Source: Pirellulales bacterium (GTDB lineage: Bacteria; Planctomycetota; Planctomycetia; Pirellulales; UBA1268). Taken from it: 64,000 nt of DNA. The position numbers and the translations under genes were made by a program. This document shows positions 1 to 64,000 of the stretch, piece after piece; position 1 is the stretch's first letter; every line of letters begins with the position of its first letter. The stretch is from positions 33,202 through 97,201 of the forward strand of contig JBBAVV010000007.1 in NCBI GenBank assembly GCA_040397545.1, written 5' to 3'. The notes below the pieces were generated by a model. That model was given only the letters and a program-made list of their open reading frames with translations, ran no database searches and was not told the DNA's origin.

Positions 1-1645
1 GGGGCGTGCGGGACGGTCGTCCACGGCGTCCCGGTCCGCGCTTCACGGTACTGGATCAGGTAGTCCGAGATCACACCGCCGCCGTTGGAGGCCGGCGTCC
101 CCCAGGCAAGCGTCACCTTCTGGTCGCCGAACGTGCCGACGAGGTTCACCGGTGCCGAGGCGGTCGTCATCGGCACCAGCGGACCGGCGATATTGCTGGA
201 GGGACTCGCGCCGGCCACATTCACGGAGCGGACCCGGAATTCATACGACGCACCGTTGGTCAGCCCGGTGACGGTGATCGCGCTAGCGGCCGTCGGGGCA
301 TGGGCAAACGCCGTCCATGAGGCCGACGTCGTCAGCCGGTACTCGACGATCGAATCGACAATCGCCGCGCCGCCGTTGTCGCTCGGCCCGGTCCAGGTGA
401 GGGCGACGCTCGAATCGCCGCGGACCCCGGCGAGGCCCGATGGGGCGGTCGGCACCGTCATCGGCGTCACCGGGCTCGACGGCGTCGACCAAGCCCCCAG
501 GCCGTAGGAAGTAATCGCTGCCACGCGGTAGGTGTAGGTCGTGCCGTTGATCAGCCCGCTCACCGTGAAGGAGGTCACCGCCGACACCGCGTCGGCCACG
601 ACCGCCCAGCTCGCACCGCCATCGAGGCTCGACTGGATCTGGTAATCGGTGATCGCCGAACCCCCGTTGCTGATCGGAACCATCCAGGTCAGATCGACCT
701 GGCCGTTGCCGCCGAAGACCGAGAGATTCCGCGGCGGCGATGCCGGAGCGACCGGCGTGATCGGACCGGCGACGGCGGAGTAGGCCGACGTGCCGACGGC
801 GTTGGTGGAAGCCACCCGGAACTCGTAGGCCGTGCCGTTGGCGAGCCCGGTGACCTGAACGGTCGTGCCGGTAATCGGCGAAACCGGCGTGAAGGTCTGC
901 CAAGCGCCACCGCCGACGACGCGGTACTGGACGGCATGGTTGACAACCGTCGAACCGCCGTTGAAGCCGTCGACCCAGGCGAGCGTCACGAGCGAGTTGC
1001 CGACGCTGGCCGTGAGCGTTGTGGGGGCGTCGGGGAAGGTCATCGGGACCACGGCGAGCGACACCGTGCTCGGATTACCGGCGCCGTACTCCGTGATCCC
1101 GCTGACGCGGAAGACATGGCTGACGCCATTGGTCAGGCCGGTAACGATGATGCTCGTGGCGGTCGACGCCGGGTGGGCGAAGGTCTGCCACGACGCGCCG
1201 CCGTCGACGATGTATTCGACGCGATAGTCGGTGAGCGGAGCGCCCCCGGTGAACGTCGGCGCGGTCCACGCGAGGGTGGCCCTGGCGTTGCCACCGTTGG
1301 CAGTCAAGTTCGTCGGCGCGCTGGCCGGAGCGAGTGGCTTGACTGAAGCCGAAGGCGCCGACCAGATGCCGTCGTCGATGCCCGTCGTCTCGTTGACGGC
1401 ATTGCGGGCCTGGACGCGGAAGACGTAGACCGTGCCGTTGACCAGGCCGGTGACCGTGGCGGTCGTGGCCGGAGAGATCCCGTCGCTGAACAGCGTCCAG
1501 GTGAGACCGCCGTCGGTCGACGACTGGATGAGGTAGTCGAGGATCGGCGTGCCGCCGATCAACTTCGGCGGATCCCACGAGAGCGTGACCCGCGAATCGC
1601 CGCGGGTGCCGACGACGTTTTGCGGGGCGGTGGGAATGTCGGCCA
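1..1645 (-). repeat. Array of fibronectin type III-like modules (5 complete plus 1 partial in the window, roughly 95-100 aa each) at the C-terminal part of the giant protein
   Basis: Translated repeats follow the pattern P.AP.NL.A..G...V.L.W..P...GG..I.DY.IQ/EY....G..W......T..T.TGL.NG..Y.FRV.A.N..G.S. One example is PTAPSGLAGVRGDSSVALTWTGPSDNGGAAIVDSIVEYRLTTSASWTAFAHAPTAASAITVTGLTNGASYEFRV, encoded around 240..470. Confidence 0.8.
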
Positions 1646-4600
1646 GGGCGATCTGGAATGTTGTCGAGCCGTCGGCCTTGTTGGGGAGGAGCGTGTTGTT
1701 GGCCCGATCGATGAGGAGGCCGGCGACGGTCCCCGTCGCCGCCCGGGTGGTCGCGGTGATCCGGTAGGTTCCCAGCGCGAAGGCCGAGATCGACTCGAAG
1801 ATCACCTGGTTGGAGTTTTGCAGATAGCGGAAGAGATAGTCGATTCCAGCGGTCAGCGTCACGCCGTCACGGGTGACGAGGAATGCCGCGGACGTCACCG
1901 TCGACTTGTCGATCCCTACCCCCTGGTCGTCGATCTGGAGGACGAACCGGGTGATCCCCACCCCGTCGGCCCGCTCGAGGCGGATCGCGTCGAGGGAACC
2001 GTCCCGATCGATCGGGGTGACGGGATTGCCGTCGATCGGATTGACGATGATCAGCGTCGGCTGAACGAAGTCAACGCGGTCGATGGCACCGCGATCCTTG
2101 AAGACGTTGCTGCCGAGACCGGGGGCGCTGGCCACCGACGGCTCGTCACCACGAAGCTGACCGTAGAGATCGCGGTCGGGGGCGATCACCGGCGACTGCG
2201 CGATCCCCAGCGGGCTCTTCACGGCGACATACTCGCTGCGATCCTGGAGCGAGTTGACCGAGCTGTCGATCGCCTCCGAGCCCCCGACGAGGTAGAAGTT
2301 GCCGCCGGCCGCATTGACGAAAGGATTGCCGGAGAGGGAAATCGCCGAGCTCTCGTTCGCTCCGCTGACCGCCGTCCCCACCTCCCAGTAGGCCGAGGCC
2401 CCGATCACCGTCCGATGGTTACCGGCGCCGTCGAGCCGCGACGTGCCGTCGACGGTGACGCCCGTGGAGAGGTTGGCGAAGAGGTTGTTGAGAATCGTCG
2501 GCGCGGCGTTGTCGCGGACCTCGATCCCCGTCCCGTTCGAAGGCCCGCCCCAGATCGTGTTGTTGACGAGGCGACCAAAGGGCACCGGCCCGGCCGGCAC
2601 ACCGGTCCTGCCAGCATCGCCGGCGAAGAGGATGCCGACCCTGCCCGGATTGGCGATGACGTTGTTGACCGCCACGGCCCCGGCAACGAGGCCGGGATTG
2701 TTGAGAATGGCGAGATTCCGCACCGGCCCCGGATTGGACAGACCATTCCCCGCATCCCGCGCTCCGGCGGTGATGCTGATGCCGTAGGTCGCTGCATCGG
2801 AGATGAGGTTGTTGGCGATGACGAACTGCCCCTGCGTCCGGGGGTGGTTTTGGTCGCCGATCGTGCCGGTGTTCTTCGTCGGCGGATCGACCGTGATCCG
2901 GAAGTCGTCGAGGACAAGCCCGCCGGCCCTGGCCGCAACGAGCGTCGGGGAGATGTCGAGGCGGGAACTACCTGCCTGGAAGAAGCCGATCACCGTCGTC
3001 GCCGAGAGCGTGAGGCGGGCCTCGGCGAGGTCCAGCCGCACGGTGCTGAGCGTGCCCTGCGTGTTGCCGAGGGAGGCAAGCGTGACCCAGTTCACGCCGC
3101 CGTCGACGCTGATCGCCACGCCGGTGCCCGACGGGATGATCTTCCGGCCGCCCACGGTCGGCGTCTGGAAAGCAGGCGGGAGCGCCTTGGCCTCCTGGGC
3201 GGGGAGCGTGAGGTACTTGAACTCGAGCGTGCCCCGCGTCTGGCCGGCAAGGTCGACCGTCCACGCCAGGAGGTTGTTTGTCCACGTGTCCGTGGCACTC
3301 GAATCGAGCACTGCCACGCGGTCGCCCGCCGCGGGCTCGAGGCCAATCGTGTCGAACAGCTGTTGCTCAAAGGGATTCCCGGGCATCCAGCGGATCCGGC
3401 CGTTGCCCGCCGCCGAGATCGCCCCCCCCACGCTGTCGACGACATTCACCTCGAGCACCTTCGCCGGGGCCGAGGGCGCCTGAACGAAGCCGTCGTTGGT
3501 GTCGATCGTGCCGAAGATCGTGATGTCACTCGCCGTGGAATCGAGTTGCACGGCGTATTCCGTGCCGCGACGGATCTCGAGGTTGTATTCGCCCGAGAGC
3601 GACTGCTGCGGATAGGTCTTGCCGACGGGCGTGGCGACGCTGAACATGCTCGTGGCGCCAGTGCCCCCGGTGACCATCTCGCCGCGCTCGGCAAAGCCGA
3701 CGATGATGTCGTCGATGTAGAAGCCTTCGAAGGCGTTCCGCTGGCCACGCTCGGAGCTGTTCCAGTTGCCGACCGTTCCGGCAAGGCCGTCGATGTCGTT
3801 GAGATTACGGTTCGCGATGTCGTAGAAGTTGAGCCTGTTTCCGGCGACAAGCGTGACGGCGCTCGAGAGTGTCACCTGCGTAGCACTGGTGATCGCCTGA
3901 ACGGTCGGCGAACCGGTGATCCCCGGCCCGGTGACGACCATCCCGACCCGCAGCCCGGAGACGCTGTCGAGCGTCACCGACGTCCCGGCCGCGGCGGCGA
4001 CCGTCTTGATCTCGTCGGCCGAGGTCCGCTTTGCGGCCGCGTCCATCTCGCCGGCCGTGCTGAAATCGAAGCGGAGCTGGATGTTCGACTTCCCGGCCCA
4101 GGCGCCGAGATCGACGCGAGCCTGCCGCCAGCTGCCGGTGGAATCGAACAGCTCCTGCACCGACTGGTTGCTCGACGTGCCCGCCGCCGACGAGGCGGTG
4201 ACCGTGTTGGGGAGTTCGGCATTCACGTCGTCGAGCGCCGACTTCGGGCTGTTGTTCGTCGCAATCACTTCCCAAGTCAGGCCGTTGTCGACGGAGATGA
4301 ACACCCGCGCGCTATCGCGCATCGTGTCGTTGTCCCGGTCGCCCTGGGCGTTTTGGGTGTCGAGGAAGTAGTTGAAATAGAGCGTCGGCTTGTCGGTGTA
4401 GCCGTAGCCCGCGAGGCTGAACGAGTTGGTGACAAGGCTCCCCTGGGCGCCGCCGGGGAGGTTGTAGTTGTTGCCGATCTCGGAGTTGGCCGAGAGCTCC
4501 TGCTGCCAGTTGAAAGCCCCCGAGTTGAGGACACCGTACTGGGCGTTCGTGCCGGTAGGATTGAACCTGTTGTAGGTATTGTCGGCGTCGGCGTACTCCT

Positions 4601-7600
4601 CGAGGCCGAAGTACATGCTCACACCGCCATCCTTGACATCGTCCCCCGTGCGCGAGTTGTCAGGGGTGGCATTGATCCCGTGGCCGGCATTCGCGGCCCG
4701 GGCCGTCGTCGGGTGCCAGAGGTTGACGTCGAGCGGCGAGAAGGCGAGGCCCGTGGCTCCACTGCGGATCGGCATCGAGATTGAACTCTCAGGCACGCCG
4801 TCGCCGTTGTTGTCGAACACGTTCTCCATGAGTGACGCCGTCGTCCCCAGAGCGTTGAGCTGGATGCACACGAGGCGTCCGGTGTTCGTAATCGCGAAGA
4901 ACGTTCCCTGGTAGCGCCCGCCTTCAAGGTTGGCCGGAGCCGTGGCGAGTCCCTGGAAACCGACGGTGCCGTCGCCGAGAGCCGCCAAAGCCGCGGAGAA
5001 ATTCGCCAAGGGGGTCGCTGACGCGCTCGACGTGCTCACTCTGTAGAACTGCCCACCGCTGCTGACGCCGAACAGGGTGCCGAAGTTCTCGTTGCGGAAT
5101 TGGAGTCCTGTCGTGAGTCCGCTGATGGCCGATGGCCTGAACGTCACATCGACGCTCGTGGCCCCGGGGTCGGTGGCGAACGTGAACGTCAGGCGCCCGC
5201 TCGTGTTGCTGATCGTCCCCGAGAGCGCCTTCGTTCCTGTGAAACCGGGCACATCGGTGAACGTGACGGTGCCGAACTGGCTCACCGTGAATGTCTGGGC
5301 GGCGACACCTCCGACGTTGAGTGTGCCGGTGATCGACCCCCGGACGAACGAACCAGTAATCTGATAGGTAGCCGAGGTCGAGCCCACGCCGATGATGGTT
5401 TCGTTGACCGGCGTGCCGCCTATGGCGTCGGCGATGGTCCCGCGCTGACTAAAGGGAGGGTCGTCCTGGTTGAACGAGGCATTTGCGTTGGTCCTCCCCC
5501 AATAAAGGAGCGAGCTAGAGCCACTGCGGACGGAGTAGAAGATCGAGTTCTCGTATTCCCCGATGTCGGTGCGGCCGATCGCCACCGCATCGACCGAACT
5601 GCTCGTCAGCTTCCACCAGTCGGTGTCAGCGGGGCTGTCGGGAACACTCGGAATAGCATCCCCCTCGTCGGAGAGGATCGCACCGGTGCCGGTATCGATG
5701 CGGCGCAGACGACCGACGTTAGCAGCGTCGTCGAACTGTCCAAAGTATTGGTAGAGCCGACCGTCGGGACGCATGTCGATGTCGCCGACGCTCCCATTAC
5801 CCGAGTACCCCTCGCGAATCGTGGCGACGGTACCGCCCGTGAGGGCATTGCCGGTGTAGAGGCCGTCCCCGGTCGAAACGAAGAGCGGAACATCCGCGAG
5901 CGAGAAGGCCCGGACGTTGGCCGAGAGTTGCTGCGCCGTGCCGACGTTGATCAGCGGTCCCTGCGTCGGCTTCACCTCGAGGCCGGTGGAGGTGTAGCCC
6001 GTCGAGCCGATGTGATCCTCGATCACCCGTTGCACGGAGTTGACCGGCTCCAGGCGCACCAGGGCGCTGGTCGCACCGCTTCTGAACGTACCGTCGAGGG
6101 AGCTGGGAAGTTGGGCGTTGGAGGTGATCGCGACGTAGTACTTGGTCGGGTCGGTCGGTGTGGCCCCGGCCGGGAGTTGCACGGTGCCGATAAAGGGATC
6201 GAGCTTGCCGACGGAGCCGCGAGAGAGATCCTTGAAGTCGTTCCCCTGACCGGCCCCGGGCTGGTCGGCGGCAACGTTGGAATCGCGGCCGACATAGATC
6301 AGCGCGCCGGCCGAGTCGAAGACCGACATCGTCAGGTCGCCACGGATGCCGTTGGCGTAATCGATGTCCAGGACCGTTGCCCAGGTCTTCTTGCCGCCGT
6401 TGACGCCACCGATCGCTTGGATGCCAGCGTAGTCAACCGAGAAGGTGTACCAACGGACGTCGGTCGACGACTGGACGTTACCCGCCAAGCTGATCGTGTT
6501 TTGATCGCTCTGAAGGAGCTTGCCGACGTCCTGGGCATAGATGAATTGATTGTTGGTATTCAGGGCACTTTCCCCGGCGGTGCCCGCCAGGAGCGAATTG
6601 CGCGGCAGCCCCTGAACGTCGATGCCGATCGTGGCAAAGCGGATGTCGGCATACTGGACCGTCGAGCCGGGCACCTGATCGCGCTGCTGGAGGCGGATTC
6701 GCAGTTCGTAGGCCCCGCTGGTGGCCCCTGACTTGACGTCGGAATTGGTGAGCGCGGCCTCGTAGGCAGTCTTTGTCGCGGAAGGCACGACATTCGGCTG
6801 GCTGCGGACACGGACAAAGTAGGTGTTGAGGCTGCCATTGCTGCCGGGGAGGATCGCCCGGAAGCCGGCGTCGCGCGGATTGACCGTGGCGTAGTCGTTG
6901 CCGCGGTAGGCATCCTTTTGCAGCGGCAGGGCGCCATGCTCGCCGGTAGCCGTGTAGCCGAGCGCGGAGACCGACAGGGCACCGTAGGAATAGTTGGCCT
7001 CGATGCGCGTCGTAGAGGCCGCCACGGAGCTGTTCCAGACGAACGTGATCGCGCCGCTGTCGCGGTTGAGCGTCGCCGAGGAGACCCTCTTTGCCGGGCT
7101 CCCGATCGCCGTAAACGTGAACGCCCCGGCCCGGTTGAGCGTGAATGTCTGGATCGCTGTGTTGCCGTTGTAGATCATCCCAGAGAGCGTGCCGGGGAGG
7201 ATGTTCTGGTGGGCAAGCTGGTAGGTGAGCGTGGTCCCATTGGCGGAGTTTCTCACGATCTCGCCGGTCACCGAGGCGGTGTCGGTCTGGCTGTCGGCCG
7301 AGCGAGCGAGGACAGTGCCGGAGGCGTCGAGCAGCTCGAGCATCGTGTCGAGGGCCGTCGAGGTCTTGTCGATGTCGAGCCACACCTCCGACCCGGCGTA
7401 GCCGGTGAAGCTGTAGATGTCGACGTCTCTGGAATCGTCGGTGGCGATCGTGCCGCGGACGGCAAAGCCGTCGCGCCGGTTGTCGTCGCTGGCCTTGTTT
7501 TGGACCGATTCCGAGGACGCCGTGCCGGTCGTGAAGGTCGGCGCGAGGACGCCGAGCACCTGGGCGGCATCGGGGACCTGATTGATGTCGACCAGGTTCG

Positions 7601-10600
7601 TGAACGACTTCTCCAACTCACGGACGATGGCGACGTTGGTGTCGTTGGAAAGCGGGAGGAACTTCAGGCTCCGCCAGCTGCCGGTCACAGGGGCCGTCGC
7701 CGTGGCGTCGATCCAGGCCCGGCCGTCGTTGTTGGTGTCGAGAACGGTGCGCCCGAGCGGATCGAGGCTCGCGCCGACGGTGTCGTCGTAGAGGCTCGTG
7801 AGCACGACCGGGTATCCCGGCGCGCCAACGAATTGGATCGAGCCGCCGATCCGGTCGTCGATCTCGCCCGGCGTTCCGGTAGCGGTAAAGCCTGCATTGG
7901 GGCCGTCGAGTTTGACCACGAGGCTCGCCCCGGCCTTGCTCTCCAGTCGCAGGCTCGTGGCGGTATGGTAATTGTCGACGACGATCTCGTTTTTGAGGAC
8001 GTGGACGTGGTCGTCATCGTCCCAGACGCTGTCAACCATGATCTGGCCGCCACGGACAACCACGCCACTGATCGACGGCGCATAGCCGGCCGTACCAGCC
8101 TGTGGGAGATAATCGTCAGCCGCCGAGTAGTTGACCGAGTAGCCCATGTCCTGGAACGCCCCGACCGTGAGCCGGGTGAGGGGGTTGATGCCGGCGTTGA
8201 GGAAGCCGGTGAGGAGCTCCGAGCCGAAGATCGCCTCCGACCAGTGCGCGAAGGCGGTGCCCGCGCCGCCGCCCCCTTCGAGCGGCACGGCGGTCGCCGT
8301 GGCATCGAACGTGTTGCGGTACTCTTGCAGCGCGTTGGCACCGACGTAGCGCACCCCCGAGATCAAGTTGAGGAGGTTACTCACGTTGGTGAAGCCGAGC
8401 GCGTGGCCGATCTCGTGCGTGAGGATCGTCACGAGTTGGCTGCTCGCGGCATCGGCCATGTCGACGCCGACCTCGGCCTTGTAAGGGAGGAACCGATTCC
8501 GGTCGGTCGCCGAGCGGAAGGCCGTCGGCCCGGCGTTGGCAAGGGTGCCGCCGGAGCCGTCGCTGCCGGTCGCGCCGAGGAGGCCCGGCTGGACCCGGAT
8601 GACGATGTCGTCGATGACGGTGCCGTCGCTGTCACGCACCGACGTGAGGTCGCCGGTGACCACCGTCTCCCAGCGGAAGGCGGCGGCCGTCATCGCATCC
8701 CTGATCGCCTGCGACACACCAGCGGCGAAGTCGAGGGTGATGTCGAAGGCCCCCTTTTGCCGGTCGGTGGCATAGTTGATCTTCGTCGAGATCCGATTGT
8801 CGCGGAGGAGCGGCCCGACGTTGTCGTCATACTCGGCGAAGCGACCGATCTCGCCGGTGCTCCTGCCGTAATCGGGCCTCGCCCCATCCGACATCGCGTT
8901 GGCGTTGACGCTCATCGTAGCGCCCGAGTTGTCGCGGAAATCGTTGCCGACGATCACCGGCTGAGCGGCGCGGACGAAGACGGTCGACTCGTCGTTGCTG
9001 CCGCGGGCATTGCGGTCGGTGGTCGAGCGGCCAGAGGCATTGAACTCGATCCGGCTGTTGGCGAGACGCAGCTCACCCTGCTGGACTTCGAAGGCATCGA
9101 AGCTGTCAAATCCCCCCTCGATCGCCGTCAGACCACCGGCATAAGCGACGTAGGCGTTGTCGATGCTCGCCTTCGATCCGGCTTGGATGACGATCCCACC
9201 CCAGTCTCCCGGGGAGCGGACGTCGGGGGCGTTGCCGTTGGTGTCAAAGGTCCCCCCGGCGCCGTACCGATTGTCGGCGAGGCTCGTGAAGATCACCCGC
9301 TGCTCCGTCGTCCCCTCGGCGATGAGCTGCGCGTTGCCGCGCTCCAATTCGATCCGTGCTCCCTGGAGCTTAACCACGACGCCCGGATCGATGAGCAGCC
9401 GGCCGGTCGCCCGGGCTTCCGGGCTCCCGGTCGCCTCGTTCAATCGATAGCCGCCGGCACCGCCGGCGACGATCAGATTCTCTTGGATCACATAGACGAT
9501 ATCGGTGCTCTTGAAGCGGGCCGGCACGTCGAGCTTGTCGATCGGGCTGCCGAGCGCCGTGCGGATGCGAACGAACAGCCCGTTGATCGTGTTGCCGAGG
9601 AGCCGGTTGCCGCGGACCTCCAGTCCGTAGCGGCCGTCGGCATCGAGGAAGGCGCCGGGATCGGCCGAAATCGCCGGCCCGGCGCTCGCCATGATCTCGT
9701 TGAAGGCCAGCGTCGGCCGGGTGCTCTCGACATGGATCGGCGCGAACGACTGGAGCTCCGAGTCGACGAACACGTTGCCGCCGCCGTACTTGAGCGACGC
9801 CAGGCTGATCGAATTGAGGAACACCTTCCCGGTAGCGGAATCGGAGTCGCGCCGCAGGACGATGCCGCCCCACTGCCCCCCCTGCACCGCCGGCCCGACG
9901 CCGTCGCTGTCGCCGCCGAGCGCGTCGTCGTGGTAGGAGGAGAACTTCACCCGCGCCGACGGCGTGCCGAGCACCTGGAGCGCGGCACCGGCCCGGGAAA
10001 CGAGCCCCGACGAGCTGCCGACGTTGATGACGGCGGCGCGGAGCTTGAGCGCCGCCCCCTCGTCGACCATCACCGTCACCCCCTTCGGAACGTTGAACGT
10101 CGCCCCGTCGGACAGCGCCGCGCCAGAGAGCGCCGAGCCGATGAGGTAGGGCTTGTCGTCGACCGTCGAGGCGTCGTTGCCGGTGTTGCCGAGGATGCGG
10201 ATGATCCGCGTCGAGGGGGTGACTGCCGCGAGCGCCGCGGTGATCGTCCGGTAGGGGCTCGACAGCGTGCCGAAGGTCAGCCCGAAGGCAGCGCTGGTGG
10301 CCGTGGCTGCCTTCGAGAGCGTGAACTGTGTCGGGCTGACGACCGCGGCGACCGTGGTCCCGACCGGGATGCCGGTATTGGTGCCAACGCCGACGACGAC
10401 GCGGCCGACGACGAGATCGGCGGTGCTGGCGACGGTCACGGTGGCGGAACCGCTGACGATCGACGCGGTGGTGTTGACCCCCGCCTTGTCGACCCAGAGC
10501 GTGCCGGCCGACGTGGCCGTGTTGAACCAGAAGTCGAACGCGCCGCCCACCTTGCCGTCGCGGTCGCCGTCGATCGCCGTGCCGGTGGCATCGACGATCG

Positions 10601-13241
10601 TGTTGGCGACGTCGGAGATCGGCGTGAAGTCGATCTTCAGGTCGTAGGCGCCGTCGGAACGACCGCCGTAGCCGGAATCATTGACCTCGGGATTGAAGGC
10701 GGTGTTTCCGGTCGACGTCACGGCGAGGAAGTAAGTCCCCGCCTGAAGATCGAGGCCCACGAACGAGTCCCGCCCATAGTAATCATCATTGCGGGCCACG
10801 AGGGTGCGCACCCCGGCCACTTCCTTGAAGAGCGTGAGGACGGTGTCGAGCGTGCTCTTTGCTGCCTGCCCCTGGCGGGCCACGATCGTCTCCGCCGCGA
10901 AGGTGCCGGCGGTGTCGAGGGTGAACTTGTAGACGTCGATGTCCGACCCGGTCTTCGGGTAGAGGACGTTGATGTGAACGGAGTCGTAGTCGTAGGGAAG
11001 GATGTTTTCGCCGATGGAACCGACCGTCCCCGACTCGCCTCCTCCCATCACCGAGGGGATATCGTAGGCGTGGCCGAGGCCGATCGCATGGCCGATTTCG
11101 TGCATCGCCGTCGAGAACCAGCCGCCGCCGTATTCGCTCTGCCCCCAGTCGATCGTCGAGTTCATCACGGCCAGCCCGCCGCCACAGATGCCGCCGACGG
11201 CAGTCGGCGGGATGTTGGGAGAAACGGCGCGAACGTCGCCGGTGACGACCGTCAATCCCTGGCTGGCTGTCTCGACAAAGCGGATGCCGGCATTGAGGCT
11301 GAAGAGGGTGAAGATCTCGCGGGCGCGCTGCTTTTGCTCTTCGGTGATCGCGTTGTAGAGCGTGTTCCCCTGCGGGTCGGTGCCGTAGACGTCCCGGAAG
11401 TTGTAGAGAAAGACGGTCATTCCGCTGGCTGGATCGACGAAGGAATCGGGGATGCCGTGCGACTCGATCCCCACCGGGATGTCGCGGTGGCCCGGCTCGT
11501 CGCCGGTGCCCGGCTGGCTCGGGAAGAGGAGGTTGCCGGCCGGTGTGGCGATCGTCGGGCGGACGTCGATCGCCCCCGTCACCGACTGCCCGGCCAGGCC
11601 GATCGTGCCGAGCGCCGTGGCAGTTGAGAAGCTGGAATTGTTGTCGGAGGTGGAGACGGCAACGGTCGACCCGACGGCGAGCTTATATCCGCCACGCGTC
11701 GTTCCGCCGGCAGCACTGGCGCCGGTCGTGGGGTTGTAGCCAGCGTTGCCCACGCTCGACACGCCGACGTAGTACATTCCCGGTCCGGGGGCGACATAGG
11801 TGAGCGCCCGGGCCGTCCCCGCGGCCGCCGCGGTGCTCGCGGTCACCTGATTCCCGGCGGAGTCGAAGAGGCGAACGAGCGGCGCGAGCGTCGCATCGGG
11901 ATTGATCCCGACACTGATCGTGCCAGCCGCCGTCACGCTCAAGCGGTAGAGATCGACGTCGTTGGCCAGTTCGGTGCCGTCACCGAGGAAGGAGTTGATC
12001 GAGAACCCGTTGCCCGCGAACAGCGAGCCGACGTTGACCGCCTTGGCAAGGAGGTTGTTCTCGTCGGTCGAGTTGCCAACCTGGAGCCGGTAGAGCTTGT
12101 CGGCCGCCACCTTCCCCGCTTCAAACGTCAGCACCGAGGTGCCGCTGACGGGATCGTAGGAAACGCTCGTCGGCACCTGGACGGCGACGTCGAGCCCGGT
12201 GACGGGATCGGTCTCGATGAGCCGGTAGTTGCGGGGATTCTGCGCCGATGACTGGGTGAGCGGGTCATTGGCGTTGAAATAGACGACGACCTTGTCGGCC
12301 GCCTGCACGAGCGCGGCCCCGTCCCCGACCGTGACCGGCGACACTGCCGGCACAACGCCAGCGCGAGTGAAGGCCACGACCGGCGTGAACTGGCTGCCGC
12401 GGAGATTGATCCGAGCGCCGTTGACCGTGGCCGCTCCCAATTCGCTGCCGAACACCCCCGACGAGCCGATCGCGGTGCTGATCTCCGTGGCAAGATCGGT
12501 GGCCGACTTGCCGGCGAGGGTCACCGAGCGATTGCCACTGGCGACGCTGCCGTTGGTGTCGAACTCGAACGTCGTCTTCCCGCCACGGATCGTGACCTGA
12601 AGGAGGTCGCCGTCGCGATACTGCGACATGTCGGTGCCGAAGGTGATCAGCTTCGGGCGGGCCACTGGCTGCGGCACGATCGACATCACTTGAGCACCAA
12701 GATCGAGCCGGAAGTTGAGCTCGAAGGTGCCGCCGTCACGGAAGGGCTCCGAGGGGATGCCCGAACCCTGCGACACTGTCTTCAGCCCCGCGGCCCCGGC
12801 CCCCGTGATCTTGATCCGGTAGGCGTCGTCGGGGAGCGTGTCGGCAAAGCGGATGACGACCGAGTTTTGGTTGGGAAGATCGTCGACGGTGATGCTGCCG
12901 GGGGCGACGACGAGGTCGCCGCCGTCACCGAAAACGCCATTCCCTCCCCGGACCACCGTGATGCCGGTGGCAATCGACTGCGGATCGACCTTCGATCCCG
13001 GGCTGAAGGTGAGCGTGATCTGCGCGGGTGCCTCGTGCTCGATGCTCCCCTCGGCGATGAACGCGCCGACATGGGCGGCGGCCGACACGAAGTCGAACGC
13101 CATCACCTGCCGGGCCTCGAGTTGCTCGAGTTGCTGATGGGCATCGGGTTGCCGCCACCGCCGGACAGGCCGACGCATCGTCCGCAGACGGCGCGGCGTG
13201 AAAAGATTCCGGACGGAAGTCAGCCAGCAGGAGAAGAACAT
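1..13241 (-). CDS. Giant secreted multidomain protein, 3'-truncated by the window edge (>=4413 codons). Order: LExLExR-type N-terminal leader, PPC-like domains, matrixin-like Zn-protease core, beta-helix-like region, leishmanolysin-like Zn-protease motif, C-terminal FN3 array
   Basis: The minus frame whose codon low coordinate is divisible by 3 has no stop from the ATG at 13241..13239 down to position 3. Every minus ORF listed in 1..13.2 kb lies in the other two frames. A GAGG lies about 8 nt upstream of the ATG. Hand translation begins MFFSCWLTSVRNLFTPRRLRTMRRPVRRWRQPDAHQQLEQLEARQVMA. It has strong G/C third-position bias and recognisable domains. It is absent from the ORF track because no stop lies inside the window. 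Confidence 0.85.
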   Translation of the reverse strand, partial: MFFSCWLTSVRNLFTPRRLRTMRRPVRRWRQPDAHQQLEQLEARQVMAFDFVSAAAHVGAFIAEGSIEHEAPAQITLTFSPGSKVDPQSIATGITVVRGGNGVFGDGGDLVVAPGSITVDDLPNQNSVVIRFADTLPDDAYRIKITGAGAAGLKTVSQGSGIPSEPFRDGGTFELNFRLDLGAQVMSIVPQPVARPKLITFGTDMSQYRDGDLLQVTIRGGKTTFEFDTNGSVASGNRSVTLAGKSATDLATEISTAIGSSGVFGSELGAATVNGARINLRGSQFTPVVAFTRAGVVPAVSPVTVGDGAALVQAADKVVVYFNANDPLTQSSAQNPRNYRLIETDPVTGLDVAVQVPTSVSYDPVSGTSVLTFEAGKVAADKLYRLQVGNSTDENNLLAKAVNVGSLFAGNGFSINSFLGDGTELANDVDLYRLSVTAAGTISVGINPDATLAPLVRLFDSAGNQVTASTAAAAGTARALTYVAPGPGMYYVGVSSVGNAGYNPTTGASAAGGTTRGGYKLAVGSTVAVSTSDNNSSFSTATALGTIGLAGQSVTGAIDVRPTIATPAGNLLFPSQPGTGDEPGHRDIPVGIESHGIPDSFVDPASGMTVFLYNFRDVYGTDPQGNTLYNAITEEQKQRAREIFTLFSLNAGIRFVETASQGLTVVTGDVRAVSPNIPPTAVGGICGGGLAVMNSTIDWGQSEYGGGWFSTAMHEIGHAIGLGHAYDIPSVMGGGESGTVGSIGENILPYDYDSVHINVLYPKTGSDIDVYKFTLDTAGTFAAETIVARQGQAAKSTLDTVLTLFKEVAGVRTLVARNDDYYGRDSFVGLDLQAGTYFLAVTSTGNTAFNPEVNDSGYGGRSDGAYDLKIDFTPISDVANTIVDATGTAIDGDRDGKVGGAFDFWFNTATSAGTLWVDKAGVNTTASIVSGSATVTVASTADLVVGRVVVGVGTNTGIPVGTTVAAVVSPTQFTLSKAATATSAAFGLTFGTLSSPYRTITAALAAVTPSTRIIRILGNTGNDASTVDDKPYLIGSALSGAALSDGATFNVPKGVTVMVDEGAALKLRAAVINVGSSSGLVSRAGAALQVLGTPSARVKFSSYHDDALGGDSDGVGPAVQGGQWGGIVLRRDSDSATGKVFLNSISLASLKYGGGNVFVDSELQSFAPIHVESTRPTLAFNEIMASAGPAISADPGAFLDADGRYGLEVRGNRLLGNTINGLFVRIRTALGSPIDKLDVPARFKSTDIVYVIQENLIVAGGAGGYRLNEATGSPEARATGRLLIDPGVVVKLQGARIELERGNAQLIAEGTTEQRVIFTSLADNRYGAGGTFDTNGNAPDVRSPGDWGGIVIQAGSKASIDNAYVAYAGGLTAIEGGFDSFDAFEVQQGELRLANSRIEFNASGRSTTDRNARGSNDESTVFVRAAQPVIVGNDFRDNSGATMSVNANAMSDGARPDYGRSTGEIGRFAEYDDNVGPLLRDNRISTKINYATDRQKGAFDITLDFAAGVSQAIRDAMTAAAFRWETVVTGDLTSVRDSDGTVIDDIVIRVQPGLLGATGSDGSGGTLANAGPTAFRSATDRNRFLPYKAEVGVDMADAASSQLVTILTHEIGHALGFTNVSNLLNLISGVRYVGANALQEYRNTFDATATAVPLEGGGGAGTAFAHWSEAIFGSELLTGFLNAGINPLTRLTVGAFQDMGYSVNYSAADDYLPQAGTAGYAPSISGVVVRGGQIMVDSVWDDDDHVHVLKNEIVVDNYHTATSLRLESKAGASLVVKLDGPNAGFTATGTPGEIDDRIGGSIQFVGAPGYPVVLTSLYDDTVGASLDPLGRTVLDTNNDGRAWIDATATAPVTGSWRSLKFLPLSNDTNVAIVRELEKSFTNLVDINQVPDAAQVLGVLAPTFTTGTASSESVQNKASDDNRRDGFAVRGTIATDDSRDVDIYSFTGYAGSEVWLDIDKTSTALDTMLELLDASGTVLARSADSQTDTASVTGEIVRNSANGTTLTYQLAHQNILPGTLSGMIYNGNTAIQTFTLNRAGAFTFTAIGSPAKRVSSATLNRDSGAITFVWNSSVAASTTRIEANYSYGALSVSALGYTATGEHGALPLQKDAYRGNDYATVNPRDAGFRAILPGSNGSLNTYFVRVRSQPNVVPSATKTAYEAALTNSDVKSGATSGAYELRIRLQQRDQVPGSTVQYADIRFATIGIDVQGLPRNSLLAGTAGESALNTNNQFIYAQDVGKLLQSDQNTISLAGNVQSSTDVRWYTFSVDYAGIQAIGGVNGGKKTWATVLDIDYANGIRGDLTMSVFDSAGALIYVGRDSNVAADQPGAGQGNDFKDLSRGSVGKLDPFIGTVQLPAGATPTDPTKYYVAITSNAQLPSSLDGTFRSGATSALVRLEPVNSVQRVIEDHIGSTGYTSTGLEVKPTQGPLINVGTAQQLSANVRAFSLADVPLFVSTGDGLYTGNALTGGTVATIREGYSGNGSVGDIDMRPDGRLYQYFGQFDDAANVGRLRRIDTGTGAILSDEGDAIPSVPDSPADTDWWKLTSSSVDAVAIGRTDIGEYENSIFYSVRSGSSSLLYWGRTNANASFNQDDPPFSQRGTIADAIGGTPVNETIIGVGSTSATYQITGSFVRGSITGTLNVGGVAAQTFTVSQFGTVTFTDVPGFTGTKALSGTISNTSGRLTFTFATDPGATSVDVTFRPSAISGLTTGLQFRNENFGTLFGVSSGGQFYRVSTSSASATPLANFSAALAALGDGTVGFQGLATAPANLEGGRYQGTFFAITNTGRLVCIQLNALGTTASLMENVFDNNGDGVPESSISMPIRSGATGLAFSPLDVNLWHPTTARAANAGHGINATPDNSRTGDDVKDGGVSMYFGLEEYADADNTYNRFNPTGTNAQYGVLNSGAFNWQQELSANSEIGNNYNLPGGAQGSLVTNSFSLAGYGYTDKPTLYFNYFLDTQNAQGDRDNDTMRDSARVFISVDNGLTWEVIATNNSPKSALDDVNAELPNTVTASSAAGTSSNQSVQELFDSTGSWRQARVDLGAWAGKSNIQLRFDFSTAGEMDAAAKRTSADEIKTVAAAAGTSVTLDSVSGLRVGMVVTGPGITGSPTVQAITSATQVTLSSAVTLVAGNRLNFYDIANRNLNDIDGLAGTVGNWNSSERGQRNAFEGFYIDDIIVGFAERGEMVTGGTGATSMFSVATPVGKTYPQQSLSGEYNLEIRRGTEYAVQLDSTASDITIFGTIDTNDGFVQAPSAPAKVLEVNVVDSVGGAISAAGNGRIRWMPGNPFEQQLFDTIGLEPAAGDRVAVLDSSATDTWTNNLLAWTVDLAGQTRGTLEFKYLTLPAQEAKALPPAFQTPTVGGRKIIPSGTGVAISVDGGVNWVTLASLGNTQGTLSTVRLDLAEARLTLSATTVIGFFQAGSSRLDISPTLVAARAGGLVLDDFRITVDPPTKNTGTIGDQNHPRTQGQFVIANNLISDAATYGISITAGARDAGNGLSNPGPVRNLAILNNPGLVAGAVAVNNVIANPGRVGILFAGDAGRTGVPAGPVPFGRLVNNTIWGGPSNGTGIEVRDNAAPTILNNLFANLSTGVTVDGTSRLDGAGNHRTVIGASAYWEVGTAVSGANESSAISLSGNPFVNAAGGNFYLVGGSEAIDSSVNSLQDRSEYVAVKSPLGIAQSPVIAPDRDLYGQLRGDEPSVASAPGLGSNVFKDRGAIDRVDFVQPTLIIVNPIDGNPVTPIDRDGSLDAIRLERADGVGITRFVLQIDDQGVGIDKSTVTSAAFLVTRDGVTLTAGIDYLFRYLQNSNQVIFESISAFALGTYRITATTRAATGTVAGLLIDRANNTLLPNKADGSTTFQIALADIPTAPQNVVGTRGDSRVTLSWDPPKLIGGTPILDYLIQSSTDGGLTWTLFSDGISPATTATVTGLVNGTVYVFRVQARNAVNETTGIDDGIWSAPSASVKPLAPASAPTNLTANGGNARATLAWTAPTFTGGAPLTDYRVEYIVDGGASWQTFAHPASTATSIIVTGLTNGVSHVFRVSGITEYGAGNPSTVSLAVVPMTFPDAPTTLTASVGNSLVTLAWVDGFNGGSTVVNHAVQYRVVGGGAWQTFTPVSPITGTTVQVTGLANGTAYEFRVASTNAVGTSAYSAVAGPITPVAPASPPRNLSVFGGNGQVDLTWMVPISNGGSAITDYQIQSSLDGGASWAVVADAVSAVTSFTVSGLINGTTYTYRVAAITSYGLGAWSTPSSPVTPMTVPTAPSGLAGVRGDSSVALTWTGPSDNGGAAIVDSIVEYRLTTSASWTAFAHAPTAASAITVTGLTNGASYEFRVRSVNVAGASPSSNIAGPLVPMTTASAPVNLVGTFGDQKVTLAWGTPASNGGGVISDYLIQYREARTGTPWTTVPHA
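8235..8420 (-). other. Leishmanolysin (M8)-like zinc-protease signature inside the giant protein
   Basis: THEIGHALGF is encoded at 8391..8420 (in frame). About 57 residues downstream, AHWSEAIFGSELLTGF begins at 8249. The pairing HExxHxxGF ... HW.E...F..EL.TG is the arrangement I associate with peptidase family M8. Confidence 0.6.
11046..11105 (-). other. Metzincin/matrixin-type zinc-binding motif plus Met-turn inside the giant protein
   Basis: MHEIGHAIGLGHAYDIPSVM is encoded in frame. It fits HExxHxxGxxH, with a Met 8 residues after the third His, which is the matrixin-like spacing. PPC-like D[VI]D.Y.[FL] signatures flank it: DVDLYRL near 11941..11960, DIDVYKF near 10923..10945, DVDIYSF near 7405..7432. 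Confidence 0.7.
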
Positions 13242-13800
13242 GCAAGGCCTCGCGGGAAACGGCTCGAGTTGGATCGGAGGGGGCTCGGCAGGCGGACCGG
13301 GGATCGAGATGTCGGGAACTGGACGGAGGCACGACTCGCTATGAATCGGATCGGGGAACCACCGGCTCCGGAGACCGTCGTCTCGGATTCGCCCATCCCC
13401 TCGAACCCTGGAATCTCTCTTCGACCCACCCGTGGGCGTGGGTCCAGCGGCTTCCCCCCCTCCTGAAGAAAAACCTTCATCGGAGGGTACCGTCTCTCTT
13501 CCCGTGGGGCAACGAATCGGTTTGTCGATGTCTGCCTGCCGGTGGTTATCGGCTTTCTGACGTCGATCCCTGGCTTTCTGAAATACTCCCCAGCCGCGCG
13601 CGTCTGGTCTCCCTCCGCGGTCCGCCCCATCCCCCGCGCGACGGGGCTGACGGGGCAAGCTGGAGAAGGCCCTCTCGGCGGCGGGCGCGGCGCCCATTCC
13701 ACCCAGATTTCCTGACACGAACTGCGGGCACAACCCTACCGCCGCAGGACCGTCACGACCGATTTCATCCCGCAGTTCGGAGTTTCCACCGGAGACGGGA

Positions 13801-15138
13801 ATGATGATGCGGAAACAGGCGCGAATCGGAGGGTGGATGGCCGCCATGTCGGTGGCGGCGACCGCAGCGATGACGGTGGTGCCCGCCGCCGGACAGGACT
13901 GGGGCGCGGATGAGGATGGCAGCCGGGCCGTCGTTTCTGACGGCGGCGTCGAGCTGGTCGATCCACCCTCCCCCGCAGGAGTGGGCTCCTCGCCGACGCC
14001 GGTAAATCCCGCCGGCCCGATCGACGGACGGGGATTCGCCGCGGTCGATTCTTCTCCGCTCTACGACAGCAGCGCCACGGTCGTCGACGACGGTGGCAGC
14101 GACGGCGACTGGACCGGCTGGGTGGCCGACGCCTGCCGCTATCCCCGCGATCAGGGGCCGTTCGAGCAGCCGGGGCTGCTCCAGGTGCTCCGCGACCAAA
14201 AGTGCGCCACGTGGACCTTCCGCAGCGATGCCCTCCTCCTGTGGCGCAACTCCCCCAACGACATCCCGCTCTATTCCGACACTGCCAATACCCCCAACGG
14301 CTTCGGCGCGACGGCGTTTAGTGCCGGCCAATTCCAGAGCACGCCGGCCGCCGGGCCACGGTTCTCCATCTACCGCACCGACGACTGCCAAAACGCCTGG
14401 GAAACGACCTGGTTCAACGCCGCAAACTTCCGCTCCCAGGAAGCGACGCTGCCGTCGATCAACGGCTACGGTATGACGCCGCCGGGCATCTATGGCAACG
14501 CCTTCACACCGGTCGACACCGCCACCGCCGACTTGAGCGCGTCGATCTGGAGCTTCGAGCTCAACCGCTGGGCGCGGGTCCGGCCGAACATCGCCCTCAT
14601 GCAGGGCTTCCGGATGCTCGGCTGGGGGGAAAACCTCACCCTTGCCGAACACTACCAGCTCGATCCCACCAACCCGTCGCCGATCTACGGCCGGGACATC
14701 TTCGGTAACCAGAGCTCCAACAGCCTCTACGGCTACCAGATCGGGACCGACATCCGACTCTGGGACCGCGGCCAGGGCTTCCGGGTCGACGGCCTTCTGA
14801 AGGGGGGAGCGTACTACAACAACGCGGTGCAAAACTCGGCCTACACCTACGAAGTCGCTCCTGGCGAGTTGCAGACGGCGAACGTCCGGGCCGCCGGTGG
14901 CGCTGCCGCCTTCGTCGGCGAGGTGGGGCTGACCGGCACGCTCCCGATCACCTGCAATCTCTCCCTCCGGGTCGGCTACCTCGGCCTCTGGCTCCAGGGC
15001 CTCGCCCAGCCGACCAACCAGCTGCGGGGCCAGACGCTCAGCTCCGGCGGCCCGGGTTCGCCGGTCGCGGGGTCGCTCAATACGGCCGGGAGCACGGTCG
15101 TGCAGGGGGTGTCGCTCGGCCTCGAGGGGCGGTGGTGA
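13801..15138 (+). CDS. Putative outer-membrane beta-barrel protein (BBP7-like)
   Basis: The ATG is preceded by GGAGACGGGA. The N-terminal signal peptide is MMMRKQARIGGWMAAMSVAATAAMTVVPAAGQD. The protein has alternating aromatic/Gly-rich strands and a C-terminal ...GVSLGLEGRW ending in an aromatic residue. It resembles the planctomycetal BBP7 barrel family as I recall it. The overlapping 485-aa minus ORF is an R/G-rich shadow. Confidence 0.6.
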   Translation: MMMRKQARIGGWMAAMSVAATAAMTVVPAAGQDWGADEDGSRAVVSDGGVELVDPPSPAGVGSSPTPVNPAGPIDGRGFAAVDSSPLYDSSATVVDDGGSDGDWTGWVADACRYPRDQGPFEQPGLLQVLRDQKCATWTFRSDALLLWRNSPNDIPLYSDTANTPNGFGATAFSAGQFQSTPAAGPRFSIYRTDDCQNAWETTWFNAANFRSQEATLPSINGYGMTPPGIYGNAFTPVDTATADLSASIWSFELNRWARVRPNIALMQGFRMLGWGENLTLAEHYQLDPTNPSPIYGRDIFGNQSSNSLYGYQIGTDIRLWDRGQGFRVDGLLKGGAYYNNAVQNSAYTYEVAPGELQTANVRAAGGAAAFVGEVGLTGTLPITCNLSLRVGYLGLWLQGLAQPTNQLRGQTLSSGGPGSPVAGSLNTAGSTVVQGVSLGLEGRW

Positions 15139-15736
15139 TGCCTCGCTCCGGCCGACCCGAACCTGTTCGGTGCCTTCCCGCCTCCCGGCGGGAACCGGCA
15201 TTTCCGGACAAAGGCCGCACATCCCCGCAAGCCCCTAAACAGCGAAAACCGCGGAAATACTCATGGTGCGACCAGAGAAGCGGGTCGCCCTGGAAAATTT
15301 CGGAACCGAGGGGCGAACTTTTTCCGATGACACCCGTTCTACTGGAGACGGGGCAACACAAGGATCAGACCATCGCCTTGCCAGCAGGCAGGCACGGGAG
15401 AAGCAGGAAACGGCAGGCCGCGATCCGCGGTCGGTGGATGGTCGTGGGTTGGCTACGCGCCACGCGACCAAGCTTCCGGCCGCGGCGGGCGTCTGCCCAC
15501 GCGATGGGGATCGCCCCCCGCGCTGCAACCACGCTCCCCGCCGATCTGATCCTTTTGCCCCGTATCTCCTCAAACCGTGCGTCGGTTTCCCTTCCAGTTC
15601 CCGTGGGCATTGCGGTTCCCCGTCTGTCGACTCCCTGTCATCCTCATAGGCCGGTGACCCCACCACCGGCGGCAGTAGCTTCCACCCGCTTCCTCATCCG
15701 CCCGTCAAGCAGATTTCTTTTTTAGGAAAAAGCGCC

Positions 15737-18700
15737 ATGAAGTTCGGCAGCATTTTCAACCGCTTCGCCCGAGATCTCGATGCCTCCCGCACGCCGGGAA
15801 GCGCCGCCCGGCTGGCCCGGCGGAAGCGGCTGCGCGGTCAGGATGTGATCGCCGCGGTCGAGTCGCTCGAGGATCGGCGCCTGCTGGCCTTCCAGTACGT
15901 CGGCTTCACGCACACCAACGATACGCCTCACAACAAAGACCAGGCGTACATGTACAACTTCGAGATCTTCAACGACAAGACGAACCCGTCCGACAGCGCG
16001 ACGATGTACGTCCGCAACGTCGCCAACACCAACGAGCTGCAGTTCGACACCGGCACGACGTTCTCGGGGCTCCCCTATTTCAACACCGGCACGCAGTTCC
16101 ATAACTGGGGCACTTCGCTCCCCTCGGTCGGCGGCATTCCCAGTCAGAACTGGGTCGGCCCGATATCGCTCGCCAGGCAGGCCACCGTGTCGGCCACCTG
16201 GAACAAAACCGACCAGCCCGAGCCTTTCCATCTTTCCAAGATCCGTGTCACCGCCGCCCCCGGCACGGTCGATCCGACGTTCATCCTCAACGTCGGCGAC
16301 TCGATGCCGCTGGCGATGGAGATCGACTTCAGCCAGGCCATTGGCATCGGCACGATCATCATCCGCTCCAACGCCGCCGAGGCGTATCCCGTCGCCGCCC
16401 CCGTGAACCTGCTCCCCAATGGCGGCGGTGGCTACAACCTCCTCGGCACCGAGATCTTCGTCCGGGCGACGATGACCGCTCGATACACCAATCTGCTCGC
16501 CGCCCAGAGCTTGGTGCAGATCGAGAACCAGATCAGCGGACCGTTCTTCGGCAGGGTCGCTGATGGCGACTTCAAGGTGATCGCCGGGGCCTCGATCGTC
16601 GCCAACGGTGGCGTCCAGATCGTCACCGGCGGCGGTGTGCCGCAGAATTCGACCTCCTACCAGACCTACGGCTACGGGGCCAACGGCGGTGACATCCTCA
16701 TCGACGGCCAGATCACCAACGCCAACTTCGTCAATCTCCAGGTCAATTCGACCAACCCTCGCAACATCCTCACCGGCGCCTCCGGCCTGATCAGTGGCTC
16801 GCAGAGCATCACGCTCAACAACGCCGCGGCCGACGGCGGCACGATCAATGTCCGCACCGCCGGGTTCGCCCAGCACAACATCTTTGCCGGCACGAATGTC
16901 GGCCCGGCCGCCGACATCGCCATCAACGTCGATCAGATTCAGGGCGACCTGACAATCAACGCCCTCCCCGCCTCGAAGGCGACGATCGCGCTGAAGGCCA
17001 GCGAACCGGGCCGGCAGGTGATCACCAACTCCAACTTCGACACGATCGGCGGCCTGTCACTCGCCGCCAGCACGCTCAACATCAACCGGCCGATCTCGAC
17101 CGAGAAGGGTGATCTCACGCTCACCGGCAACTCGGTGACGATCGGCAGCAATGTCTCCGCCGGCACCACCGGGATCGGCAATCTGAACGTCACCGCGACC
17201 GCGGGCGACATCGCCGTGACCAGTGCCGCGGTCGTCAAGGCCTCGGGCGACTCGATCAATCTGACGGCCTCGGGCAACATCGCCAGCCAGGCGCGGCTGG
17301 AGGCGACGAACCTCAAGCTCGCCGCCGGCGGCTCGATCAACACCCTGACGCGCTCCGACACCGTCACGGCGACGTCGGGCGGCTCGATCACGCTCGTCGA
17401 CGATGACGCCATCACGCTGACCAACCTGGCCACCACCGGCAACGGCTCGATCACCGTCACCGCCAAGGGGCTCCTCGACGCGGTCAACGTGGCCACCGCC
17501 GGCACCGGCGACATCAGCCTGACGACCTCCGCCGCGGGCCTCATCGCCCGGGATCTGAAGACGACCAACGGCACGATCCGGCTCCGCGCCCAAGATGGCG
17601 ACATCAACGCCGTGGGCGATGTGTTTGTCAACGATGCCAACCCCGCCAACCCGACGCAGGACTTCATCCTCACCGCCGACAACGGCAACGTGATCATGAG
17701 CCCGAACGCCACGTTCACCGTGGCCGACCAGCTCTCGTTCTCCGCCCCGCTCGGTCGCGTCCTCACGCCCGGCAAGATCACCGGCGTGACGGTCACCAAT
17801 CCCGGCTCGGGCTATGTGACGCCGCCGACGGTGACGTTCTCGGCCGGCAATGGCGCCCAGGTCACTCCCACCGCCGGTGACGGCAAGGTGACGTTCGTCA
17901 AGGTGCTCTCGGGTGGCTCGGGCTATGTGACCGCACCGCAGGTCGTGTTCGACAACGCCGGCACCGGTGGCTCGGGCGTCGTCGCCACGGCGCAGGTCAG
18001 CGCCGGAACGGTCACCGGGATCACGATCAGCAACGGTGGCGTCAATTACAAGATCGCGCCCAAGATCTCGTTCGTCGGCGGCGGCGGCTCGGGCGCGGAT
18101 GCGGTTGCCTCCGTCAGCGGCCTGACGGCGCTCTCGGTCACCAACGGCGGTTCCGGCTACCAGGTACCGCCGACAGTCGTGATCTCCTCCGGCGACGGCG
18201 GCGCCACCGGGGCGGTGAGCGTCAATGCGACCGGTGCGATCCAGGGCATCAACGTCGCCCAGGGGGGCACGGCCTACACGGCCGCACCGCTCGTCCAGAT
18301 CATCGACTCCAGTGGCTCGGGCTTCGGTGCCTCCGCGGTCGCCAACCTCACCGGCGGAGTGACCAATGGCCTGGTCACGAGCGGTGGCTCGAGGTACCCC
18401 GGATCGACCACCGCCACCCTCACCGGCGGCGGCGGTACCGGCGCTACCGCGCAGCCGCTCCTCGGCCTCACCAATGGCTCGCTCGGGACGATCTCCAACA
18501 CCAACAGCGGCTACGTGCCCGGTGATCTTCTCACGGTCGTCGCTGGCACCGGCGCCCAAGTGAAGGTCACGGGGATCTCCGGGGCTGGCATCGTCTCCGG
18601 GCTTGCCGTCGTCCGCGGCGGCGGCAACTATCTCCCCGGCGACCGGCTCTACCTCTCCGACGCCACGCTCGGAGCTACCGGCCTGGTGGCCAATGTCGAC

Positions 18701-21700
18701 ACTGTCAGCACCGATGGCGTGATCACCGCCGTCTCGGTGGTCAGCGGTGGAACCGGCTTCAACACGACCTCCGCCCTCAATCATGTCGGTGGCCAGGGGG
18801 GTATCCTCCTGGTCGCCGGCGACACGGTTGTCAGGTTCGTGAGAATGGATTACTTCGGCTTCTACACCTCGGCGCCGACCGCCACGATCAGTGGCGTCAA
18901 TGGCCTTGGATCGGGAGCCACGGTCCAGGTGCTCTGGGATAGCACCCTCCTCCAAGTCCTGGGTGTCCGTGTCTTGACTGCCGGCAGCGGCTACTCCCAG
19001 GGGGCCACGATCACCTTCAGCGGCGGCGGGGCACCTGCCGGCTTTCAGGCCCGCGCCACGGTCTTCACTTCCACGAATGTCACCGGCGTCACGGTGTTCG
19101 ATCCGGGCTCGGGCTACACGACCCGACCGACCGGCGTCACCGGCGGCAGTGGCAACGGCATGCAGGTGGCCTTCAACGACCAGAACTACTCTGTCGTCGG
19201 CTACCGGGCGATCGAGTCGGGCAAGAACTACACCGGCGCGCCGACCGTCTCCCTCTCCTCCCCGAATGCCGGCGGCACGACCGCCGCGATCACCGCCGGC
19301 GTCGAGCAGGTCGTCGGCTCGATCACCATCACCAACCCCGGCACCGCCTACAACCCGGCCACGACCACGATCGCGCTGGTGCCAGTCGCTTCCGGTGGCG
19401 GGGCCACGGCCGCCCCGGTGACGGTCAACGGCATCGGTGCGATCTCCCGCATCAATCTCGCCACCCCTGGCAAGGGCTACGTCGCCCCGCCGACGGTGAG
19501 CATCGTCGACCGCAGTGGCTCGGGGTCGGGCGCCGTGGCCACGGCCACGACGGCCCTGGGCGTTACCGGGATCACCTTCTCGAGCGCCGGCGCCGGCTAT
19601 GCTTCGGCCCCGACCGTGACGATCGCGGGAGTCGGTGGAGTGGGCTCGGGGGCCGAGGCGATCGCCACGATCACCAACGGCTTCGTCACCGGGATCACGA
19701 TCACGAAGCCCGGCTCGGGCTACGTCAACGGCGCTACGGTGAGCTTCACCGGCGGCAACGCCACGCAGCAGGCGGCGGCCAAGGCTACGACGTCGTACGT
19801 CGTCACCGGCGTCACCGTCACCAGCAGCGGCTCGGGCTACAACCCCTCGACCACCGACGTCTTCCTCAATCCGGTCGGCTCGGGGGCCACCGGCGTGGCG
19901 AACATGTCGGGTGGCGTGGTGACGAGCATCCGGATCACCGACAACGGCTCGGGCTACAGCTCCACCACGCCGCCGACGGTGAATCTCATCCCCTTCGGCT
20001 CGGGGGCGCTGGGCACCTCGACGATCTCCGGTGGCTCGGTGAACGGCGTCACCGTCGCCAATCCCGGCGTCAATTACGCCGTGCCGCCGGTGGTGACCTT
20101 CAGCCCCGCCCCGGGGGGCGGCACGACCGCGACGGGCGTGGCGACCGTTGGCGGGGTGGCGCAGCTCTCGGCCAAGCGCCTCGATTGGACGGCCCTCGAG
20201 CAGCCGCTCGACGCCCTCCTGGCGCAATTCTCGATCGTCGGCATCACGCTCACCGGCGCCGGTGACCTGACGATCAACCGCCCCTCGAGCGACCTGACGC
20301 TCGACAAGGCGGTCACCAAGGATGGCTCGGTGTTCGTCACGGCACAGAAGCTCACGGTCAACGGCCCGATCACCGCCGGCGACTTCAATTCGACCCGCAC
20401 CGAGACGATTTCGCTCACCGCCACCGGGTCTGATCTGATCATCAATTCCCCGGTCACCGCCCCCGCGGCGGTGACGCTCCAGGCCGACGCTGGCTCCATC
20501 ATCGGAGCCCCGGCGGGGCTCGTGACGACCAAGAACCTCGCCATTTCGGCCCTCAACGGCGCTACCGTCACCACGAAGGTGGAGAACGTCTCCGGCCGCG
20601 TCAACGGCGCCGGTGCCACGATCACAATCAACGAGACCGACGATCTCGTCGTCGGCACTCCGACAAAGAGCCTGTCGGCGAACAATGGCTCGATCACGGT
20701 CAATGCCGGCGGTGCGATGTCGGTCTACCTGGCCGATGCCGGTCCGAACGGCTCGGTGACGCTCGCCGCCGGCTCGAACCTCACCGAGGCCGTCGCCGGC
20801 GCTGGAGCCGACGTGATCGCCGCGTCGGCGAATCTCTCGAGCAAGTCCGGGCGGGTCGACCTCGACACCCAGGTCACATCGCTCTCGGCTTCGGCCATCG
20901 CCTCGACGATCGACATCGACAACATCGGCACCCTCCCACTCACGCTCCAGAGCGTGTCGGCCGCCAACAACGTCCGCATCACCACCACCTCGGCGATGAC
21001 GGTCAAGAGCGTGTCGTCGAGTGCCAACAACGTCACCCTCACCACCCTCACGCCCCCGGGCACCACCGCCACCAACACGATCTCCGTCGACACCGTCTCG
21101 GCCCCGAAGGGGGTGGTGACGCTGACCGCCACCGGCGACGTGCTCTCCTCCGATCCGACGGGTACCTCCCCCAACGTCCTCGCCACCACCGCCCGCGTCA
21201 GCGCGATCTCCAAGGCCAACGGGATCATCAACCTGCGGACCGCCGTCGGCACGCTCGGTGCCCAGGCCAACGGCGACATCACGATCTCGGAGCTCGACTC
21301 GATCACCCTCGGGGAGCCGACCGGACCGGTGGGCTTCAAGTCGGTGTTGTCGACCGCCGGCAACGTGAAGGTCACGGCCGGCGGCACGATCAGCGCCACT
21401 GACGTGCAGGCGACGGCCAGCAAGATGGGCATCACCCTCACCAGCACCGGCGGCGGCGTCCAGCTCGGCAGCGTGGTCACAAGCGTGCTCAATGGCCTGG
21501 TGACCGTCACGGCCAACAAGTCGATCACCGACGGCGACACGACGCTCGACGTGACCGCGAAGAACGTCGTCCTCACGTCCCAGACCGGCTCGATCGGCGC
21601 TGTCGATGATCCCATCGAACTCTCCGTGGCCACCGTCACGGCCTTCGCGCCAGGCTCGATCTACTTCGGCAACGATCAGGCCCTCTCGATCGGCTCGATC

Positions 21701-24700
21701 AACGGCGGCACGGTCGGGATCTCGGCCAATGGCGGGATCACGCAGTCCGGCGTCATCAACGCCGCGTCGCTCGCCGTCACCGGCAACGGTGCGGCAATCG
21801 TTCTCGATTCGCAGGCCAACAAACTCGGTGCCTTCGGGGCGACCAACCCGGCCAGCCCGAATGGCCCCGGCACCGTCGTCGTCAAGGATACGAGTGGCTC
21901 CCTCGACATGCTCACCAGCGATGTCGGGAAAATGATGATCACGGTCGCTGGCCCGCTCACGCAGTCGGGCCCGATCCGCGCCCCCCGGCTCACCGTCCAG
22001 GGCAACTTCAAGGACGCGATCGCGCTCGACACCCAGCCGAATGCCATCGGCACCTTCGCCGCCAGCAACGGCAGCGGAGGCGTCGGGATCAAGGACAGCG
22101 AAGGCGCGCTCGACATCGCCTTCATCCAGGGCGGCCCCGTGAACATCGTCGTCGGTGGCCCGCTGACGCAGTCGGGCTTCATCAACGCCACGGCGCTGAC
22201 GGTCACCGGCAACGGTGCACCGATCACGCTCGACACCCAGACGAACAACGTCGACTCCTTCGGGGCGGTCAATCCCTCCGGGAGCGTGGTCTTCCAGGAT
22301 GCCACCGGGGGCCTCGTGCTCACGAAGTCCAACGCCGGCCTCCTCTGGATCAAGGCTGCCGGGGCCGTGACGCAGTCGGCCCCGATCGTGGCGGCGAACC
22401 TCACCGTCCAGGGGACAGGCCTCGACCCGATCACGCTCGACACACAGGACAACGAGCTCGGCACCGTCGCCATCGCCAACGGCCTCGTCGCCCCGGTGTC
22501 GATCAAGGACACGATCGGCGTCCTCAATGTTGCGTTCGTCGACGGCGGTCCGGTGACGATCACCGTCGCCGGCGGCTTGACCCAGTCGGGCGCCATCCAG
22601 GCCACCGACTTGATTGTCAACGGCGGCGGCAACGCCCCGATCACGCTCACCAACGCCGGCAACAAGGCCAACACCTTCAAGGCGAGCAACGGCACCGCGG
22701 ACATCACCTTCAACGACTCGGCAGGCAACCTCGTCCTGGCCGGGCTCGACGGCGAGAAGCTCGCGATCACGGCCGTGGGCGACATCACGCAGACCGCCCC
22801 GGTCACCGGCACCTCGCTGAATGCCGTTTCCTCCGCCGGCGGTGTGAGGCTCACCGACGGGCTCAACGACGTCGACACCGTGACCGGCACGGCCGTCAAG
22901 GACTTCGTCTACACGAACTTCGGGACGTTTGCCGCCGGGCCGATCACCGCCTCCGGCACGAACTCGAACATCGTCCTCACGAGCGTCGCTGGCGACATCA
23001 ACGTCGTCAACAACCTGACCGCCACGAACCTCGTCACGCTCAATGCCCCCAACGGCACGTTCGTCCTCGTTCAGCCAGCCAAGATCAACGCCCAGGTCCT
23101 CTCCTACAACACGCTCACCCCGCCGACCTACGATCCCGCCAACGTCCCCGACACGATCGCCGTCGACGGCAATCTGACGATCTACAAGCCCGGCCAGGCG
23201 GTGACGTTCGGCAACTTCGCCTCGACCGGCACGATCAAGATCACGGCCGCCTCGATCACGGTCAACGGTCCGTTGGTGACCACCGGTACGCAGCAGTCGA
23301 TCGAACTCACGGCCCTCACCGGTGGCGTGACCTTCGTGGGAACCGGTTCGGCCGAGAATGCCCCGGCCCTCGGCGGGACGACGAGCGTGACGGCGGCCGG
23401 TGCCATCATCGGCGGCGCGACCGACCCGCTCTCCGGCTCCGCCCTGACTCTCGCCTCCGGCAATGCGATCACGCTCCCCGGCGTGCTCACCGCGGGCACG
23501 CTCACGGCGAGCTCCAGCGGCGGCGCCATCACGCTGACCAACGCCAAGAACGATTTCACGCGCGTCAAGGTCACCAACGAGACCCGCGCCGTCAGCCTGA
23601 CCGACGTGAATGCCCTCTCGGTTGCCGGCATCACCGGTGGGGCGGTCGCCCTCACCGTCGGTGATCATCTGACGCAGACCGGTGCGATCGTCGCCACGAG
23701 CCTCACGGCCAACTCGACGACGAAGAACTTCGGGAACATGGATCTCATCAATCCGGGCAACGACGTCGGCACGCTTTCGATCGACAACGGCCAGCGGCAG
23801 GTCTTGTTCACCGACAAGAACGGCGTCATCATCGGCGGGGTGAAGGCGGGCATCTTCACGCTCACGACGGCCGGGGAGGTCTCGCAGACCGGGCCGATCG
23901 TCGCGGCCGGTGCGAGCACGATCACCAACACGGCCGGGGCGATCACCCTCGCCAACAGTGGCAACGATTTCACCTCGCTCAAGGTGAGCAACGGCACCCG
24001 GAACGTGACCGTCAGCGACAAGAGCGACATCGCCATCGCCGGGGTGACCGCCGGGCAGTTCACCCTCAACACCACGGGGGCCGTCACCCAGACCGCCCCG
24101 ATCACGGCCACTGGCCTCGCCGTTACGACGGCCGCCGGACCGGTGACGCTCGCGAACGCCGGCAACGACGTGAACACGCTGCAGATCAACTCCGGCCTGC
24201 AACCGGCCTCGTTCACCGACAAGAGCGGCGTCAGCCTGTCGACGATCGCTGCCGGGGCCTTCACGCTCCGGGCCGGCGGGGCGGTGACCCAGACCCAGGC
24301 TGCCACGACGACGTCGTTCGACGTCGCCACGACCTCCGGAGGTGTGACGCTCGGCAACACCGGCAACTCCCTCGGCACCTTGTCGGCGAATCTCGCCGCG
24401 GCCGGGGCTCCGCTGACGGTGGTCAACAACGGCCTCCTCAAGATCGCCCAGGTGACGACCCAGGGGCAGATCGCGATCAGCACCCTCAACGGCGGCAATG
24501 TCAACATCGGCCCCGCCGGCTCGCCGGCTCCGACGCTGCAGACCACCAGCACGGTCAACTTCAGCGGGGTCTCCGGTGGGATCGTGATGGCCAACGGCGG
24601 CACGATGGTCGCCCCCGGCGGCGTCACCATCCCGACCGGCAAGAGGATCCAGTGGACCCTGACAAGCTCCGCCAACTCCGGCGCCGGCTCGCTCCGCGAC

Positions 24701-25438
24701 ACCCTCCAGTCGATCAACTCCCTCAAGGCCCCGGCACAGATCACCTCCACCGCTCCGACAACGATCAACCTCACTTCGGCCCTCCCCACCGTCACCGTCC
24801 CGCTGTCGGTGGTCGGCAAGAGCCAGCTGACCCTCGACGGCAGCGCCGCCGGGGCCGGCGTCAACGGCCTGTGGTTCAGCAGCACGGCCACCGGCAGCTC
24901 GCTCAGCGGCGTCACGTTCCAGAACTTCAGCGGGGCCGGCGTGAACATCGCCGGTGCGGCCGGGACGACGGTCACGGCGATCAGCGTCAGCAACAGTGCG
25001 ATCGGCCTGCGGGCCAGCGGGGTGCTCGCCTCCGCCGGTGTCAACTCGCTCGTCACGAGCTCGACCTTCATCGGGAACGTCCAGGGGGCCTACCTCAACG
25101 CCACCGGCCTGACCTTCGGCCTCGCCGGCCAGGGGAATGTCCTCACCGGAAACGCCTCGACGACCGCCGGCATCTTCATGACCGGTGCCGCGGCCGGGAC
25201 GATCGTCCAGGGGAACGGCATCAGCCAGGCGACCACCGGGATCTCGATCAACTCCGTCACCGGGGCGTTGATCGGCGGCACGGGAGCCGGCCAGTTCAAC
25301 ACGGTGGCCTTTGCCACCACTGGTGTCTTCGGCACCGGCACCTGCTCGGGATCGTCGGTGGTCAAGACCGCCTTCGGCAGTGCCGTGACGACGAAGTACA
25401 ACACGGCCGGTGCCCGTGGGCTGTCCGTGATCCAGTGA
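15737..25438 (+). CDS. Giant (3233 aa) secreted beta-strand-repeat / adhesin-like protein with an LExLExR leader and a C-terminal parallel beta-helix-like region
   Basis: The ATG has AGGAAAAAG upstream. The N-terminus is MKFGSIFNRFARDLDASRTPGSAARLARRKRLRGQDVIAAVESLEDRRLLA. Composition is T/G/A/S/V/N-rich and organised in repeats. The C-terminus carries PbH1-like turns (NSAIGLRASG...FIGNVQGAYL...GNASTTAGIFM...GNGISQATTGISI). The antisense 2819-aa ORF is R/G/D-rich nonsense. Confidence 0.85.
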   Translation: MKFGSIFNRFARDLDASRTPGSAARLARRKRLRGQDVIAAVESLEDRRLLAFQYVGFTHTNDTPHNKDQAYMYNFEIFNDKTNPSDSATMYVRNVANTNELQFDTGTTFSGLPYFNTGTQFHNWGTSLPSVGGIPSQNWVGPISLARQATVSATWNKTDQPEPFHLSKIRVTAAPGTVDPTFILNVGDSMPLAMEIDFSQAIGIGTIIIRSNAAEAYPVAAPVNLLPNGGGGYNLLGTEIFVRATMTARYTNLLAAQSLVQIENQISGPFFGRVADGDFKVIAGASIVANGGVQIVTGGGVPQNSTSYQTYGYGANGGDILIDGQITNANFVNLQVNSTNPRNILTGASGLISGSQSITLNNAAADGGTINVRTAGFAQHNIFAGTNVGPAADIAINVDQIQGDLTINALPASKATIALKASEPGRQVITNSNFDTIGGLSLAASTLNINRPISTEKGDLTLTGNSVTIGSNVSAGTTGIGNLNVTATAGDIAVTSAAVVKASGDSINLTASGNIASQARLEATNLKLAAGGSINTLTRSDTVTATSGGSITLVDDDAITLTNLATTGNGSITVTAKGLLDAVNVATAGTGDISLTTSAAGLIARDLKTTNGTIRLRAQDGDINAVGDVFVNDANPANPTQDFILTADNGNVIMSPNATFTVADQLSFSAPLGRVLTPGKITGVTVTNPGSGYVTPPTVTFSAGNGAQVTPTAGDGKVTFVKVLSGGSGYVTAPQVVFDNAGTGGSGVVATAQVSAGTVTGITISNGGVNYKIAPKISFVGGGGSGADAVASVSGLTALSVTNGGSGYQVPPTVVISSGDGGATGAVSVNATGAIQGINVAQGGTAYTAAPLVQIIDSSGSGFGASAVANLTGGVTNGLVTSGGSRYPGSTTATLTGGGGTGATAQPLLGLTNGSLGTISNTNSGYVPGDLLTVVAGTGAQVKVTGISGAGIVSGLAVVRGGGNYLPGDRLYLSDATLGATGLVANVDTVSTDGVITAVSVVSGGTGFNTTSALNHVGGQGGILLVAGDTVVRFVRMDYFGFYTSAPTATISGVNGLGSGATVQVLWDSTLLQVLGVRVLTAGSGYSQGATITFSGGGAPAGFQARATVFTSTNVTGVTVFDPGSGYTTRPTGVTGGSGNGMQVAFNDQNYSVVGYRAIESGKNYTGAPTVSLSSPNAGGTTAAITAGVEQVVGSITITNPGTAYNPATTTIALVPVASGGGATAAPVTVNGIGAISRINLATPGKGYVAPPTVSIVDRSGSGSGAVATATTALGVTGITFSSAGAGYASAPTVTIAGVGGVGSGAEAIATITNGFVTGITITKPGSGYVNGATVSFTGGNATQQAAAKATTSYVVTGVTVTSSGSGYNPSTTDVFLNPVGSGATGVANMSGGVVTSIRITDNGSGYSSTTPPTVNLIPFGSGALGTSTISGGSVNGVTVANPGVNYAVPPVVTFSPAPGGGTTATGVATVGGVAQLSAKRLDWTALEQPLDALLAQFSIVGITLTGAGDLTINRPSSDLTLDKAVTKDGSVFVTAQKLTVNGPITAGDFNSTRTETISLTATGSDLIINSPVTAPAAVTLQADAGSIIGAPAGLVTTKNLAISALNGATVTTKVENVSGRVNGAGATITINETDDLVVGTPTKSLSANNGSITVNAGGAMSVYLADAGPNGSVTLAAGSNLTEAVAGAGADVIAASANLSSKSGRVDLDTQVTSLSASAIASTIDIDNIGTLPLTLQSVSAANNVRITTTSAMTVKSVSSSANNVTLTTLTPPGTTATNTISVDTVSAPKGVVTLTATGDVLSSDPTGTSPNVLATTARVSAISKANGIINLRTAVGTLGAQANGDITISELDSITLGEPTGPVGFKSVLSTAGNVKVTAGGTISATDVQATASKMGITLTSTGGGVQLGSVVTSVLNGLVTVTANKSITDGDTTLDVTAKNVVLTSQTGSIGAVDDPIELSVATVTAFAPGSIYFGNDQALSIGSINGGTVGISANGGITQSGVINAASLAVTGNGAAIVLDSQANKLGAFGATNPASPNGPGTVVVKDTSGSLDMLTSDVGKMMITVAGPLTQSGPIRAPRLTVQGNFKDAIALDTQPNAIGTFAASNGSGGVGIKDSEGALDIAFIQGGPVNIVVGGPLTQSGFINATALTVTGNGAPITLDTQTNNVDSFGAVNPSGSVVFQDATGGLVLTKSNAGLLWIKAAGAVTQSAPIVAANLTVQGTGLDPITLDTQDNELGTVAIANGLVAPVSIKDTIGVLNVAFVDGGPVTITVAGGLTQSGAIQATDLIVNGGGNAPITLTNAGNKANTFKASNGTADITFNDSAGNLVLAGLDGEKLAITAVGDITQTAPVTGTSLNAVSSAGGVRLTDGLNDVDTVTGTAVKDFVYTNFGTFAAGPITASGTNSNIVLTSVAGDINVVNNLTATNLVTLNAPNGTFVLVQPAKINAQVLSYNTLTPPTYDPANVPDTIAVDGNLTIYKPGQAVTFGNFASTGTIKITAASITVNGPLVTTGTQQSIELTALTGGVTFVGTGSAENAPALGGTTSVTAAGAIIGGATDPLSGSALTLASGNAITLPGVLTAGTLTASSSGGAITLTNAKNDFTRVKVTNETRAVSLTDVNALSVAGITGGAVALTVGDHLTQTGAIVATSLTANSTTKNFGNMDLINPGNDVGTLSIDNGQRQVLFTDKNGVIIGGVKAGIFTLTTAGEVSQTGPIVAAGASTITNTAGAITLANSGNDFTSLKVSNGTRNVTVSDKSDIAIAGVTAGQFTLNTTGAVTQTAPITATGLAVTTAAGPVTLANAGNDVNTLQINSGLQPASFTDKSGVSLSTIAAGAFTLRAGGAVTQTQAATTTSFDVATTSGGVTLGNTGNSLGTLSANLAAAGAPLTVVNNGLLKIAQVTTQGQIAISTLNGGNVNIGPAGSPAPTLQTTSTVNFSGVSGGIVMANGGTMVAPGGVTIPTGKRIQWTLTSSANSGAGSLRDTLQSINSLKAPAQITSTAPTTINLTSALPTVTVPLSVVGKSQLTLDGSAAGAGVNGLWFSSTATGSSLSGVTFQNFSGAGVNIAGAAGTTVTAISVSNSAIGLRASGVLASAGVNSLVTSSTFIGNVQGAYLNATGLTFGLAGQGNVLTGNASTTAGIFMTGAAAGTIVQGNGISQATTGISINSVTGALIGGTGAGQFNTVAFATTGVFGTGTCSGSSVVKTAFGSAVTTKYNTAGARGLSVIQ
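17771..20165 (+). repeat. About 20 tandem ~38-aa 'GSGY' modules within the giant protein
   Basis: The recurring pattern is (V/I)T(N/S).G(S/G)GY...P.V.(F/I)..GGG.GA.A.A.V. Examples are NPGSGYVTPPTVTF, SGGSGYVTAPQVVF, TNGGSGYQVPPTVVI, TPGKGYVAPPTVSI, SAGAGYASAPTVTI and KPGSGYVNGATVSF. Confidence 0.75.
21680..24400 (+). repeat. Two blocks of ~55-60-aa beta-strand repeats (..G.LTQSG.I.A..L.V.GNGA.I.LDTQ.N..G.F.A.N / ..GA.TQT.PI.A....V.T..G..TLAN.GND...L..) within the giant protein
   Basis: The periodic motif is read directly from the translation, for example GGPVNIVVGGPLTQSGFINATALTVTGNGAPITLDTQTNNVDSFGAVN. Boundaries are approximate. Confidence 0.6.
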
Positions 25439-25474
25439 TCGGCCACGGCCAGGAACATGCGGCCTGAAACGCTC

Positions 25475-25509
25475 GGGGGGATGGTGGCCACCACCCCCCG
25501 TGGTTTTTG
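25475..25509 (+). terminator. Candidate intrinsic terminator after the giant gene
   Basis: GGGGGaTGGT-ggcc-ACCAcCCCCC forms a stem of 5 bp, a 1x1 mismatch and 4 bp, with a 4-nt loop. It is followed by gtggTTTTTg and starts 37 nt after the stop at 25438. Confidence 0.5.
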
Positions 25510-25547
25510 TCCCCAATCACGGCGCGGGACGCCCGGCCTCGGGGAGG

Positions 25548-26543
25548 TCAGCCCGCCCGATCGATGACGTCGTGCCCGCCATCCTTCGTGCGCTGGCTGA
25601 AGAGGATGTTGAGCGTCCGCAGGAAAGTATGGAGGCCGGCATCCTGGATGGGGAGAATGTGGGCCGGCTGGCCCGACTCGTTGTGGTGGGAGTGCCACAG
25701 CCCCGGCGGCGTCACGAACGCCGAGTGGGGCTTCCAGTCGACCCGGATCCCGTCTTTGATGCTGCCGTCGCGGTCGAGGGTCCGCCCGACCATCGTGTAG
25801 CACCCCGGGCGGGCGTCGACGACGAGGTCGAGGGCCACCGACTGGTGCCGGTGCGGAGCCTGGACGGCACCCACCGGCAGGAGCCCGAACATCGCCCAGA
25901 TGACGTGCGTGACCGTCATCGTGTGGGGAAAGAGTCGGTTGCCGAGGAGAACGCTCAACCGGTTGGCCGTAGCGCTCGACGGATCGCGGAGCACCCCGTC
26001 GAGGGCCTCGAGAATCGCCTCGCGGCGGTAGAGCGTCGGCGTGAACTGCCGCTGCGTCGCCTCGGCCCCCAGATAGCGGAGGAGCGGCTCGTCGTTCACC
26101 CAGTAGAGGGCCGCATCCTCGCTCGCCGCGTGGAGCATGCGACTGCGGGCCGGCAAGGTGAACAGATCCCCGGCCTTCCAGGGAATCGTGGCCGGATCCG
26201 TGGCACCCTCGGCGGGGCTGCTGGTGCCACTGCCGCGCATCACGAAGAACAGGTGGCTCGTGGCGTTGGCATCGGTGAGCACCGCCTCACCGGCCCGAAC
26301 GCGGACGAAGCTCGCACACAGGCCCGGGCTCGTGGCCGGGCCGGCACACCCCAGCACGGCCGAATTGTCGAGCGGCAGCACGCGCGAACCGCCCCGCTCG
26401 TGGAGCTCGGCATCGAACCGGGCCAGCGGCACCTCGCCGGCCGAGCCCTCGGCAAGGGGATTGGAGGCGTAGCGATAGTCGTGGTAGCGGGCCGACGCGG
26501 TCAGGTGGCCGAGGGCATGCGGATCGGGGGAGTGATTGGCCAT
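25548..26543 (-). CDS. Bicupin protein, gentisate 1,2-dioxygenase-like
   Basis: The ATG has a strong AGGAG Shine-Dalgarno site. Cupin metal motifs are present: PHRHQSVALDLVVD ... FVTPPGLWHSHHNESGQPAHILPIQDAGL. The N-terminal half forms a second cupin-like domain. Confidence 0.7.
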   Translation of the reverse strand: MANHSPDPHALGHLTASARYHDYRYASNPLAEGSAGEVPLARFDAELHERGGSRVLPLDNSAVLGCAGPATSPGLCASFVRVRAGEAVLTDANATSHLFFVMRGSGTSSPAEGATDPATIPWKAGDLFTLPARSRMLHAASEDAALYWVNDEPLLRYLGAEATQRQFTPTLYRREAILEALDGVLRDPSSATANRLSVLLGNRLFPHTMTVTHVIWAMFGLLPVGAVQAPHRHQSVALDLVVDARPGCYTMVGRTLDRDGSIKDGIRVDWKPHSAFVTPPGLWHSHHNESGQPAHILPIQDAGLHTFLRTLNILFSQRTKDGGHDVIDRAG

Positions 26544-26552
26544 GGAAATCTC

Positions 26553-27575
26553 CTAGCGGTAGTCGGCGGGGGAGAGCCCCTTCTTCGCACCGTTGAAGCC
26601 GAACGGCGTCGGCTCGAAGGTGCCGACGATGTCGACCTTCGACGTCTCCGGAATCTTCGCCTCGAGGCCCGCCGCCCAGTAGCAGGCGTTGACGAGCATC
26701 CGCCTTGTTCCCTCGGCGGTCATGTCGGTGGCGGCCCCCATCGTCGTCGTGAAGGACCGCCCCTTGGGCCCCCCTTCGACGGAATAGCTCTTCACCCAGG
26801 CCACCGGCATCATCGGCTCGTTCTTCTCCCCCGCGACCGGAGGCGCGTCGGGCTTCATGCCCGCGAGCACCGCCCCGAGGACGAGCGGCTTGGAGTCGCC
26901 GGGGAGCGGGAGGCGGACACCGTAAACGTCGGTCGGCCCCCAGATCTCACCATCCTTGATGCCACGGAGGATGGGGTGATCTTTGGCGTCGGGGGCGACG
27001 AGCCCGCGCGTGCTCTCGCTGCCATGGCCGCCGTGGTGGCTGATCCAGGTCTCGCCGAGCACCTGCCGGCCGAAGCCCTGCGCGAAACCCTCGCCGGGGA
27101 AGTCCCAGCTGTAGCGGCGGTAGGCCCGTCCCTCGGGGATGTTGAAGGCGTGGGTCGCCGTCCGCATCGCCACCACCGGCTTGCCCGCCTTCAGGAAAGC
27201 GTCGACGTGCTTCATCTGCTCGTCGGGGAGGTTGCGAAACCGGGTCGCGATCACCATCAGATCGGCCGAGGCGAGCTTTTCAAGGCCGGGGATGTTGTCA
27301 TTGGTGTTGGGGTTGATCATGCCGGTGGCGGGATCGATCGCGAACACCACGGTGCAATCGAAGCCGTGGTGGCGGGCGAGGATCTTCGCCAGCTGCGGGA
27401 GGGCCTCCTCGCTGCGGTACTCCTCGTCGCCACTGACCAGAACGACCTTCTTCCCCTTCCCGGGCCCGTCGCCACCGGCGACCTCGAGCCACGGATCGGC
27501 GGCCTTCACCGGAAGCGCCAAGGAGATCAGAACCAAGAGGATCAGAACACAGCAAGCCGACAGCAACCGTCGCAT
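26553..27575 (-). CDS. Secreted ThuA-like / class-I glutamine-amidotransferase-like protein
   Basis: I chose the internal ATG at 27575, which gives the signal peptide MRRLLSACCVLILLVLISLALPVKA. The ORF head at 27626 adds 17 non-signal residues. The body reads KKVVLVSGDEEYRSEEALPQLAKIL...ADLMVIATRFRNLPDEQMKHVDAFLKAGKPVVAMRTATHAF, a ThuA-like layout. Confidence 0.6.
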   Translation of the reverse strand: MRRLLSACCVLILLVLISLALPVKAADPWLEVAGGDGPGKGKKVVLVSGDEEYRSEEALPQLAKILARHHGFDCTVVFAIDPATGMINPNTNDNIPGLEKLASADLMVIATRFRNLPDEQMKHVDAFLKAGKPVVAMRTATHAFNIPEGRAYRRYSWDFPGEGFAQGFGRQVLGETWISHHGGHGSESTRGLVAPDAKDHPILRGIKDGEIWGPTDVYGVRLPLPGDSKPLVLGAVLAGMKPDAPPVAGEKNEPMMPVAWVKSYSVEGGPKGRSFTTTMGAATDMTAEGTRRMLVNACYWAAGLEAKIPETSKVDIVGTFEPTPFGFNGAKKGLSPADYR

Positions 27576-27627
27576 GGAGAGCCCCCCTGTTCGAGACACC
27601 GCGGCGCCAAAACGGGCCGGCGGCAAG

Positions 27628-29055
27628 TCACGACAGGATAGCGTTCACGACACGCCCGTGCACATCGGTGAGGCGGAAGTCGCGCCCGGCGTGCCGGAAC
27701 GTCAGCCGTTCGTGGTCGAGCCCGAGGGAGTGGAGGATCGTCGCTTGGAGGTCGTGGACGTGGACCTCGTCGGCAGCGACATGGAAGCCGAGCTCGTCGG
27801 TCGATCCGTGCGTGATGCCGGGGCGGATCCCGCCGCCGGCGAGCCACATCGTGAAGGCATTGGGGTGGTGGTCGCGCCCCTTCGAGCGGCCGAGGACGGC
27901 ACTCGCTTCGACCATCGGCGTCCGGCCGAACTCCCCCCCCCAGACGACGAGCGTCGAGTCGAGCATACCGCGGCGGCGCAGATCGGTGACGAGCGCCGCC
28001 GAGGCCCGGTCGGTCTTCTCGCAGTTGCCGCGGACATTTCCGGCGACGTCGGAATGGCCGTCCCAGCCTTCGTGGTAGATCGTCACGAACCGCACGCCGC
28101 GCTCGACGAGCCGGCGGGCGAGGAGGCAGGCCCGGGCAAAGCTCGCCTCGGCAGGCGTGCAGCCGTAGAGGGCGAGCGTCTCCGCCGTCTCCTGGGAGAG
28201 ATCCATCAGCTCCGGCGCCGAGGTCTGGAGGCGGTGGGCCATCTCGTAGCTGGCGATCCGGGTGGCGATCTCCGGATCGCCGTCGGCAGCCAGACGCGCG
28301 CGGTTGAGGGCCCCGACAACGCCGAGGGTGTCGGCGGCGAGCCGGCCGTCGGCGCCGGCTGGCTGGCCGACATTGAGGATCGGATCGCCGGCATTGCGGA
28401 ACCGCGTGCCGGTATGCATCGATGGCAGGAAGCCGCTCGACCAGTTGGCGCTGCCGCCGCTGATCCCGCCGCCGGTGCTCATGACGACGAACGCCGGCAG
28501 CTCGTCGCTCTCGCTCCCCAGGCCGTAGGTCACCCATGATCCAAGGCTCGGCCGCCCCGGCTGCCCGAAGCCGCAGTTCATGAAGATCTGTGCCGGGGCG
28601 TGGTTGAATTGGTCGGTGCGGCAGCTACGGACGATGGCGATCTCGTCGACGACGCCGGCAAGCCAGGGGAGCATTTCGGAGATCTCCGCCCCGCTCTGGC
28701 CGTGGCGGGCAAACTTGAACTGCGGCCCGAGGACCGCCGCGTCGGGGCGGATGAAGGCATAGCGCTGGCCGCCGATCACCTCCGGCGGAATCGGCTTCCC
28801 CTCGATCTCGGCAAGCTTCGGCTTGTGGTCGAAAAGCTCGAGCTGGCTCGGCGCCCCGGCCATGAACAGCTGGATCACCGCCTTGGCCTTCCCCGGGAAG
28901 TGCGGCGGCTTGGGGGCGAGGGGCCCGGTGATAACGCGCGGCCCTTCGGCGGCGATAGCATCACGGGCAAGCAATCCGGCCAGCGCCATCTTGCCGACCC
29001 CGAGGCCGCAATCGGAGAAGAAGTGACGCCGCGTGGCATGGAGGAGGCCGTTCAT
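27628..29055 (-). CDS. DUF1501 domain protein (sulfatase-like fold) with a Tat-type signal
   Basis: The N-terminus MNGLLHATRRHFFSDCGLGVGKMALAGLLA contains a twin-arginine motif. The C-terminal GRDHHPNAFTMWLAGGGI...HVHDLQATILHLGLD... pattern is typical of DUF1501. Its ATG overlaps the upstream gene's stop (ATGA at 29052..29055). Confidence 0.9.
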   Translation of the reverse strand: MNGLLHATRRHFFSDCGLGVGKMALAGLLARDAIAAEGPRVITGPLAPKPPHFPGKAKAVIQLFMAGAPSQLELFDHKPKLAEIEGKPIPPEVIGGQRYAFIRPDAAVLGPQFKFARHGQSGAEISEMLPWLAGVVDEIAIVRSCRTDQFNHAPAQIFMNCGFGQPGRPSLGSWVTYGLGSESDELPAFVVMSTGGGISGGSANWSSGFLPSMHTGTRFRNAGDPILNVGQPAGADGRLAADTLGVVGALNRARLAADGDPEIATRIASYEMAHRLQTSAPELMDLSQETAETLALYGCTPAEASFARACLLARRLVERGVRFVTIYHEGWDGHSDVAGNVRGNCEKTDRASAALVTDLRRRGMLDSTLVVWGGEFGRTPMVEASAVLGRSKGRDHHPNAFTMWLAGGGIRPGITHGSTDELGFHVAADEVHVHDLQATILHSLGLDHERLTFRHAGRDFRLTDVHGRVVNAILS

Positions 29056-32000
29056 CGCTTCACCACCGTTTCATCGAGGTTCATCACGGCTCTCGCCACG
29101 AGCATCCAGGCGGCCCGGTCGACCGGATCAGAAGCGCCCTCGCCACCGAGCTTCGTCGCATCGAGTTCCCCGGCGGCGAGCCGTTCGCGCTGGACGCGGA
29201 GGAATCCCAGTAGCGTACTCCGTTCGTCGGCCGTGAAGGGGCGCGAGAGGACGCGCCGGCCGAGATCGTCGAGCCGGGCCGCGTCGTCGCCCGAGCTGGA
29301 GAGCGCGGCGGCCCCGAGGGCCCGGGCGACCTCGACGAACATCGGGTCGTTCATGAGCGTCAGAGCCTGGAGCGCGGAATTGGAGACGTCGCGGCGCGCG
29401 AGGCAGCTATCGCCGGAGGGGCCATCGAAAGTGGTCACGAACGCGAACGGCGCTGTCCGCTTTTGGTAGGTGTAGAGGCTGCGGCGGTGGCGATCTTCGC
29501 CCGGGCTCGGCTCCCAGGCGCCGCCCCCATAGGCCGTCTCGGTCACGCCGGCCGGCTGCGGCGGCCGCACCCCAGGGCCATACATCTTCTCCGAGAGAAG
29601 CCCCGCTGCCCTGAGAAGGCCGTCGCGGATCTGCTCCGCCTCGAGCCGGACGCGCGGCCCACGGGCGAGGAGGCTGTTGGTCGGATCGGCCGCGAGCTGC
29701 TCTGGATTCGCCGCCGAGTCCTGCCGGTAGGTGGCACTGGTGACGATCAGCCGGTGGAGTTTTTTCAGCGACCAGCCGAGATCGTCGACGAACGTCACGG
29801 CCAGCCAATCGAGGAGTTGCGGATGTGAGGGGGGCGTTCCCTGGAAGCCGAAATCCTCGAGCGTCGGCACGATGCCACGGCCGAAGAAGGCCTGCCACTG
29901 CCGGTTGACCGTGACGCGGGAGGTGAGGGGATGCTGTGGGGAGACGAGCCACTCGGCCAGTGCGAGTCGATTGGCAGGAGTACCCTCAGGCAGGCCGGGG
30001 AGAAATGCGGGCACGGCCGAAGCCACCTCCTGACGGGGCTGCGTGTACTCGCCACGGTGCCGAAGGAAGGTCTTCCGCGGGTTGTCGGCGGGGCGCTCCC
30101 GCAGAATGAGCGTCGTCGGCCCACCGCGGAGCTGCGCCTCGAGCCCACGAATCTCCTTCATCGACTCGACAAGCTCCGGCGCCGCGGCGAGAAACCGGCG
30201 CCGCACGGCCTTCACTTCAGCCTCGGTCCGTTCCGCGGCCGGCTTCCGCAGGGCCGCCTCTTCAGATGCCGTGAGCCCGCGGGCCGCGGCGCCATTGGCC
30301 CCCGTGACCGAGAGCCGGAAGCAGCCAAGCGGGCAGGCGTAATGGCGTTCGAACTTCATCACACACTCGATCGGCGTCCCGGGGGCCACCGGCTCGGCGA
30401 ACGTGAACACCGCCGCATGGGGCCGCCCCTGATCGCCATTGGTGCTCCACCCGCTCGACATGTCGCCGTCGAGGGTGAGCGACGCCGTGCTCTTTCCCCC
30501 GGAGAAGGCCGCGGTGCCGTTGAAGGAATCGCTCGCCGCGGCCACCGCCACCCGTGCTCCGCCCGCCGTGATCTCGAACTCTGAGAGGAAAAAGTCTCCC
30601 TTCGGACCCTCGTACCAGGCCAGGCCCGGGCCATACGCCGGCAGGCTCGGGTCGGGGAGGACTTCGAGGCGGATCGCCTGCACAGGATGGTCGGCTGCGG
30701 GGAGGACGATCTCGTAGCGGTCGCTCTTGGTGACATCGCCGCTGGCGAGGATCGAGCCGTCGTCGCGGATGCTCAAGTGCGGCATGGAGGTCTGCCACGA
30801 CTGCGGCGTTACGACCTGCCAGTCGATCGCCTTGCCTGCTTCCTCGCGCTCCCAGCCGGCGAAGCGTTCCTCGAGAGGCACCGGTGCCGGCTGTCCTTCG
30901 GCTGCGGGGACAAGAGGCCACTTTCCCGGCAGCTCGTTCCACGCCGTCTCGAGCCGGGCGGTCGCCTCGGCCACGGCCTTCGTCTGCTCGGCGTCGGGGA
31001 TCACCCACTCCGGCTCGTCGGCGTTGTCGAGGCAGGCAAACAGCCCGTAGTAATCGGCCTGGGTGAGGGGATCGTATTTGTGGTTGTGGCACTGCGCGCA
31101 GCCGGTCGTCAGCCCGAGCCAGGTAACGCCGGTGGTGCTCACCCGATCGACCATCGCCAGGTAGCGGAACTCGAGCGGATCGATCCCCCCCTCCTCGTTG
31201 ATCATCGTGTTGCGATGGAAGCCGGTGGCGACGATGTCGTCGGCCGTGGCGCCGGGGAGGAGATCACCGGCGATCTGGCGGCGCGTGAAGGCATCGAAGG
31301 GCATGTCGTCATTGAGGGCCCGGATCACCCAGTCGCGATAGGGCCAGATCCGCCGCTCGCGGTCCTTCTCATAGCCGTTGGTGTCGGCATAGCGGGCCAG
31401 ATCGAGCCACCGCCGCGCCCAGCGCTCGCCGTAGCGCGGGCTGGCAAGCAAACGGTCGACGAGCTTTTCATAGGCGTCGGGAGCTTGATCGGCGACGAAG
31501 GCGTCGAGCTCGGCGGGCGTCGGCGGCAGCCCCGTCAGATCGAAGTGGACGCGCCGGCAGAGCGTGGCCCGATCGGCCTCCGGGCTCGGTCGCAGCCCGT
31601 CTCGAGCGAGCCGGTCGCGGACGAAGAAATCGATCGGATTCTGTGGCGCCGCGGCTCCGGCCGCATCGGGCACCTTCGGCACGGCCGGGCGAGCCGGCTT
31701 CTGAAAAGCCCAGTGCTCGGCGTAGGGGGCGCCGGCGGCGATCCACGCGGCGAGGATCTTCTTCTCCCCGGGAGTAAGCACCGCCTTCGTGTCGGGCGGG
31801 GGCATGACGACGTCGGCGTCGGAGCTGCCGATCCGAGCCACGAGCTCGCTGTCGGCGGTGTGGCCCGGCACGATCGCCCGGTTCCCCGAATCGGCGGCGG
31901 CGAGGGCGTCATCACGCCGGTCGAGCCGCAGGCCCCCCTGGCGCGTGGCGTCGTCGGGGCCGTGGCACTTGAAGCAGCGGTTGGCGAGGATCGGCCGGAC

Positions 32001-32102
32001 CTCGCGGCCGAAGTCGGGCCCCTCACCGCGGGCGACCCCCGCGGCGGCAACGACGGCAAGCAGGGCAACGGCCGGAACGAGCAAGCGGCATGTAGTGATC
32101 AT
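29052..32102 (-). CDS. PSCyt1 (planctomycete cytochrome c) / PSCyt2 (DUF1549) / PSD1 (DUF1553) protein
   Basis: A signal peptide is followed by FGREVRPILANRCFKCHGPD, a CxxCH haem motif. Further on come EHWAFQKP..., DAFVADQAPDAYEKLVDRLLASPRYGERWARRWLDLARYADTNGYE, and the C-terminal PSD1-type NSALQALTLMNDP. This is the classic partner of DUF1501. Confidence 0.9.
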   Translation of the reverse strand: MITTCRLLVPAVALLAVVAAAGVARGEGPDFGREVRPILANRCFKCHGPDDATRQGGLRLDRRDDALAAADSGNRAIVPGHTADSELVARIGSSDADVVMPPPDTKAVLTPGEKKILAAWIAAGAPYAEHWAFQKPARPAVPKVPDAAGAAAPQNPIDFFVRDRLARDGLRPSPEADRATLCRRVHFDLTGLPPTPAELDAFVADQAPDAYEKLVDRLLASPRYGERWARRWLDLARYADTNGYEKDRERRIWPYRDWVIRALNDDMPFDAFTRRQIAGDLLPGATADDIVATGFHRNTMINEEGGIDPLEFRYLAMVDRVSTTGVTWLGLTTGCAQCHNHKYDPLTQADYYGLFACLDNADEPEWVIPDAEQTKAVAEATARLETAWNELPGKWPLVPAAEGQPAPVPLEERFAGWEREEAGKAIDWQVVTPQSWQTSMPHLSIRDDGSILASGDVTKSDRYEIVLPAADHPVQAIRLEVLPDPSLPAYGPGLAWYEGPKGDFFLSEFEITAGGARVAVAAASDSFNGTAAFSGGKSTASLTLDGDMSSGWSTNGDQGRPHAAVFTFAEPVAPGTPIECVMKFERHYACPLGCFRLSVTGANGAAARGLTASEEAALRKPAAERTEAEVKAVRRRFLAAAPELVESMKEIRGLEAQLRGGPTTLILRERPADNPRKTFLRHRGEYTQPRQEVASAVPAFLPGLPEGTPANRLALAEWLVSPQHPLTSRVTVNRQWQAFFGRGIVPTLEDFGFQGTPPSHPQLLDWLAVTFVDDLGWSLKKLHRLIVTSATYRQDSAANPEQLAADPTNSLLARGPRVRLEAEQIRDGLLRAAGLLSEKMYGPGVRPPQPAGVTETAYGGGAWEPSPGEDRHRRSLYTYQKRTAPFAFVTTFDGPSGDSCLARRDVSNSALQALTLMNDPMFVEVARALGAAALSSSGDDAARLDDLGRRVLSRPFTADERSTLLGFLRVQRERLAAGELDATKLGGEGASDPVDRAAWMLVARAVMNLDETVVKR

Positions 32103-32274
32103 GCCTCAATTGTTTCACACTCCGCCGCCGCGGCCAACTCCAGCCTCCCCGGGCCGCGTTCGCCGGAGAAACTCATCCACGGGATGGCGTTCCGGTCGCA
32201 CTTGCGAGCACCATGGCTGGCGAGAGTCTTGTGCCCCTTCGGCCGCCGGTCGCTGTTGCCGGCCGCAAAGACAC

Positions 32275-32976
32275 TCAGCCCTCGTCTTCCCGCCGGCTCG
32301 TCGCCTCGATGGCGGCAGCGTACTCCTTCTCATTCAGAGGGAGACACTCGACCGTAGCGAGCCCAAGCGAGACTCTGGACCGAAGACGCGGAGTGACTCG
32401 CGAAAGAGCCACCAAGGCGTCGGACTGCCAGCCAATATTGTTGGTACGACAGAGTTCGAGCAACCGATCCACTGCGACCTTGTCATCGAGAGGCGTCAAT
32501 TCTGACTCCTTCGCGATGCAACCCACGGCCGCATGAATCACGACGTGATCGTCGTCAGAGAGAGACTGTACGACGAGGTCGTGACACTCGCGCAGGACGA
32601 TTGGGTTCTTGACGAGATGGTAAAGCACCTTAAAGCGATTCTCTGTCGCTATGTCATCTTTCCCTTTGTCGGAGAGCATCAATTGCGCCGAAGAAGTCGC
32701 ATCTTGACGGTAACGATCGATTTCGTGAAGAACGCACGTCGCCCAACGTCGCGTCTCCGGGTACGGAGAATCGAGAAGTTCGTGGATCTTATCCGACACA
32801 AGGCGAACGATCTCCGGCTTTCGCATTGCCAGGAGCGACAACTCCGCTCCTGCCGCGCCCCTGTTTACACGCCATCCACCGCGCATGATCTCGACAAGCT
32901 CGGCCGGAGTGCAAGCTTCGAGCTTCGCGTAATCAGGGCGGCGCCCGGCCGACGCGAGAACGACACACACCACCAA
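32275..32976 (-). CDS. Hypothetical helical-repeat (HEAT/ARM-like?) protein in the lower-G+C islet
   Basis: This is a 233-codon ORF whose translation looks like ordinary protein composition, not R/G/D-rich shadow sequence. The region has a visibly higher A/T content. The antisense 595-aa + ORF is junk-like. The start is uncertain: the ORF head is TTG, and in-frame ATGs lie at 32886 and 32826. I recognised no family. Confidence 0.5.
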   Translation of the reverse strand: MVVCVVLASAGRRPDYAKLEACTPAELVEIMRGGWRVNRGAAGAELSLLAMRKPEIVRLVSDKIHELLDSPYPETRRWATCVLHEIDRYRQDATSSAQLMLSDKGKDDIATENRFKVLYHLVKNPIVLRECHDLVVQSLSDDDHVVIHAAVGCIAKESELTPLDDKVAVDRLLELCRTNNIGWQSDALVALSRVTPRLRSRVSLGLATVECLPLNEKEYAAAIEATSRREDEG

Positions 32977-33084
32977 GATAGCCCCGGGGGCCCTGCCTCA
33001 TCTTTTGGTGTCGGTGACACTCACTGCCTACCTCCTTATGGCCGCCGCCCCGCATCCTACCTCAATCCTACCACGCCAACGCAC

Positions 33085-34239
33085 TCATGCGATGGCGAAC
33101 GGGGCGTCGTCTCCATACACCCAGGCAATGAGATCCTGGTCCTTTGGCAGGAGCGCGGCGCCTCGTCCCACTGGCGCGGGACCATAGTAGGAACTCGTCA
33201 CGACGTCGCTGACCTGACCGTCAATCGTTCCGATGCGCTTGTGCGTGTCGGCAACGGTGATCAGAAAGTTCTTCCACACCTTGACGGTATCATTCGGCCC
33301 ACAGAGCCAGAAGCCAACTTCGTTTTGCCAAGCGTTCCGCCTCTCCCGGTCGGTCCATGTAGAGATGCGGATCGAATCCTCACAGGTATCCACTTGCCAA
33401 AAGCGATGCCCCACAATCATGTGGTTGCCCAGGGTCGTCGCCTGGAGCCGACGATTTCCCAAGTCATTCATGATGACATAGACGCGGCCATCCCTCGCTT
33501 CGCCATTGACCCCCAAAGCCGGCGCCGCGTCACCGGCGAGCCATCCCTTTGCCTTGAAAGAGTAATACATGTCGCCATCGATGAACGTTGGGCCCTTGGC
33601 CTCGGCGGCTTCCTTCTCATTTCGCGGATTGAAGTAGACAGGCAACTGCTTGCGAATATCCGCAAAGATCGCATCCGCGAGCGCATTCACCTTAGCAAGC
33701 TTGTCTGGCATGCAAATATCGCTGAAATCGATGGTGATCTCACCTTTGTGGAAATACTCATGCTCAAACAGCGGACTGTCGGTACCCGGTCCGTTCGGGG
33801 TGAGGCTTCCGGGCCATGGATCAAGAATCTCTCTGTGTGCTCCGGCAGTCAGCGGGCCCGGATAGGTTTCCAAGTACCTTATCGGGTCTCTCGTCTTCAC
33901 CGTCCCGCCCGGCGTCCCTTGAGTCTGCTGCTCGGCAGTCGGAGCCCGGGCCTGAAGCGATGCCGTGATGACCGCGGGGGCGTTCGCGGTGCCGGACGAG
34001 GGTGCTGGCGCCGCGACGCCAACCGGAGCCGCGGCCTGCACGGGAGCGACAACGACCGGCAGGCGAGTCTCCGATCCGATCCCCAAGGCGGAGTTGTACG
34101 GCGGCAGGGCGACCGTCGGAGACATCCCTCCACCATCCATCGCATATCGAGACTCAAGCCGCTCCACGGCTGCCGGCAGCCAGCGACCCCCGCGTCCGCG
34201 GTCTGCCGACCTCTTCCTCGAAGCGCCGTTCCGCTGCAT
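33085..34239 (-). CDS. Orphan secreted protein with an LExLExR-type leader and an Ala/Pro-rich linker; the C-terminal ~250-aa domain is unrecognised
   Basis: The ATG has GGAGG 8 nt upstream. The N-terminus is MQRNGASRKRSADRGRGGRWLPAAVERLESRYAMD. The linker reads VVAPVQAAAPVGVAAPAPSSG. The C-terminal domain (…FEHEYFHKGEITIDFSDICMPDK…HMIVGHRFWQVDTCEDSIRISTW…) matches no family I can name. Confidence 0.6.
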   Translation of the reverse strand: MQRNGASRKRSADRGRGGRWLPAAVERLESRYAMDGGGMSPTVALPPYNSALGIGSETRLPVVVAPVQAAAPVGVAAPAPSSGTANAPAVITASLQARAPTAEQQTQGTPGGTVKTRDPIRYLETYPGPLTAGAHREILDPWPGSLTPNGPGTDSPLFEHEYFHKGEITIDFSDICMPDKLAKVNALADAIFADIRKQLPVYFNPRNEKEAAEAKGPTFIDGDMYYSFKAKGWLAGDAAPALGVNGEARDGRVYVIMNDLGNRRLQATTLGNHMIVGHRFWQVDTCEDSIRISTWTDRERRNAWQNEVGFWLCGPNDTVKVWKNFLITVADTHKRIGTIDGQVSDVVTSSYYGPAPVGRGAALLPKDQDLIAWVYGDDAPFAIA

Positions 34240-34324
34240 GCTTCATCCTCCCAGTTTTACGATGTCGGCAAAACGCTCGCGCGCTTTCATGCCCGCCGTA
34301 TACCCCCCACCGGAACGTAGCCTA

Positions 34325-34367
34325 CCCCCCCCCCCGGCCCCGCCCCCCCCCCCCCCCCCCCCCCCCC
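34325..34367 (+). repeat. Homopolymeric C tracts: C11-GG-C4-G-C25 (poly-G on the minus strand)
   Basis: Counted directly: C x11 at 34325..34335, C x4 at 34338..34341, C x25 at 34343..34367. The tracts sit in the divergent intergenic region between the ATG at 34239 (-) and the vapB ATG at 34508 (+). Confidence 0.9.
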
Positions 34368-34507
34368 GAGCTGTCAAGGATTCGGTTTGCTCGGGAGTGA
34401 AGGGATGGCAAAGCCCCGCGGAGCCCCCTGCCTGCGTCCGAAGTCGCAGCCCCGGTCCCCATCGAGGATTTCTTGACGTATGCATACGTTTCTGGGAAAA
34501 TCGATGG

Positions 34508-34699
34508 ATGAGAACCACACTCAACATCGACGACAAGGCACTCTCCACGGCCGCTCGGCTGACCGGCGTCCACCGGAAGACGGAGCTTGTGCGCATGGGG
34601 CTCGAGGCGCTCATCGCGCGGGAGTCGTCGCGGCGACTGGCGGTGCTTGGTGGCTCCGAACCGAAGGCGCGCCCGGTTCCCCGGCGGAGACCGGGCTGA
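34508..34699 (+). CDS. vapB: Type II antitoxin, VapB family (DUF2191-like)
   Basis: MRTTLNIDDKALSTAARLTGVHRKTELVRMGLEALIARES... (63 aa) carries the characteristic MRTTLNIDD N-terminus. Its stop abuts the vapC ATG. The long upstream extension in the ORF track runs through the poly-C tract and is rejected. Confidence 0.8.
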   Translation: MRTTLNIDDKALSTAARLTGVHRKTELVRMGLEALIARESSRRLAVLGGSEPKARPVPRRRPG

Positions 34700-35059
34700 A
34701 TGGTGCTCCTCGACTCCTCGGTGTGGATCGACCACCTGCGGCGGGGCAACAGCCGGGCAGCCGCCCTGCTCGGGGCCGGAGAAGTGGCCTGCCATCCGCT
34801 CATCATCGGCGAACTCGCCTGCGGGGGGCTGAAGCAGCGGCGGGAGATCCTCGGCCTCCTCTCCGCCCTGCCCCGTTCGGCACAGGCGTCCCACGACGAG
34901 ATCCTCGCCTTCATCGAGAGTCGTCGCCTCCATGGCCGCGGTATTGGCTTGATCGATGCCCATCTCCTCTGGGCGGCGCTCGACAGCTCCCTCATCCTCT
35001 GGACGCTCGATCTGAAGCTCCGCAGTCTGGGCGATCGACTAGGCGTGGCCCACCTGTGA
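34700..35059 (+). CDS. vapC: PIN-domain ribonuclease toxin VapC
   Basis: MVLLDSSVWIDHLR...HPLIIGELACG...GIGLIDAHLLWAA shows the PIN acidic residues (D5, E, D). The size (119 aa) and its position immediately after vapB also fit. Confidence 0.85.
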   Translation: MVLLDSSVWIDHLRRGNSRAAALLGAGEVACHPLIIGELACGGLKQRREILGLLSALPRSAQASHDEILAFIESRRLHGRGIGLIDAHLLWAALDSSLILWTLDLKLRSLGDRLGVAHL

Positions 35060-35130
35060 TCGCGTCGACGGGAACGCAGAATCGGCTCTACCTCCGGACA
35101 GGGCCCTCGTGCCCGGTTTAGACTACCGGC

Positions 35131-36045
35131 ATGAACACCACTATCGCTCCCATCGCTTCCGGAGTCCCCTCTGTGAATCGCCAGGCCTCGATCGCGATCC
35201 TCGTCGCGGCGGCGCTTGGGGCCTCCGTCGCGGCCACGCCTCATGCGAGTGCCCAAGAGCCCGCCGCGTCAGCGCCGCAGAAAAACCTCATCGTTCCCGG
35301 CGAGGTGTTTTCCGTCGACGGTCACACGGCGTTTCTCTTCACGCCGGCTGAGGTCAACGCCCTCCCTCCCGGCGCCCCGCGTCCCTGGATCCTCTATGGC
35401 CCGACGCTCGCGCCCTATCCCGACGAGGCGGAGAAGTGGATGCACGAGCGCTTCACGGAAGCCGGCGTAGCCGTGGCGGGGATCGACACCGGCGAGTCGT
35501 ACGGCAGTCCGGCGGCGGTGGCGGCGACCGAAAAGCTCCATGCCGAGATGGTGAAGCGCGGCTACGCCGCCAAGCCGGCCCTCCTCGGCCGTAGCCGCGG
35601 AGGCTTGTGGGCCTCGGCCTGGGCGATCGCCCATCCCGACCTCACCGCCGGCCTCGGCGGGATCTATCCGGTCTACGACTGGCGCACCTATCCGGGGGCC
35701 GAGGGCGCCGCGGGCGCCTATGGGCTCACCCCTGCCGACCTCCTCGCAAAGGTCGACGAGCTTTGCCCGGTGGAAAAGATCGACGTCGCCGCCCGAGCCG
35801 GGATCCCGGTCTGCATCATCCATGGCGACATCGACGTCGTTGTCCCCCTCGAGCCGAACTCCGGTCGCTTGAAGGCCCGCTACGAGGCCCTCGGCAAGGG
35901 TGACCTCGTGGAGCTGATCGTCGCCGAGGGGCAGGGGCACAGCTTCTGGGAGGGTTTTTTCCACTGCCAGGAGCTCGTCGACTTCCTCATTCACAGGGCC
36001 CGGGCCGGGGCCGCCGGGGGAGATGCGGCGGCCGCTGGGGAGTGA
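35131..36045 (+). CDS. Secreted alpha/beta-hydrolase (dienelactone hydrolase / prolyl oligopeptidase-like)
   Basis: A signal peptide ends ...ATPHASAQE. The nucleophile elbow is GRSRGG (GxSxG). The downstream IIHGDIDVVVP and GQGHSF segments are consistent with the Asp and His of a catalytic triad. Confidence 0.75.
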   Translation: MNTTIAPIASGVPSVNRQASIAILVAAALGASVAATPHASAQEPAASAPQKNLIVPGEVFSVDGHTAFLFTPAEVNALPPGAPRPWILYGPTLAPYPDEAEKWMHERFTEAGVAVAGIDTGESYGSPAAVAATEKLHAEMVKRGYAAKPALLGRSRGGLWASAWAIAHPDLTAGLGGIYPVYDWRTYPGAEGAAGAYGLTPADLLAKVDELCPVEKIDVAARAGIPVCIIHGDIDVVVPLEPNSGRLKARYEALGKGDLVELIVAEGQGHSFWEGFFHCQELVDFLIHRARAGAAGGDAAAAGE

Positions 36046-36144
36046 CGGCGGAGAAATCGTCGCGCCACCGGCAGCGAAAAGGTTTGCATCGGCGGCGATT
36101 CCGATCAGGATGAGAGGGATCCCGTCCTCAGGAAACCGCCCCGC

Positions 36145-37194
36145 ATGGCTCGTCCGTCCGAATCTTCCGGCCTGCCCCCCTCATTCCCACGCCTCCCGGC
36201 GGGGGGCGCGTGGCTGGCACCGCTGGCCGCGGTCCTCCTCTTCGGGCTGGTCAGCGGCCTCTTCGGGATGGTCTACACCGTCGGCCCGGAGAGCGTCGGC
36301 GTCGTGCAGCGCTTCGGCAAGGTGATCAAGACGGTCGACCCGGGGCTGCGCTTCAAGCTCCCCTTCGGCATCGACAAGGTGACGATCGTGCCGGTGAAAC
36401 GGCAGCTGAAGATGGAGTTCGGCTTCGGCACCGTCGGCGGCAGCAACCCCGATCAGGTGTCGAGCGAGCAGGCTCGCGAGAGCGACATGGTGACCGGCGA
36501 TCTCAATGCCGCCCATGTCGAGTGGGTCGTGCAGTACGAGATCAGTGATCCGGCCCAGTGGCTGTTCAACAACCGCGAGCCGGGGCCGACGCTCCGCGAC
36601 CTCTCCGAGAGCGTGATGCGCGAGGTGATCGGCGACCGGACTGTCGACGAGGTGCTCACCGTCGGTCGGCAGGGGATCGAGAACGAGGCGATCGAAAAGC
36701 TCACGGGACTGATCCGCGAGCTGCAAATGGGGATGCGTGTTCAGCAGGTGCAGCTCAAGAGTGTCCACCCACCGGCCCGTGTTCAATCGGCCTTCGAGGA
36801 GGTCAACCGCGCCCAGCAGGAGCGCGAGCAGACGATCAACCAAGCCAATGGGGAATACAACAAGGTCGTCCCTCGGGCCAGTGGCGAGGCGACGAGGAAG
36901 GTGAGCGAGGCCGAGGGCTACGCCCTCAAGCGCGTCAACGAGGCCGAGGGAGACGTCGCCCGCTTCCGCAAGCAACTGGCCGAATACGAGAAGGCTCCCG
37001 AGGTGACGCGGCAGCGGCTCTACCTCGAGGCGCTCTCGGAGGTGATCCCGCAGCTGGGAGGAAAGATCATCCTCGACGCCGACGCCCGGCAATTCCTCCC
37101 GCTGATGAACCTCCGCCAGCCCGAAGCCGATCCGGCCCGTCCACTCCCGGCCCGCCGGCGCCAGGGCACCTCGACGGGGAACACCACACCATGA
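36145..37194 (+). CDS. hflK: SPFH/band-7 protein HflK
   Basis: An N-terminal transmembrane segment is followed by VGPESVGVVQRFGKVIKTVDPGLRFKLPFGIDKVTIVPV. The C-terminal part reads ...VNRAQQEREQTINQANGEYNKVVPRASGEA. Confidence 0.85.
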   Translation: MARPSESSGLPPSFPRLPAGGAWLAPLAAVLLFGLVSGLFGMVYTVGPESVGVVQRFGKVIKTVDPGLRFKLPFGIDKVTIVPVKRQLKMEFGFGTVGGSNPDQVSSEQARESDMVTGDLNAAHVEWVVQYEISDPAQWLFNNREPGPTLRDLSESVMREVIGDRTVDEVLTVGRQGIENEAIEKLTGLIRELQMGMRVQQVQLKSVHPPARVQSAFEEVNRAQQEREQTINQANGEYNKVVPRASGEATRKVSEAEGYALKRVNEAEGDVARFRKQLAEYEKAPEVTRQRLYLEALSEVIPQLGGKIILDADARQFLPLMNLRQPEADPARPLPARRRQGTSTGNTTP

Positions 37195-38321
37195 GCCCGC
37201 TCCCGATCAATCATCCGCTCCTCCACGTCGGCCGTTGGCTCTCCGGGCTGGTCTTCTCGCCGCTGGGCCTGATCGCGCTGTTGGTGATCGGCGCGGTGTT
37301 TCTCGGCGGCGCCTACACCGTCGACCAGACCGAGCAGGTGATCGTCACGCAGTTCGGCAGGCCGGTTGGCACGGCGATCAACGCCCACGACGGCGTTAGC
37401 GGCGCCGGCCTCCACTTCAAGCTGCCGATGATCCAGACGGTGAACCGCTTCGAGAAGCGAATCCTCGAATGGGACGGCCCTCCGACCGAGATGACGACCC
37501 GCGACAAGCTGTTCATCGTCGTCGACACTTTCGCCCGCTGGCGGATCGCCGACCCGCTCAAGTATTTCCAAAGCCTCCGCGACGAACGCAGCGCCGTCTC
37601 CCGACTCGACGACATCCTCGGCAGCGAGACGCGCAACGTCGTCGCCCGCCACGATCTCATCGAGGTGGTCCGCTCCGACAAGGATCGGGTCGCCGAAAAG
37701 GACGACACGATCGAGGAGACGGGCGTGTCGATCTCCTCGCTCCCGCCGATCCAGTTTGGCAGGCGGGCCCTGGAGAAGGAGATCCTCGCCGCCGCGCAGC
37801 CGAAGGTGACGCTGTGGGGCATCGAGCTCCTCGACGTCCGGATCAAGCGGCTCAATTACAAGTCCGGCGTGATCGAGAAGATCTACGACCGGATGTCGTC
37901 GGAGCGGATGCAGATCGCCGAGCGGTTCCGCTCGCAGGGGGCCGGCGAGGCGGCGAAGATCGAGGGGAAGAAGGAGAAGGACCTGCAGAAGATCGAGTCG
38001 GAGGCCTACCTCAAGGTTCAGGAGATCATGGGCGAGGCCGACGCGAAGGCTTCGGAGACCTACGCCTCGGCCTACGGATCGAGCCCCAAGGCCGCCGATT
38101 TCTACCGCTTCGTGAAGACCCTCGACACCTACCGCGAAACCCTCGACCGCGACGCCACCCTCGTGCTCACCACCGACAGCGAGTTCTTCCGCTTGCTCAA
38201 GTCGATCGGGCCGGCTCCGGCAGGCGAGACGCCGGCGGAAGGGGCGCCGGTCCCCGCGATCATTCCCCCGGAGATCCTCCCGGATTTCCCCCCGGTGCCG
38301 GCAGCCGAAACGGCCCCGTGA
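37191..38321 (+). CDS. hflC: SPFH/band-7 protein HflC-like, with an extended C-terminus
   Basis: The ATG overlaps the hflK stop (ATGA at 37191..37194). A transmembrane segment is followed by YTVDQTEQVIVTQFGRPVG...LHFKLPMIQTVNRFEKRILEWDG and later ...GIELLDVRIKRLNY. Confidence 0.8.
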   Translation: MSPLPINHPLLHVGRWLSGLVFSPLGLIALLVIGAVFLGGAYTVDQTEQVIVTQFGRPVGTAINAHDGVSGAGLHFKLPMIQTVNRFEKRILEWDGPPTEMTTRDKLFIVVDTFARWRIADPLKYFQSLRDERSAVSRLDDILGSETRNVVARHDLIEVVRSDKDRVAEKDDTIEETGVSISSLPPIQFGRRALEKEILAAAQPKVTLWGIELLDVRIKRLNYKSGVIEKIYDRMSSERMQIAERFRSQGAGEAAKIEGKKEKDLQKIESEAYLKVQEIMGEADAKASETYASAYGSSPKAADFYRFVKTLDTYRETLDRDATLVLTTDSEFFRLLKSIGPAPAGETPAEGAPVPAIIPPEILPDFPPVPAAETAP

Positions 38322-38606
38322 GCCGGGGCTCGGGGCCATGATCGTCGCCCGTGACGCTGCCTCATCCCGGCCGGGCGACCCGCGCCGCCCGCTTCCCTCT
38401 GGCCGAGCGGAGCGCGGGAATAGAACCCACGCGAGGAACGGGGTACAACACCAAGAGCGGTGAAACATGCGCGTGGGCGGCTCGATAGGTGGCCGGCATC
38501 CATGGGCACTTCTTCCGCGGGGCAGTCGGGACGTCTGGTCGTCCCGGGGGAACGAGGGACGGCAGCCTGACCGGAAAACCCGGTTGGGGATTTCAGGGGA
38601 ATCAAC

Positions 38607-39326
38607 ATGGCGGGTCGTGGCTCATCCTTCCAAGGTCTGCTCGTGCGGCATGGCGCCGCTGCCGGCTGGTGCTTGATGGCCGTGTTCGTGGGGACAGCGG
38701 CCGCGCAGCCGGCCGCCAAAGGGCGGCCGAAGCCCAACCCGGAGGTCAAGAAGCTCGACTCCAAGATGGAGAAGGTGAAGGACTCGTTCCTCAAGGACAC
38801 CGAGCAGCTGATCAAGTCGTACGAGGATGCCGGCTCCTACGACCGCGCCCGCACGATTCTCGAGGCACTCCAGAAGCTCTACCCGCAGAACGAGCCGATC
38901 AAGATAAAGCTCGAGCAGCTCGCCGCTCAGAGCCTCGATGCCAGCGAGATCGATTTCGACCTCGATGCCGGCAAGTCGTGGCAGGAAGTGGGCCCCGTGG
39001 GGAAGGACCGTACGATCCGGATCCGGGTCAGCGGTGACTACAAGCTGACCACGGCCCCGCTCACCACCGGGCCCGATGGCCTGGTCGGCGAGAACCCCGA
39101 GAAGGACCTCCTCCCCCATGTCCCGTTCGGCGCGGTGATGGGGGCGATCATTCCCGCCGCAGCCCCCGCCGCCACCGAAAAGCCCCCGAAGCCGTTCCTC
39201 GTCGGTTCGTCCTACGAGCGCCCCGCCGACCGTGACGGCGTCCTCTACATGAAAGTCAACGTCCCGCCGAACTCGAAATGTGTCGGCAAGCTCCAGGTGA
39301 AGGTCGGGGGCACGATCCAGCCCTGA
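38607..39326 (+). CDS. Hypothetical secreted protein
   Basis: The ATG has AGGGGA upstream. The signal-like N-terminus ends ...FVGTAAAQPA. The N-terminal half is Lys/Glu-rich and helical, and the C-terminal half is beta-rich. No family recognised. Confidence 0.55.
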   Translation: MAGRGSSFQGLLVRHGAAAGWCLMAVFVGTAAAQPAAKGRPKPNPEVKKLDSKMEKVKDSFLKDTEQLIKSYEDAGSYDRARTILEALQKLYPQNEPIKIKLEQLAAQSLDASEIDFDLDAGKSWQEVGPVGKDRTIRIRVSGDYKLTTAPLTTGPDGLVGENPEKDLLPHVPFGAVMGAIIPAAAPAATEKPPKPFLVGSSYERPADRDGVLYMKVNVPPNSKCVGKLQVKVGGTIQP

Positions 39327-39387
39327 ACCATGACGCGATCAGGCTGGCACCCGACACCGCCACCGCCTCCGCCGGTCCACCAGCGAC

Positions 39388-40422
39388 GTGCTTCCGGAGC
39401 CTGACGTGACCGAACGCTGGTACTACGCCCGCGACGGACAACGGCAAGGGCCGGTGCCGAGGGAGCGATTGGTCGACCTCGTCCGCGACGGCTGGCTCTC
39501 TGCCGACGATCTGGTCTGGTCGCAAGGGATGCCGGAGTGGAGGCCGGCCCGGTCGTTCGATTGGCTCTGCGGGGGCCCAATCAGCCTCACCGTCCAGGAT
39601 CTCCTCAAGGCGACGCTCCATCCCGGGCGGCGCCCCGATCCTCCGGCCGCCCATCCGCTGACCATCCCGCATCCGCTGACCATCCCGCATCCGCTGACCA
39701 TCCCGCATCCGCTGACCATCCCGCATCCGCTTCGGCAGCGCTCCGCGCTGGTCGATTGGGATCGGCTCGAGGCGCGTCACCTTCTCGCCGCCGCCGGCGC
39801 GTTTCTGGCGGCGCTGGGCATCGCCTTCACGGTCATCGCCCGGACTCGCTTCGCCCTTGCGGTCACGCTCGCCGGCTTGGTGCTTCTCGGGCTCGGACGG
39901 CGACGGGAATCGGCCGGGCTGCTCCGTCAGGCCTGGGGGAATCTCGTCCGGTCCTGGCGTGAGATCGCCAGCCACCGCGCCGAGGCGCGTCGGCTCGAAG
40001 CGGAGCGGAAGCGGACCGCCGCAGAGCTTGCTGCCGCTGCCGAGCCCCCTCCCCCCTCCGGCGAGACAGCCGCTCCGACAGTCGCGGCGGCAATCCCACC
40101 CCCGCTCCCCGCCGCTCCGCCCCCTCCGCGCTCCGCTGCCACCCGGCGGATCGTCTACGAGCCCCCGGTGCGGCGCTGGCGCCCCGGCCTGGCCGGTCTG
40201 ATGAGCCTCTTCGTGCCCGGGCTGGGCCAACTCTACAAGCGGCAATGGCTCAATGCCGTCGCTTGGTTCCTGGTCGTCGCTGCCGGTTACGCGGCCCTCG
40301 TGATCCCTGGGATCCTCCTCCACGCCTGCTGCATCCTCGGGGCCTGCAGCGGCGACCCCTGGACGAAGGGGCGGACGGTCTACGTCGATGACGCCGTCTC
40401 GGCCCGCGGCCAGCGGGGCTGA
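39388..40422 (+). CDS. GYF_2 (DUF4339)-domain membrane protein with an HPLTIP hexapeptide repeat and a TM2-like C-terminus
   Basis: ERWYYARDGQRQGPVPRERLVDLVRDGWLSADDLVWSQGMPEWRPA is the GYF_2 pattern. Two central transmembrane segments follow. The C-terminus reads PGLAGLMSLFVPGLGQLYKRQWLNAVAWFLVV. The ORF head at 39388 is GTG, and the GTG at 39406 (giving MTERWYY) is an alternative start. Confidence 0.7.
   Translation: MLPEPDVTERWYYARDGQRQGPVPRERLVDLVRDGWLSADDLVWSQGMPEWRPARSFDWLCGGPISLTVQDLLKATLHPGRRPDPPAAHPLTIPHPLTIPHPLTIPHPLTIPHPLRQRSALVDWDRLEARHLLAAAGAFLAALGIAFTVIARTRFALAVTLAGLVLLGLGRRRESAGLLRQAWGNLVRSWREIASHRAEARRLEAERKRTAAELAAAAEPPPPSGETAAPTVAAAIPPPLPAAPPPPRSAATRRIVYEPPVRRWRPGLAGLMSLFVPGLGQLYKRQWLNAVAWFLVVAAGYAALVIPGILLHACCILGACSGDPWTKGRTVYVDDAVSARGQRG
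39652..39731 (+). repeat. Perfect 18-bp tandem repeat CATCCGCTGACCATCCCG, about 4.4 copies, in frame (HPLTIP)
   Basis: Units at 39652, 39670, 39688 and 39706 are identical. A partial fifth unit runs to 39731. Confidence 0.95.
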
Positions 40423-40581
40423 CCGAGCCGCCCGGCCGGTTGCCGGCCACCCCGGCCCGAGTCGGCAAAGTCGATGAAATACCGACTGCGGCACCCGCGG
40501 CGAACGATACGCTTGAGGATCGCGCCCAACCGTGACCGCGACCCTTCCAAGAACGCCCCAGCAAGCAGGTTTCATTCCCGC

Positions 40582-42777
40582 ATGTCCCAATCCACGCAGC
40601 CCCAGCCCGGCCCGGTTTCCGACCGCTGGCTCGGGCTCCATTTTGCCTTTGCGATCACGCTCAGCGCGTTTCTCCTCTTCCAGGTCCAGCCGATCATCGG
40701 GAAGTTCATCCTTCCCTGGTTCGGCGGCTCCCCGGCGGTCTGGACGACCTGCATGCTCTTCTTCCAGTGCCTCCTCTTTGCCGGCTACGCCTATGCGCAC
40801 GCCAGCATCCGCTTCCTTCCCCGCGCGGCCCAGATGGGGCTCCACATCGTGCTCCTGGCTCTCGCCGTGGCCCTGTTCTCCATCGCCCCCGATCCGGCCT
40901 TCAAGCCGAGCGATAGCAGCGACCCGACGTGGCGGATCATCAAGCTCCTCTCGGTCGCCGTCGGCCTCCCCTACTTCATGCTGGCGACGACCGGTCCGCT
41001 CGTGCAGGCCTGGTTCAGCCGGGTGTTCCCCGGGAAGTCGCCCTACCGGCTCTACTCCCTCTCCAACATGGGCTCGTTCGCCGCCCTCCTCACCTACCCG
41101 TTCTTCTTCGAGACCATCTGGGGCGTGCGGACGCAGACCTTCGTCTGGCGGGTCGCCTTCGCCGTGTTCGCTGTCGCCTGTGCCGCGATCGCCTATCTCT
41201 CCTTCCGGCACGGTGCCAAGGCCGACGGCGCCCGGGGGACCCGCGCGGCCGACCCCGGCAGCGGCATCACCTGGTTCCACCCGATCGCCTGGTTCCACCC
41301 GATCGCCTGGTTCCACCCGATCTCCTGGGTCCTCCTCCCCGCCTGGGCCTCGATGGTATTCCTGGCCACAACGAACCACATGTGCCAGGATGTGGCTCCG
41401 ATTCCGTTCCTGTGGATCGTCCCTTTGAGCCTCTATCTCCTCACCTTCATCATCTGCTTCGACCACGAGCGTTGGTATCTGCGGCGCACGACGACGCTCC
41501 TCATGCTGGCGGCGGTCGTGGCCGTGGCCGGTGACAGCCTCTTCTACTTCCTCCGCGACGGCCTCGAGGGGATCGGATTCAGCCACCGGATGCCCTACTG
41601 GCAGGAGGTGATCCTCCTGTCGACGACGATGTTCCTGATCTGCATGGTCTGCCATGGGGAGATCGTGCGGATCCGCCCCCACGCCGACCATCTCACCCTC
41701 TTCTACATGCTCGTGTCGCTCGGCGGAGCGCTCGGCGGCGTGTTTGTCAGCCTCATCGCCCCCCGACTCTGGACCGACTACCACGAATGGAGCCTGACAA
41801 TCTACGGCTCGCTCCTCCTGGCGATCGCCGTTCTCCTCGCCGCGTCGCTGAAGCAGGCAAAGGGCGACGCGGAGGGGAAGGGCGAAGCGTGGAAGTACGC
41901 TCTCGCTGCCTTCGGCGCGGTGGGGGGGCTCCTCCTCCTCCGCACCTGGATGTCCGATCCGGCCCGCTTCATCGATCAGGTCCGCAACTTTTACGGCGTC
42001 AGCCAGATCGCGGAAACCGACGTCGGCACCCCCCTCCATCACCGCACGATGTTGCACGGCGGCACGGCCCACGGCAAGCAATACGTCTCCGACGACATCG
42101 CCAAGCGCCGCATCCCGCTGGCCTATTACGGCGAGCACACCGGCATCGCCAAGGCGATCCATGCGTTCGACGGGAAGACCGGCGTCCGGATCTGCACGAT
42201 CGGCCTCGGCATCGGCACGACCGCGGCCTTTGCCAGGCCGGGCGACTTCTACCGCTTCTACGAGATCAACGACGAGGTCATCCGCCAGGCGGAAACACTC
42301 TTCACCCACCTCTCCGACTGCCTGGCGGAGAAAGAGCTCGTCGCCGGCGATGCCCGGCTGATGCTCGAACAGGAGCTCCAGCAGGGAGGGAGCCACCGCT
42401 TCGACCTCATCGCCGTCGATGCCTTCAGCGGCGACTCCGTGCCGACGCACCTGATCACCACCGAGGCGATGAAGCTCTACGTCGATCACCTCGCCGACAA
42501 GAACGACGGGATCATCTGCATGAACATCAAGAACCGCTACATCGACCTCTGGCCGGTGGTGAAGGGACTGGCCCGGGAGCACGGTCTGAAACTGCGGCGG
42601 ATCACCGCGCCGCACGACAGCGAGCGGCTCATCTACGAGACCGACTTCGTCCTCCTCACCAACAACGAGGCCTTCCTCGCCAGTACCAGCGACGTGATGC
42701 CGACGGGGGTGAACCTCGACAAGGAGGTGCCGCTGTGGCGGGACGACTTCAACAACCTCTCCCAGATCCTCAAGTGA
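40582..42777 (+). CDS. Membrane-fused spermidine-synthase-like (polyamine aminopropyltransferase family) protein
   Basis: The N-terminal polytopic region (FLLFQVQPIIGKFILPWFGGSPAVWTTCMLFFQ...) is followed by a methyltransferase-fold C-terminus: ICTIGLGIGTTA...YEINDEVI...FDLIAVDAFSGDSVPTHL. I chose the start at 40582 (MSQSTQ...). The ORF-head ATG at 40474 adds 36 junk-like residues. Confidence 0.8.
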   Translation: MSQSTQPQPGPVSDRWLGLHFAFAITLSAFLLFQVQPIIGKFILPWFGGSPAVWTTCMLFFQCLLFAGYAYAHASIRFLPRAAQMGLHIVLLALAVALFSIAPDPAFKPSDSSDPTWRIIKLLSVAVGLPYFMLATTGPLVQAWFSRVFPGKSPYRLYSLSNMGSFAALLTYPFFFETIWGVRTQTFVWRVAFAVFAVACAAIAYLSFRHGAKADGARGTRAADPGSGITWFHPIAWFHPIAWFHPISWVLLPAWASMVFLATTNHMCQDVAPIPFLWIVPLSLYLLTFIICFDHERWYLRRTTTLLMLAAVVAVAGDSLFYFLRDGLEGIGFSHRMPYWQEVILLSTTMFLICMVCHGEIVRIRPHADHLTLFYMLVSLGGALGGVFVSLIAPRLWTDYHEWSLTIYGSLLLAIAVLLAASLKQAKGDAEGKGEAWKYALAAFGAVGGLLLLRTWMSDPARFIDQVRNFYGVSQIAETDVGTPLHHRTMLHGGTAHGKQYVSDDIAKRRIPLAYYGEHTGIAKAIHAFDGKTGVRICTIGLGIGTTAAFARPGDFYRFYEINDEVIRQAETLFTHLSDCLAEKELVAGDARLMLEQELQQGGSHRFDLIAVDAFSGDSVPTHLITTEAMKLYVDHLADKNDGIICMNIKNRYIDLWPVVKGLAREHGLKLRRITAPHDSERLIYETDFVLLTNNEAFLASTSDVMPTGVNLDKEVPLWRDDFNNLSQILK
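41271..41324 (+). repeat. 18-bp tandem repeat CTGGTTCCACCCGATCGC x3 (third copy has 1 mismatch), in frame (WFHPIA/S)
   Basis: Read directly; units begin at 41271, 41289 and 41307. Confidence 0.9.
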
Positions 42778-42847
42778 TCAATCCGCGGTGATCGCCCCAC
42801 GGGCGGCAGGGAGGATTCGCGGGGCGACCGCCTCCCGGGCCACCTCC

Positions 42848-42877
42848 TTGCCCCCGGGGGATCCCGGGATCCATAAT
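42848..42877 (+). promoter_or_regulatory. Candidate sigma70-type promoter for the tRNA gene
   Basis: TTGCCC (42848..42853), an 18-nt spacer, then CATAAT (42872..42877). The hexamer ends 12 nt before tRNA position 1. Confidence 0.35.
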
Positions 42878-42889
42878 CGGTTTTCAGTT

Positions 42890-43270
42890 GGGACCGTAGC
42901 TCAACGGTCAGAGCAGGGGACTTGACGGGCACCACCTACACGGATCCTTCCGCAGGGTGAGGCCCCACGGGTTGCCGCCGCTTCGCAGTCACCGCCCACG
43001 GGGGCGCTGCGGTACGGCGGTAGAATCTGCCAAACTCGGGGAACGCTTCGTCGCCATCGGCATCTGCCGGGGGTGACATGCCAATCCCGAGCCAAGCCGT
43101 CGGGGCCGGTGCAAACCGGTTGTGACGGAAGGTGTAGAGGCCAGACGGCAGACGCATCCCGCCGCGAGCGGGGCGAAGGTATGGTCCAGACCACGAACCC
43201 GAAAGGGGCGGCGAAAGCCGAAGTGGGAGGCATAATCCCTTGGTTGCAGGTTCGAATCCTGCCGGTCCTA
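42890..43270 (+). tRNA. tRNA with a CAU anticodon (Ile2/lysidine-type or elongator Met) interrupted by a group I intron; exons 42890..42922 and 43231..43270
   Basis: The joined exons are GGGACCG-TA-GCTC-AACGGTCA-GAGC-A-GGGGA-CUCAUAA-UCCCU-UGGUU-GCAGG-UUCGAAU-CCUGC-CGGUCCU-A. They fold into a full cloverleaf of 73 nt with a G1:U72 wobble and no encoded CCA. The anticodon arm and variable loop closely resemble E. coli ileX as I recall it. Confidence 0.8.
42923..43230 (+). ncRNA. Group I intron (IC3-like, Azoarcus tRNA-Ile type), 308 nt, no ORF
   Basis: The intron follows a U (U33) and ends in G (...GUGGGAGG|CAUAA). It contains ...CCCGAGCCAAGCC... and ...GGAAGGUGUAGAGGCCAGACGGCAGAC..., which match from memory the conserved core of the Azoarcus intron (GAGCCAAGC ... 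GAAGGUGUAGAGACUAGACGGCAC). There are paired candidates for P3 (UCUGCC/GGCAGA), P4 (CUCGGG/CCCGAG) and P6 (GCCGUC/GACGG). GNRA loops are present (GCAA, and GAAA twice). Confidence 0.75.
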
Positions 43271-43320
43271 TTTTTTCTTTCCGTCAGACAGACCGCTCCC
43301 CCGCAGGGGCGGACGCCACG

Positions 43321-43767
43321 ATGACCGACCATGACACCCCGGCCTCCGAGGCTGCACAGCCCGCGAAGCCGACGAACCTGACGTTCGTACAGATTCCTCT
43401 GTCGACCGAGTCGCGCGAGACCGACGAGCGGTCGTTCGTCCTCCGGCCATCGGGGATCGCGGGGGTCGGGGTGTTCGTCACTCATCCGGTCCGGAAGGGG
43501 GCCTACCTCGCCTTGTTCCTCGACGACTCGGTCCGCCGCGTCACCTACGCCGAGATGGAGAAAGACCCTCAACTGAAGGCCTTCTGTCTCGTCTACGGGG
43601 TCGAGCGCGAGGACTACTGCTGTGTACCCCACAGCTTCTCGAAGATGGAGGTGGGGTGGTTCCTCAACCACTCCACCACCCCGAGTGCCGAGCGCCGCGA
43701 TGGCTGGCGCGCCGCCCGCGACATCGAGGCCGGCGAGGAGATCACGATCGACTACCAGGCCTGCTAG
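43321..43767 (+). CDS. SET-domain protein (putative lysine methyltransferase)
   Basis: SGIAGVGVFVTHPVRKGAYL ... GWFLNHSTTPSAE ... AARDIEAGEEITIDYQAC follows the SET pattern. The start is moved to the ATG at 43321 because the ORF head (43240) lies inside the tRNA 3' exon. Confidence 0.75.
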   Translation: MTDHDTPASEAAQPAKPTNLTFVQIPLSTESRETDERSFVLRPSGIAGVGVFVTHPVRKGAYLALFLDDSVRRVTYAEMEKDPQLKAFCLVYGVEREDYCCVPHSFSKMEVGWFLNHSTTPSAERRDGWRAARDIEAGEEITIDYQAC

Positions 43768-43795
43768 CAGGCCCTGCCCCGGGGAAGCAACGGCG

Positions 43796-44182
43796 ATGCT
43801 GCTTGTGAAGACATACCTCGACCGAAGCCCGATCGCCGGGGTCGGGCTGTTCGCCGCCGAGCCGATCCCCGCGGGGACGCTCGTCTGGAAGCTCTCCGAC
43901 GTCGACATCGTGATCCACCAGCGCGACCTCGACGCCCAGGGACTCACCGACCTGCAGCGGGCCTTCTTCGAGTCGCACGCCTACAAGAACGGCAACACCT
44001 ACTACCTCTGCATCGACGATGCCCGGTTCATGAACCACTCGCACGACGCCAACACCCACGAGAACGGGCAAAGCAGCATCGCCAGCCGCCAGATCGAGGC
44101 CGGCCAGGAGATCACCTGCAACTACGGCAACTTCGACGACAGCAAGCGCCATCTCGCGTACTGCAAGCCGAAGGATGCCTGA
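43796..44182 (+). CDS. SET-domain protein, tandem paralogue
   Basis: SPIAGVGLFAAEPIPAGTLVW ... ARFMNHSHDANT ... ASRQIEAGQEITCNYG. The in-frame ATG at 43796 lies 28 nt after the previous stop. Confidence 0.75.
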   Translation: MLLVKTYLDRSPIAGVGLFAAEPIPAGTLVWKLSDVDIVIHQRDLDAQGLTDLQRAFFESHAYKNGNTYYLCIDDARFMNHSHDANTHENGQSSIASRQIEAGQEITCNYGNFDDSKRHLAYCKPKDA

Positions 44183-44233
44183 TGGCCGCCCCCGCGGCGC
44201 CCCAATCCACTCCGCCATCCCACAGGATCAATC

Positions 44234-45550
44234 ATGCCCCGCCCCGTCGCGACGCTCCTGGTCGGCCTGCTCCTCGTCCCCGCGCTGACGGCATCGGCCG
44301 AAAACTGGCCCGATTGGCGCGGGCCGAATCATGACGGCACGGCGGCGGCCACCGGCCTGCCGACCGACTGGACGAAAGAGGGGAAGAACGTCCTGTGGCG
44401 GACCCCGCTCCCCGGCCGGGCCGGCGCCACCCCCTGCGTCTGGGGGGGCCGTATCTTCCTCACCAGCAACGACGGCGATGACCTCGTCGTGCTCGGGCTG
44501 GCGACGAAGGATGGGCGAATCCTCTGGAAGAAACAGGTGGGGAGCGGCAATCAGGACGCGCGGGCCGGCGAGGGCAACTCCGCCTCCCCCTCCCCGTCGA
44601 CCGACGGCAAGCATGTCTGGAGCTTCTTCGGCACCGGCGTCCTCGCCTGCCACACCATCGACGGCGACGAGGTGTGGAAGACCGACATCAACGAACGCTT
44701 CGGGCGGATCGACATCCAATTCGGGATGACCTCGACGCCGGTCCTCGACGGCGGTGCCCTCTATCTTCAGCTCATCCACGGCCCGATGAAGCTCGACGAC
44801 CAGACCCGCACGGGGAAGGTCGTCAAGCTCGACGCCGCGACGGGGAAGACGATCTGGGAGGTCGAACGCCCCACCGACGCCCAGTTCGAATGCAAGCACG
44901 CCTACGCCTCGCCGGCCGTTTACCGGGATGGCGCGCGGGAGTTCCTCGTTGTCCACGGCGCCGATTGCATCACCGGCCACGCCCTCGGCGACGGCCGGGA
45001 GCTGTGGCGGTTTTCGAAGCTCAACGGCCCCACCGGCACCAACCCCAAGCCGCACGATCCGACGTTCCGCTTCGTCGCCTCCCCGGGCATCGTCCCGGGG
45101 TTGATCGTCGTCCCGACGGCCAAGGGGGGCCCAACGGTGGGGCTGAAGGTCTCCGACGCGCTCGCGGGCGATTGCTCCGACAAGCCGGAGGTGATCGCCT
45201 GGGTCCACCCGCGCACCCCTGACGTGAGCACGCCGCTGATCGCCGATGGCCTTGTCTATCTCCTCCACAACGACGGTAAGCTCCAGTGCCTTGACGCCGC
45301 CACCGGCGCGGAGCTGTGGTTCGAGCGGACGCACACCGGCCAGCATCGGACCAGCCCACTCCTCGTCGACGGCCGGCTGTGGTTTGGATCGAACGACGGC
45401 TGGGTGTCGATCGTGGGAGCGGGACGGACGTTCGACCTCGTCAATTCGATCGAGGTGGGCGAGCCGGTGACCGCGTCGCTCCTGGTTGCTGACAGCGTCC
45501 TCTTCGTGCGTTCCTCCGACGCCCTCTACGCCATCGGTCGACAGCGCTGA
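44234..45550 (+). CDS. Secreted PQQ-like beta-propeller repeat protein (BamB-like fold)
   Basis: The signal peptide ...ALTASAENWPDWRGPNHDG is a typical start for this family. Repeated blades follow (…LWK…, …VWK…, …IWE…, …LWR…, …LWF…). Confidence 0.8.
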   Translation: MPRPVATLLVGLLLVPALTASAENWPDWRGPNHDGTAAATGLPTDWTKEGKNVLWRTPLPGRAGATPCVWGGRIFLTSNDGDDLVVLGLATKDGRILWKKQVGSGNQDARAGEGNSASPSPSTDGKHVWSFFGTGVLACHTIDGDEVWKTDINERFGRIDIQFGMTSTPVLDGGALYLQLIHGPMKLDDQTRTGKVVKLDAATGKTIWEVERPTDAQFECKHAYASPAVYRDGAREFLVVHGADCITGHALGDGRELWRFSKLNGPTGTNPKPHDPTFRFVASPGIVPGLIVVPTAKGGPTVGLKVSDALAGDCSDKPEVIAWVHPRTPDVSTPLIADGLVYLLHNDGKLQCLDAATGAELWFERTHTGQHRTSPLLVDGRLWFGSNDGWVSIVGAGRTFDLVNSIEVGEPVTASLLVADSVLFVRSSDALYAIGRQR

Positions 45551-45737
45551 TCGGCGCTGAGCAGGCCGGATAAACCCGTCCGCTTGCCTTTCCGGGTCAT
45601 GACGGAAAGAATGGAGCCTCATCCCTCCCACGGCGCCACCCAGGAACTCCCTCCCCGGATTCCTTCCTCGCTCGCCGCCAACCGCTCCCCGCTCCCAGCC
45701 AGACGCCCAATTCCCTGGTCTGCCTATCGGCGCTTCC

Positions 45738-46175
45738 ATGCACATGATCTGCGAACCCGTCGCGGCATCGACTGTCGACCAACCGGTCGATGTGGTAACG
45801 GTGCAGGAGATCCTCGACGACGAACCGGTCTGTCGTTCGATTTGGGATCTCGTCACTGATCAATTCCGCACCCGGGGCAAGTTCCTCGCCATCTGGCCCG
45901 GCGTGCGCTATGTCGTCCTCCACCGCGATCCGGACCGCGCGATCGATGGATTCCTCCTCGTCACCGCGATGGTGAACTGGCAGTTAGACTACGTCGTCGT
46001 CCGTCATGACGCCCGCGGCAAGGGGATCGCCTCGGCGCTGGTGCGAGGGGCGCTCAACGCGGCCTGCCACCGCCGCGTTCCGTACGTAATGCTCACCTGT
46101 GCCGATGAACTCGCGCCCCTCTATGAAGGCTGCGGCTTCAAACCGGTAGCCGTCCCGACCCGGCTGTCGAACTGA
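45738..46175 (+). CDS. GNAT-family N-acetyltransferase
   Basis: LDYVVVRHDARGKGIASALVRGALNAA ... LYEGCGFKP contains the acetyl-CoA-binding R/Q-x-x-G-x-G/A motif. Confidence 0.7.
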   Translation: MHMICEPVAASTVDQPVDVVTVQEILDDEPVCRSIWDLVTDQFRTRGKFLAIWPGVRYVVLHRDPDRAIDGFLLVTAMVNWQLDYVVVRHDARGKGIASALVRGALNAACHRRVPYVMLTCADELAPLYEGCGFKPVAVPTRLSN

Positions 46176-46392
46176 TCGAGCCTCCCCCGTCACTCCCCGC
46201 GGAAAAAGTCATCCCTGACCGAACCGGCTGCGAGGCAGCCGGGAGAACCGGTCCACTTGGAAAACCTCCGGTTTTCTCGCGTACTGCACACTCGTGACCG
46301 CCTCGTGCGGTCGAGCCAGCACTTCATCGACAGCCTGCTGACCTCCGATCCGTCCGCAGGATCCTCCCTTCGCGCCCCCAGAGACTCCTGAC

Positions 46393-48225
<1,833 letters not shown>

Positions 48226-48232
48226 CGCGCCC

Positions 48233-49141
48233 TCACGCCAGCCGCCCGACGATCGCCTCGGCCAGAGCCGCCGCCGCCGCCGGGTGACGGCGGAGCCACA
48301 ACTCCGGCTCGATCAGTTCCAGCTCCATCACGGCCCACGCCCCGTCGGCACGGCGCACGAGATCGACCCTCCCATAGGCCGGAGGGTTCTCGCAGGCCGC
48401 CATCGCAGCCTCGGCCAAGCTGATCTGTGTCGCGGTCGGCGTGCAGGGATGGACCGTCCCCCCGTGGTCGTCCTGGACGCGAAAATCCCCCGGCTTCGCC
48501 CGTTTCGTCAGGGCGTGCGTGAAGCGCCCGCCGACGATCACCAGCGTGTCCTCCCCATGGGTGACGATGTCGGGCTCGAACGGCTGGACGAGAAACGCCT
48601 CCCCGGCCAGGAGCGGGTTGATGATCCCTTCGAGGCACGCGGCCCCGGCGGCGTCGAAGCGGTGCGTGTGCCGGGCCCCACCGGAGACGGCCGGCTTCAC
48701 GACCCCTTCCCTCCAGCCCTCGGCGGCCAGGATCCCGGCCAGGCTGGCGGTGGTACCCCGCTCGAGGAACCGCGTCGGGACGACCGGCACGCCGCGGGCG
48801 GCGAGGTCGGCGAGATAGTGCTTGTCGAGATTCCAACGGACCGTCGCGGCGTCGTTGATCAGCCGCGCCATCGGCTCGACCCGGTCGAGCCAGGCGGTAA
48901 ATTCCTCCTGACGGTCGTAGTAGTCCCACGTGGTGCGGAAAACGACCGCGCGAAAGGCCCGCCAGTCGATCTGTTCGTCGGCCCAATCGAGGCGCACGCT
49001 CGCCAGCCCCCGGGCCGCGAGGTCTGCGATGAGGAGCCGATCGTCGGCGAGGATGTTGCCGAGATACCAGTCCCCCGCCGGGGCCACGGTGGCCGTGTAG
49101 CGGCGGTCGGTGAGGAGGGCGATCTCGGCGCGCGGTGCCAT
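48233..49141 (-). CDS. ATP-grasp domain protein (RimK / glutathione-synthetase-like)
   Basis: ...NLDKHYLADLAARGVPVVPT...GVVKPAVSGGARHTHRF...FLVQPFEPDI...GEDTLVIVGGRFTHAL...DFRVQDDHGG...GRVDLV.... I chose the start at the ATG at 49141 (MAPRAEIALLTD). The longer ORF-track start at 49285 would overlap the upstream DUF1559 gene. Confidence 0.7.
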   Translation of the reverse strand: MAPRAEIALLTDRRYTATVAPAGDWYLGNILADDRLLIADLAARGLASVRLDWADEQIDWRAFRAVVFRTTWDYYDRQEEFTAWLDRVEPMARLINDAATVRWNLDKHYLADLAARGVPVVPTRFLERGTTASLAGILAAEGWREGVVKPAVSGGARHTHRFDAAGAACLEGIINPLLAGEAFLVQPFEPDIVTHGEDTLVIVGGRFTHALTKRAKPGDFRVQDDHGGTVHPCTPTATQISLAEAAMAACENPPAYGRVDLVRRADGAWAVMELELIEPELWLRRHPAAAAALAEAIVGRLA

Positions 49142-49187
49142 CCGGGGCACTCCTGGCGGTCGGCCGGACCGCGCGTGTGGTACGGGA

Positions 49188-50186
49188 TCACCAATCGGCC
49201 ACGGCCTGACCGTCGGCCGGGTGGCAGACGCTCGCCCAGGTGGCGGGGTTGATGTCCCCCTGCACCGCTCGCACGCTGGCGTCACCGAGGGTCACGTTCA
49301 TTCCGCCGTAATGCGGGGTCTGGGCCCGCGACGAATCACACGCTTTGATCCAGTGCGGCGCCGCCTGGAAGACGGCGCAGGCGGTGTAGCCGGCGGTCGA
49401 TGGCGACTGCATCGTCTCATTGATGCAGAAGACGGGGCGCCAGCGGTTGTTGGAATCGCTCCACAGATTGCCGTTGGTGCTCGAATCGTCGGCATTGCCG
49501 CTCGAGCCGCAAGTGCCGTACCTCTCCGCCAGGAGGACGGTGCTCGTCGTCCCGTCGGGCATCGACTGCGAGATCCGCGAGCTCCCCTGGATGCGGGCCT
49601 CGGGGGTCGCGGCGGTGGGGTTGCCGAAGACGTTGTAGTTGACGGCATAGTTGCCGACGGCCCAATCCTTCGCCCCGCCGCTGGTGGTGGCCCCCAACCC
49701 GCCGGTGCTCGACATCTCCGTCGGGCAGAGGAAAGTCGGGATCGAGACGGCGTAGATCGTGCCCGCCCCGGGGGCTCCGGGGACCGGCGTGTAGACGGTC
49801 CGGTTGGCGAGATCGAAGAGGTTCCCTTGTTCGACGTAGGGGAGCAGCCAGGTGAAGGCGGTGAATCCGGTGGCCCCGCGATAGCCGTTGCCGGCCAGCG
49901 TGGCCAGATCCCGGCTCGACGGGGAGGCGACCGGCGGCAGGCCGCGCTTGGCGTCATTGATCGTATGGCAAGCGATGCCGAGTTGCTTGAGCTGGTTCTT
50001 GCACGACATGCTCCGGGCAGCCTCGCGGGCGGCCTGAACCGCAGGGAGGAGGAGGCCGACGAGGGTGCCGATGATCGCGATCACGACGAGCAATTCGACG
50101 AGCGTGAACGCGCCAGGGAGGCCCAGGGAGGTCCCTCGTAACGACGCGAAACGGCGGGAGCGGGGGGTGGAGGAAGTGAGGCCCAT
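49188..50186 (-). CDS. DUF1559 protein with a prepilin-type N-terminal cleavage/methylation domain
   Basis: [48 protein letters not shown] is the canonical planctomycetal DUF1559 N-terminus. The C-terminal HxxGxNVxxxDGSV-like segment reads [17 protein letters not shown]. Confidence 0.9.
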
Positions 50187-50507
50187 GGTTCGGTGGCTCC
50201 GGGGGGGAGCAGCGGGCCATCAATGGCTGACGGGCCGCCTGACCCGACCGCTGCACCGGAACGCCGACGGCGGCACGGAGCCCCATCAAGGGTCCGGGCC
50301 GCCGTCAGAGGAGCGCTCCAGGTAGGGGCAGCCTATCCGGCCAGCAGGGTCGCCGCCATCCGGCCGGCGCTCAGCAGATTTCATGCCGTGAGTCGGTGCA
50401 AGGACCTTTGGAAAACCCACAAACCAATGCGGAGTCAAGACTTGCGCCGAGGTCCGAAGCCCGTTTCTGGGCCGCCGAGCCGGGCTGAAAAATTGCCTCG
50501 GCCGCGG

Positions 50508-50771
50508 TCAGCGAGGCGACGGCTCCAGCCAAAATCGGGCCGTTCGCGGCGCGGGAACCCCGTAGCGAACTTCGATCGGCAGCCTCCCCTCCCCAGCACC
50601 GGAGGAGATCCCGTCGCCCGGGACCGGCTTCAGGGCGGTCACGGCCACCGGTTCGTCGACCTCCGCCGACTGCCGCACCGCCACCCATCCCAGCACTCCG
50701 CCAAGCACCGCGAGGGGGATGATCGCCCAGCGTGGCCGAGGCCCCCAGAAACCGACCGGATATTGAGACAT
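50508..50771 (-). CDS. Possible small membrane-anchored protein (87 aa)
   Basis: The internal ATG at 50771 gives MSQYPVGFWGPRPRWAIIPLAVLGGVLGWVAV..., with one transmembrane segment. No homology recognised, so the support is weak. Confidence 0.3.
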   Translation of the reverse strand: MSQYPVGFWGPRPRWAIIPLAVLGGVLGWVAVRQSAEVDEPVAVTALKPVPGDGISSGAGEGRLPIEVRYGVPAPRTARFWLEPSPR

Positions 50772-50929
50772 GATACGCCCTGCCCAGGATCGTACGCCCG
50801 CGCCCGACCGGGGAAACCTAGGCCACGGAATGCCACTCGGCAAACGTCCTCCATGACTTGGGGGGAGATCCGGCGCTGGTTCCTCCGGCCCTCCCTGTCT
50901 GGCCGCAGAACCAGAAAAACCTCCCCGGG

Positions 50930-50958
50930 GCGAATGATCCAAAAAAACGGTTTATACT
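50930..50958 (+). promoter_or_regulatory. Candidate promoter GCGAAT-N17-TATACT upstream of the first STAS gene
   Basis: The hexamers lie at 50930..50935 and 50953..50958, 34 nt before the ATG at 50993. The same architecture recurs at 51349..51377. Confidence 0.3.
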
Positions 50959-50992
50959 CTCGACGTCATCCCCCCGCATCAACGGCCTTCCC

Positions 50993-51340
50993 ATGTTCCG
51001 CCACATCGAATCAACCCGCCACGGCACCGTGGATGTCGTGAGGATTCTCGAACGTCGGCTCGTCGACGAGGCCCCGCTTGACGACCTCCGGGAGGAAATC
51101 GGCCAGGTGGTGGGAGCTCACCGGGGGACCCATCTCCTCCTCGACCTCGGCGACGTCGAGTTCCTCTCCAGCGCCATGCTCGACACCCTCTGCCAGTTCT
51201 ACCGGCGGATCCACGCCGCCGGCGGTCAAGTCCGGCTCTGCGGGATGAAGCCCTCGATCGCCGAGGTCTTCCGGACCACCAACCTCGACCGGCTGTTCCC
51301 CATCCACGCCGACGTCGAAGAGGCCCTGACAAACTTCTGA
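50993..51340 (+). CDS. STAS-domain anti-sigma-factor antagonist (SpoIIAA/RsbV family)
   Basis: MFRHIESTRHGTVDVVRILERRLVDE...LLLDLGDVEFLSSAMLDTL...GGQVRLCGMKPSIAEVFRTTNLDRLFPIH. Start taken at the internal ATG at 50993. Confidence 0.8.
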   Translation: MFRHIESTRHGTVDVVRILERRLVDEAPLDDLREEIGQVVGAHRGTHLLLDLGDVEFLSSAMLDTLCQFYRRIHAAGGQVRLCGMKPSIAEVFRTTNLDRLFPIHADVEEALTNF

Positions 51341-51348
51341 CCGCCGCC

Positions 51349-51377
51349 GCGAATCGGCGCCCCGGCCGGGATATAAT
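51349..51377 (+). promoter_or_regulatory. Candidate promoter GCGAAT-N17-TATAAT upstream of the second STAS gene
   Basis: The hexamers lie at 51349..51354 and 51372..51377, 62 nt before the ATG at 51440. Confidence 0.3.
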
Positions 51378-51439
51378 GTCGGCTCCCATCCCATTCCCGT
51401 TTCTTTCCCTTCTTCTCTTCCATCCGAGGTCCATCGTCC

Positions 51440-51796
51440 ATGAGCGACGCCTTTCGCAGAATCGACGTTTCCAAGCAGGAAAAAGCCGAGATCGCCAAGT
51501 TCAAGGACAAGAAGATCCTCGACGAGACCGCCCTCGATGAACTGCGGGTGGAATTGCTGCGGTTGATCAACGACCGGCAGGGGCTGAACCTTCTCCTTGA
51601 CTTCTCCAACGTCGAGTTCATGTCGAGCGCCGTCCTCGGTCTCCTCGGACAGATCCACCGCAAGATGGGGACTCTCAAGGGGAAGCTGAAGATGTGCAGT
51701 ATCCATCCGCAGATCTATGAGGTCTTCAAGCTCACCAACCTCAACAAACTGTTCTCGATCCACAAAGATCAAGCCGAGGCGATGGGGAAGTTCTGA
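51440..51796 (+). CDS. STAS-domain anti-sigma-factor antagonist, second paralogue
   Basis: ...AEIAKFKDKKILDETALDELRVELLRLINDRQGLNLLLDFSNVEFMSSAVLGLL...GKLKMCSIHPQIYEVFKLTNLNKLFSIH. Visibly more A/T-rich than its neighbours. Confidence 0.85.
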   Translation: MSDAFRRIDVSKQEKAEIAKFKDKKILDETALDELRVELLRLINDRQGLNLLLDFSNVEFMSSAVLGLLGQIHRKMGTLKGKLKMCSIHPQIYEVFKLTNLNKLFSIHKDQAEAMGKF

Positions 51797-51899
51797 TCCC
51801 CCGGCCAAGCCGTCCTCCAGGCCGTCAGCCAATCAGCAGGGATTCCCCTCCACCGGCCCCACGACACATCCTCGGGGTCGCTTCTCCTCCCGTGGTGCC

Positions 51900-53336
51900 A
51901 TGAGCGAAACCCCGTCCCCGGGCAGGGCCCCGACTCCCTCCAGCCCGCGCCACCGTGTCGATGTCCTCATGGCCGAGGACAGCCGGATCCAGGCGAAGAT
52001 GCTGGAGAAGCGCCTCGTCGATGCGGGCCACACGGTCCGGTGGGCGATCAACGGCGTCAAAGCGGTCGAGCTCCTCAAGGAAAAGCGCCCCGATCTGATC
52101 ATCTCCGACATCGAGATGCCGGAGATGAACGGCTACGAGTTCTGCAAGATCGCCAAGACCGATCCGTCGTGGCAGACGATTCCGCTGATCCTCCTCTCGT
52201 CGCTCTCCGACCCGGTCGACATCATCCGCGGCCTCGAGGCCGGAGCCGACAACTACGTCACCAAGCCCTACGATCCCAACTACCTCCTCGGGCGCATGGA
52301 TTCGCTCCTCGATACGCCTCTGGAGGCGGAATCGCCGATCCCCGGCAGCGAGATGGAGGTCACGATCGCCGGGCAGAAGTTCAAGGTTCAGGCGGGCCGG
52401 CAGCAGGTGCTCAACCTCCTCGTCTCGATCTTCGAGAACGCGGTGACGAAGAACAAGGAGCTGATCGTCACCAACCAATCGCTCTCCGTGGCGAAGGATT
52501 CGCTCCAGAAAGCGAATTCCGAACTGACGGCCGTCAACGAACAGATCGAACGCAGCAACAAGCGGATGACGCGCGACCTCCACGCCGCCGCGAAGGTGCA
52601 GCAATCGCTGCTGCCGGCCAAGGCGATCGATGTCCCCTCTGCGACGGTCGCCTGGAAGTATGTTCCCTGCAACGAGCTCGCCGGCGACTTCCTCAACGTC
52701 TTCCCGCTCGACGACGAGCATCTGGGGATGTTCGTCGTCGACGTCAGCGGCCACGGCGTGCCGTCGTCGCTCCTGGCGGTGACTGTCGGTGCCTTCCTCA
52801 CCAACCGCGTCTCCGACTCCTCCCTCCTCGTGCGCCCGGGGAAGGACGGCGGGCCGTCGGTGGTGGTGCCGCCGGCCGAGGTCGTGACCCAGCTCAACAA
52901 CCTCTTCCAGGCCGACAACCAGGTCGGCCTCTACTTCACGATCCTCTACGGCGTGCTCCACGTCCCCACCGGGATGCTCCGCTTCACGTCGGGGGGGCAT
53001 CCGCCGCTGCTCCATGTCCCCAAGGAGGGCCCCTTGAAGCTCTTGGAGGTGGAGAGCTTCCCGGTCGGCTTCGTGCCCGACGTCGAGTTCACCGAGGAGG
53101 CGATTCAACTGCAGCCCGGCGATCGCGTCTACTTCTACTCTGACGGCGTGCCGGAGGCGATGGACGAGAAGCTCGACCAGATGGGGAACGAGCGGATGAC
53201 GGCGCTGGTCGAGTCGCTCCGTGGCCAGCCGCTGGAGACGAACGTCACGAAGCTCTTCGAATCGGTCCAGGCCTGGTGCCAGCCGAAGGGCCCGCTCGAC
53301 GACGTCTCGATCCTCGGCGTCGAGTGGAAGGGCTAG
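51900..53336 (+). CDS. Response regulator receiver fused to a PP2C/SpoIIE phosphatase (RsbU-like)
   Basis: REC domain: VLMAEDSRIQAKMLEKRL...DLIISDIEMPEMNGYEF...ADNYVTKPYD. A coiled-coil linker follows. PP2C domain: AAKVQQSLLP...ELAGDFLNVFPLDDEHLGMFVVDVSGHGVPSSLL...LRFTSGGHPPLL...GDRVYFYSDGVPEA...DDVSILGVEW. Start at the ATG at 51900. Confidence 0.85.
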   Translation: MSETPSPGRAPTPSSPRHRVDVLMAEDSRIQAKMLEKRLVDAGHTVRWAINGVKAVELLKEKRPDLIISDIEMPEMNGYEFCKIAKTDPSWQTIPLILLSSLSDPVDIIRGLEAGADNYVTKPYDPNYLLGRMDSLLDTPLEAESPIPGSEMEVTIAGQKFKVQAGRQQVLNLLVSIFENAVTKNKELIVTNQSLSVAKDSLQKANSELTAVNEQIERSNKRMTRDLHAAAKVQQSLLPAKAIDVPSATVAWKYVPCNELAGDFLNVFPLDDEHLGMFVVDVSGHGVPSSLLAVTVGAFLTNRVSDSSLLVRPGKDGGPSVVVPPAEVVTQLNNLFQADNQVGLYFTILYGVLHVPTGMLRFTSGGHPPLLHVPKEGPLKLLEVESFPVGFVPDVEFTEEAIQLQPGDRVYFYSDGVPEAMDEKLDQMGNERMTALVESLRGQPLETNVTKLFESVQAWCQPKGPLDDVSILGVEWKG

Positions 53337-53360
53337 CCCAGGCGGAGTCGGCCCGGGCAC

Positions 53361-55178
53361 TCATCGCCAGTCGATCACCTGGAAGATCCCCCGCCGGCTG
53401 GCGATCCGACCGGGGATTTCGAGGATCCGATCCCGCCACACCGACAGGGCGATCCCGATCAGGAAGATCATCAGGCCACCTACGCCGAGATAGATCCCCA
53501 CGGCGAGCTCCGGACGGTAGACGAGATTCGCAAACAGCGTCAGCAGATAGATCGCCATCCCGCCGACGCCCAAGACCGTGGCGGAGCGGATCCTGGCGAC
53601 GCACCCGACCACGATCAGCGGCAGGAGGGCGGTGACGAGGAGCATCTCGTCGAACAGCACCGGCCGACCACCCGTCCAGCGGTTGCCGAGGACGTTCCAG
53701 AGGGCCGGCCCGGCCGCCACCACGCTTCCTACGACAAGGAGAAAGCCGACTCCCTCGTCACGCTCCCCGGCCCGTTCCCTGACCCGCGCACGGCAGCCGG
53801 CGGCCAGCAGGATCAATCCCGCCGCCGTGGCACCGAGCTTGATAGCCTGGGCCGGTTCCAGATGAAGGAGCCGCACCCAGCCGGCGCCCGTCATCCCCAC
53901 GATCGCGCCAGCGCCGAGGAGGAGGAAACGCCGCTGAGAGGCGTTGGCCGCGACGAACGCGGCCAGTGCGGTCAGGCCAGCGGTCGCCATCGGGAACAGG
54001 CCGACTCCGGCCAGCCCGGTCTCGTCGCCGACCAATCGGAAGACCCCCTGCATGATCGTCGCCATCGCCGCAACGGCCACCATCAGGAGCCCGGCAGTAC
54101 GCCAGGCGCGCCCGACGGTGCGGACGGCAGGGCTGCCGGCGGCGCCGTCACAGGCCCGTCCCGTCGCCATCACCACCAAGCCGGCAGCGGCTGCCAGAGG
54201 GATGAGGAGATCGACCGTGACGAGATCCTCGAGGATCGTGCCGCCGGCGAGGAGGACCGCGGTCGCCGCCAGGCCGGAGAACGCCCCGCGCATCGCCGCG
54301 GGTCGACCGCTTCCCTCGAGGCTCGAGACGATCCAGAGATAGGCCGCGGCCAACCACAGCCCGGCGGCCACCAGCGGCGACGTCGCCACCCGGCTCCCCC
54401 CCAGGGCCCAGCCGGCGACCGTCCAATCGAGCTCGATCCAGGCCACCAATTGCAGCCCGAGGAGCCCGATGGCCGCGGCGAGGAGTTGCACTTGTCCTGC
54501 CAGGAAGAGGGGACGACCGAAGCGACGACGGTCGTAGACCGGGTCATCGATGGCAAAGGCTCGTTCGGCGTGGATCGAGACTGTCGCCAAGCCGAACAGC
54601 GCAAGGCACACCCACGCACTGTCCGTGCCCAACCCCAAGTCGCCCAGAAGGAGTAGGGCGGTGAGCGTCACCCCCACTTCCACAGCCCAGAAAAAGGCCG
54701 GATCACGAAGCACGACCATGGTCGCAGCATAGGCGAGGCAGCAGAGGAGACCGCCGACCCAAAGGTGCCCGTCGACGGTCACGATTCCCTGCCAGTTGAG
54801 ATACCAGAGATTGAGCGGGGCGGCCACGCAAGCGAGGAACGTGATCGCTTGCCCGGCGAGACGGTGACGCGAGCGCAGCGAGACTCCCCAGCCGGTACCG
54901 AACAGGAAGAGCGTCGCGCAGACCAGCGCCAGAGCGACGACGCGCGGGTCCTCGAATACCCCGAGGCTGATGAGCGTGGCGATCAGGCCGAGGATCGACA
55001 GGCATCCACCGGCGACGAGCAACCGTTCGATGGAACGCGGATCGAGGAGCACACGCAGCCAGGCGCCGATGGCCGGCTCGGCCGCCGCATCCCGAGGCTC
55101 GCCCTCGATTTTCCCGGCCTCGTTTGTTGAGGCCTGCCCCAGGGACTGATCTCGGGCCTCGTGGTCTTCGGTCGACAT
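53361..55178 (-). CDS. Large polytopic membrane protein of unknown function (about 605 aa, many TM segments), last gene of the che operon
   Basis: The ATG at 55178 has AGGAGG 8 nt upstream. The acidic N-terminus (MSTEDHEARDQSLGQ...) is followed by a long run of hydrophobic segments. The ORF-track head (55670) would overlap cheR, and the alternative ATG at 55328 has no Shine-Dalgarno site. Confidence 0.6.
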   Translation of the reverse strand: MSTEDHEARDQSLGQASTNEAGKIEGEPRDAAAEPAIGAWLRVLLDPRSIERLLVAGGCLSILGLIATLISLGVFEDPRVVALALVCATLFLFGTGWGVSLRSRHRLAGQAITFLACVAAPLNLWYLNWQGIVTVDGHLWVGGLLCCLAYAATMVVLRDPAFFWAVEVGVTLTALLLLGDLGLGTDSAWVCLALFGLATVSIHAERAFAIDDPVYDRRRFGRPLFLAGQVQLLAAAIGLLGLQLVAWIELDWTVAGWALGGSRVATSPLVAAGLWLAAAYLWIVSSLEGSGRPAAMRGAFSGLAATAVLLAGGTILEDLVTVDLLIPLAAAAGLVVMATGRACDGAAGSPAVRTVGRAWRTAGLLMVAVAAMATIMQGVFRLVGDETGLAGVGLFPMATAGLTALAAFVAANASQRRFLLLGAGAIVGMTGAGWVRLLHLEPAQAIKLGATAAGLILLAAGCRARVRERAGERDEGVGFLLVVGSVVAAGPALWNVLGNRWTGGRPVLFDEMLLVTALLPLIVVGCVARIRSATVLGVGGMAIYLLTLFANLVYRPELAVGIYLGVGGLMIFLIGIALSVWRDRILEIPGRIASRRGIFQVIDWR

Positions 55179-55369
55179 CGGATTGGCCTCCTGGGCCCGC
55201 GGGGAAATTGGATCCAGAGGAAGAGGCGACAACGGCAGGAGGGCGTCACGCGGAAAAACGGACGTGATGGTCCAACCGCTTCGGGCCCGCGTTGCTCCGG
55301 TGGAGATCGTTCCCCCCCCCGTGCTCATCGCCGCGGAAAGGGCTTTCCGCAGCCGAGCCCGGCCGGCCC

Positions 55370-56212
55370 TCAAGAGCGCTTCGGAGCGGGGCTGATCCGC
55401 GGCCGGTAGACGCTGCAGCCGACCCCCTCGACGCGGTCGTAGGTGTCGCAGACGCCGAGCATCGTCTCGGCGCCGCCGAGGAACAGTGCTCCGTCGGGGC
55501 GGACGGTCGATCGCATCTTCGCCAGGATCGCGGCGCGGGTCGGGACGTCGAAATAGATGAGGATGTTCCGCAGGAACACCAGGTCGCACGGCGGCACCCC
55601 CTGCCAGGCCTCGAGGAGATTCATCCTCCGGAACTCGACATACCTCCGGCAGTCGTGCCCGATGCTCCACTTCCCCTGGAGCCGGACGAAGTACTTGTCC
55701 CGCAGCTCCACCGGCAGGCCGCGGGTGACCTCGAGATCGCTGTAAAGCCCCTCTCGGGCCCGGGCCAACACCGGCTCGGAGATGTCGGTGGCGAGAATCC
55801 GCACCGACCAGCCGGCAAGCGCCTCGCGGAAGTGCTCGTTCAAGAGTATCGCCAGGCTGTAGGCCTCCTGCCCCGACGACGCGGCCGCCGACCAGACGAC
55901 CAGATGCCTGGCGACAGCGCGACGTTTGAGGAGGTCGGGAAGCAGCCGCTTCACCGTCTCGAACGGCGATCGATCGCGGAAGAACGACGTCTCGTGCGTC
56001 ATCATCGCATTGAGGACGTCCTGCTCGAGCCCGGGATCACGGGCGCTGCGGACGCGCTCGACGAGGCCCTCGAAATCGAGGAGGCCCCGTTGCCGCAGCA
56101 CCGGCAGGAGCCGGGCCTCGACGAGGTAGGCCTTCGATGCGTCGATGACCACGCCGCTGCGCCGCTTGAGAAAGGTCGCCAGGAAGGCGAGCTGCTGGGG
56201 ATTGACCTTCAA
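55370..56212 (-). CDS. cheR: Chemotaxis protein methyltransferase CheR
   Basis: ...FFRDRSPFETVKRLLPDL...LVVWSAAASSGQEAYSLAILLNE...VRILATDISEPVLARAREGLY...DLVFLRNILIYFD.... The start is uncertain. I propose the TTG at 56212 (MKVNPQQLAFL..., with AGGA upstream) because the ORF-track N-terminus overlaps cheB and is junk-like. Confidence 0.8.
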   Translation of the reverse strand: MKVNPQQLAFLATFLKRRSGVVIDASKAYLVEARLLPVLRQRGLLDFEGLVERVRSARDPGLEQDVLNAMMTHETSFFRDRSPFETVKRLLPDLLKRRAVARHLVVWSAAASSGQEAYSLAILLNEHFREALAGWSVRILATDISEPVLARAREGLYSDLEVTRGLPVELRDKYFVRLQGKWSIGHDCRRYVEFRRMNLLEAWQGVPPCDLVFLRNILIYFDVPTRAAILAKMRSTVRPDGALFLGGAETMLGVCDTYDRVEGVGCSVYRPRISPAPKRS

Positions 56213-56255
56213 GGGAGCCGTCCTGTCTGGGATACACCCGACCGTGGAGCAAAGG

Positions 56256-57710
56256 TCAGCCGCGCCGTCGCAACCGCATCCCCACCTCGACGCCGAGCTG
56301 CCGGATGGGGAGGACCGCCTCGGCCAGGCCCGCCCGGGCAACATGCCCAGGCATCCCCCAGACGACGCTCGTGATCTCGTCCTGGGCGAGGATCGTGCCG
56401 CCGGCGGCGTGGATCGCCTCGCTCCCCTTGAGGCCGTCCTTCCCCATCCCGGTGAGGACGACGGCGAGCGTCGCCCCCCCCCACACCGCCGCAGCGCTGC
56501 GGAAGAGAACGTCGGCCGCCGGCCGACAGGCATTTTCGGGGGGGCCGTCGTCGATCTGCACGATCACCTTCGTCCCTCTGCGGACCACCTTGAGATGCCG
56601 GCCGCCGGGGGCGAGGAGGATGTCGCCGGCGCCGAGCTGATGGCCGTCGAGCGCTTCCCGGACCGGCAGGCCGCAGACCTTCGTGAGTTGCTCGGCGAGG
56701 TGGGCGGTGAACACGGCCGGCATGTGCTGGACGATGAGCACCGGCACCCCGGCCGTTTTCACGAACGCGGGGAGGAATTCCGACAGCGCCACCGGCCCGC
56801 CGGTCGACACTCCCACGACCACCACCGCGACAGGGTCGGCACGGGTCCGGGGCGTGGCCCTGGGTTGGAGGGGAGCGGCGCCGCCCCCCGGTGCCGACAC
56901 CTGCCGGCGGAACTGTTTCAGCTTGGGGATCACGTCCTCGCGGATCCGTGCCGCCACCTCCTCGCTGCTGGCCCCCTTCGGCTTGGCGACGTAATCGTTG
57001 GCGCCGGCAACGAGGGCATCGAGCGCCACCTTCGCGCCGCGCTCGGTGAGTGTCGAGAACATCACGACCGGCAAGCGGGGGTAAACACGACGGAGCTCGC
57101 GGAGCATCGTCAGCCCGTCCATGACCGGCATCTCGACGTCGAGGAGGACGACATCGGGGCAGGATTCGGCGACACGGGCGAGCCCCTGGACCCCGTCGGC
57201 CGCAGTCCCCGTCACGCGCAGCTCCGGATCGGCGGAGAGCGTCGTCGAGACGATGCCACGGATCGCCGCCGAATCATCGACGACGAGAATCCGCAACGGC
57301 GCGTGGCCGGGAGCGGCACCGGGGCGGGGAACAGTTCGGGCGCCGACGGCGGCGATGGCCTCGCCGATCGCTGCCGGAGTGAAAGGCTTGGCGACGAAGA
57401 CACCGGCCCCCGCCCGGATCGCCCGGTCGACCACCTCCGGGGCCCTGTCGGACGACATCGCCACGATCGGCAAGCTTTTCCACAGGGCCTGGCCACGGAT
57501 CCGCTCGATGAGGGCAAACCCGTCCATGAGGGGCATGTGGAGATTGACCGTTACCACGTCCGGCCGGCCGCTGCTGGCGAGGATCGCCAGCGCCTCCTCG
57601 CCGTCGGCCGCCTGCTCGCACGCGTACCCGAGGTCGACGAGCATCTTCGCGAGGATGCTCCGCACCGGCTTGGAATCATCGACGATCAGGGCACGCATGG
57701 AATCAGCCAT
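56256..57710 (-). CDS. cheB: REC-REC-CheB: protein-glutamate methylesterase carrying an extra N-terminal CheY-like receiver
   Basis: REC1: MRALIVDDSKPVRSILAKML...VTVNLHMPLMDGFALIERIR...VFVAKPF. REC2: LRILVVDDSAAIRGIVSTTL...VVLLDVEMPVMDGLTMLREL...NDYVAKP. Methylesterase: VVVVGVSTGGPVAL...LIVQHMPAVFT...AVVLTGMGKDG...GGTILAQDE. Confidence 0.85.
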   Translation of the reverse strand: MADSMRALIVDDSKPVRSILAKMLVDLGYACEQAADGEEALAILASSGRPDVVTVNLHMPLMDGFALIERIRGQALWKSLPIVAMSSDRAPEVVDRAIRAGAGVFVAKPFTPAAIGEAIAAVGARTVPRPGAAPGHAPLRILVVDDSAAIRGIVSTTLSADPELRVTGTAADGVQGLARVAESCPDVVLLDVEMPVMDGLTMLRELRRVYPRLPVVMFSTLTERGAKVALDALVAGANDYVAKPKGASSEEVAARIREDVIPKLKQFRRQVSAPGGGAAPLQPRATPRTRADPVAVVVVGVSTGGPVALSEFLPAFVKTAGVPVLIVQHMPAVFTAHLAEQLTKVCGLPVREALDGHQLGAGDILLAPGGRHLKVVRRGTKVIVQIDDGPPENACRPAADVLFRSAAAVWGGATLAVVLTGMGKDGLKGSEAIHAAGGTILAQDEITSVVWGMPGHVARAGLAEAVLPIRQLGVEVGMRLRRRG

Positions 57711-57746
57711 CGGATCAGCGTGGACCGGGGCCCCACGGCCCCGGCG

Positions 57747-59903
57747 TCACTTCTGGTATTCCTCCACGAGCCGCTGCAGGTTCTGGGCCATCCGCGCCAG
57801 TTCCTGGCTCGAGAGCTGGGCGTTGCTCGCCCCCTCGGCGGTATTCTGCGCCGCCTGCGCCACCTGGCCGATGTTCTGGGCGATCTCCGTCGAGCCGATC
57901 GTCGCCTCGCCGATGTTGCGGCTGATCTCGCTGGTGGTGACGCTCTGCTCCTCGACCGCGGCGGCGATCTTCGTCTGCAGCCCGTCGATCTTCTCGATCA
58001 CTGCCACGATCTCACCGATCGCATTGACAGCCTTGGAGGTGTCAGCCTGCATCGCCTCGATCTTCGACCCGATATCCTCGGTGGCCTTGGCGGTCTCGCG
58101 CGCGAGGTCCTTGACCTCGTTGGCGACGACGGCGAAGCCCTTTCCCGCCTCGCCGGCCCGCGCCGCCTCGATCGTGGCATTGAGGGCGAGGAGGTTCGTC
58201 TGCTCGGCGATCGAGGTGATCACCTTCACCACCTGGCCGATCTCCGCGCTCGACGTCCCGAGCTTGTCCATCGTCTTTGACGTCGCCCGCGCCATGTCGA
58301 CCGACTGCCGGGCGACGCCGGCGGCATCCTGGGCGGAGCGGGCAATCTCGTAGATGCTCTGGACGAGGTTCTCGACCGAGCCCGACACCGTCTTCGTGTT
58401 GGCGCTGACCTCCTCGGCGGCCGCAGAGACGAGGTTTGCCTGAGCGGTCGTCTCCTCCGCCGCAGCGCTCATCTGCTGGCTGACGCTCGTCAACTCCTCG
58501 GAGGCGCTGGCGAGGGTGTGGGTGTTGTCCTTGATGCCGTCGACGAGCTTCACCTGGCGGCGCGCTGACCGACTGAACGACGATGCGATTCGCGCCGAGA
58601 GGAGGGCCACGCCGAGTGTCGTCAGGCCGAAGATCCAGCCGGCGAAGCGTTTCAGGGTATCGACCGGGGCCGACACCTCCGCCTGATCGATGTCCGACAC
58701 GATCGCCCACCTCACCGCGTCGTTGCCCGGGCCGTCGGCCGGGTGGACGAGCGCCGGCCCCCAGGAGGAGAGGACCGGCTGCTTGCGGTAATCGATGGCC
58801 GGGCCGGTGCCGCTGCCACCATTCTTGAAGACATCCTCAACCGGCGCGGTGTCGACTTTGTACTTCGTGTTACAGATCGTCGTCTTCACGCCGAGTCGCT
58901 CGAGAAACCGGGAATCGGTGCGGAACAGCTTGTCGGGCCCGATGGCGTAGGTCTCGCCAGTGGCGCCCAGTCCGACGGTCTCGCCGACGACCGTGTTGAT
59001 CCGGTCGAGCGGCAGCTGAAAGGCGAGCACGCCAACCACCTTCCGGCCGTCGAGGATCGGCGCCGCGATGAACCCAGCGGGCTTTTCGTAGGAGGGGAGA
59101 TAGGGGCCGAAAACACTGAAATAGACGACATCCCCGCGCCCGGCGCCGGCTGCCTGGCGGAACACCTTCCCGAGAGCCGTCTCGGCGAAGGCGCCGTTCT
59201 TGAGCGACGTGGCGAAGTCGATCTCCTTGAAAACGGTGTAGACGATCTCGCCGCTTTCGGCATCGATGAGGAAGATGTCGTAGAGCCCGTAGCTCCGCAG
59301 CACCTTACGGAGCCTCGGGTGATGCAGGGCATGGGCCCGACTGTAGGCCGAGGCATCCGTCGCGGCGTCGAGGAGATCCTTCGATCCGGTCGGGTTCGCA
59401 TTGCGCACCAGATAAAGATCCTGGAGCCAGGTCGAAGCGTCGCCGAGAACGGCCGTCAGCCCCTCGGTCTTGATCTCTTTGTCGTTTTCCGCCTTGTAGC
59501 GCGGGGCGAACTCATTGCCATACCACGCGTTGAGATCGCGCCGGGCCTGGAACTGCTCCGGCTCGGTCACGGCGCCGTCCTGGAGGACGGTGCGGAAGCC
59601 CTCGCGGAAATCGGCAAGCGCTTCGCGGGTGGAGGGATCGTCGGCGAGCACGCGGAGATGGTCGTGGAGCCCCGCGAAGTAGCGTTCCACCTGTTTGACG
59701 GTGATCTCGCGGACGACCGTGAGCTTCCCCCGCGCCTCCACATCGAGCGCCTGCGAGGCGCTGCGGTAGGTGGCATAGCCCATCAGGGCCAGGGGCACCA
59801 GCGACACCAGCAGGAGCGCGAGGAGGAGGGGATTGGTGGCGAATGCCACCAGCTCCCGGAGCCACCCGCGCCGGTCATTCCGCACGTCTGCCTGCACGCT
59901 CAT
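57747..59903 (-). CDS. Methyl-accepting chemotaxis protein with a periplasmic double-Cache-like sensor
   Basis: The ATG at 59903 overlaps the cheW stop (ATGA). A transmembrane segment is followed by the sensor (…[30 protein letters not shown]…[24 protein letters not shown]…), a second transmembrane segment, and the MA signalling domain (…[37 protein letters not shown]…). Confidence 0.85.
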
Positions 59904-60391
59904 CGGATCTTCCTTTCCACGGTCGGTTCCACCAATCCTGCCAGAATCGCCTCGATCCCGAGCAGGTGCACGAGCCCGTCTCGGGCGGCAACCACCCCCT
60001 CGATGCACTCTCCCAGGCTCCCCTCCGCCCCGACCCTCGACGTCTCGATCGATGCCACGGGGATGTCGACGACGTCGGTGAGGGCGTCAACGATGAGGCT
60101 GTGCGTCTCGCCGCCGGCCGTCAGCACGACATGGATCCCCTCGTCGGCGATCGGCTCGAACCCCATCCGGCGGCGGAGGTCGATCGCCGGCACGATCCGG
60201 CCACGGAGGTTGAGGAGCCCGCGGATCGCCGTCGGCCCCCGCGGCACCGGTGTTGTCACCGTCCCGCGAAACACCTCCTGCACGGCGCTGGCATCGACCG
60301 CGAAGGCCCGGCCGGCGACGACGAACGTGCAGAAGCGGCGCGTCTGGGGCGGCTGCTTTCCGGGGTCGATCATCTCCGCGGCGCGCGTCAT
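59900..60391 (-). CDS. cheW: Chemotaxis coupling protein CheW
   Basis: [22 protein letters not shown]...[22 protein letters not shown]. The ATG at 60391 overlaps the cheA stop (ATGA). Confidence 0.85.
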
Positions 60392-62841
60392 GCGGTCACC
60401 CCGGGGGTGGCCGTGGTGGGAGGGGCGCCGGGGAGGGCGTGCCGGACATCGATCACCTCGGTGGCCCGACCGGCCACGGCGATCGTGCCGAGCACGCCAC
60501 GGGCACACAGACCATGGTTGATCGGCGCCTCGGGAGTGACCACCTCGAGGATCCGGCGGACGCGGAGGGCCACCTCGCCGAGCGTCGCCGCAAGGATCAC
60601 GGCGGTCACCGCCGGCGAGTCGACCGGTTGCGGCGTACCGGCGAGGACGGCGTCGATATCGGTGATCGCCGTCAGCCTCCCTTCCCGATGGACCACCATG
60701 TGCCCGGCCGCGAGCTGGAGCCGCTCGCGTGGAAACGTCTCGAGCCGGGCGACCTCCTCCAGCGGCACGGCAACAACGCGCCCCGCCGGAGATTCGCAGA
60801 CGAGGTAGCGCTCGAGTGGGGCTGCGTCGGCGGCGGTCGCCTCCACCGCACGATCCGACGCGGGGCGGGGGGGCACCTTCGCGGCTTGGGCGATGCCGCG
60901 CGGGTCGAGGATCAGCACCACCGCGCCATCGCCGCGGACCGTGGCGCCGGCATAGAGCCCAAGGGCCACGAGCACCGCCACGATCGGCTTGACGACGATG
61001 TCCTCGCTGACGGTGACGCCGTCGACGACGAGGCCGTATTCGACCTCGTCACTCCGCAGAACCACGACCGTGCCCCGCGGCGGCTGGCCAGGGGCGGCCG
61101 CGGCCTCGAGGCCGAGGAGCTCCCCGAGGAACACCAGCGGCAGAAGTCGGCCGCGGAGACGCATCACCGGCGCCCCCTCGAGCCCCTCGACCGACACCGC
61201 CGCGCCATTCGTGCCGGCGCGGAGCGCGATCAGCTCGCGGACGGCCGCCTGGGGGATCGCGAACCGGTGGCTGCCGGAGGAGACGATTAACGCCGGGATG
61301 ATCGCCAGGGTGAGCGGGATCCGCACCCGGACGGTGGTGCCCGTGCCGGGGACGCTCCCGATGTCGACCGCCCCGCCGATCGCCTCGATGTTGGTCCGCA
61401 CGACGTCCATGCCGACGCCACGCCCCGACACATCGGTGACCTTGGCGGCGGTCGAGAACCCCGGCTCGAAGATGTATTGGAGGACGCGTTCATCGGGGAG
61501 GAGCGCGGCCTGTTCGGTACTGATCAGCCCCTTGGCAACCGCCTTCTTCCGCACCGCATCGACAGGGATCCCGCCGCCGTCGTCACGGATCTCGACCATC
61601 ACCTGACCACTCTCGTGGTAGGCCCGCAGCGTCAGCCGGCCGGCCGCCGGCTTTCCCCGGGCCACGCGCACTTCAGGGGGCTCGATGCCATGGTCGACGG
61701 CGTTGCGGACGAGGTGCGTGAGCGGGTCGCGGATCGTCTCGATGAGCGAACGATCAAGCTCGGTGTCGGCTCCGTCGATCTCGAGCGTCACCTCCTTCCC
61801 GCAGGTCACGGCGAGATCGCGGACGATCCGCGGAAACTTGCTGAACACGTGCTCGATCGGCTGCATCCGCGTCTTCATCGCCGCCGCCTGGAGCGACGCG
61901 GTGACCGTGTCGATGCGGTGCACGACCTTGAGGAGCTCGGGGTGATCGTCCCCCCGGGCGGCCGTCGTGTGGCGAACGGTCGACTCGAGCTGGTTGCGGG
62001 CAAGAACGAGCTCGCCGACGAGCTCGACGAGCGTCCCCAGGAGGCCGACGTCGACCCGGATCGATTGCTCGGCCACCGCAGACCGCCTGGTTTGCGGCGC
62101 GGCCGGCGGCTGGGCCGGGATGGGCAACGGGGCGGCGGTGACCGCATCAGGCACGACGACCCGAGTCGTCGAGAGAGGCACTGTGTCAGCCTCCACCTCG
62201 GCGGTCATCGTGAGCGCTGGCACGATGGCAGGCGCGATCGGCGCGGCTGGCGACTCGGGCGTCTCCGCGATGACACGCTCCGCTGCCGCGACGGGCGTCT
62301 CGATCTTCGCGGGCGCCGCGGTTGGAGTGGGCTCCGGGTCGGCCGGCAGACGCTCCTCGATCGGGGCGGGGGGCGGAGGGGCCGGTGGTGCTGCCGGGGT
62401 GGACGGCGGCGTCAGGCGGGTGACGACGACGACGCCGTCCTCCCGACGCTTGGCGGCCTCGAAGGCAACCCGGTCGAGCGACTGGGAGAGATCGTGGAAA
62501 TCGCTCTCCCCCTCTCCGCCGGTCTTCTCGATTCGCTCGAGGATCGAGCGGACGGCGTCGACGAGCGTAAGGAGGACGCCGGTGACGTCGTTGTCGAGAT
62601 CGATCTTTCCGTCCCGCAATTGGCCGAGCAGATGCTCGCCGCTATGCGTGATCGCCCCGAGCTTGGCGAAACCGAAGAATCCCGACGTCCCCTTGATCGT
62701 GTGGACGGTGCGAAAGATGCTCGCCAGCCGCTGGGAATCGCGCGGGTTCTCCTCGAGGGCGACGAGGTCCTGGTCGAGTTGGTCGAGATTCTCGGCCGAC
62801 TCGACGAGGAACTCCCGCACGAATTCTTCGTTGTCGTTCAT
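60388..62841 (-). CDS. cheA: Chemotaxis histidine kinase CheA: Hpt, a long Pro/Ala-rich linker, dimerisation and HATPase domains, and two CheW-like domains
   Basis: Hpt: FRTVHTIKGTSGFFG. An approximately 130-aa P/A/T-rich linker follows. Kinase: HLVRNAVDHGIE...DDGGGI...GRGVGMDVV. After the kinase come two successive CheW-like segments. Start at the ATG at 62841 (MNDNEEFVREFL, with GAAGG upstream). Confidence 0.9.
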   Translation of the reverse strand: MNDNEEFVREFLVESAENLDQLDQDLVALEENPRDSQRLASIFRTVHTIKGTSGFFGFAKLGAITHSGEHLLGQLRDGKIDLDNDVTGVLLTLVDAVRSILERIEKTGGEGESDFHDLSQSLDRVAFEAAKRREDGVVVVTRLTPPSTPAAPPAPPPPAPIEERLPADPEPTPTAAPAKIETPVAAAERVIAETPESPAAPIAPAIVPALTMTAEVEADTVPLSTTRVVVPDAVTAAPLPIPAQPPAAPQTRRSAVAEQSIRVDVGLLGTLVELVGELVLARNQLESTVRHTTAARGDDHPELLKVVHRIDTVTASLQAAAMKTRMQPIEHVFSKFPRIVRDLAVTCGKEVTLEIDGADTELDRSLIETIRDPLTHLVRNAVDHGIEPPEVRVARGKPAAGRLTLRAYHESGQVMVEIRDDGGGIPVDAVRKKAVAKGLISTEQAALLPDERVLQYIFEPGFSTAAKVTDVSGRGVGMDVVRTNIEAIGGAVDIGSVPGTGTTVRVRIPLTLAIIPALIVSSGSHRFAIPQAAVRELIALRAGTNGAAVSVEGLEGAPVMRLRGRLLPLVFLGELLGLEAAAAPGQPPRGTVVVLRSDEVEYGLVVDGVTVSEDIVVKPIVAVLVALGLYAGATVRGDGAVVLILDPRGIAQAAKVPPRPASDRAVEATAADAAPLERYLVCESPAGRVVAVPLEEVARLETFPRERLQLAAGHMVVHREGRLTAITDIDAVLAGTPQPVDSPAVTAVILAATLGEVALRVRRILEVVTPEAPINHGLCARGVLGTIAVAGRATEVIDVRHALPGAPPTTATPGVTA

Positions 62842-62963
62842 GGACCCACCTTCCCGGTGGGGGACCGACGGCACGCCCATCCCCACTCAGATACCATACA
62901 CAGGAGTTTCGGCGGAATGGCCTGCCCGCCGTTTCTCCCCTGACGGTCGCGACGCTCGTACCG

Positions 62964-63584
62964 ATGGCAACGGTTTCCCGCAGGCTCCCGCGGCATCTCC
63001 GCCCACCCATGCCCAGCCTGCCCGCCCCGCTCCGCCACGCCCTCTGCCTCCGTTGCCCCCGGTGCGGGGCCGGCCGCCTGTTCGCCGGGTGGTTCCGGAT
63101 GGAGCCCCGCTGTTCGGCCTGCAGCCTCGATTTCCGCCGCGAACCGGGCTTCTACCTCGGGTCGATCTACATCAATTACGGCGTCACGGCCCTGACGACG
63201 ATCGCCCTCTATGGCTTCCTCGTCCTCGGCGCCGGCTGCTCGGCGGAGCTGGCCCTGGCCGCCTGTCTGGCCGTGTCAGTGACCCTGCCGATGTGGCTCT
63301 TCCACTATGCCCGGGCCTTCCTCCTGGCGATCGACAGCTCCGTCAACAGCGAGCCTTCGTCGGCTCCGGGGGACAGCGGCGCGGGCCTCACCGACGCCCA
63401 ACTCTCCTCCCACCGCACCAATGACGGCCAGGCGGGGTGTGCGATGGGGATCGCGCTGACCCTCGTCCTCGTCTTCGCCCTCCTCATGGCCGCGGTCACG
63501 CTCTGGTTCGTGATCGGCCCCGGTTCACGGGGGGGAGGCTGGGACGACGGCGGGCTTGATGGAGGAGCCGGGGTGATCGGGTAA
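62964..63584 (+). CDS. DUF983-like zinc-ribbon membrane protein
   Basis: CLRCPRCGAGRLFAGWFRMEPRCSACSLDF is a four-Cys ribbon, followed by transmembrane segments. The start could instead be the in-frame ATG at 63009. Confidence 0.6.
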   Translation: MATVSRRLPRHLRPPMPSLPAPLRHALCLRCPRCGAGRLFAGWFRMEPRCSACSLDFRREPGFYLGSIYINYGVTALTTIALYGFLVLGAGCSAELALAACLAVSVTLPMWLFHYARAFLLAIDSSVNSEPSSAPGDSGAGLTDAQLSSHRTNDGQAGCAMGIALTLVLVFALLMAAVTLWFVIGPGSRGGGWDDGGLDGGAGVIG

Positions 63585-63667
63585 ACTGCCGCCAGCCCGG
63601 GGAGGACGTCCGTCGTCGCGGCGATTCGCCGTGGCCCCCTCCGCCGCCGCCCACGAAGGAAACCGTC

Positions 63668-64000
63668 ATGCGCCGCCTGCCGCTGTTGTGCCTCGCGCTC
63701 CTCTTGGCCATCCCCGCGGTTCGCGCTGAGGAGGGGGGCCCGGCCGATCTCCTTCCCACCCTCGGTGCGATCCAGCGGCTCGACCCGCGCTTCGACGGCC
63801 TCGTTCCGAAGGCTGCCGTCATCGAGGTCCTCGCCAGTGGCTTCGAGTGGGCGGAGGGGCCGGTGTGGGTGAAGGGAGACGGTGCCGTCCTGTTCAGCGA
63901 CATCCCCCGCAACCGGGTCAATCGCTGGAAGCAGGGGGAAGGGCTTTCGACCTATCTCGAGCCGGCCGGCTTCACCGGCCCCGGCGCCTATGGCAACGAG
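63668..64000 (+). CDS. SMP-30/gluconolactonase/LRE-family protein, 3'-truncated by the window edge
   Basis: The ATG at 63668 opens a frame that stays open to 64000. The signal peptide is MRRLPLLCLALLLAIPAVRA. Then comes ...VLASGFEWAEGPVWVKGDGAVLFSDIPRNRVNRW, the family's N-terminal blade. It is not in the ORF track because no stop lies in the window. Confidence 0.7.
   Translation, partial: MRRLPLLCLALLLAIPAVRAEEGGPADLLPTLGAIQRLDPRFDGLVPKAAVIEVLASGFEWAEGPVWVKGDGAVLFSDIPRNRVNRWKQGEGLSTYLEPAGFTGPGAYGNE

Follow-up and report, generated by a model that had tools for sequence, protein, structure and literature searches.

The DNA examined here, referred to below as the window, is a stretch of 64,000 nucleotides from a Pirellulales bacterium in which two segments of the forward strand, 42890-42922 and 43231-43270, join into a 73-nt tRNA with the anticodon CAU. 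ARAGORN called this tRNA(CAU) on the joined halves, that is with the intervening DNA removed as the original prediction had proposed, and, given the genomic DNA and permitted to call introns, it reported a tRNA(CAU) carrying a 308-nt intron after U33. The 5' exon (42890..42922, + strand) provides nucleotides 1-33 of what is probably a tRNA-Ile2, comprising the 5' strand of the acceptor stem, the D arm, the 5' strand of the anticodon stem, C32 and U33, and the 3' exon (43231..43270, + strand) provides nucleotides 34-73, from the anticodon CAU onward to the discriminator A73, so that the anticodon loop after joining reads CUCAUAA. The coordinates predicted for the two halves were exact; the cloverleaf had also been described as perfect, which does not hold given the G1.U72 and G27.U43 wobbles. 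A 75-nt ARAGORN call with an acceptor stem of 8 bp is spurious, the extra pair coming from the flanking T and A. CCA is not encoded after A73, and a T-run follows at 43271-43276.

A consensus scan located a promoter-like site, TTGCCC-18 nt-CATAAT (42848..42877, + strand; one found versus 0.1 expected), 12 nt upstream of the tRNA 5' end. Both hexamers are kept in the two closest orthologous loci (L040 and L053, described below), and CATAAT is also present upstream of an intron-less copy of the tRNA gene. This site is a putative promoter of the split tRNA gene. Within the 64-kb window, neither a further tRNA nor an intact CUCAUAA loop was found. Default ARAGORN and Rfam at gathering thresholds gave no match anywhere in these 64 kb, and the split gene is therefore invisible to routine annotation; this silence reflects the low sensitivity of these searches and not the absence of a gene.

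The boundaries of the insert were fixed by comparison with an empty site. A metagenome scan with the 41-nt exon junction matched at least 120 contigs, one of which (L151) contains an intron-less tRNA gene that matches the joined exons at 73/73 nucleotides, the first 33 and those of the 3' exon alike, and adjoins a gene that is 85% identical to the PQQ beta-propeller gene of the window. Sliding the 308-nt segment by one base in either direction failed to reproduce the L151 tRNA sequence and, because no other placement yields it, the boundaries are exact: the intron occupies 42923-43230, between U33 and C34, beginning right after U33 (42922) and ending in G (43230). The prediction that the insert follows a U and ends in G was thus borne out, as was its inference of an insertion point between U33 and C34, unlike that of the Azoarcus intron at 36/37. 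A one-base shift that would give the anticodon UAU was ruled out, as the omega position would be a C and the product would be unlike the empty-site allele. The match between L151 and the joined exons also indicates that the tRNA halves are not a product of chance.

The insert (42923..43230, + strand, 308 nt) is a group I intron of subgroup IC3, as indicated by the empty-site comparison, the U(-1)/omegaG rule, two covariance models and covariation among homologues. Its assignment to group I draws on a local match to Rfam RF00028, a match to a second covariance model (R1) and the covariation; its assignment to IC3 draws on R1 and on the published homologues of its class, which are labelled IC3. 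The RF00028 search that had been suggested as a check returned a match at 43024-43153 (model positions 48-158; 23.7 bits, E=6.5e-4), and so supported the prediction locally while falling short of the gathering score of 50. That score was reached by only five of 14 bona fide relatives and by 0/6 of the planctomycete ones, and a sub-threshold result is therefore weak counter-evidence; two Azoarcus-type introns among the 14 pass marginally, at 50.5 and 53 bits. The RF00028 gathering threshold is insensitive for the lineage of this intron. R1 was built solely from 21 betaproteobacterial Azoarcus-type introns (tRNA-Ile2, insertion 36/37; alignment A3) and gave a single match in the 64 kb, at 43012-43204 on the + strand, with 42.2 bits and E=6e-12. 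The core strings recognized in the original prediction, GAGCCAAGC and GAAGGUGUAGAG...AGACGGCA, are present in the window intron and invariant in the 21 Azoarcus-type introns. An examination of all three forward frames of the 308-nt intron found no homing-endonuclease ORF.

Homologues were collected by a genome scan with a 20-base core pattern (GAAGGTGTAGAGNNNAGACGGCA), which matched at least 120 loci, most of them containing split tRNA genes according to ARAGORN with introns allowed. This program often placed the introns of relatives at 36/37, producing false anticodons; the resulting Leu, Ser, Thr and Val calls were rejected, and all became CAU genes split at 33/34 once the introns were re-split by the U(-1)/omegaG rule. 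Among the matches listed there were 55 tRNA(CAU) genes split at 33/34, the window included, of which 48 are Ile2-like and seven initiator-like. The 48 Ile2-type sequences were aligned (alignment A1) and a hand-drawn structure comprising P1, the base of P2, P3, P4, P5, P6, P6a, P7 as a pseudoknot, P8, P9.0, P9 and P9a was tested on this alignment.

The structure accounts for the alignment well, with 97.3% of cells paired versus 30-45% when the 3' partners were slid by 1-3 columns. Compensatory changes occur in 26 of 53 pairs (n=48), and none of 500 shuffles reached the observed covariation score. Pairing is 90-100% in helices P3-P8, of which P3, P5, P6a, P7 and P8 show compensatory changes, and the pairing of the P3, P4 and P6 candidates put forward in the original prediction was confirmed, together with its GNRA loops (GCAA in L6, GAAA in L9 and GAAA in L9a). 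The splice-site U.G wobble, the omegaG and a P7 G-C pair were each found in 48/48 sequences, while J3/4 AAA and most of J8/7 are invariant. The guide sequence changes together with exon position -3 (A-U in 31 sequences, G-C in 17).

At the 5' end of the intron, the 5' strand of P1 is formed by exon nucleotides G30-A31-C32-U33 and intron nucleotide U1 (42919..42923, + strand), which pair with the internal guide sequence GGGUU (42969..42973, + strand), the 5' splice site following 42922. U33 (42922) lies opposite G (42970) in a G.U wobble with the guide, whose GGG is invariant in 48/48 sequences and which covaries with the exon. P1 has just four exon pairs. An alternative P1, pairing exon GGGG with GGCCCC (42961-42966) around a bulged A, was ruled out by covariation that places the guide at GGGUU 42969-42973. 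P10 amounts at best to one or two pairs in the window copy (C34-G, U36-A) and is not convincing. Inserted in the P1 loop (L1) is a hairpin (42927..42965, + strand) in whose MFE fold a receptor-like, asymmetric 3-nt/2-nt internal loop (CCUACAC...GCAGGG) separates an outer stem from an inner hairpin. P2 (42974..43021, + strand) is a long hairpin with compensatory changes in 6/7 pairs of the helix base and a loop that is not GNRA (ACGG in the window). The L1 insertion and this long P2 make up the extended 5' region of about 110 nt that had been noted from the sequence.

Within the core, the 5' strand of P3 (UCUGCC; 43026..43031, + strand), followed by J3/4 AAA, pairs with the 3' strand GGCAGA (43147..43152, + strand), with 100% of cells paired and a compensatory change in two pairs. 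The P4-P5-P5a/b domain (43035..43091, + strand), with the adenines of J4/5 and J5/4, contains a P4 that is 99.7% paired and nearly invariant, a P5 pair that covaries (G-C 28, C-G 16) and a receptor-like loop in P5, GC-UUC-G...C-AU-GC. Both this loop and that of L1 depart from the receptor consensus, with UUC for UAA in P5 and CCUACAC...GCAGGG in L1. The P6/P6a/P6b element (43092..43132, + strand) is capped by the GCAA tetraloop and has compensatory changes in 4/5 P6a pairs. The 5' strand of P7, G-A-GGCC with a bulged A (43137..43142, + strand), pairs with 43183-43187 in 100% of cells and forms a pseudoknot with P3; its terminal pair covaries (C-G 29, U-A 19), and beside the bulged base lies the G-C pair 43139/43186, which we take to correspond to the guanosine-binding pair of the Azoarcus structure. 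P8 (43153..43175, + strand) is a hairpin without an 11-nt receptor and has compensatory changes in 3/3 basal pairs. J8/7 (GAAGGUAUG, 43176-43182) and the P7 3' strand GGUCC (43183-43187) form a segment (43176..43187, + strand) that is nearly invariant in the 48 sequences and fits the Azoarcus-type consensus GAAGGCAUAGUCC. Finally, P9.0 (CCAC/GUGG; 43191..43226, + strand) encloses P9 (43198-43207) and P9a (43209-43220), each with a GAAA loop; compensatory changes were detected in all of these helices and in 4/4 pairs of P9a. The last nucleotide of the intron is the omegaG (43230, + strand), after which the 3' splice site follows as also defined by the empty site.

The loci closest to the window, L040 ('Planctomycetia bacterium ELA020') and L053, match it at 92-95% identity across about 8 kb and share its gene order. 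The genome is that of a member of the Planctomycetia, in line with the original description as Planctomycetota-like. The database label of L053, 'Candidatus Kuenenia stuttgartiensis', was rejected, since the locus has 66.5% GC and is 92-95% identical to the window. Both are independently assembled MAGs in which the split gene is found in the same neighbourhood. These orthologues therefore refute the idea that the arrangement arose by faulty or chimeric assembly or by tRNA-like halves lying together by chance and, with the same architecture present at 54 further loci among the matches listed, we regard the probability of this explanation as negligible.

A three-way alignment of the window with L040 and L053 (alignment A2) shows that the exons differ at one D-loop base and that there are zero substitutions in the intron core. 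Changes within the intron are found in the L1, L5b, L6 (GCAA to GCGA, still GNRA) and L8 loops and as a switch from G.U to G-C in P6b; the distal part of P2 is rebuilt in L040 and L053 and, as read by eye from the alignment, still pairs. About a third of positions differ in the spacer 3' of the tRNA. This pattern of a kept core beside a diverged spacer is as would be expected for a functional ribozyme rather than a relic. The intron could otherwise have decayed into a relic that no longer splices, leaving a tRNA pseudogene and AUA to be read by an uninterrupted tRNA-Ile2 or a tRNA-Ile UAU elsewhere. Such decay would fit with the divergence of the P5 and L1 receptor-like loops in the clade of the window, the weak P10, R1 and Rfam scores that are among the lowest of the family, and the common occurrence of intron-less copies of the same tRNA in metagenomes, but it is difficult to reconcile with a catalytic core in which every element is intact and invariant, with three species whose flanks are 5-8% apart and whose core and exons are essentially unchanged next to a spacer that has diverged by ~30%, with the conservation of the promoter-like hexamers, or with exons identical to the presumably functional uninterrupted gene of L151. 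We consider a relic very unlikely.

The identity of the host tRNA was assessed by similarity and by specific features. Compared with 5,426 E. coli genomes, it matched best to genes with the annotation tRNA-Ile, and the one inspected has the CUCAUAA loop. The anticodon arm and the variable loop (GCAGGNGACUCAUAAUCNCUUGGU) fit the Ile2 pattern, in agreement with the original suggestion of a lysidine-type tRNA-Ile2. Features of initiator tRNAs are absent, and an initiator identity is excluded by a G.U pair at 1-72 in place of a C.A mismatch and by A31-U39 as the last pair of the anticodon stem. With its CAU anticodon, the tRNA body is nearer to Ile2 than to elongator or initiator tRNA-Met. The host tRNA could instead be an elongator tRNA-Met in which C34 is unmodified and reads AUG, given that both tRNAs have a CAU anticodon and A73 as discriminator; this is improbable in view of an identity of 78% to E. 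coli tRNA-Ile(CAT) versus 68% to the annotated E. coli elongator tRNA-Met, of the Ile2-like anticodon arm and variable loop, and of an identity of 82% to the Acidobacteriota host tRNA of a published Ile2 33/34 intron, which was assigned to Ile2 by tFind and BLAST. The data support an Ile2 (lysidine) type, a choice over elongator Met that is not certain by similarity alone. Demand for AUA decoding appears in the window as four ATA codons among 675 Ile codons in 23 high-GC3 ORFs.

Taken from its sequence, the locus is very probably a functional gene for an AUA-decoding, lysidine-type tRNA-Ile2 (CAU) with its own promoter, split at U33/C34 by a 308-nt IC3 intron. This reading is grounded in exact exon and intron boundaries, a conserved core, covariation in the helices, conservation under purifying selection in sister species and homology to catalogued introns; from these we infer that the intron is catalytically active in vivo and that the tRNA is processed and receives lysidine. 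Transcription from its own promoter would give a precursor of roughly 380 nt with an interrupted anticodon loop, in which the guide GGGUU (42969-42973) would pair with exon G30-U33 to form P1 and place the U33.G wobble at the cleavage site. As G30-U33 are taken up by P1, this helix would compete with the anticodon stem until splicing has finished. Following the standard group I pathway, a free guanosine in the P7 pocket would attack after U33, the omegaG (43230) would then take the P7 pocket, and the 3'-OH of U33 would attack the bond before C34. Ligation of the exons would create the CUCAUAA loop, with a predicted junction of GGGGACU and CAUAAUCCC, and may be followed by RNase P cleavage, 3' trimming, CCA addition and lysidinylation of C34 by TilS.

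The known diversity of these introns is wider than the original prediction assumed, as its view that bacterial tRNA group I introns are mainly those of cyanobacteria and alpha/beta-proteobacteria is out of date: Nakagawa et al. 2026 (mSystems, PMC13011429) report 333 tRNA group I introns from 18 phyla. In Williams 2020 (bioRxiv 10.1101/2020.01.27.920355), four classical settings (Leu.3Ug, Arg.5Ug, fMet.2Ug and Ile2.5Ug) are joined by 17 new ones from 5,292 introns, and the seed alignment, for which sequences were picked from shorter introns, includes Gba28.Ile2.2Ug, a tRNA-Ile2 split at 33/34. Nakagawa et al. (PMC13011429) treat position 33/34 in tRNA-fMet as a well-characterised site, and their Table S5 has an entry 'Ile2 (CAT) 33/34', IC3, in Acidobacteriota, whose listed intron sequences are plainly homologous to that of the window. 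A claim of novelty fails because Ile2 33/34 is already present in Williams 2020 and Nakagawa et al. 2026; the insertion point and the host tRNA were known, and the window provides a further member of a catalogued class.

The window intron belongs to this Ile2.2Ug, or 'Ile2 (CAT) 33/34', class, as a group I intron that separates U33 from C34 in a probable tRNA-Ile2 gene and has U at -1 and G at omega. It shares with the class the host tRNA type, the insertion point, both splice-site nucleotides, the IC3 core and a 3' domain, GUCCAGACCAC...CCCGAAAGGGGCGGCGAAAGCCG...GUGG, seen in two Acidobacteriota entries of Table S5 of Nakagawa et al. Points of difference are its origin in Planctomycetia, compared with Acidobacteriota for those two entries, a structured insertion of 39 nt in the P1 loop, and a P2 that is long and lacks a GNRA loop. 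Among the matches listed in our scan, the Ile2 33/34 class was found in Planctomycetota (many loci), Chloroflexota, Gracilibacteria, Peregrinibacteria and Peribacteria, and in single loci labelled Bacillota, Blastocatellia and Chitinophaga, while the fMet 33/34 version was found among them in Omnitrophota and CPR lineages. Among the papers listed by literature searches with planctomycete names, none dealt with tRNA group I introns of planctomycetes.

Comparison with the other classes separates the window intron from each of them. The cyanobacterial tRNA-fMet intron (fMet.2Ug) occupies U33/C34 of an identical CUCAUAA loop and has an IC3 core, but its host is the initiator tRNA and its guide matches GGCU, whereas that of the window matches GACU; the seven fMet-type 33/34 genes among the matches listed have a GGGCU guide sequence. 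Some fMet.2Ug copies, such as that of Synechocystis, encode a homing endonuclease, unlike the window intron. The tRNA-Leu(UAA) intron of cyanobacteria and plastids (Leu.3Ug; Anabaena) is likewise an IC3 intron of the anticodon loop with a similar P9.0/P9/P9a arrangement containing GCGGCGAAAGCCG, but interrupts another host tRNA at position 34/35. The intron of the Azoarcus pre-tRNA-Ile (Ile2.5Ug), the crystallised IC3 ribozyme, shares the host tRNA species, the subgroup and the strings GAGCCAAGC and GAAGGUGUAGAG-NNN-AGACGGCA, yet is inserted at 36/37 after CAU with a CAU/GUG P1, in contrast to 33/34 and GACU(U)/GGGUU in the window. The Azoarcus intron is about 205 nt long, its L2 GAAA docks on an 11-nt P8 receptor and it has one P9 hairpin, none of which applies to the window intron: its L2 is ACGG and its P8 lacks CCUAAG...UAUGG, both of which elements (the L2 GAAA and the P8 receptor) are found in alignment A3, and it has instead the L1 insertion and two GAAA hairpins in P9. 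Core identity is 0.75-0.90 to other planctomycete 33/34 introns and 0.65 to the Azoarcus type, the lowest of the classes compared. The designation 'Azoarcus-like' in the original prediction is therefore apt for the subgroup and not for closeness of relationship, the periphery being different as well.

A split tRNA-Ile2 gene leaves the current understanding of group I introns unchanged. It does bear on annotation. With introns allowed, ARAGORN misplaced most of the introns of relatives and reported false Leu, Ser, Thr or Val anticodons; as default ARAGORN and Rfam at gathering score also overlook the gene of the window altogether, routinely annotated planctomycete genomes are expected to seem to be without a tRNA-Ile2 or to show phantom tRNAs. 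Related organisms have this tRNA in both intron-containing and uninterrupted form, and the 33/34 CAU site is occupied in both tRNA-Ile2 and tRNA-fMet genes of many phyla, which provides material for studies of intron gain, loss and transfer between tRNAs with a CUCAUAA loop. If the genome to which the window belongs has no second tRNA-Ile2 copy, AUA decoding would depend on the folding of the ribozyme.

The periphery of these introns provided a further set of observations. The internal loop of the L1 insertion may dock the GAAA hairpin of P9 (43198-43207) and act as a peripheral clamp on P1 in place of the Azoarcus L2-P8 contact; this is a speculative structural model to which we attach a rather low probability, and we found no description of a P1-extension contact of this kind. 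Introns with the L1 insertion usually have a second GAAA hairpin (P9) and are without the Azoarcus pair of L2-GAAA and P8 receptor, in a count that ignores phylogeny. This count, a regex search for receptor motifs versus P9 GAAA loops, is noisy and phylogenetically confounded, with fMet-type introns mis-parsed. When relatives were folded separately (MFE), 24/24 had the same L1 architecture, with a 3-nt/2-nt internal loop flanked by C-G pairs. The internal loop of the window (CCUACAC...GCAGGG) has diverged from the canonical 11-nt GAAA receptor, CUAAG...UAUG, which is present in L1 of the folded Chloroflexota, CPR, Bacillota and Blastocatellia copies and of some Pirellula copies.

Automated anticodon calls were a source of error among the loci matching the intron core pattern (L001-L120). 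With introns allowed, ARAGORN placed the intron of most of the CAU genes interrupted at 33/34 at position 36/37 (e.g. L001, L003, L008, L013 and L083), and these genes were therefore assigned false anticodons, namely Leu UAA/UAG/CAA/CAG, Ser UGA/CGA, Thr CGU or Val CAC. CAU was recovered in every miscalled case after re-splitting by the rule that the intron follows an exon U and ends in G. The covariance model built only from 21 betaproteobacterial Azoarcus-type introns also detected IC3 introns, at 45-93 bits, in L004, L007, L016, L017, L026, L043, L051, L054, L066, L068, L077, L087, L090 and L092, around which ARAGORN found no split tRNA. There were two matches in L090, where the two introns lie less than 1 kb apart.

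In the intron of the window, the P1 loop carries an inserted hairpin (42927-42965) with an internal loop of the tetraloop-receptor type; the GAAA-capped hairpins P9 and P9a lie at 43198-43207 and 43209-43220. In many relatives this internal loop is the canonical 11-nt receptor, and an extra GAAA-capped P9 hairpin tends to accompany the receptor-type hairpin. L2 lacks a GNRA loop, and P8 lacks a receptor. The arrangement may reflect a tertiary contact from P9 to the P1 extension.

The acceptor stem of the interrupted tRNA opens with a G1.U72 wobble (42890 and 43269), as do those of many Pirellulales copies, whereas the Planctomycetaceae copies have G1-C72. Downstream, two tandem SET-domain genes (Pfam PF00856; 43321-43767 and 43796-44182) separate the tRNA from a PQQ beta-propeller gene (44234-45550). 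Gene order indicates that this pair is an insertion or deletion adjoining the tRNA gene, because in L151, the intron-less relative, the PQQ gene directly follows the tRNA. Upstream, an ORF (40474-42777) encodes a 767-aa membrane protein that had no Pfam match and contains the tandem peptide repeat WFHPIA WFHPIA WFHPIS (about 41280-41340).

Alignments with L040 and L053, the closest relatives with the same split gene, are otherwise collinear, but about 150 nt of the window (about 46188-46338) have no counterpart in either and represent, on this comparison, a small indel. L053 (CAMBFA010000043.1) belongs to a MAG titled 'Candidatus Kuenenia stuttgartiensis'; its locus has 66.5% GC and shares 92-95% identity both with the window and with a MAG named 'Planctomycetia bacterium', and from the sequence this title is almost certainly a mislabelling.

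Follow-up and report, generated by a model that had tools for sequence, protein, structure and literature searches.

A chemosensory gene cluster of Planctomycetia with conserved linkage to REC-PP2C and STAS genes as a candidate non-motility pathway

What does a chemosensory operon control when no stand-alone cheY gene accompanies it? A 64-kb stretch of DNA from a freshwater planctomycete (hereafter the window) raises this question: its minus strand carries cheA-cheW-(dCache)mcp-(REC-REC-cheB)-cheR, towards which the plus-strand genes STAS-STAS-(REC-PP2C) run in a convergent arrangement. Judging from sequence, we consider it reasonably likely that these genes of Planctomycetia encode a chemosensory pathway that does not serve motility and has a Ser/Thr-phosphatase switch as its output.

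The order of the minus-strand genes, as given in the preliminary description, is borne out by their Pfam domain content, and independent gene calls in near-identical metagenome contigs gave the same gene lengths for the whole locus (817, 163, 718, 480/484, 280, 605, 478/455, 118 and 115 aa). CheA (60388..62841, minus strand; 817 aa) consists of Hpt, H-kinase_dim, HATPase_c and CheW (P5) domains and a linker rich in Pro/Ala, and has another CheW-like domain at its C-terminus (27.4 bits; cut-off 23.5); neither a P2 nor a receiver domain was detected in it with Pfam. The Hpt histidine is His47 in the motif HTIKG (codon start 62703). Both ATGA overlaps described earlier (60388..60391 and 59900..59903) were read directly: the start of cheW (59900..60391, minus strand; Pfam CheW E=2.6e-25) overlaps the cheA stop (60391..60388), and that of the gene for the transmembrane chemoreceptor (mcp; 57747..59903, minus strand; MCPsignal 119 bits) overlaps the cheW stop (59903..59900). 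The dCache_1 match of the receptor is weak (36.7 bits, under the 45-bit Pfam cut-off), but dCache_1 is recorded for its homologues. It has no HAMP domain and a single clear N-terminal hydrophobic segment in our scan; by eye, we place a second transmembrane segment, which is below the scan threshold, at about residues 430-445. The sensor region is predicted to be periplasmic and dCache-like. The signalling hairpin spans about 38 heptads; its tip Glu is residue 585, and a further 133 residues lead up to the C-terminus. CheR (55370..56212, minus strand; Pfam CheR and CheR_N) has 280 residues, also in an independent call, and starts with TTG at 56212.

The operon had further been described as closely spaced, with gaps of 36-43 nt. 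This holds for mcp-cheB (36 nt) and cheB-cheR (43 nt), but not for the gene that follows, which encodes a polytopic membrane protein of 605 aa with about 14 hydrophobic segments and no Pfam or NCBIfam match (53361..55178, minus strand; alternative start 55328). Here a gap of about 41 nt requires the ATG at 55328, whereas gene callers start at 55178, 191 nt past cheR, so that this junction is not clearly tight. The gene sits between cheR and REC-PP2C, and its stop lies 24 nt from the convergent PP2C stop, the spacing previously noted. We found homologues only in the window, its near-identical contigs and one further locus (L007); the gene is missing in L008, at 94% CheB identity, and in all other loci compared. 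It is a lineage-specific insert outside the conserved system, and its earlier inclusion in the operon cannot be upheld.

A receiver profile run over the window found receivers in two proteins only, the CheB fusion and REC-PP2C, in agreement with the earlier statement that the latter has the only other receiver, and no stand-alone CheY was found in these 64 kb, which are one window of the genome. The label 'CheY-less' is therefore apt for the gene content, but not for the domains: the N-terminal receiver of the CheB fusion is CheY-like, with CheY chains as its best PDB matches. That this first receiver is CheY-derived is new in the present analysis. The fusion (56256..57710, minus strand; 484 aa, or 480 from an alternative start) comprises two Response_reg domains and CheB_methylest (NCBIfam CheB subfamily, 417 bits). 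In REC1 (57345..57698, minus strand), Asn56 (AAT, 57543-57545) occupies the position of CheY Asp57, while D11, D12, S86 and K108 are kept. The Asn was present in 18/18 aligned sequences and in 25/26 and 15/17 members of two locus sets (∼92% of homologues); two loci keep Asp (L095, L099) and one genome locus has Thr, so acceptor loss is not obligatory in the fused form. By comparison, the stand-alone cheY products of unfused operons retain the acceptor Asp in 33/33 cases, 32 of them with the full DDDTK signature.

Because its acceptor is Asn, REC1 should no longer be capable of a canonical phospho-CheY output. Nevertheless, a mean pairwise identity of 59%, as opposed to 33% for the linker, marks it as a conserved domain and not a decaying one, and it probably serves in docking or regulation. 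REC2, CheB's own receiver (56961..57299, minus strand), has a canonical acceptor, Asp191 (GAC, 57138-57140), and its DDDSK signature occurs in 26/26 and 17/17 sequences of the two locus sets, with the acceptor Asp in all. In the methylesterase domain (56292..56822, minus strand; CheB_methylest 196.6 bits), the motifs STGGP, QHMP and GMG.DG are invariant in the alignment and are candidates for the Ser-His-Asp triad. We propose that an ancestral cheY became fused to CheB; in related operons of other phyla it is still a gene of its own, upstream of cheB. The loss of the acceptor in REC1 strengthens the idea that the output receiver is that of REC-PP2C.

The REC-PP2C gene (51900..53336, plus strand) encodes, according to Pfam, a SpoIIE-type response regulator/phosphatase. 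Its receiver, with GAC at 52107-52109 as the codon of the acceptor Asp, is joined by a conserved helical linker to the PP2C domain, after which the protein ends without a kinase domain. The Asp-containing motifs of the phosphatase are invariant in the orthologue alignment. In two locus sets, the receiver signature EDDSK occurs in 22/22 and 31/33 sequences and the acceptor Asp in 22/22 and 33/33. This receiver scores 50-77 bits against CheYs of che operons and 29-34 bits against CheB receivers, and is closer to the former than to CheB or unrelated receivers. Directly upstream lies STAS2 (51440..51796, plus strand), a Pfam STAS protein of the single-domain anti-sigma-antagonist type, which at 52.3 bits is just below the cut-off of NCBIfam ant_ant_sig (53.45) and has a candidate phosphorylation site in Ser63 (codon start 51626). 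Its paralogue STAS1 (50993..51340, plus strand; Pfam) reaches 60.3 bits with the same model, and its corresponding residue is Ser60 (codon start 51170). The serine aligned with SpoIIAA Ser58 is conserved. STAS2 was found in most che-linked loci, whereas two STAS genes occur only in the closest relatives (the window, its near-identical contigs, L007, L008 and L087).

Whether the two gene sets belong together was approached from both sides. With the CheB fusion we retrieved 80 GTDB loci, 19 of which have a fused REC-REC-CheB, all in Planctomycetota MAGs. Among the 15 of these that are informative, extending at least 1.5 kb beyond cheR, REC-PP2C adjoins cheR in 14, usually with STAS; it is also present in L013, which is a short contig, and in L033, which is truncated. 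In contrast, PP2C was found in 0/55 informative loci with unfused cheY and cheB, including those from Planctomycetota (L022, L023, L025, L052, L066, L074). From the phosphatase side, we obtained 33 orthologue loci at 50-94% identity, after which the matches fall sharply to 26%. Seven are on contigs that are too short, and 24 of the 26 others are che-linked. The two exceptions lack che genes within 10 kb on either side of the PP2C orthologue (L100) and within 10 kb upstream and 3.4 kb downstream (L113). The expectation that the linkage is conserved in related genomes is thereby confirmed; it is kept across Planctomycetia at 43-94% CheB and 50-94% PP2C identity.

Adjacency of this kind might be just the inherited gene order of one clade, with an unrelated histidine kinase serving REC-PP2C. 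The fused loci all belong to one class, and their association reflects one origin with long retention and not many independent events. In addition, the two sets are convergent in most loci and hence not co-transcribed there, and in L100 and L113 the PP2C orthologue occurs without che neighbours. Yet the adjacency has outlasted the change of all outer flanks, insertions (the membrane gene; a 3.8-kb gap in L088) and inversion to the same strand, in which REC-PP2C follows straight after cheR with a junction of -9 to +9 nt (L021, L107, L109). It also survives a switch to a different operon layout, with REC-PP2C directly after cheB, in a sister group of 50-55% identity (L110, L111, L114-L117), and che genes likewise accompany less closely related REC-PP2C genes (L120, L141). 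Synteny thus already disfavours an adjacency without signalling meaning, which we regard as highly improbable; the che, REC-PP2C and STAS genes are a real, conserved system.

Receiver domains are known as phosphate sinks in other Che systems. The operon might still steer flagellar swimming through a CheY encoded elsewhere, with the REC-PP2C receiver as a sink or side branch. Two CheW domains, as in the present CheA, typify class F5, a flagellar class in the species studied (PMC10782961), and distant cheY and flagellar genes could lie outside a single window. However, in the very operon whose relatives carry cheY, this gene has been fused and its acceptor Asp lost rather than kept, and a sink would not require that the PP2C motifs be invariant and that the linker and the STAS protein with its serine be conserved. 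As stated earlier for the surroundings of the operon, Pfam detected neither flagellar nor pilus genes in the 64 kb, nor sigma-factor or HATPase_c_2 genes among the remaining ones, and many freshwater Planctomycetacia MAGs have been reported to lack flagellar genes (PMC6461901). We therefore consider control of swimming quite unlikely. With CheY fused and disabled and REC-PP2C/STAS adjacent, the sensor most probably acts on a phosphorylation switch.

In the pathway that we propose, the dCache chemoreceptor would detect a periplasmic ligand and govern CheA via CheW, and the phosphorylated Hpt histidine of CheA would donate phosphate to two canonical receivers. One would be REC2 of CheB, providing methylation-based adaptation together with CheR; the other would be the receiver of the adjacent REC-PP2C. 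Its phosphorylation may alter PP2C activity, probably activating it by analogy to HsbR, RsbY and CrsR. The phosphatase would then act on the co-encoded STAS protein and remove phosphate from its conserved serine. Once unphosphorylated, STAS might bind a partner encoded elsewhere, be it an RsbW-like kinase/anti-sigma factor or some other effector. In this way, receptor occupancy could be converted into a slower, switch-like cellular response. The partner switch is seen only in part, as no STAS kinase, anti-sigma factor or sigma factor gene was found within the 64 kb or, in the planctomycete loci, up to +/-10 kb away. Possible parts appear in other loci: a PP2C-HATPase_c_2 protein and STAS beside the REC-PP2C orthologue in L113, a SpoIIAB-like ORF after the che-linked REC-PP2C of L120, and STAS-Sel1 with a REC-Ser/Thr kinase in L114.

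The direction of signalling could also be the reverse. STAS and REC-PP2C might act on the Che system, for instance by phosphorylation-dependent binding of STAS to the receptor array or CheA, with REC-PP2C under feedback from CheA or under another kinase. Conserved linkage is compatible with either direction, since adjacency carries no information on it, and the cluster has no downstream kinase or sigma gene; moreover, a Campylobacterota REC-PP2C-kinase has been proposed from gene neighborhoods to act via STAS on a chemoreceptor (PMC9239204). Against this, the Che system already has a complete CheB/CheR adaptation pair, the PP2C receiver is CheY-like, and it is in the very lineage with REC-PP2C that CheY-type output was disabled, which would leave the pathway without an output. 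Action on the Che system thus appears rather unlikely to us, and we retain REC-PP2C as the candidate output.

The preliminary description had suggested that a direct wiring of a Che system to a partner switch would be new in Planctomycetota, which was too strong in view of gammaproteobacterial F7 systems (PMC7184735, PMC9855816, PMC6482189). Ancestral F7 clusters carry anti-sigma antagonists and a serine phosphatase (PMC7184735); as here, the stage 1/2 forms of Shewanella oneidensis (che1), Vibrio cholerae and Pseudomonas aeruginosa link che genes to STAS and a receiver-containing serine phosphatase, and they are thought to serve stress response rather than motility (PMC7184735, PMC9855816, PMC6482189). 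Shewanella che1 contains CrsR (REC-PP2C-kinase) and CrsA (STAS), which control RpoS (PMC9855816, PMC6482189); the Che1-RpoS link is given as a possibility, and no phosphotransfer from CheA to CrsR is reported in these sources (PMC7184735, PMC9855816, PMC6482189). F7 clusters differ in having a stand-alone cheY, cheD and Aer2-type PAS-HAMP receptors, whereas here CheY is a domain fused to CheB with an acceptor-site Asn, cheD was not found, the receptor is of the dCache type and CheA has two CheW domains. CrsR also binds RpoS through a third domain, a kinase/anti-sigma factor, while the present REC-PP2C stops after the phosphatase.

In the RsbK/RsbY/RsbM system, a kinase acts through a REC-PP2C response regulator on STAS partner switching. 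The scheme proposed here is the same as in HptB-HsbR-HsbA of Pseudomonas aeruginosa, where an Hpt/kinase input sets the phosphorylation state of STAS through REC-PP2C (PMC6482189), and in RsbK-RsbY of Bacillus cereus (PMC4574943). The inputs of both are hybrid sensor kinases in place of a receptor-CheW-CheA array with methylation-based adaptation. HsbR further includes a kinase domain, and its STAS partners are known (FlgM, HsbD, RpoS control), whereas the partner here would be encoded elsewhere.

Wsp, in which a CheA-REC protein signals to WspR (REC-GGDEF), has a Che core with CheB and CheR and no motility CheY. The same is true of Myxococcus Che3, which signals to CrdA (PMC3147164). Both are counted among the systems with an 'alternative cellular function', and, as proposed here, the output of each is a multidomain response regulator whose gene lies at the cluster. 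Their outputs are c-di-GMP synthesis or transcription, as opposed to the proposed Ser/Thr dephosphorylation; in Wsp, CheA carries a receiver and the gene order differs, and neither system has a CheY-CheB fusion. Wsp-like clusters are among the nearest non-orthologous receivers (L121-L127).

Pseudomonas-type RssB (PDB 3eq2/3f7a) shares the two-domain REC-PP2C architecture and is the best structure match (3eq2, E=4.7e-36 over linker and PP2C) as well as the best NCBIfam match. At 138.5 bits against a family cut-off of 700, however, the present protein is only distantly related to RssB rather than orthologous, and RssB itself lacks linkage to che genes. CheA, finally, resembles class F5 (Azospirillum Che1, Caulobacter, Rhodospirillum centenum Che1), in which 99% of CheAs have duplicated CheW domains (PMC10782961). 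The cheA-cheW-(mcp)-cheY-cheB-cheR order common to related unfused operons and the receptor of about 38 heptads extend this resemblance. In the F5 systems studied, CheY steers the flagella and CheA usually has a receiver at its end, whereas the present CheA has none, the CheY domain is fused and disabled, and PP2C has been added as the putative output. On these sequence comparisons, we view the present system as a new form of the known linkage between che, STAS and REC-PP2C genes, with putative phosphotransfer from CheA to the phosphatase.

The chemosensory genes of the window lie in DNA of planctomycete character (GC ~67%, with genes including PSCyt1/PSCyt2/PSD1, DUF1501 and DUF1559) and are encoded on its minus strand. 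CheA (60388-62841) comprises Hpt, dimerisation, HATPase_c and CheW domains and a second, C-terminal CheW-like domain, which Pfam matches with 27.4 bits against a cut-off of 23.5; the histidine motif of the Hpt domain is present. CheW (59900-60391) comes next, followed by a membrane-spanning MCP whose sensor is dCache-like (57747-59903), a REC-REC-CheB fusion of 484 residues (56256-57710) and CheR (55370-56212), all assigned by Pfam. Since the domains of CheA, CheW and the MCP all match above their cut-offs, the core of a Che system is in place, and the adaptation pair is equally clear (CheR 171.5 bits, CheB_methylest 196.6 bits), with candidate catalytic motifs in CheB that show no variation in 18 homologues. 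By a length count, the hairpin of the MCP has ~38 heptads and the receptor is without a HAMP domain. Pfam searches found no REC domain in CheA and neither GGDEF nor cheD in the cluster.

Converging on this operon from the plus strand are two STAS genes matched by Pfam, STAS1 (50993-51340) and STAS2 (51440-51796), and the REC-PP2C gene (51900-53336), which codes for a receiver joined to a SpoIIE-type phosphatase (129.4 bits to Pfam SpoIIE). The gene content of both sets is thus as the preliminary description had given it. Two ATGA overlaps and gaps of 36 nt and 43 nt are seen directly in the sequence, as is the gap of 24 nt at which REC-PP2C converges on the last gene of the operon, called as a polytopic membrane protein of 605 residues with ~14 hydrophobic segments (53361-55178, minus strand). 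The junction between cheR and this gene, which had been counted among the tight ones, measures 41 nt only from an upstream ATG, but 191 nt from the start chosen by the gene callers. In near-identical contigs from lake metagenomes, gene callers return a matching gene set with matching lengths. A scan of 50100-63400 yielded no promoter-like sites and terminator-like sites only at the level of shuffled sequence, and is uninformative in an organism of such high GC content.

Elsewhere in the window, two giant reading frames probably encode huge secreted or surface proteins: one of at least 4686 residues (3-14060, minus strand), which runs off the window start and contains fibronectin-III repeats, M8/M10-like metalloprotease motifs, PPC and a β-helix, and one of 3262 residues (15650-25438, plus strand) with DUF5649 repeats only. 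The GC content falls to 0.60 at 32001-34000, from ~0.67-0.70 elsewhere, over a frame of 595 residues without a Pfam match (32533-34320, plus strand) that is followed by a PIN gene (34700-35059, plus strand); foreign DNA or a mobile element may have inserted here. A SET-domain gene lies at 43100-44182 (plus strand); the gene calls on the near-identical contigs show a tandem pair of such genes here (148 and 128 residues), which is unusual for bacteria.

REC-PP2C has hundreds of close relatives, and in two of these (73% and 64% identity) the order STAS > REC-PP2C > < cheR-cheB-mcp-cheW-cheA recurs between wholly different outer neighbours. Conserved linkage of the two gene sets, on which the proposed pathway had been staked beforehand, was found from both sides. 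For the che side, the CheB fusion was searched against one genome per GTDB species, and the 80 resulting loci were annotated with profiles of the window proteins. Nineteen of them, all from metagenome-assembled genomes of Planctomycetota, have the fused REC-REC-CheB, and REC-PP2C stands beyond cheR in 14 of the 15 fused loci that reach at least 1.5 kb past cheR, the remaining one having a flank of 2 kb only. The 55 informative loci with ordinary REC-CheB, among them Acidobacteriota, Verrucomicrobiota, Actinomycetota and several Planctomycetota, contain no PP2C gene; one further locus scored as unfused does (L033), though there the contig breaks off within cheB. For the phosphatase side, a scan of metagenomes recovered 33 orthologue loci; their identities span 50-94%, and the next matches fall abruptly to 26%. 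In 24 of these REC-PP2C is linked to che genes, 7 are on contigs too short to judge, and 2 are true exceptions (L100, L113).

The linkage is kept despite insertion of the membrane-protein gene (window and L007) and of 3.8 kb (L088), and it takes several forms: REC-PP2C is inverted in L021, L107 and L109, where it lies 3' of cheR on the same strand; it directly follows cheB in L110, L111 and L114-L117, a sister group of 50-55% identity; and even the very distant REC-PP2C genes of L120 and L141 are adjacent to che genes. These two-way counts rule out chance adjacency. As the fused-type loci all fall into one clade, they point to one origin and long retention. An adjacency merely inherited, with no signalling meaning, is very improbable. 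We conclude that the che operon and the STAS/REC-PP2C genes are a real, conserved signalling unit, and regard it as close to certain that the two are functionally coupled.

The membrane-protein gene, which sits exactly between cheR and REC-PP2C, does so in the window lineage only. It has no match in Pfam or NCBIfam, and its one homologue is at L007:10638-12647; it is absent from L008 (94% identity) and from every other locus. We therefore rejected it as a component of the system.

The preliminary description had called the operon CheY-less. This holds insofar as no stand-alone cheY is found in the window, but CheY is present, tethered to CheB as its N-terminal receiver, REC1. Pfam recognizes two Response_reg stretches in the fusion; the best solved-structure matches of REC1 are CheY chains, aligned end to end; and the unfused relatives have a stand-alone cheY immediately 5' of cheB, the position taken by REC1 in the planctomycete type. 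Facing the phospho-acceptor aspartate of the CheY chains is Asn56 of REC1 (AAT, 57543-57545). Asparagine occupies this site in ~92% of homologues, which makes REC1 an aspartate-less (pseudo-)receiver. Its active-site signature is DDNSK (25/26 and 15/17), set beside DDDSK in all REC2 domains, the receivers proper to CheB, EDDSK in the PP2C receivers (22/22 and 31/33, the acceptor aspartate being present in all) and DDDTK in the stand-alone CheY proteins of unfused operons (32/33, with the acceptor in 33/33). The exceptions are a threonine at one genome locus and an aspartate at two others, in the fusions at L095:8848-10320 (DLVTIDWHMP) and L099:6952-8457 (DLVTVDLHMP), so that the state of this residue is not absolutely fixed. 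In the sister group L110-L117, CheY retains its aspartate.

Judging from these residues, REC1 is usually unable to accept phosphate at the canonical site; within the conserved cluster, canonical acceptors would then be confined to REC2 and the receiver of REC-PP2C. REC1 has a mean pairwise identity of 59%, as against 33% in the adjacent linker; by this measure the domain is under constraint, a pseudo-receiver that has been kept rather than one in decay. We found no earlier description in the literature of the planctomycete arrangement or of an acceptor-less CheY-CheB fusion, and the disabled CheY fused to CheB is an unreported feature.

The phosphatase itself appears intact. The aspartates of its AGDF, VDVSGHG, YSDG and DDV motifs, which we take to be metal ligands, are invariant in 12 sequences. 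Only Response_reg and SpoIIE are matched in the protein, which stops right after the PP2C domain. Its helical linker between receiver and phosphatase (52330-52590, residues ~145-230) is near-invariant among homologues of 54-77% identity (QQVLNLLVS.FENAV.KN.EL...) and varies less than do some stretches of the catalytic domain, suggesting a functional coiled-coil or dimerisation switch. The receiver scores 50-77 bits against the CheY proteins of che operons, compared with 29-34 bits against CheB receivers, and beyond the orthologues the metagenome scan, for which the PP2C receiver served as seed in the form of two peptide patterns (I[IV]SDIEMP, GADNYVTK), returned mostly che-linked receivers (L121-L127, L132-L161). 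As a sign that CheA is the cognate kinase, this similarity is suggestive only.

The STAS proteins have the character of single-domain antagonists: the serine aligned to the phosphorylated Ser58 of SpoIIAA is kept in all che-linked members. In L007 and L008 the conserved serine is preceded by alanine (FLASAML). The STAS1 paralogue occurs only in the closest relatives (L007, L008, L087), the other che-linked loci having one STAS gene.

No cognate STAS kinase or anti-sigma factor (HATPase_c_2) and no sigma factor was detected by Pfam in the 64-kb window. Nor is such a kinase, a sigma factor or another target seen within 10 kb on either side in the planctomycete che-linked loci; phmmer searches of all locus ORFs, seeded with the HATPase_c_2 protein of L113 and a SpoIIAB sequence, matched only the seed's own ORF, a SpoIIAB-like ORF of L120, which lies 3' of a che-linked REC-PP2C, and, weakly, two in the unfused L073 and L076. 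The kinase and the target of the STAS proteins may be encoded elsewhere. A complete partner-switch set is seen in the che-less L113 (9968-13213), where the REC-PP2C orthologue stands beside a PP2C-HATPase_c_2 fusion and a STAS gene. In a che operon of the sister type (L114:921-4953), a fusion of STAS with Sel1 repeats comes after REC-PP2C, and next to it a REC-Ser/Thr kinase (Pkinase); a single STAS protein would here be flanked by a phosphatase and a kinase that form a receiver-controlled pair.

The pathway that we propose would start at the dCache receptor, which through CheW would control CheA. CheA would pass phosphate to REC2 of CheB, serving adaptation together with CheR, and also to the receiver of REC-PP2C, altering the activity of the latter on phospho-STAS; the unphosphorylated STAS protein would then bind a partner encoded elsewhere. 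By analogy with HsbR, RsbY and CrsR, phosphorylation of the receiver probably activates REC-PP2C. We consider this direction of signalling, with direct phosphotransfer from CheA to REC-PP2C, rather likely. The reverse, in which the STAS/REC-PP2C module acts on the receptor array instead of downstream of it, seems unlikely to us. Also to be weighed is a distant CheY that still drives flagella, the PP2C receiver serving as a sink. Pfam searches over all sizeable genes turned up nothing of flagellar, pilus, sigma-factor or RsbW-like type in the 64 kb, and, as the preliminary description had it, the window has no receivers outside the CheB fusion and REC-PP2C; we judge such a sink improbable.

The system might constitute a distinct and so far undescribed chemosensory class of Planctomycetia, in which the CheY output is replaced outright, the fused D-to-N CheY has a docking or regulatory role, CheA signals to CheB and REC-PP2C only, and STAS dephosphorylation is the sole output of a methylation-adapting array; if so, nature would offer no clearer example of a chemoreceptor wired to a partner switch. 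We advance this tentatively, finding it about as easy to doubt as to accept, with doubt slightly ahead. Non-motility chemosensory systems are common in genomes, yet few of their outputs are known. The suspected link between Che systems and partner switches has so far come mostly from gammaproteobacterial gene neighbourhoods, in which a retained CheY blurs the true receiver of CheA. The planctomycete loci remove this ambiguity, their CheY-derived domain being usually acceptor-less; with three receivers, the CheA-to-phosphatase hypothesis is unusually clean to test. The loci also illustrate an unusual evolutionary route, on which selection has maintained a response regulator after it had been fused and disabled. 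They further give access to how abundant freshwater Planctomycetes, many of them reportedly without flagella, sense their environment.

Among known systems, duplicated CheW domains in CheA are a hallmark of the F5 class (PMC10782961), and the CheA of the window has them. The F5 CheA proteins studied in Azospirillum and Azorhizobium carry a C-terminal receiver (PMC10782961), whereas that of the window does not. Given the duplicated CheW domains and the ~38-heptad receptor without HAMP, the system looks like an F5-related core whose CheA has lost its receiver and whose output has changed. It differs from Wsp, having neither a CheA-REC hybrid nor a REC-GGDEF output. Among solved structures, the phosphatase is nearest to RssB of the Pseudomonas type (3eq2), but the corresponding NCBIfam equivalog (NF045505) demands 700 bits, and the window protein, at 138.5 bits, falls outside it.

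The wiring of a Che system to a partner switch, which had been thought new for Planctomycetota, is as a concept already known. In ancestral gammaproteobacterial F7 clusters, a serine phosphatase is encoded alongside anti-sigma antagonists (PMC7184735); the che1 cluster of Shewanella includes CrsR (REC-PP2C-kinase) and CrsA (STAS), which control RpoS (PMC9855816, PMC6482189); and che gene orders in Campylobacterota include STAS genes (PMC9239204). Stage 1 of F7, however, has a stand-alone cheY, cheD and an Aer2-like PAS-HAMP receptor (PMC7184735), none of which is found in the window, where the receptor is of the dCache type, and CrsR has three domains, with a kinase/anti-sigma domain (HATPase) after REC and PP2C, in contrast to the two of REC-PP2C. 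What is new here is a REC-PP2C/STAS variant of the alternative-output chemosensory systems, with a disabled CheY fused to CheB.
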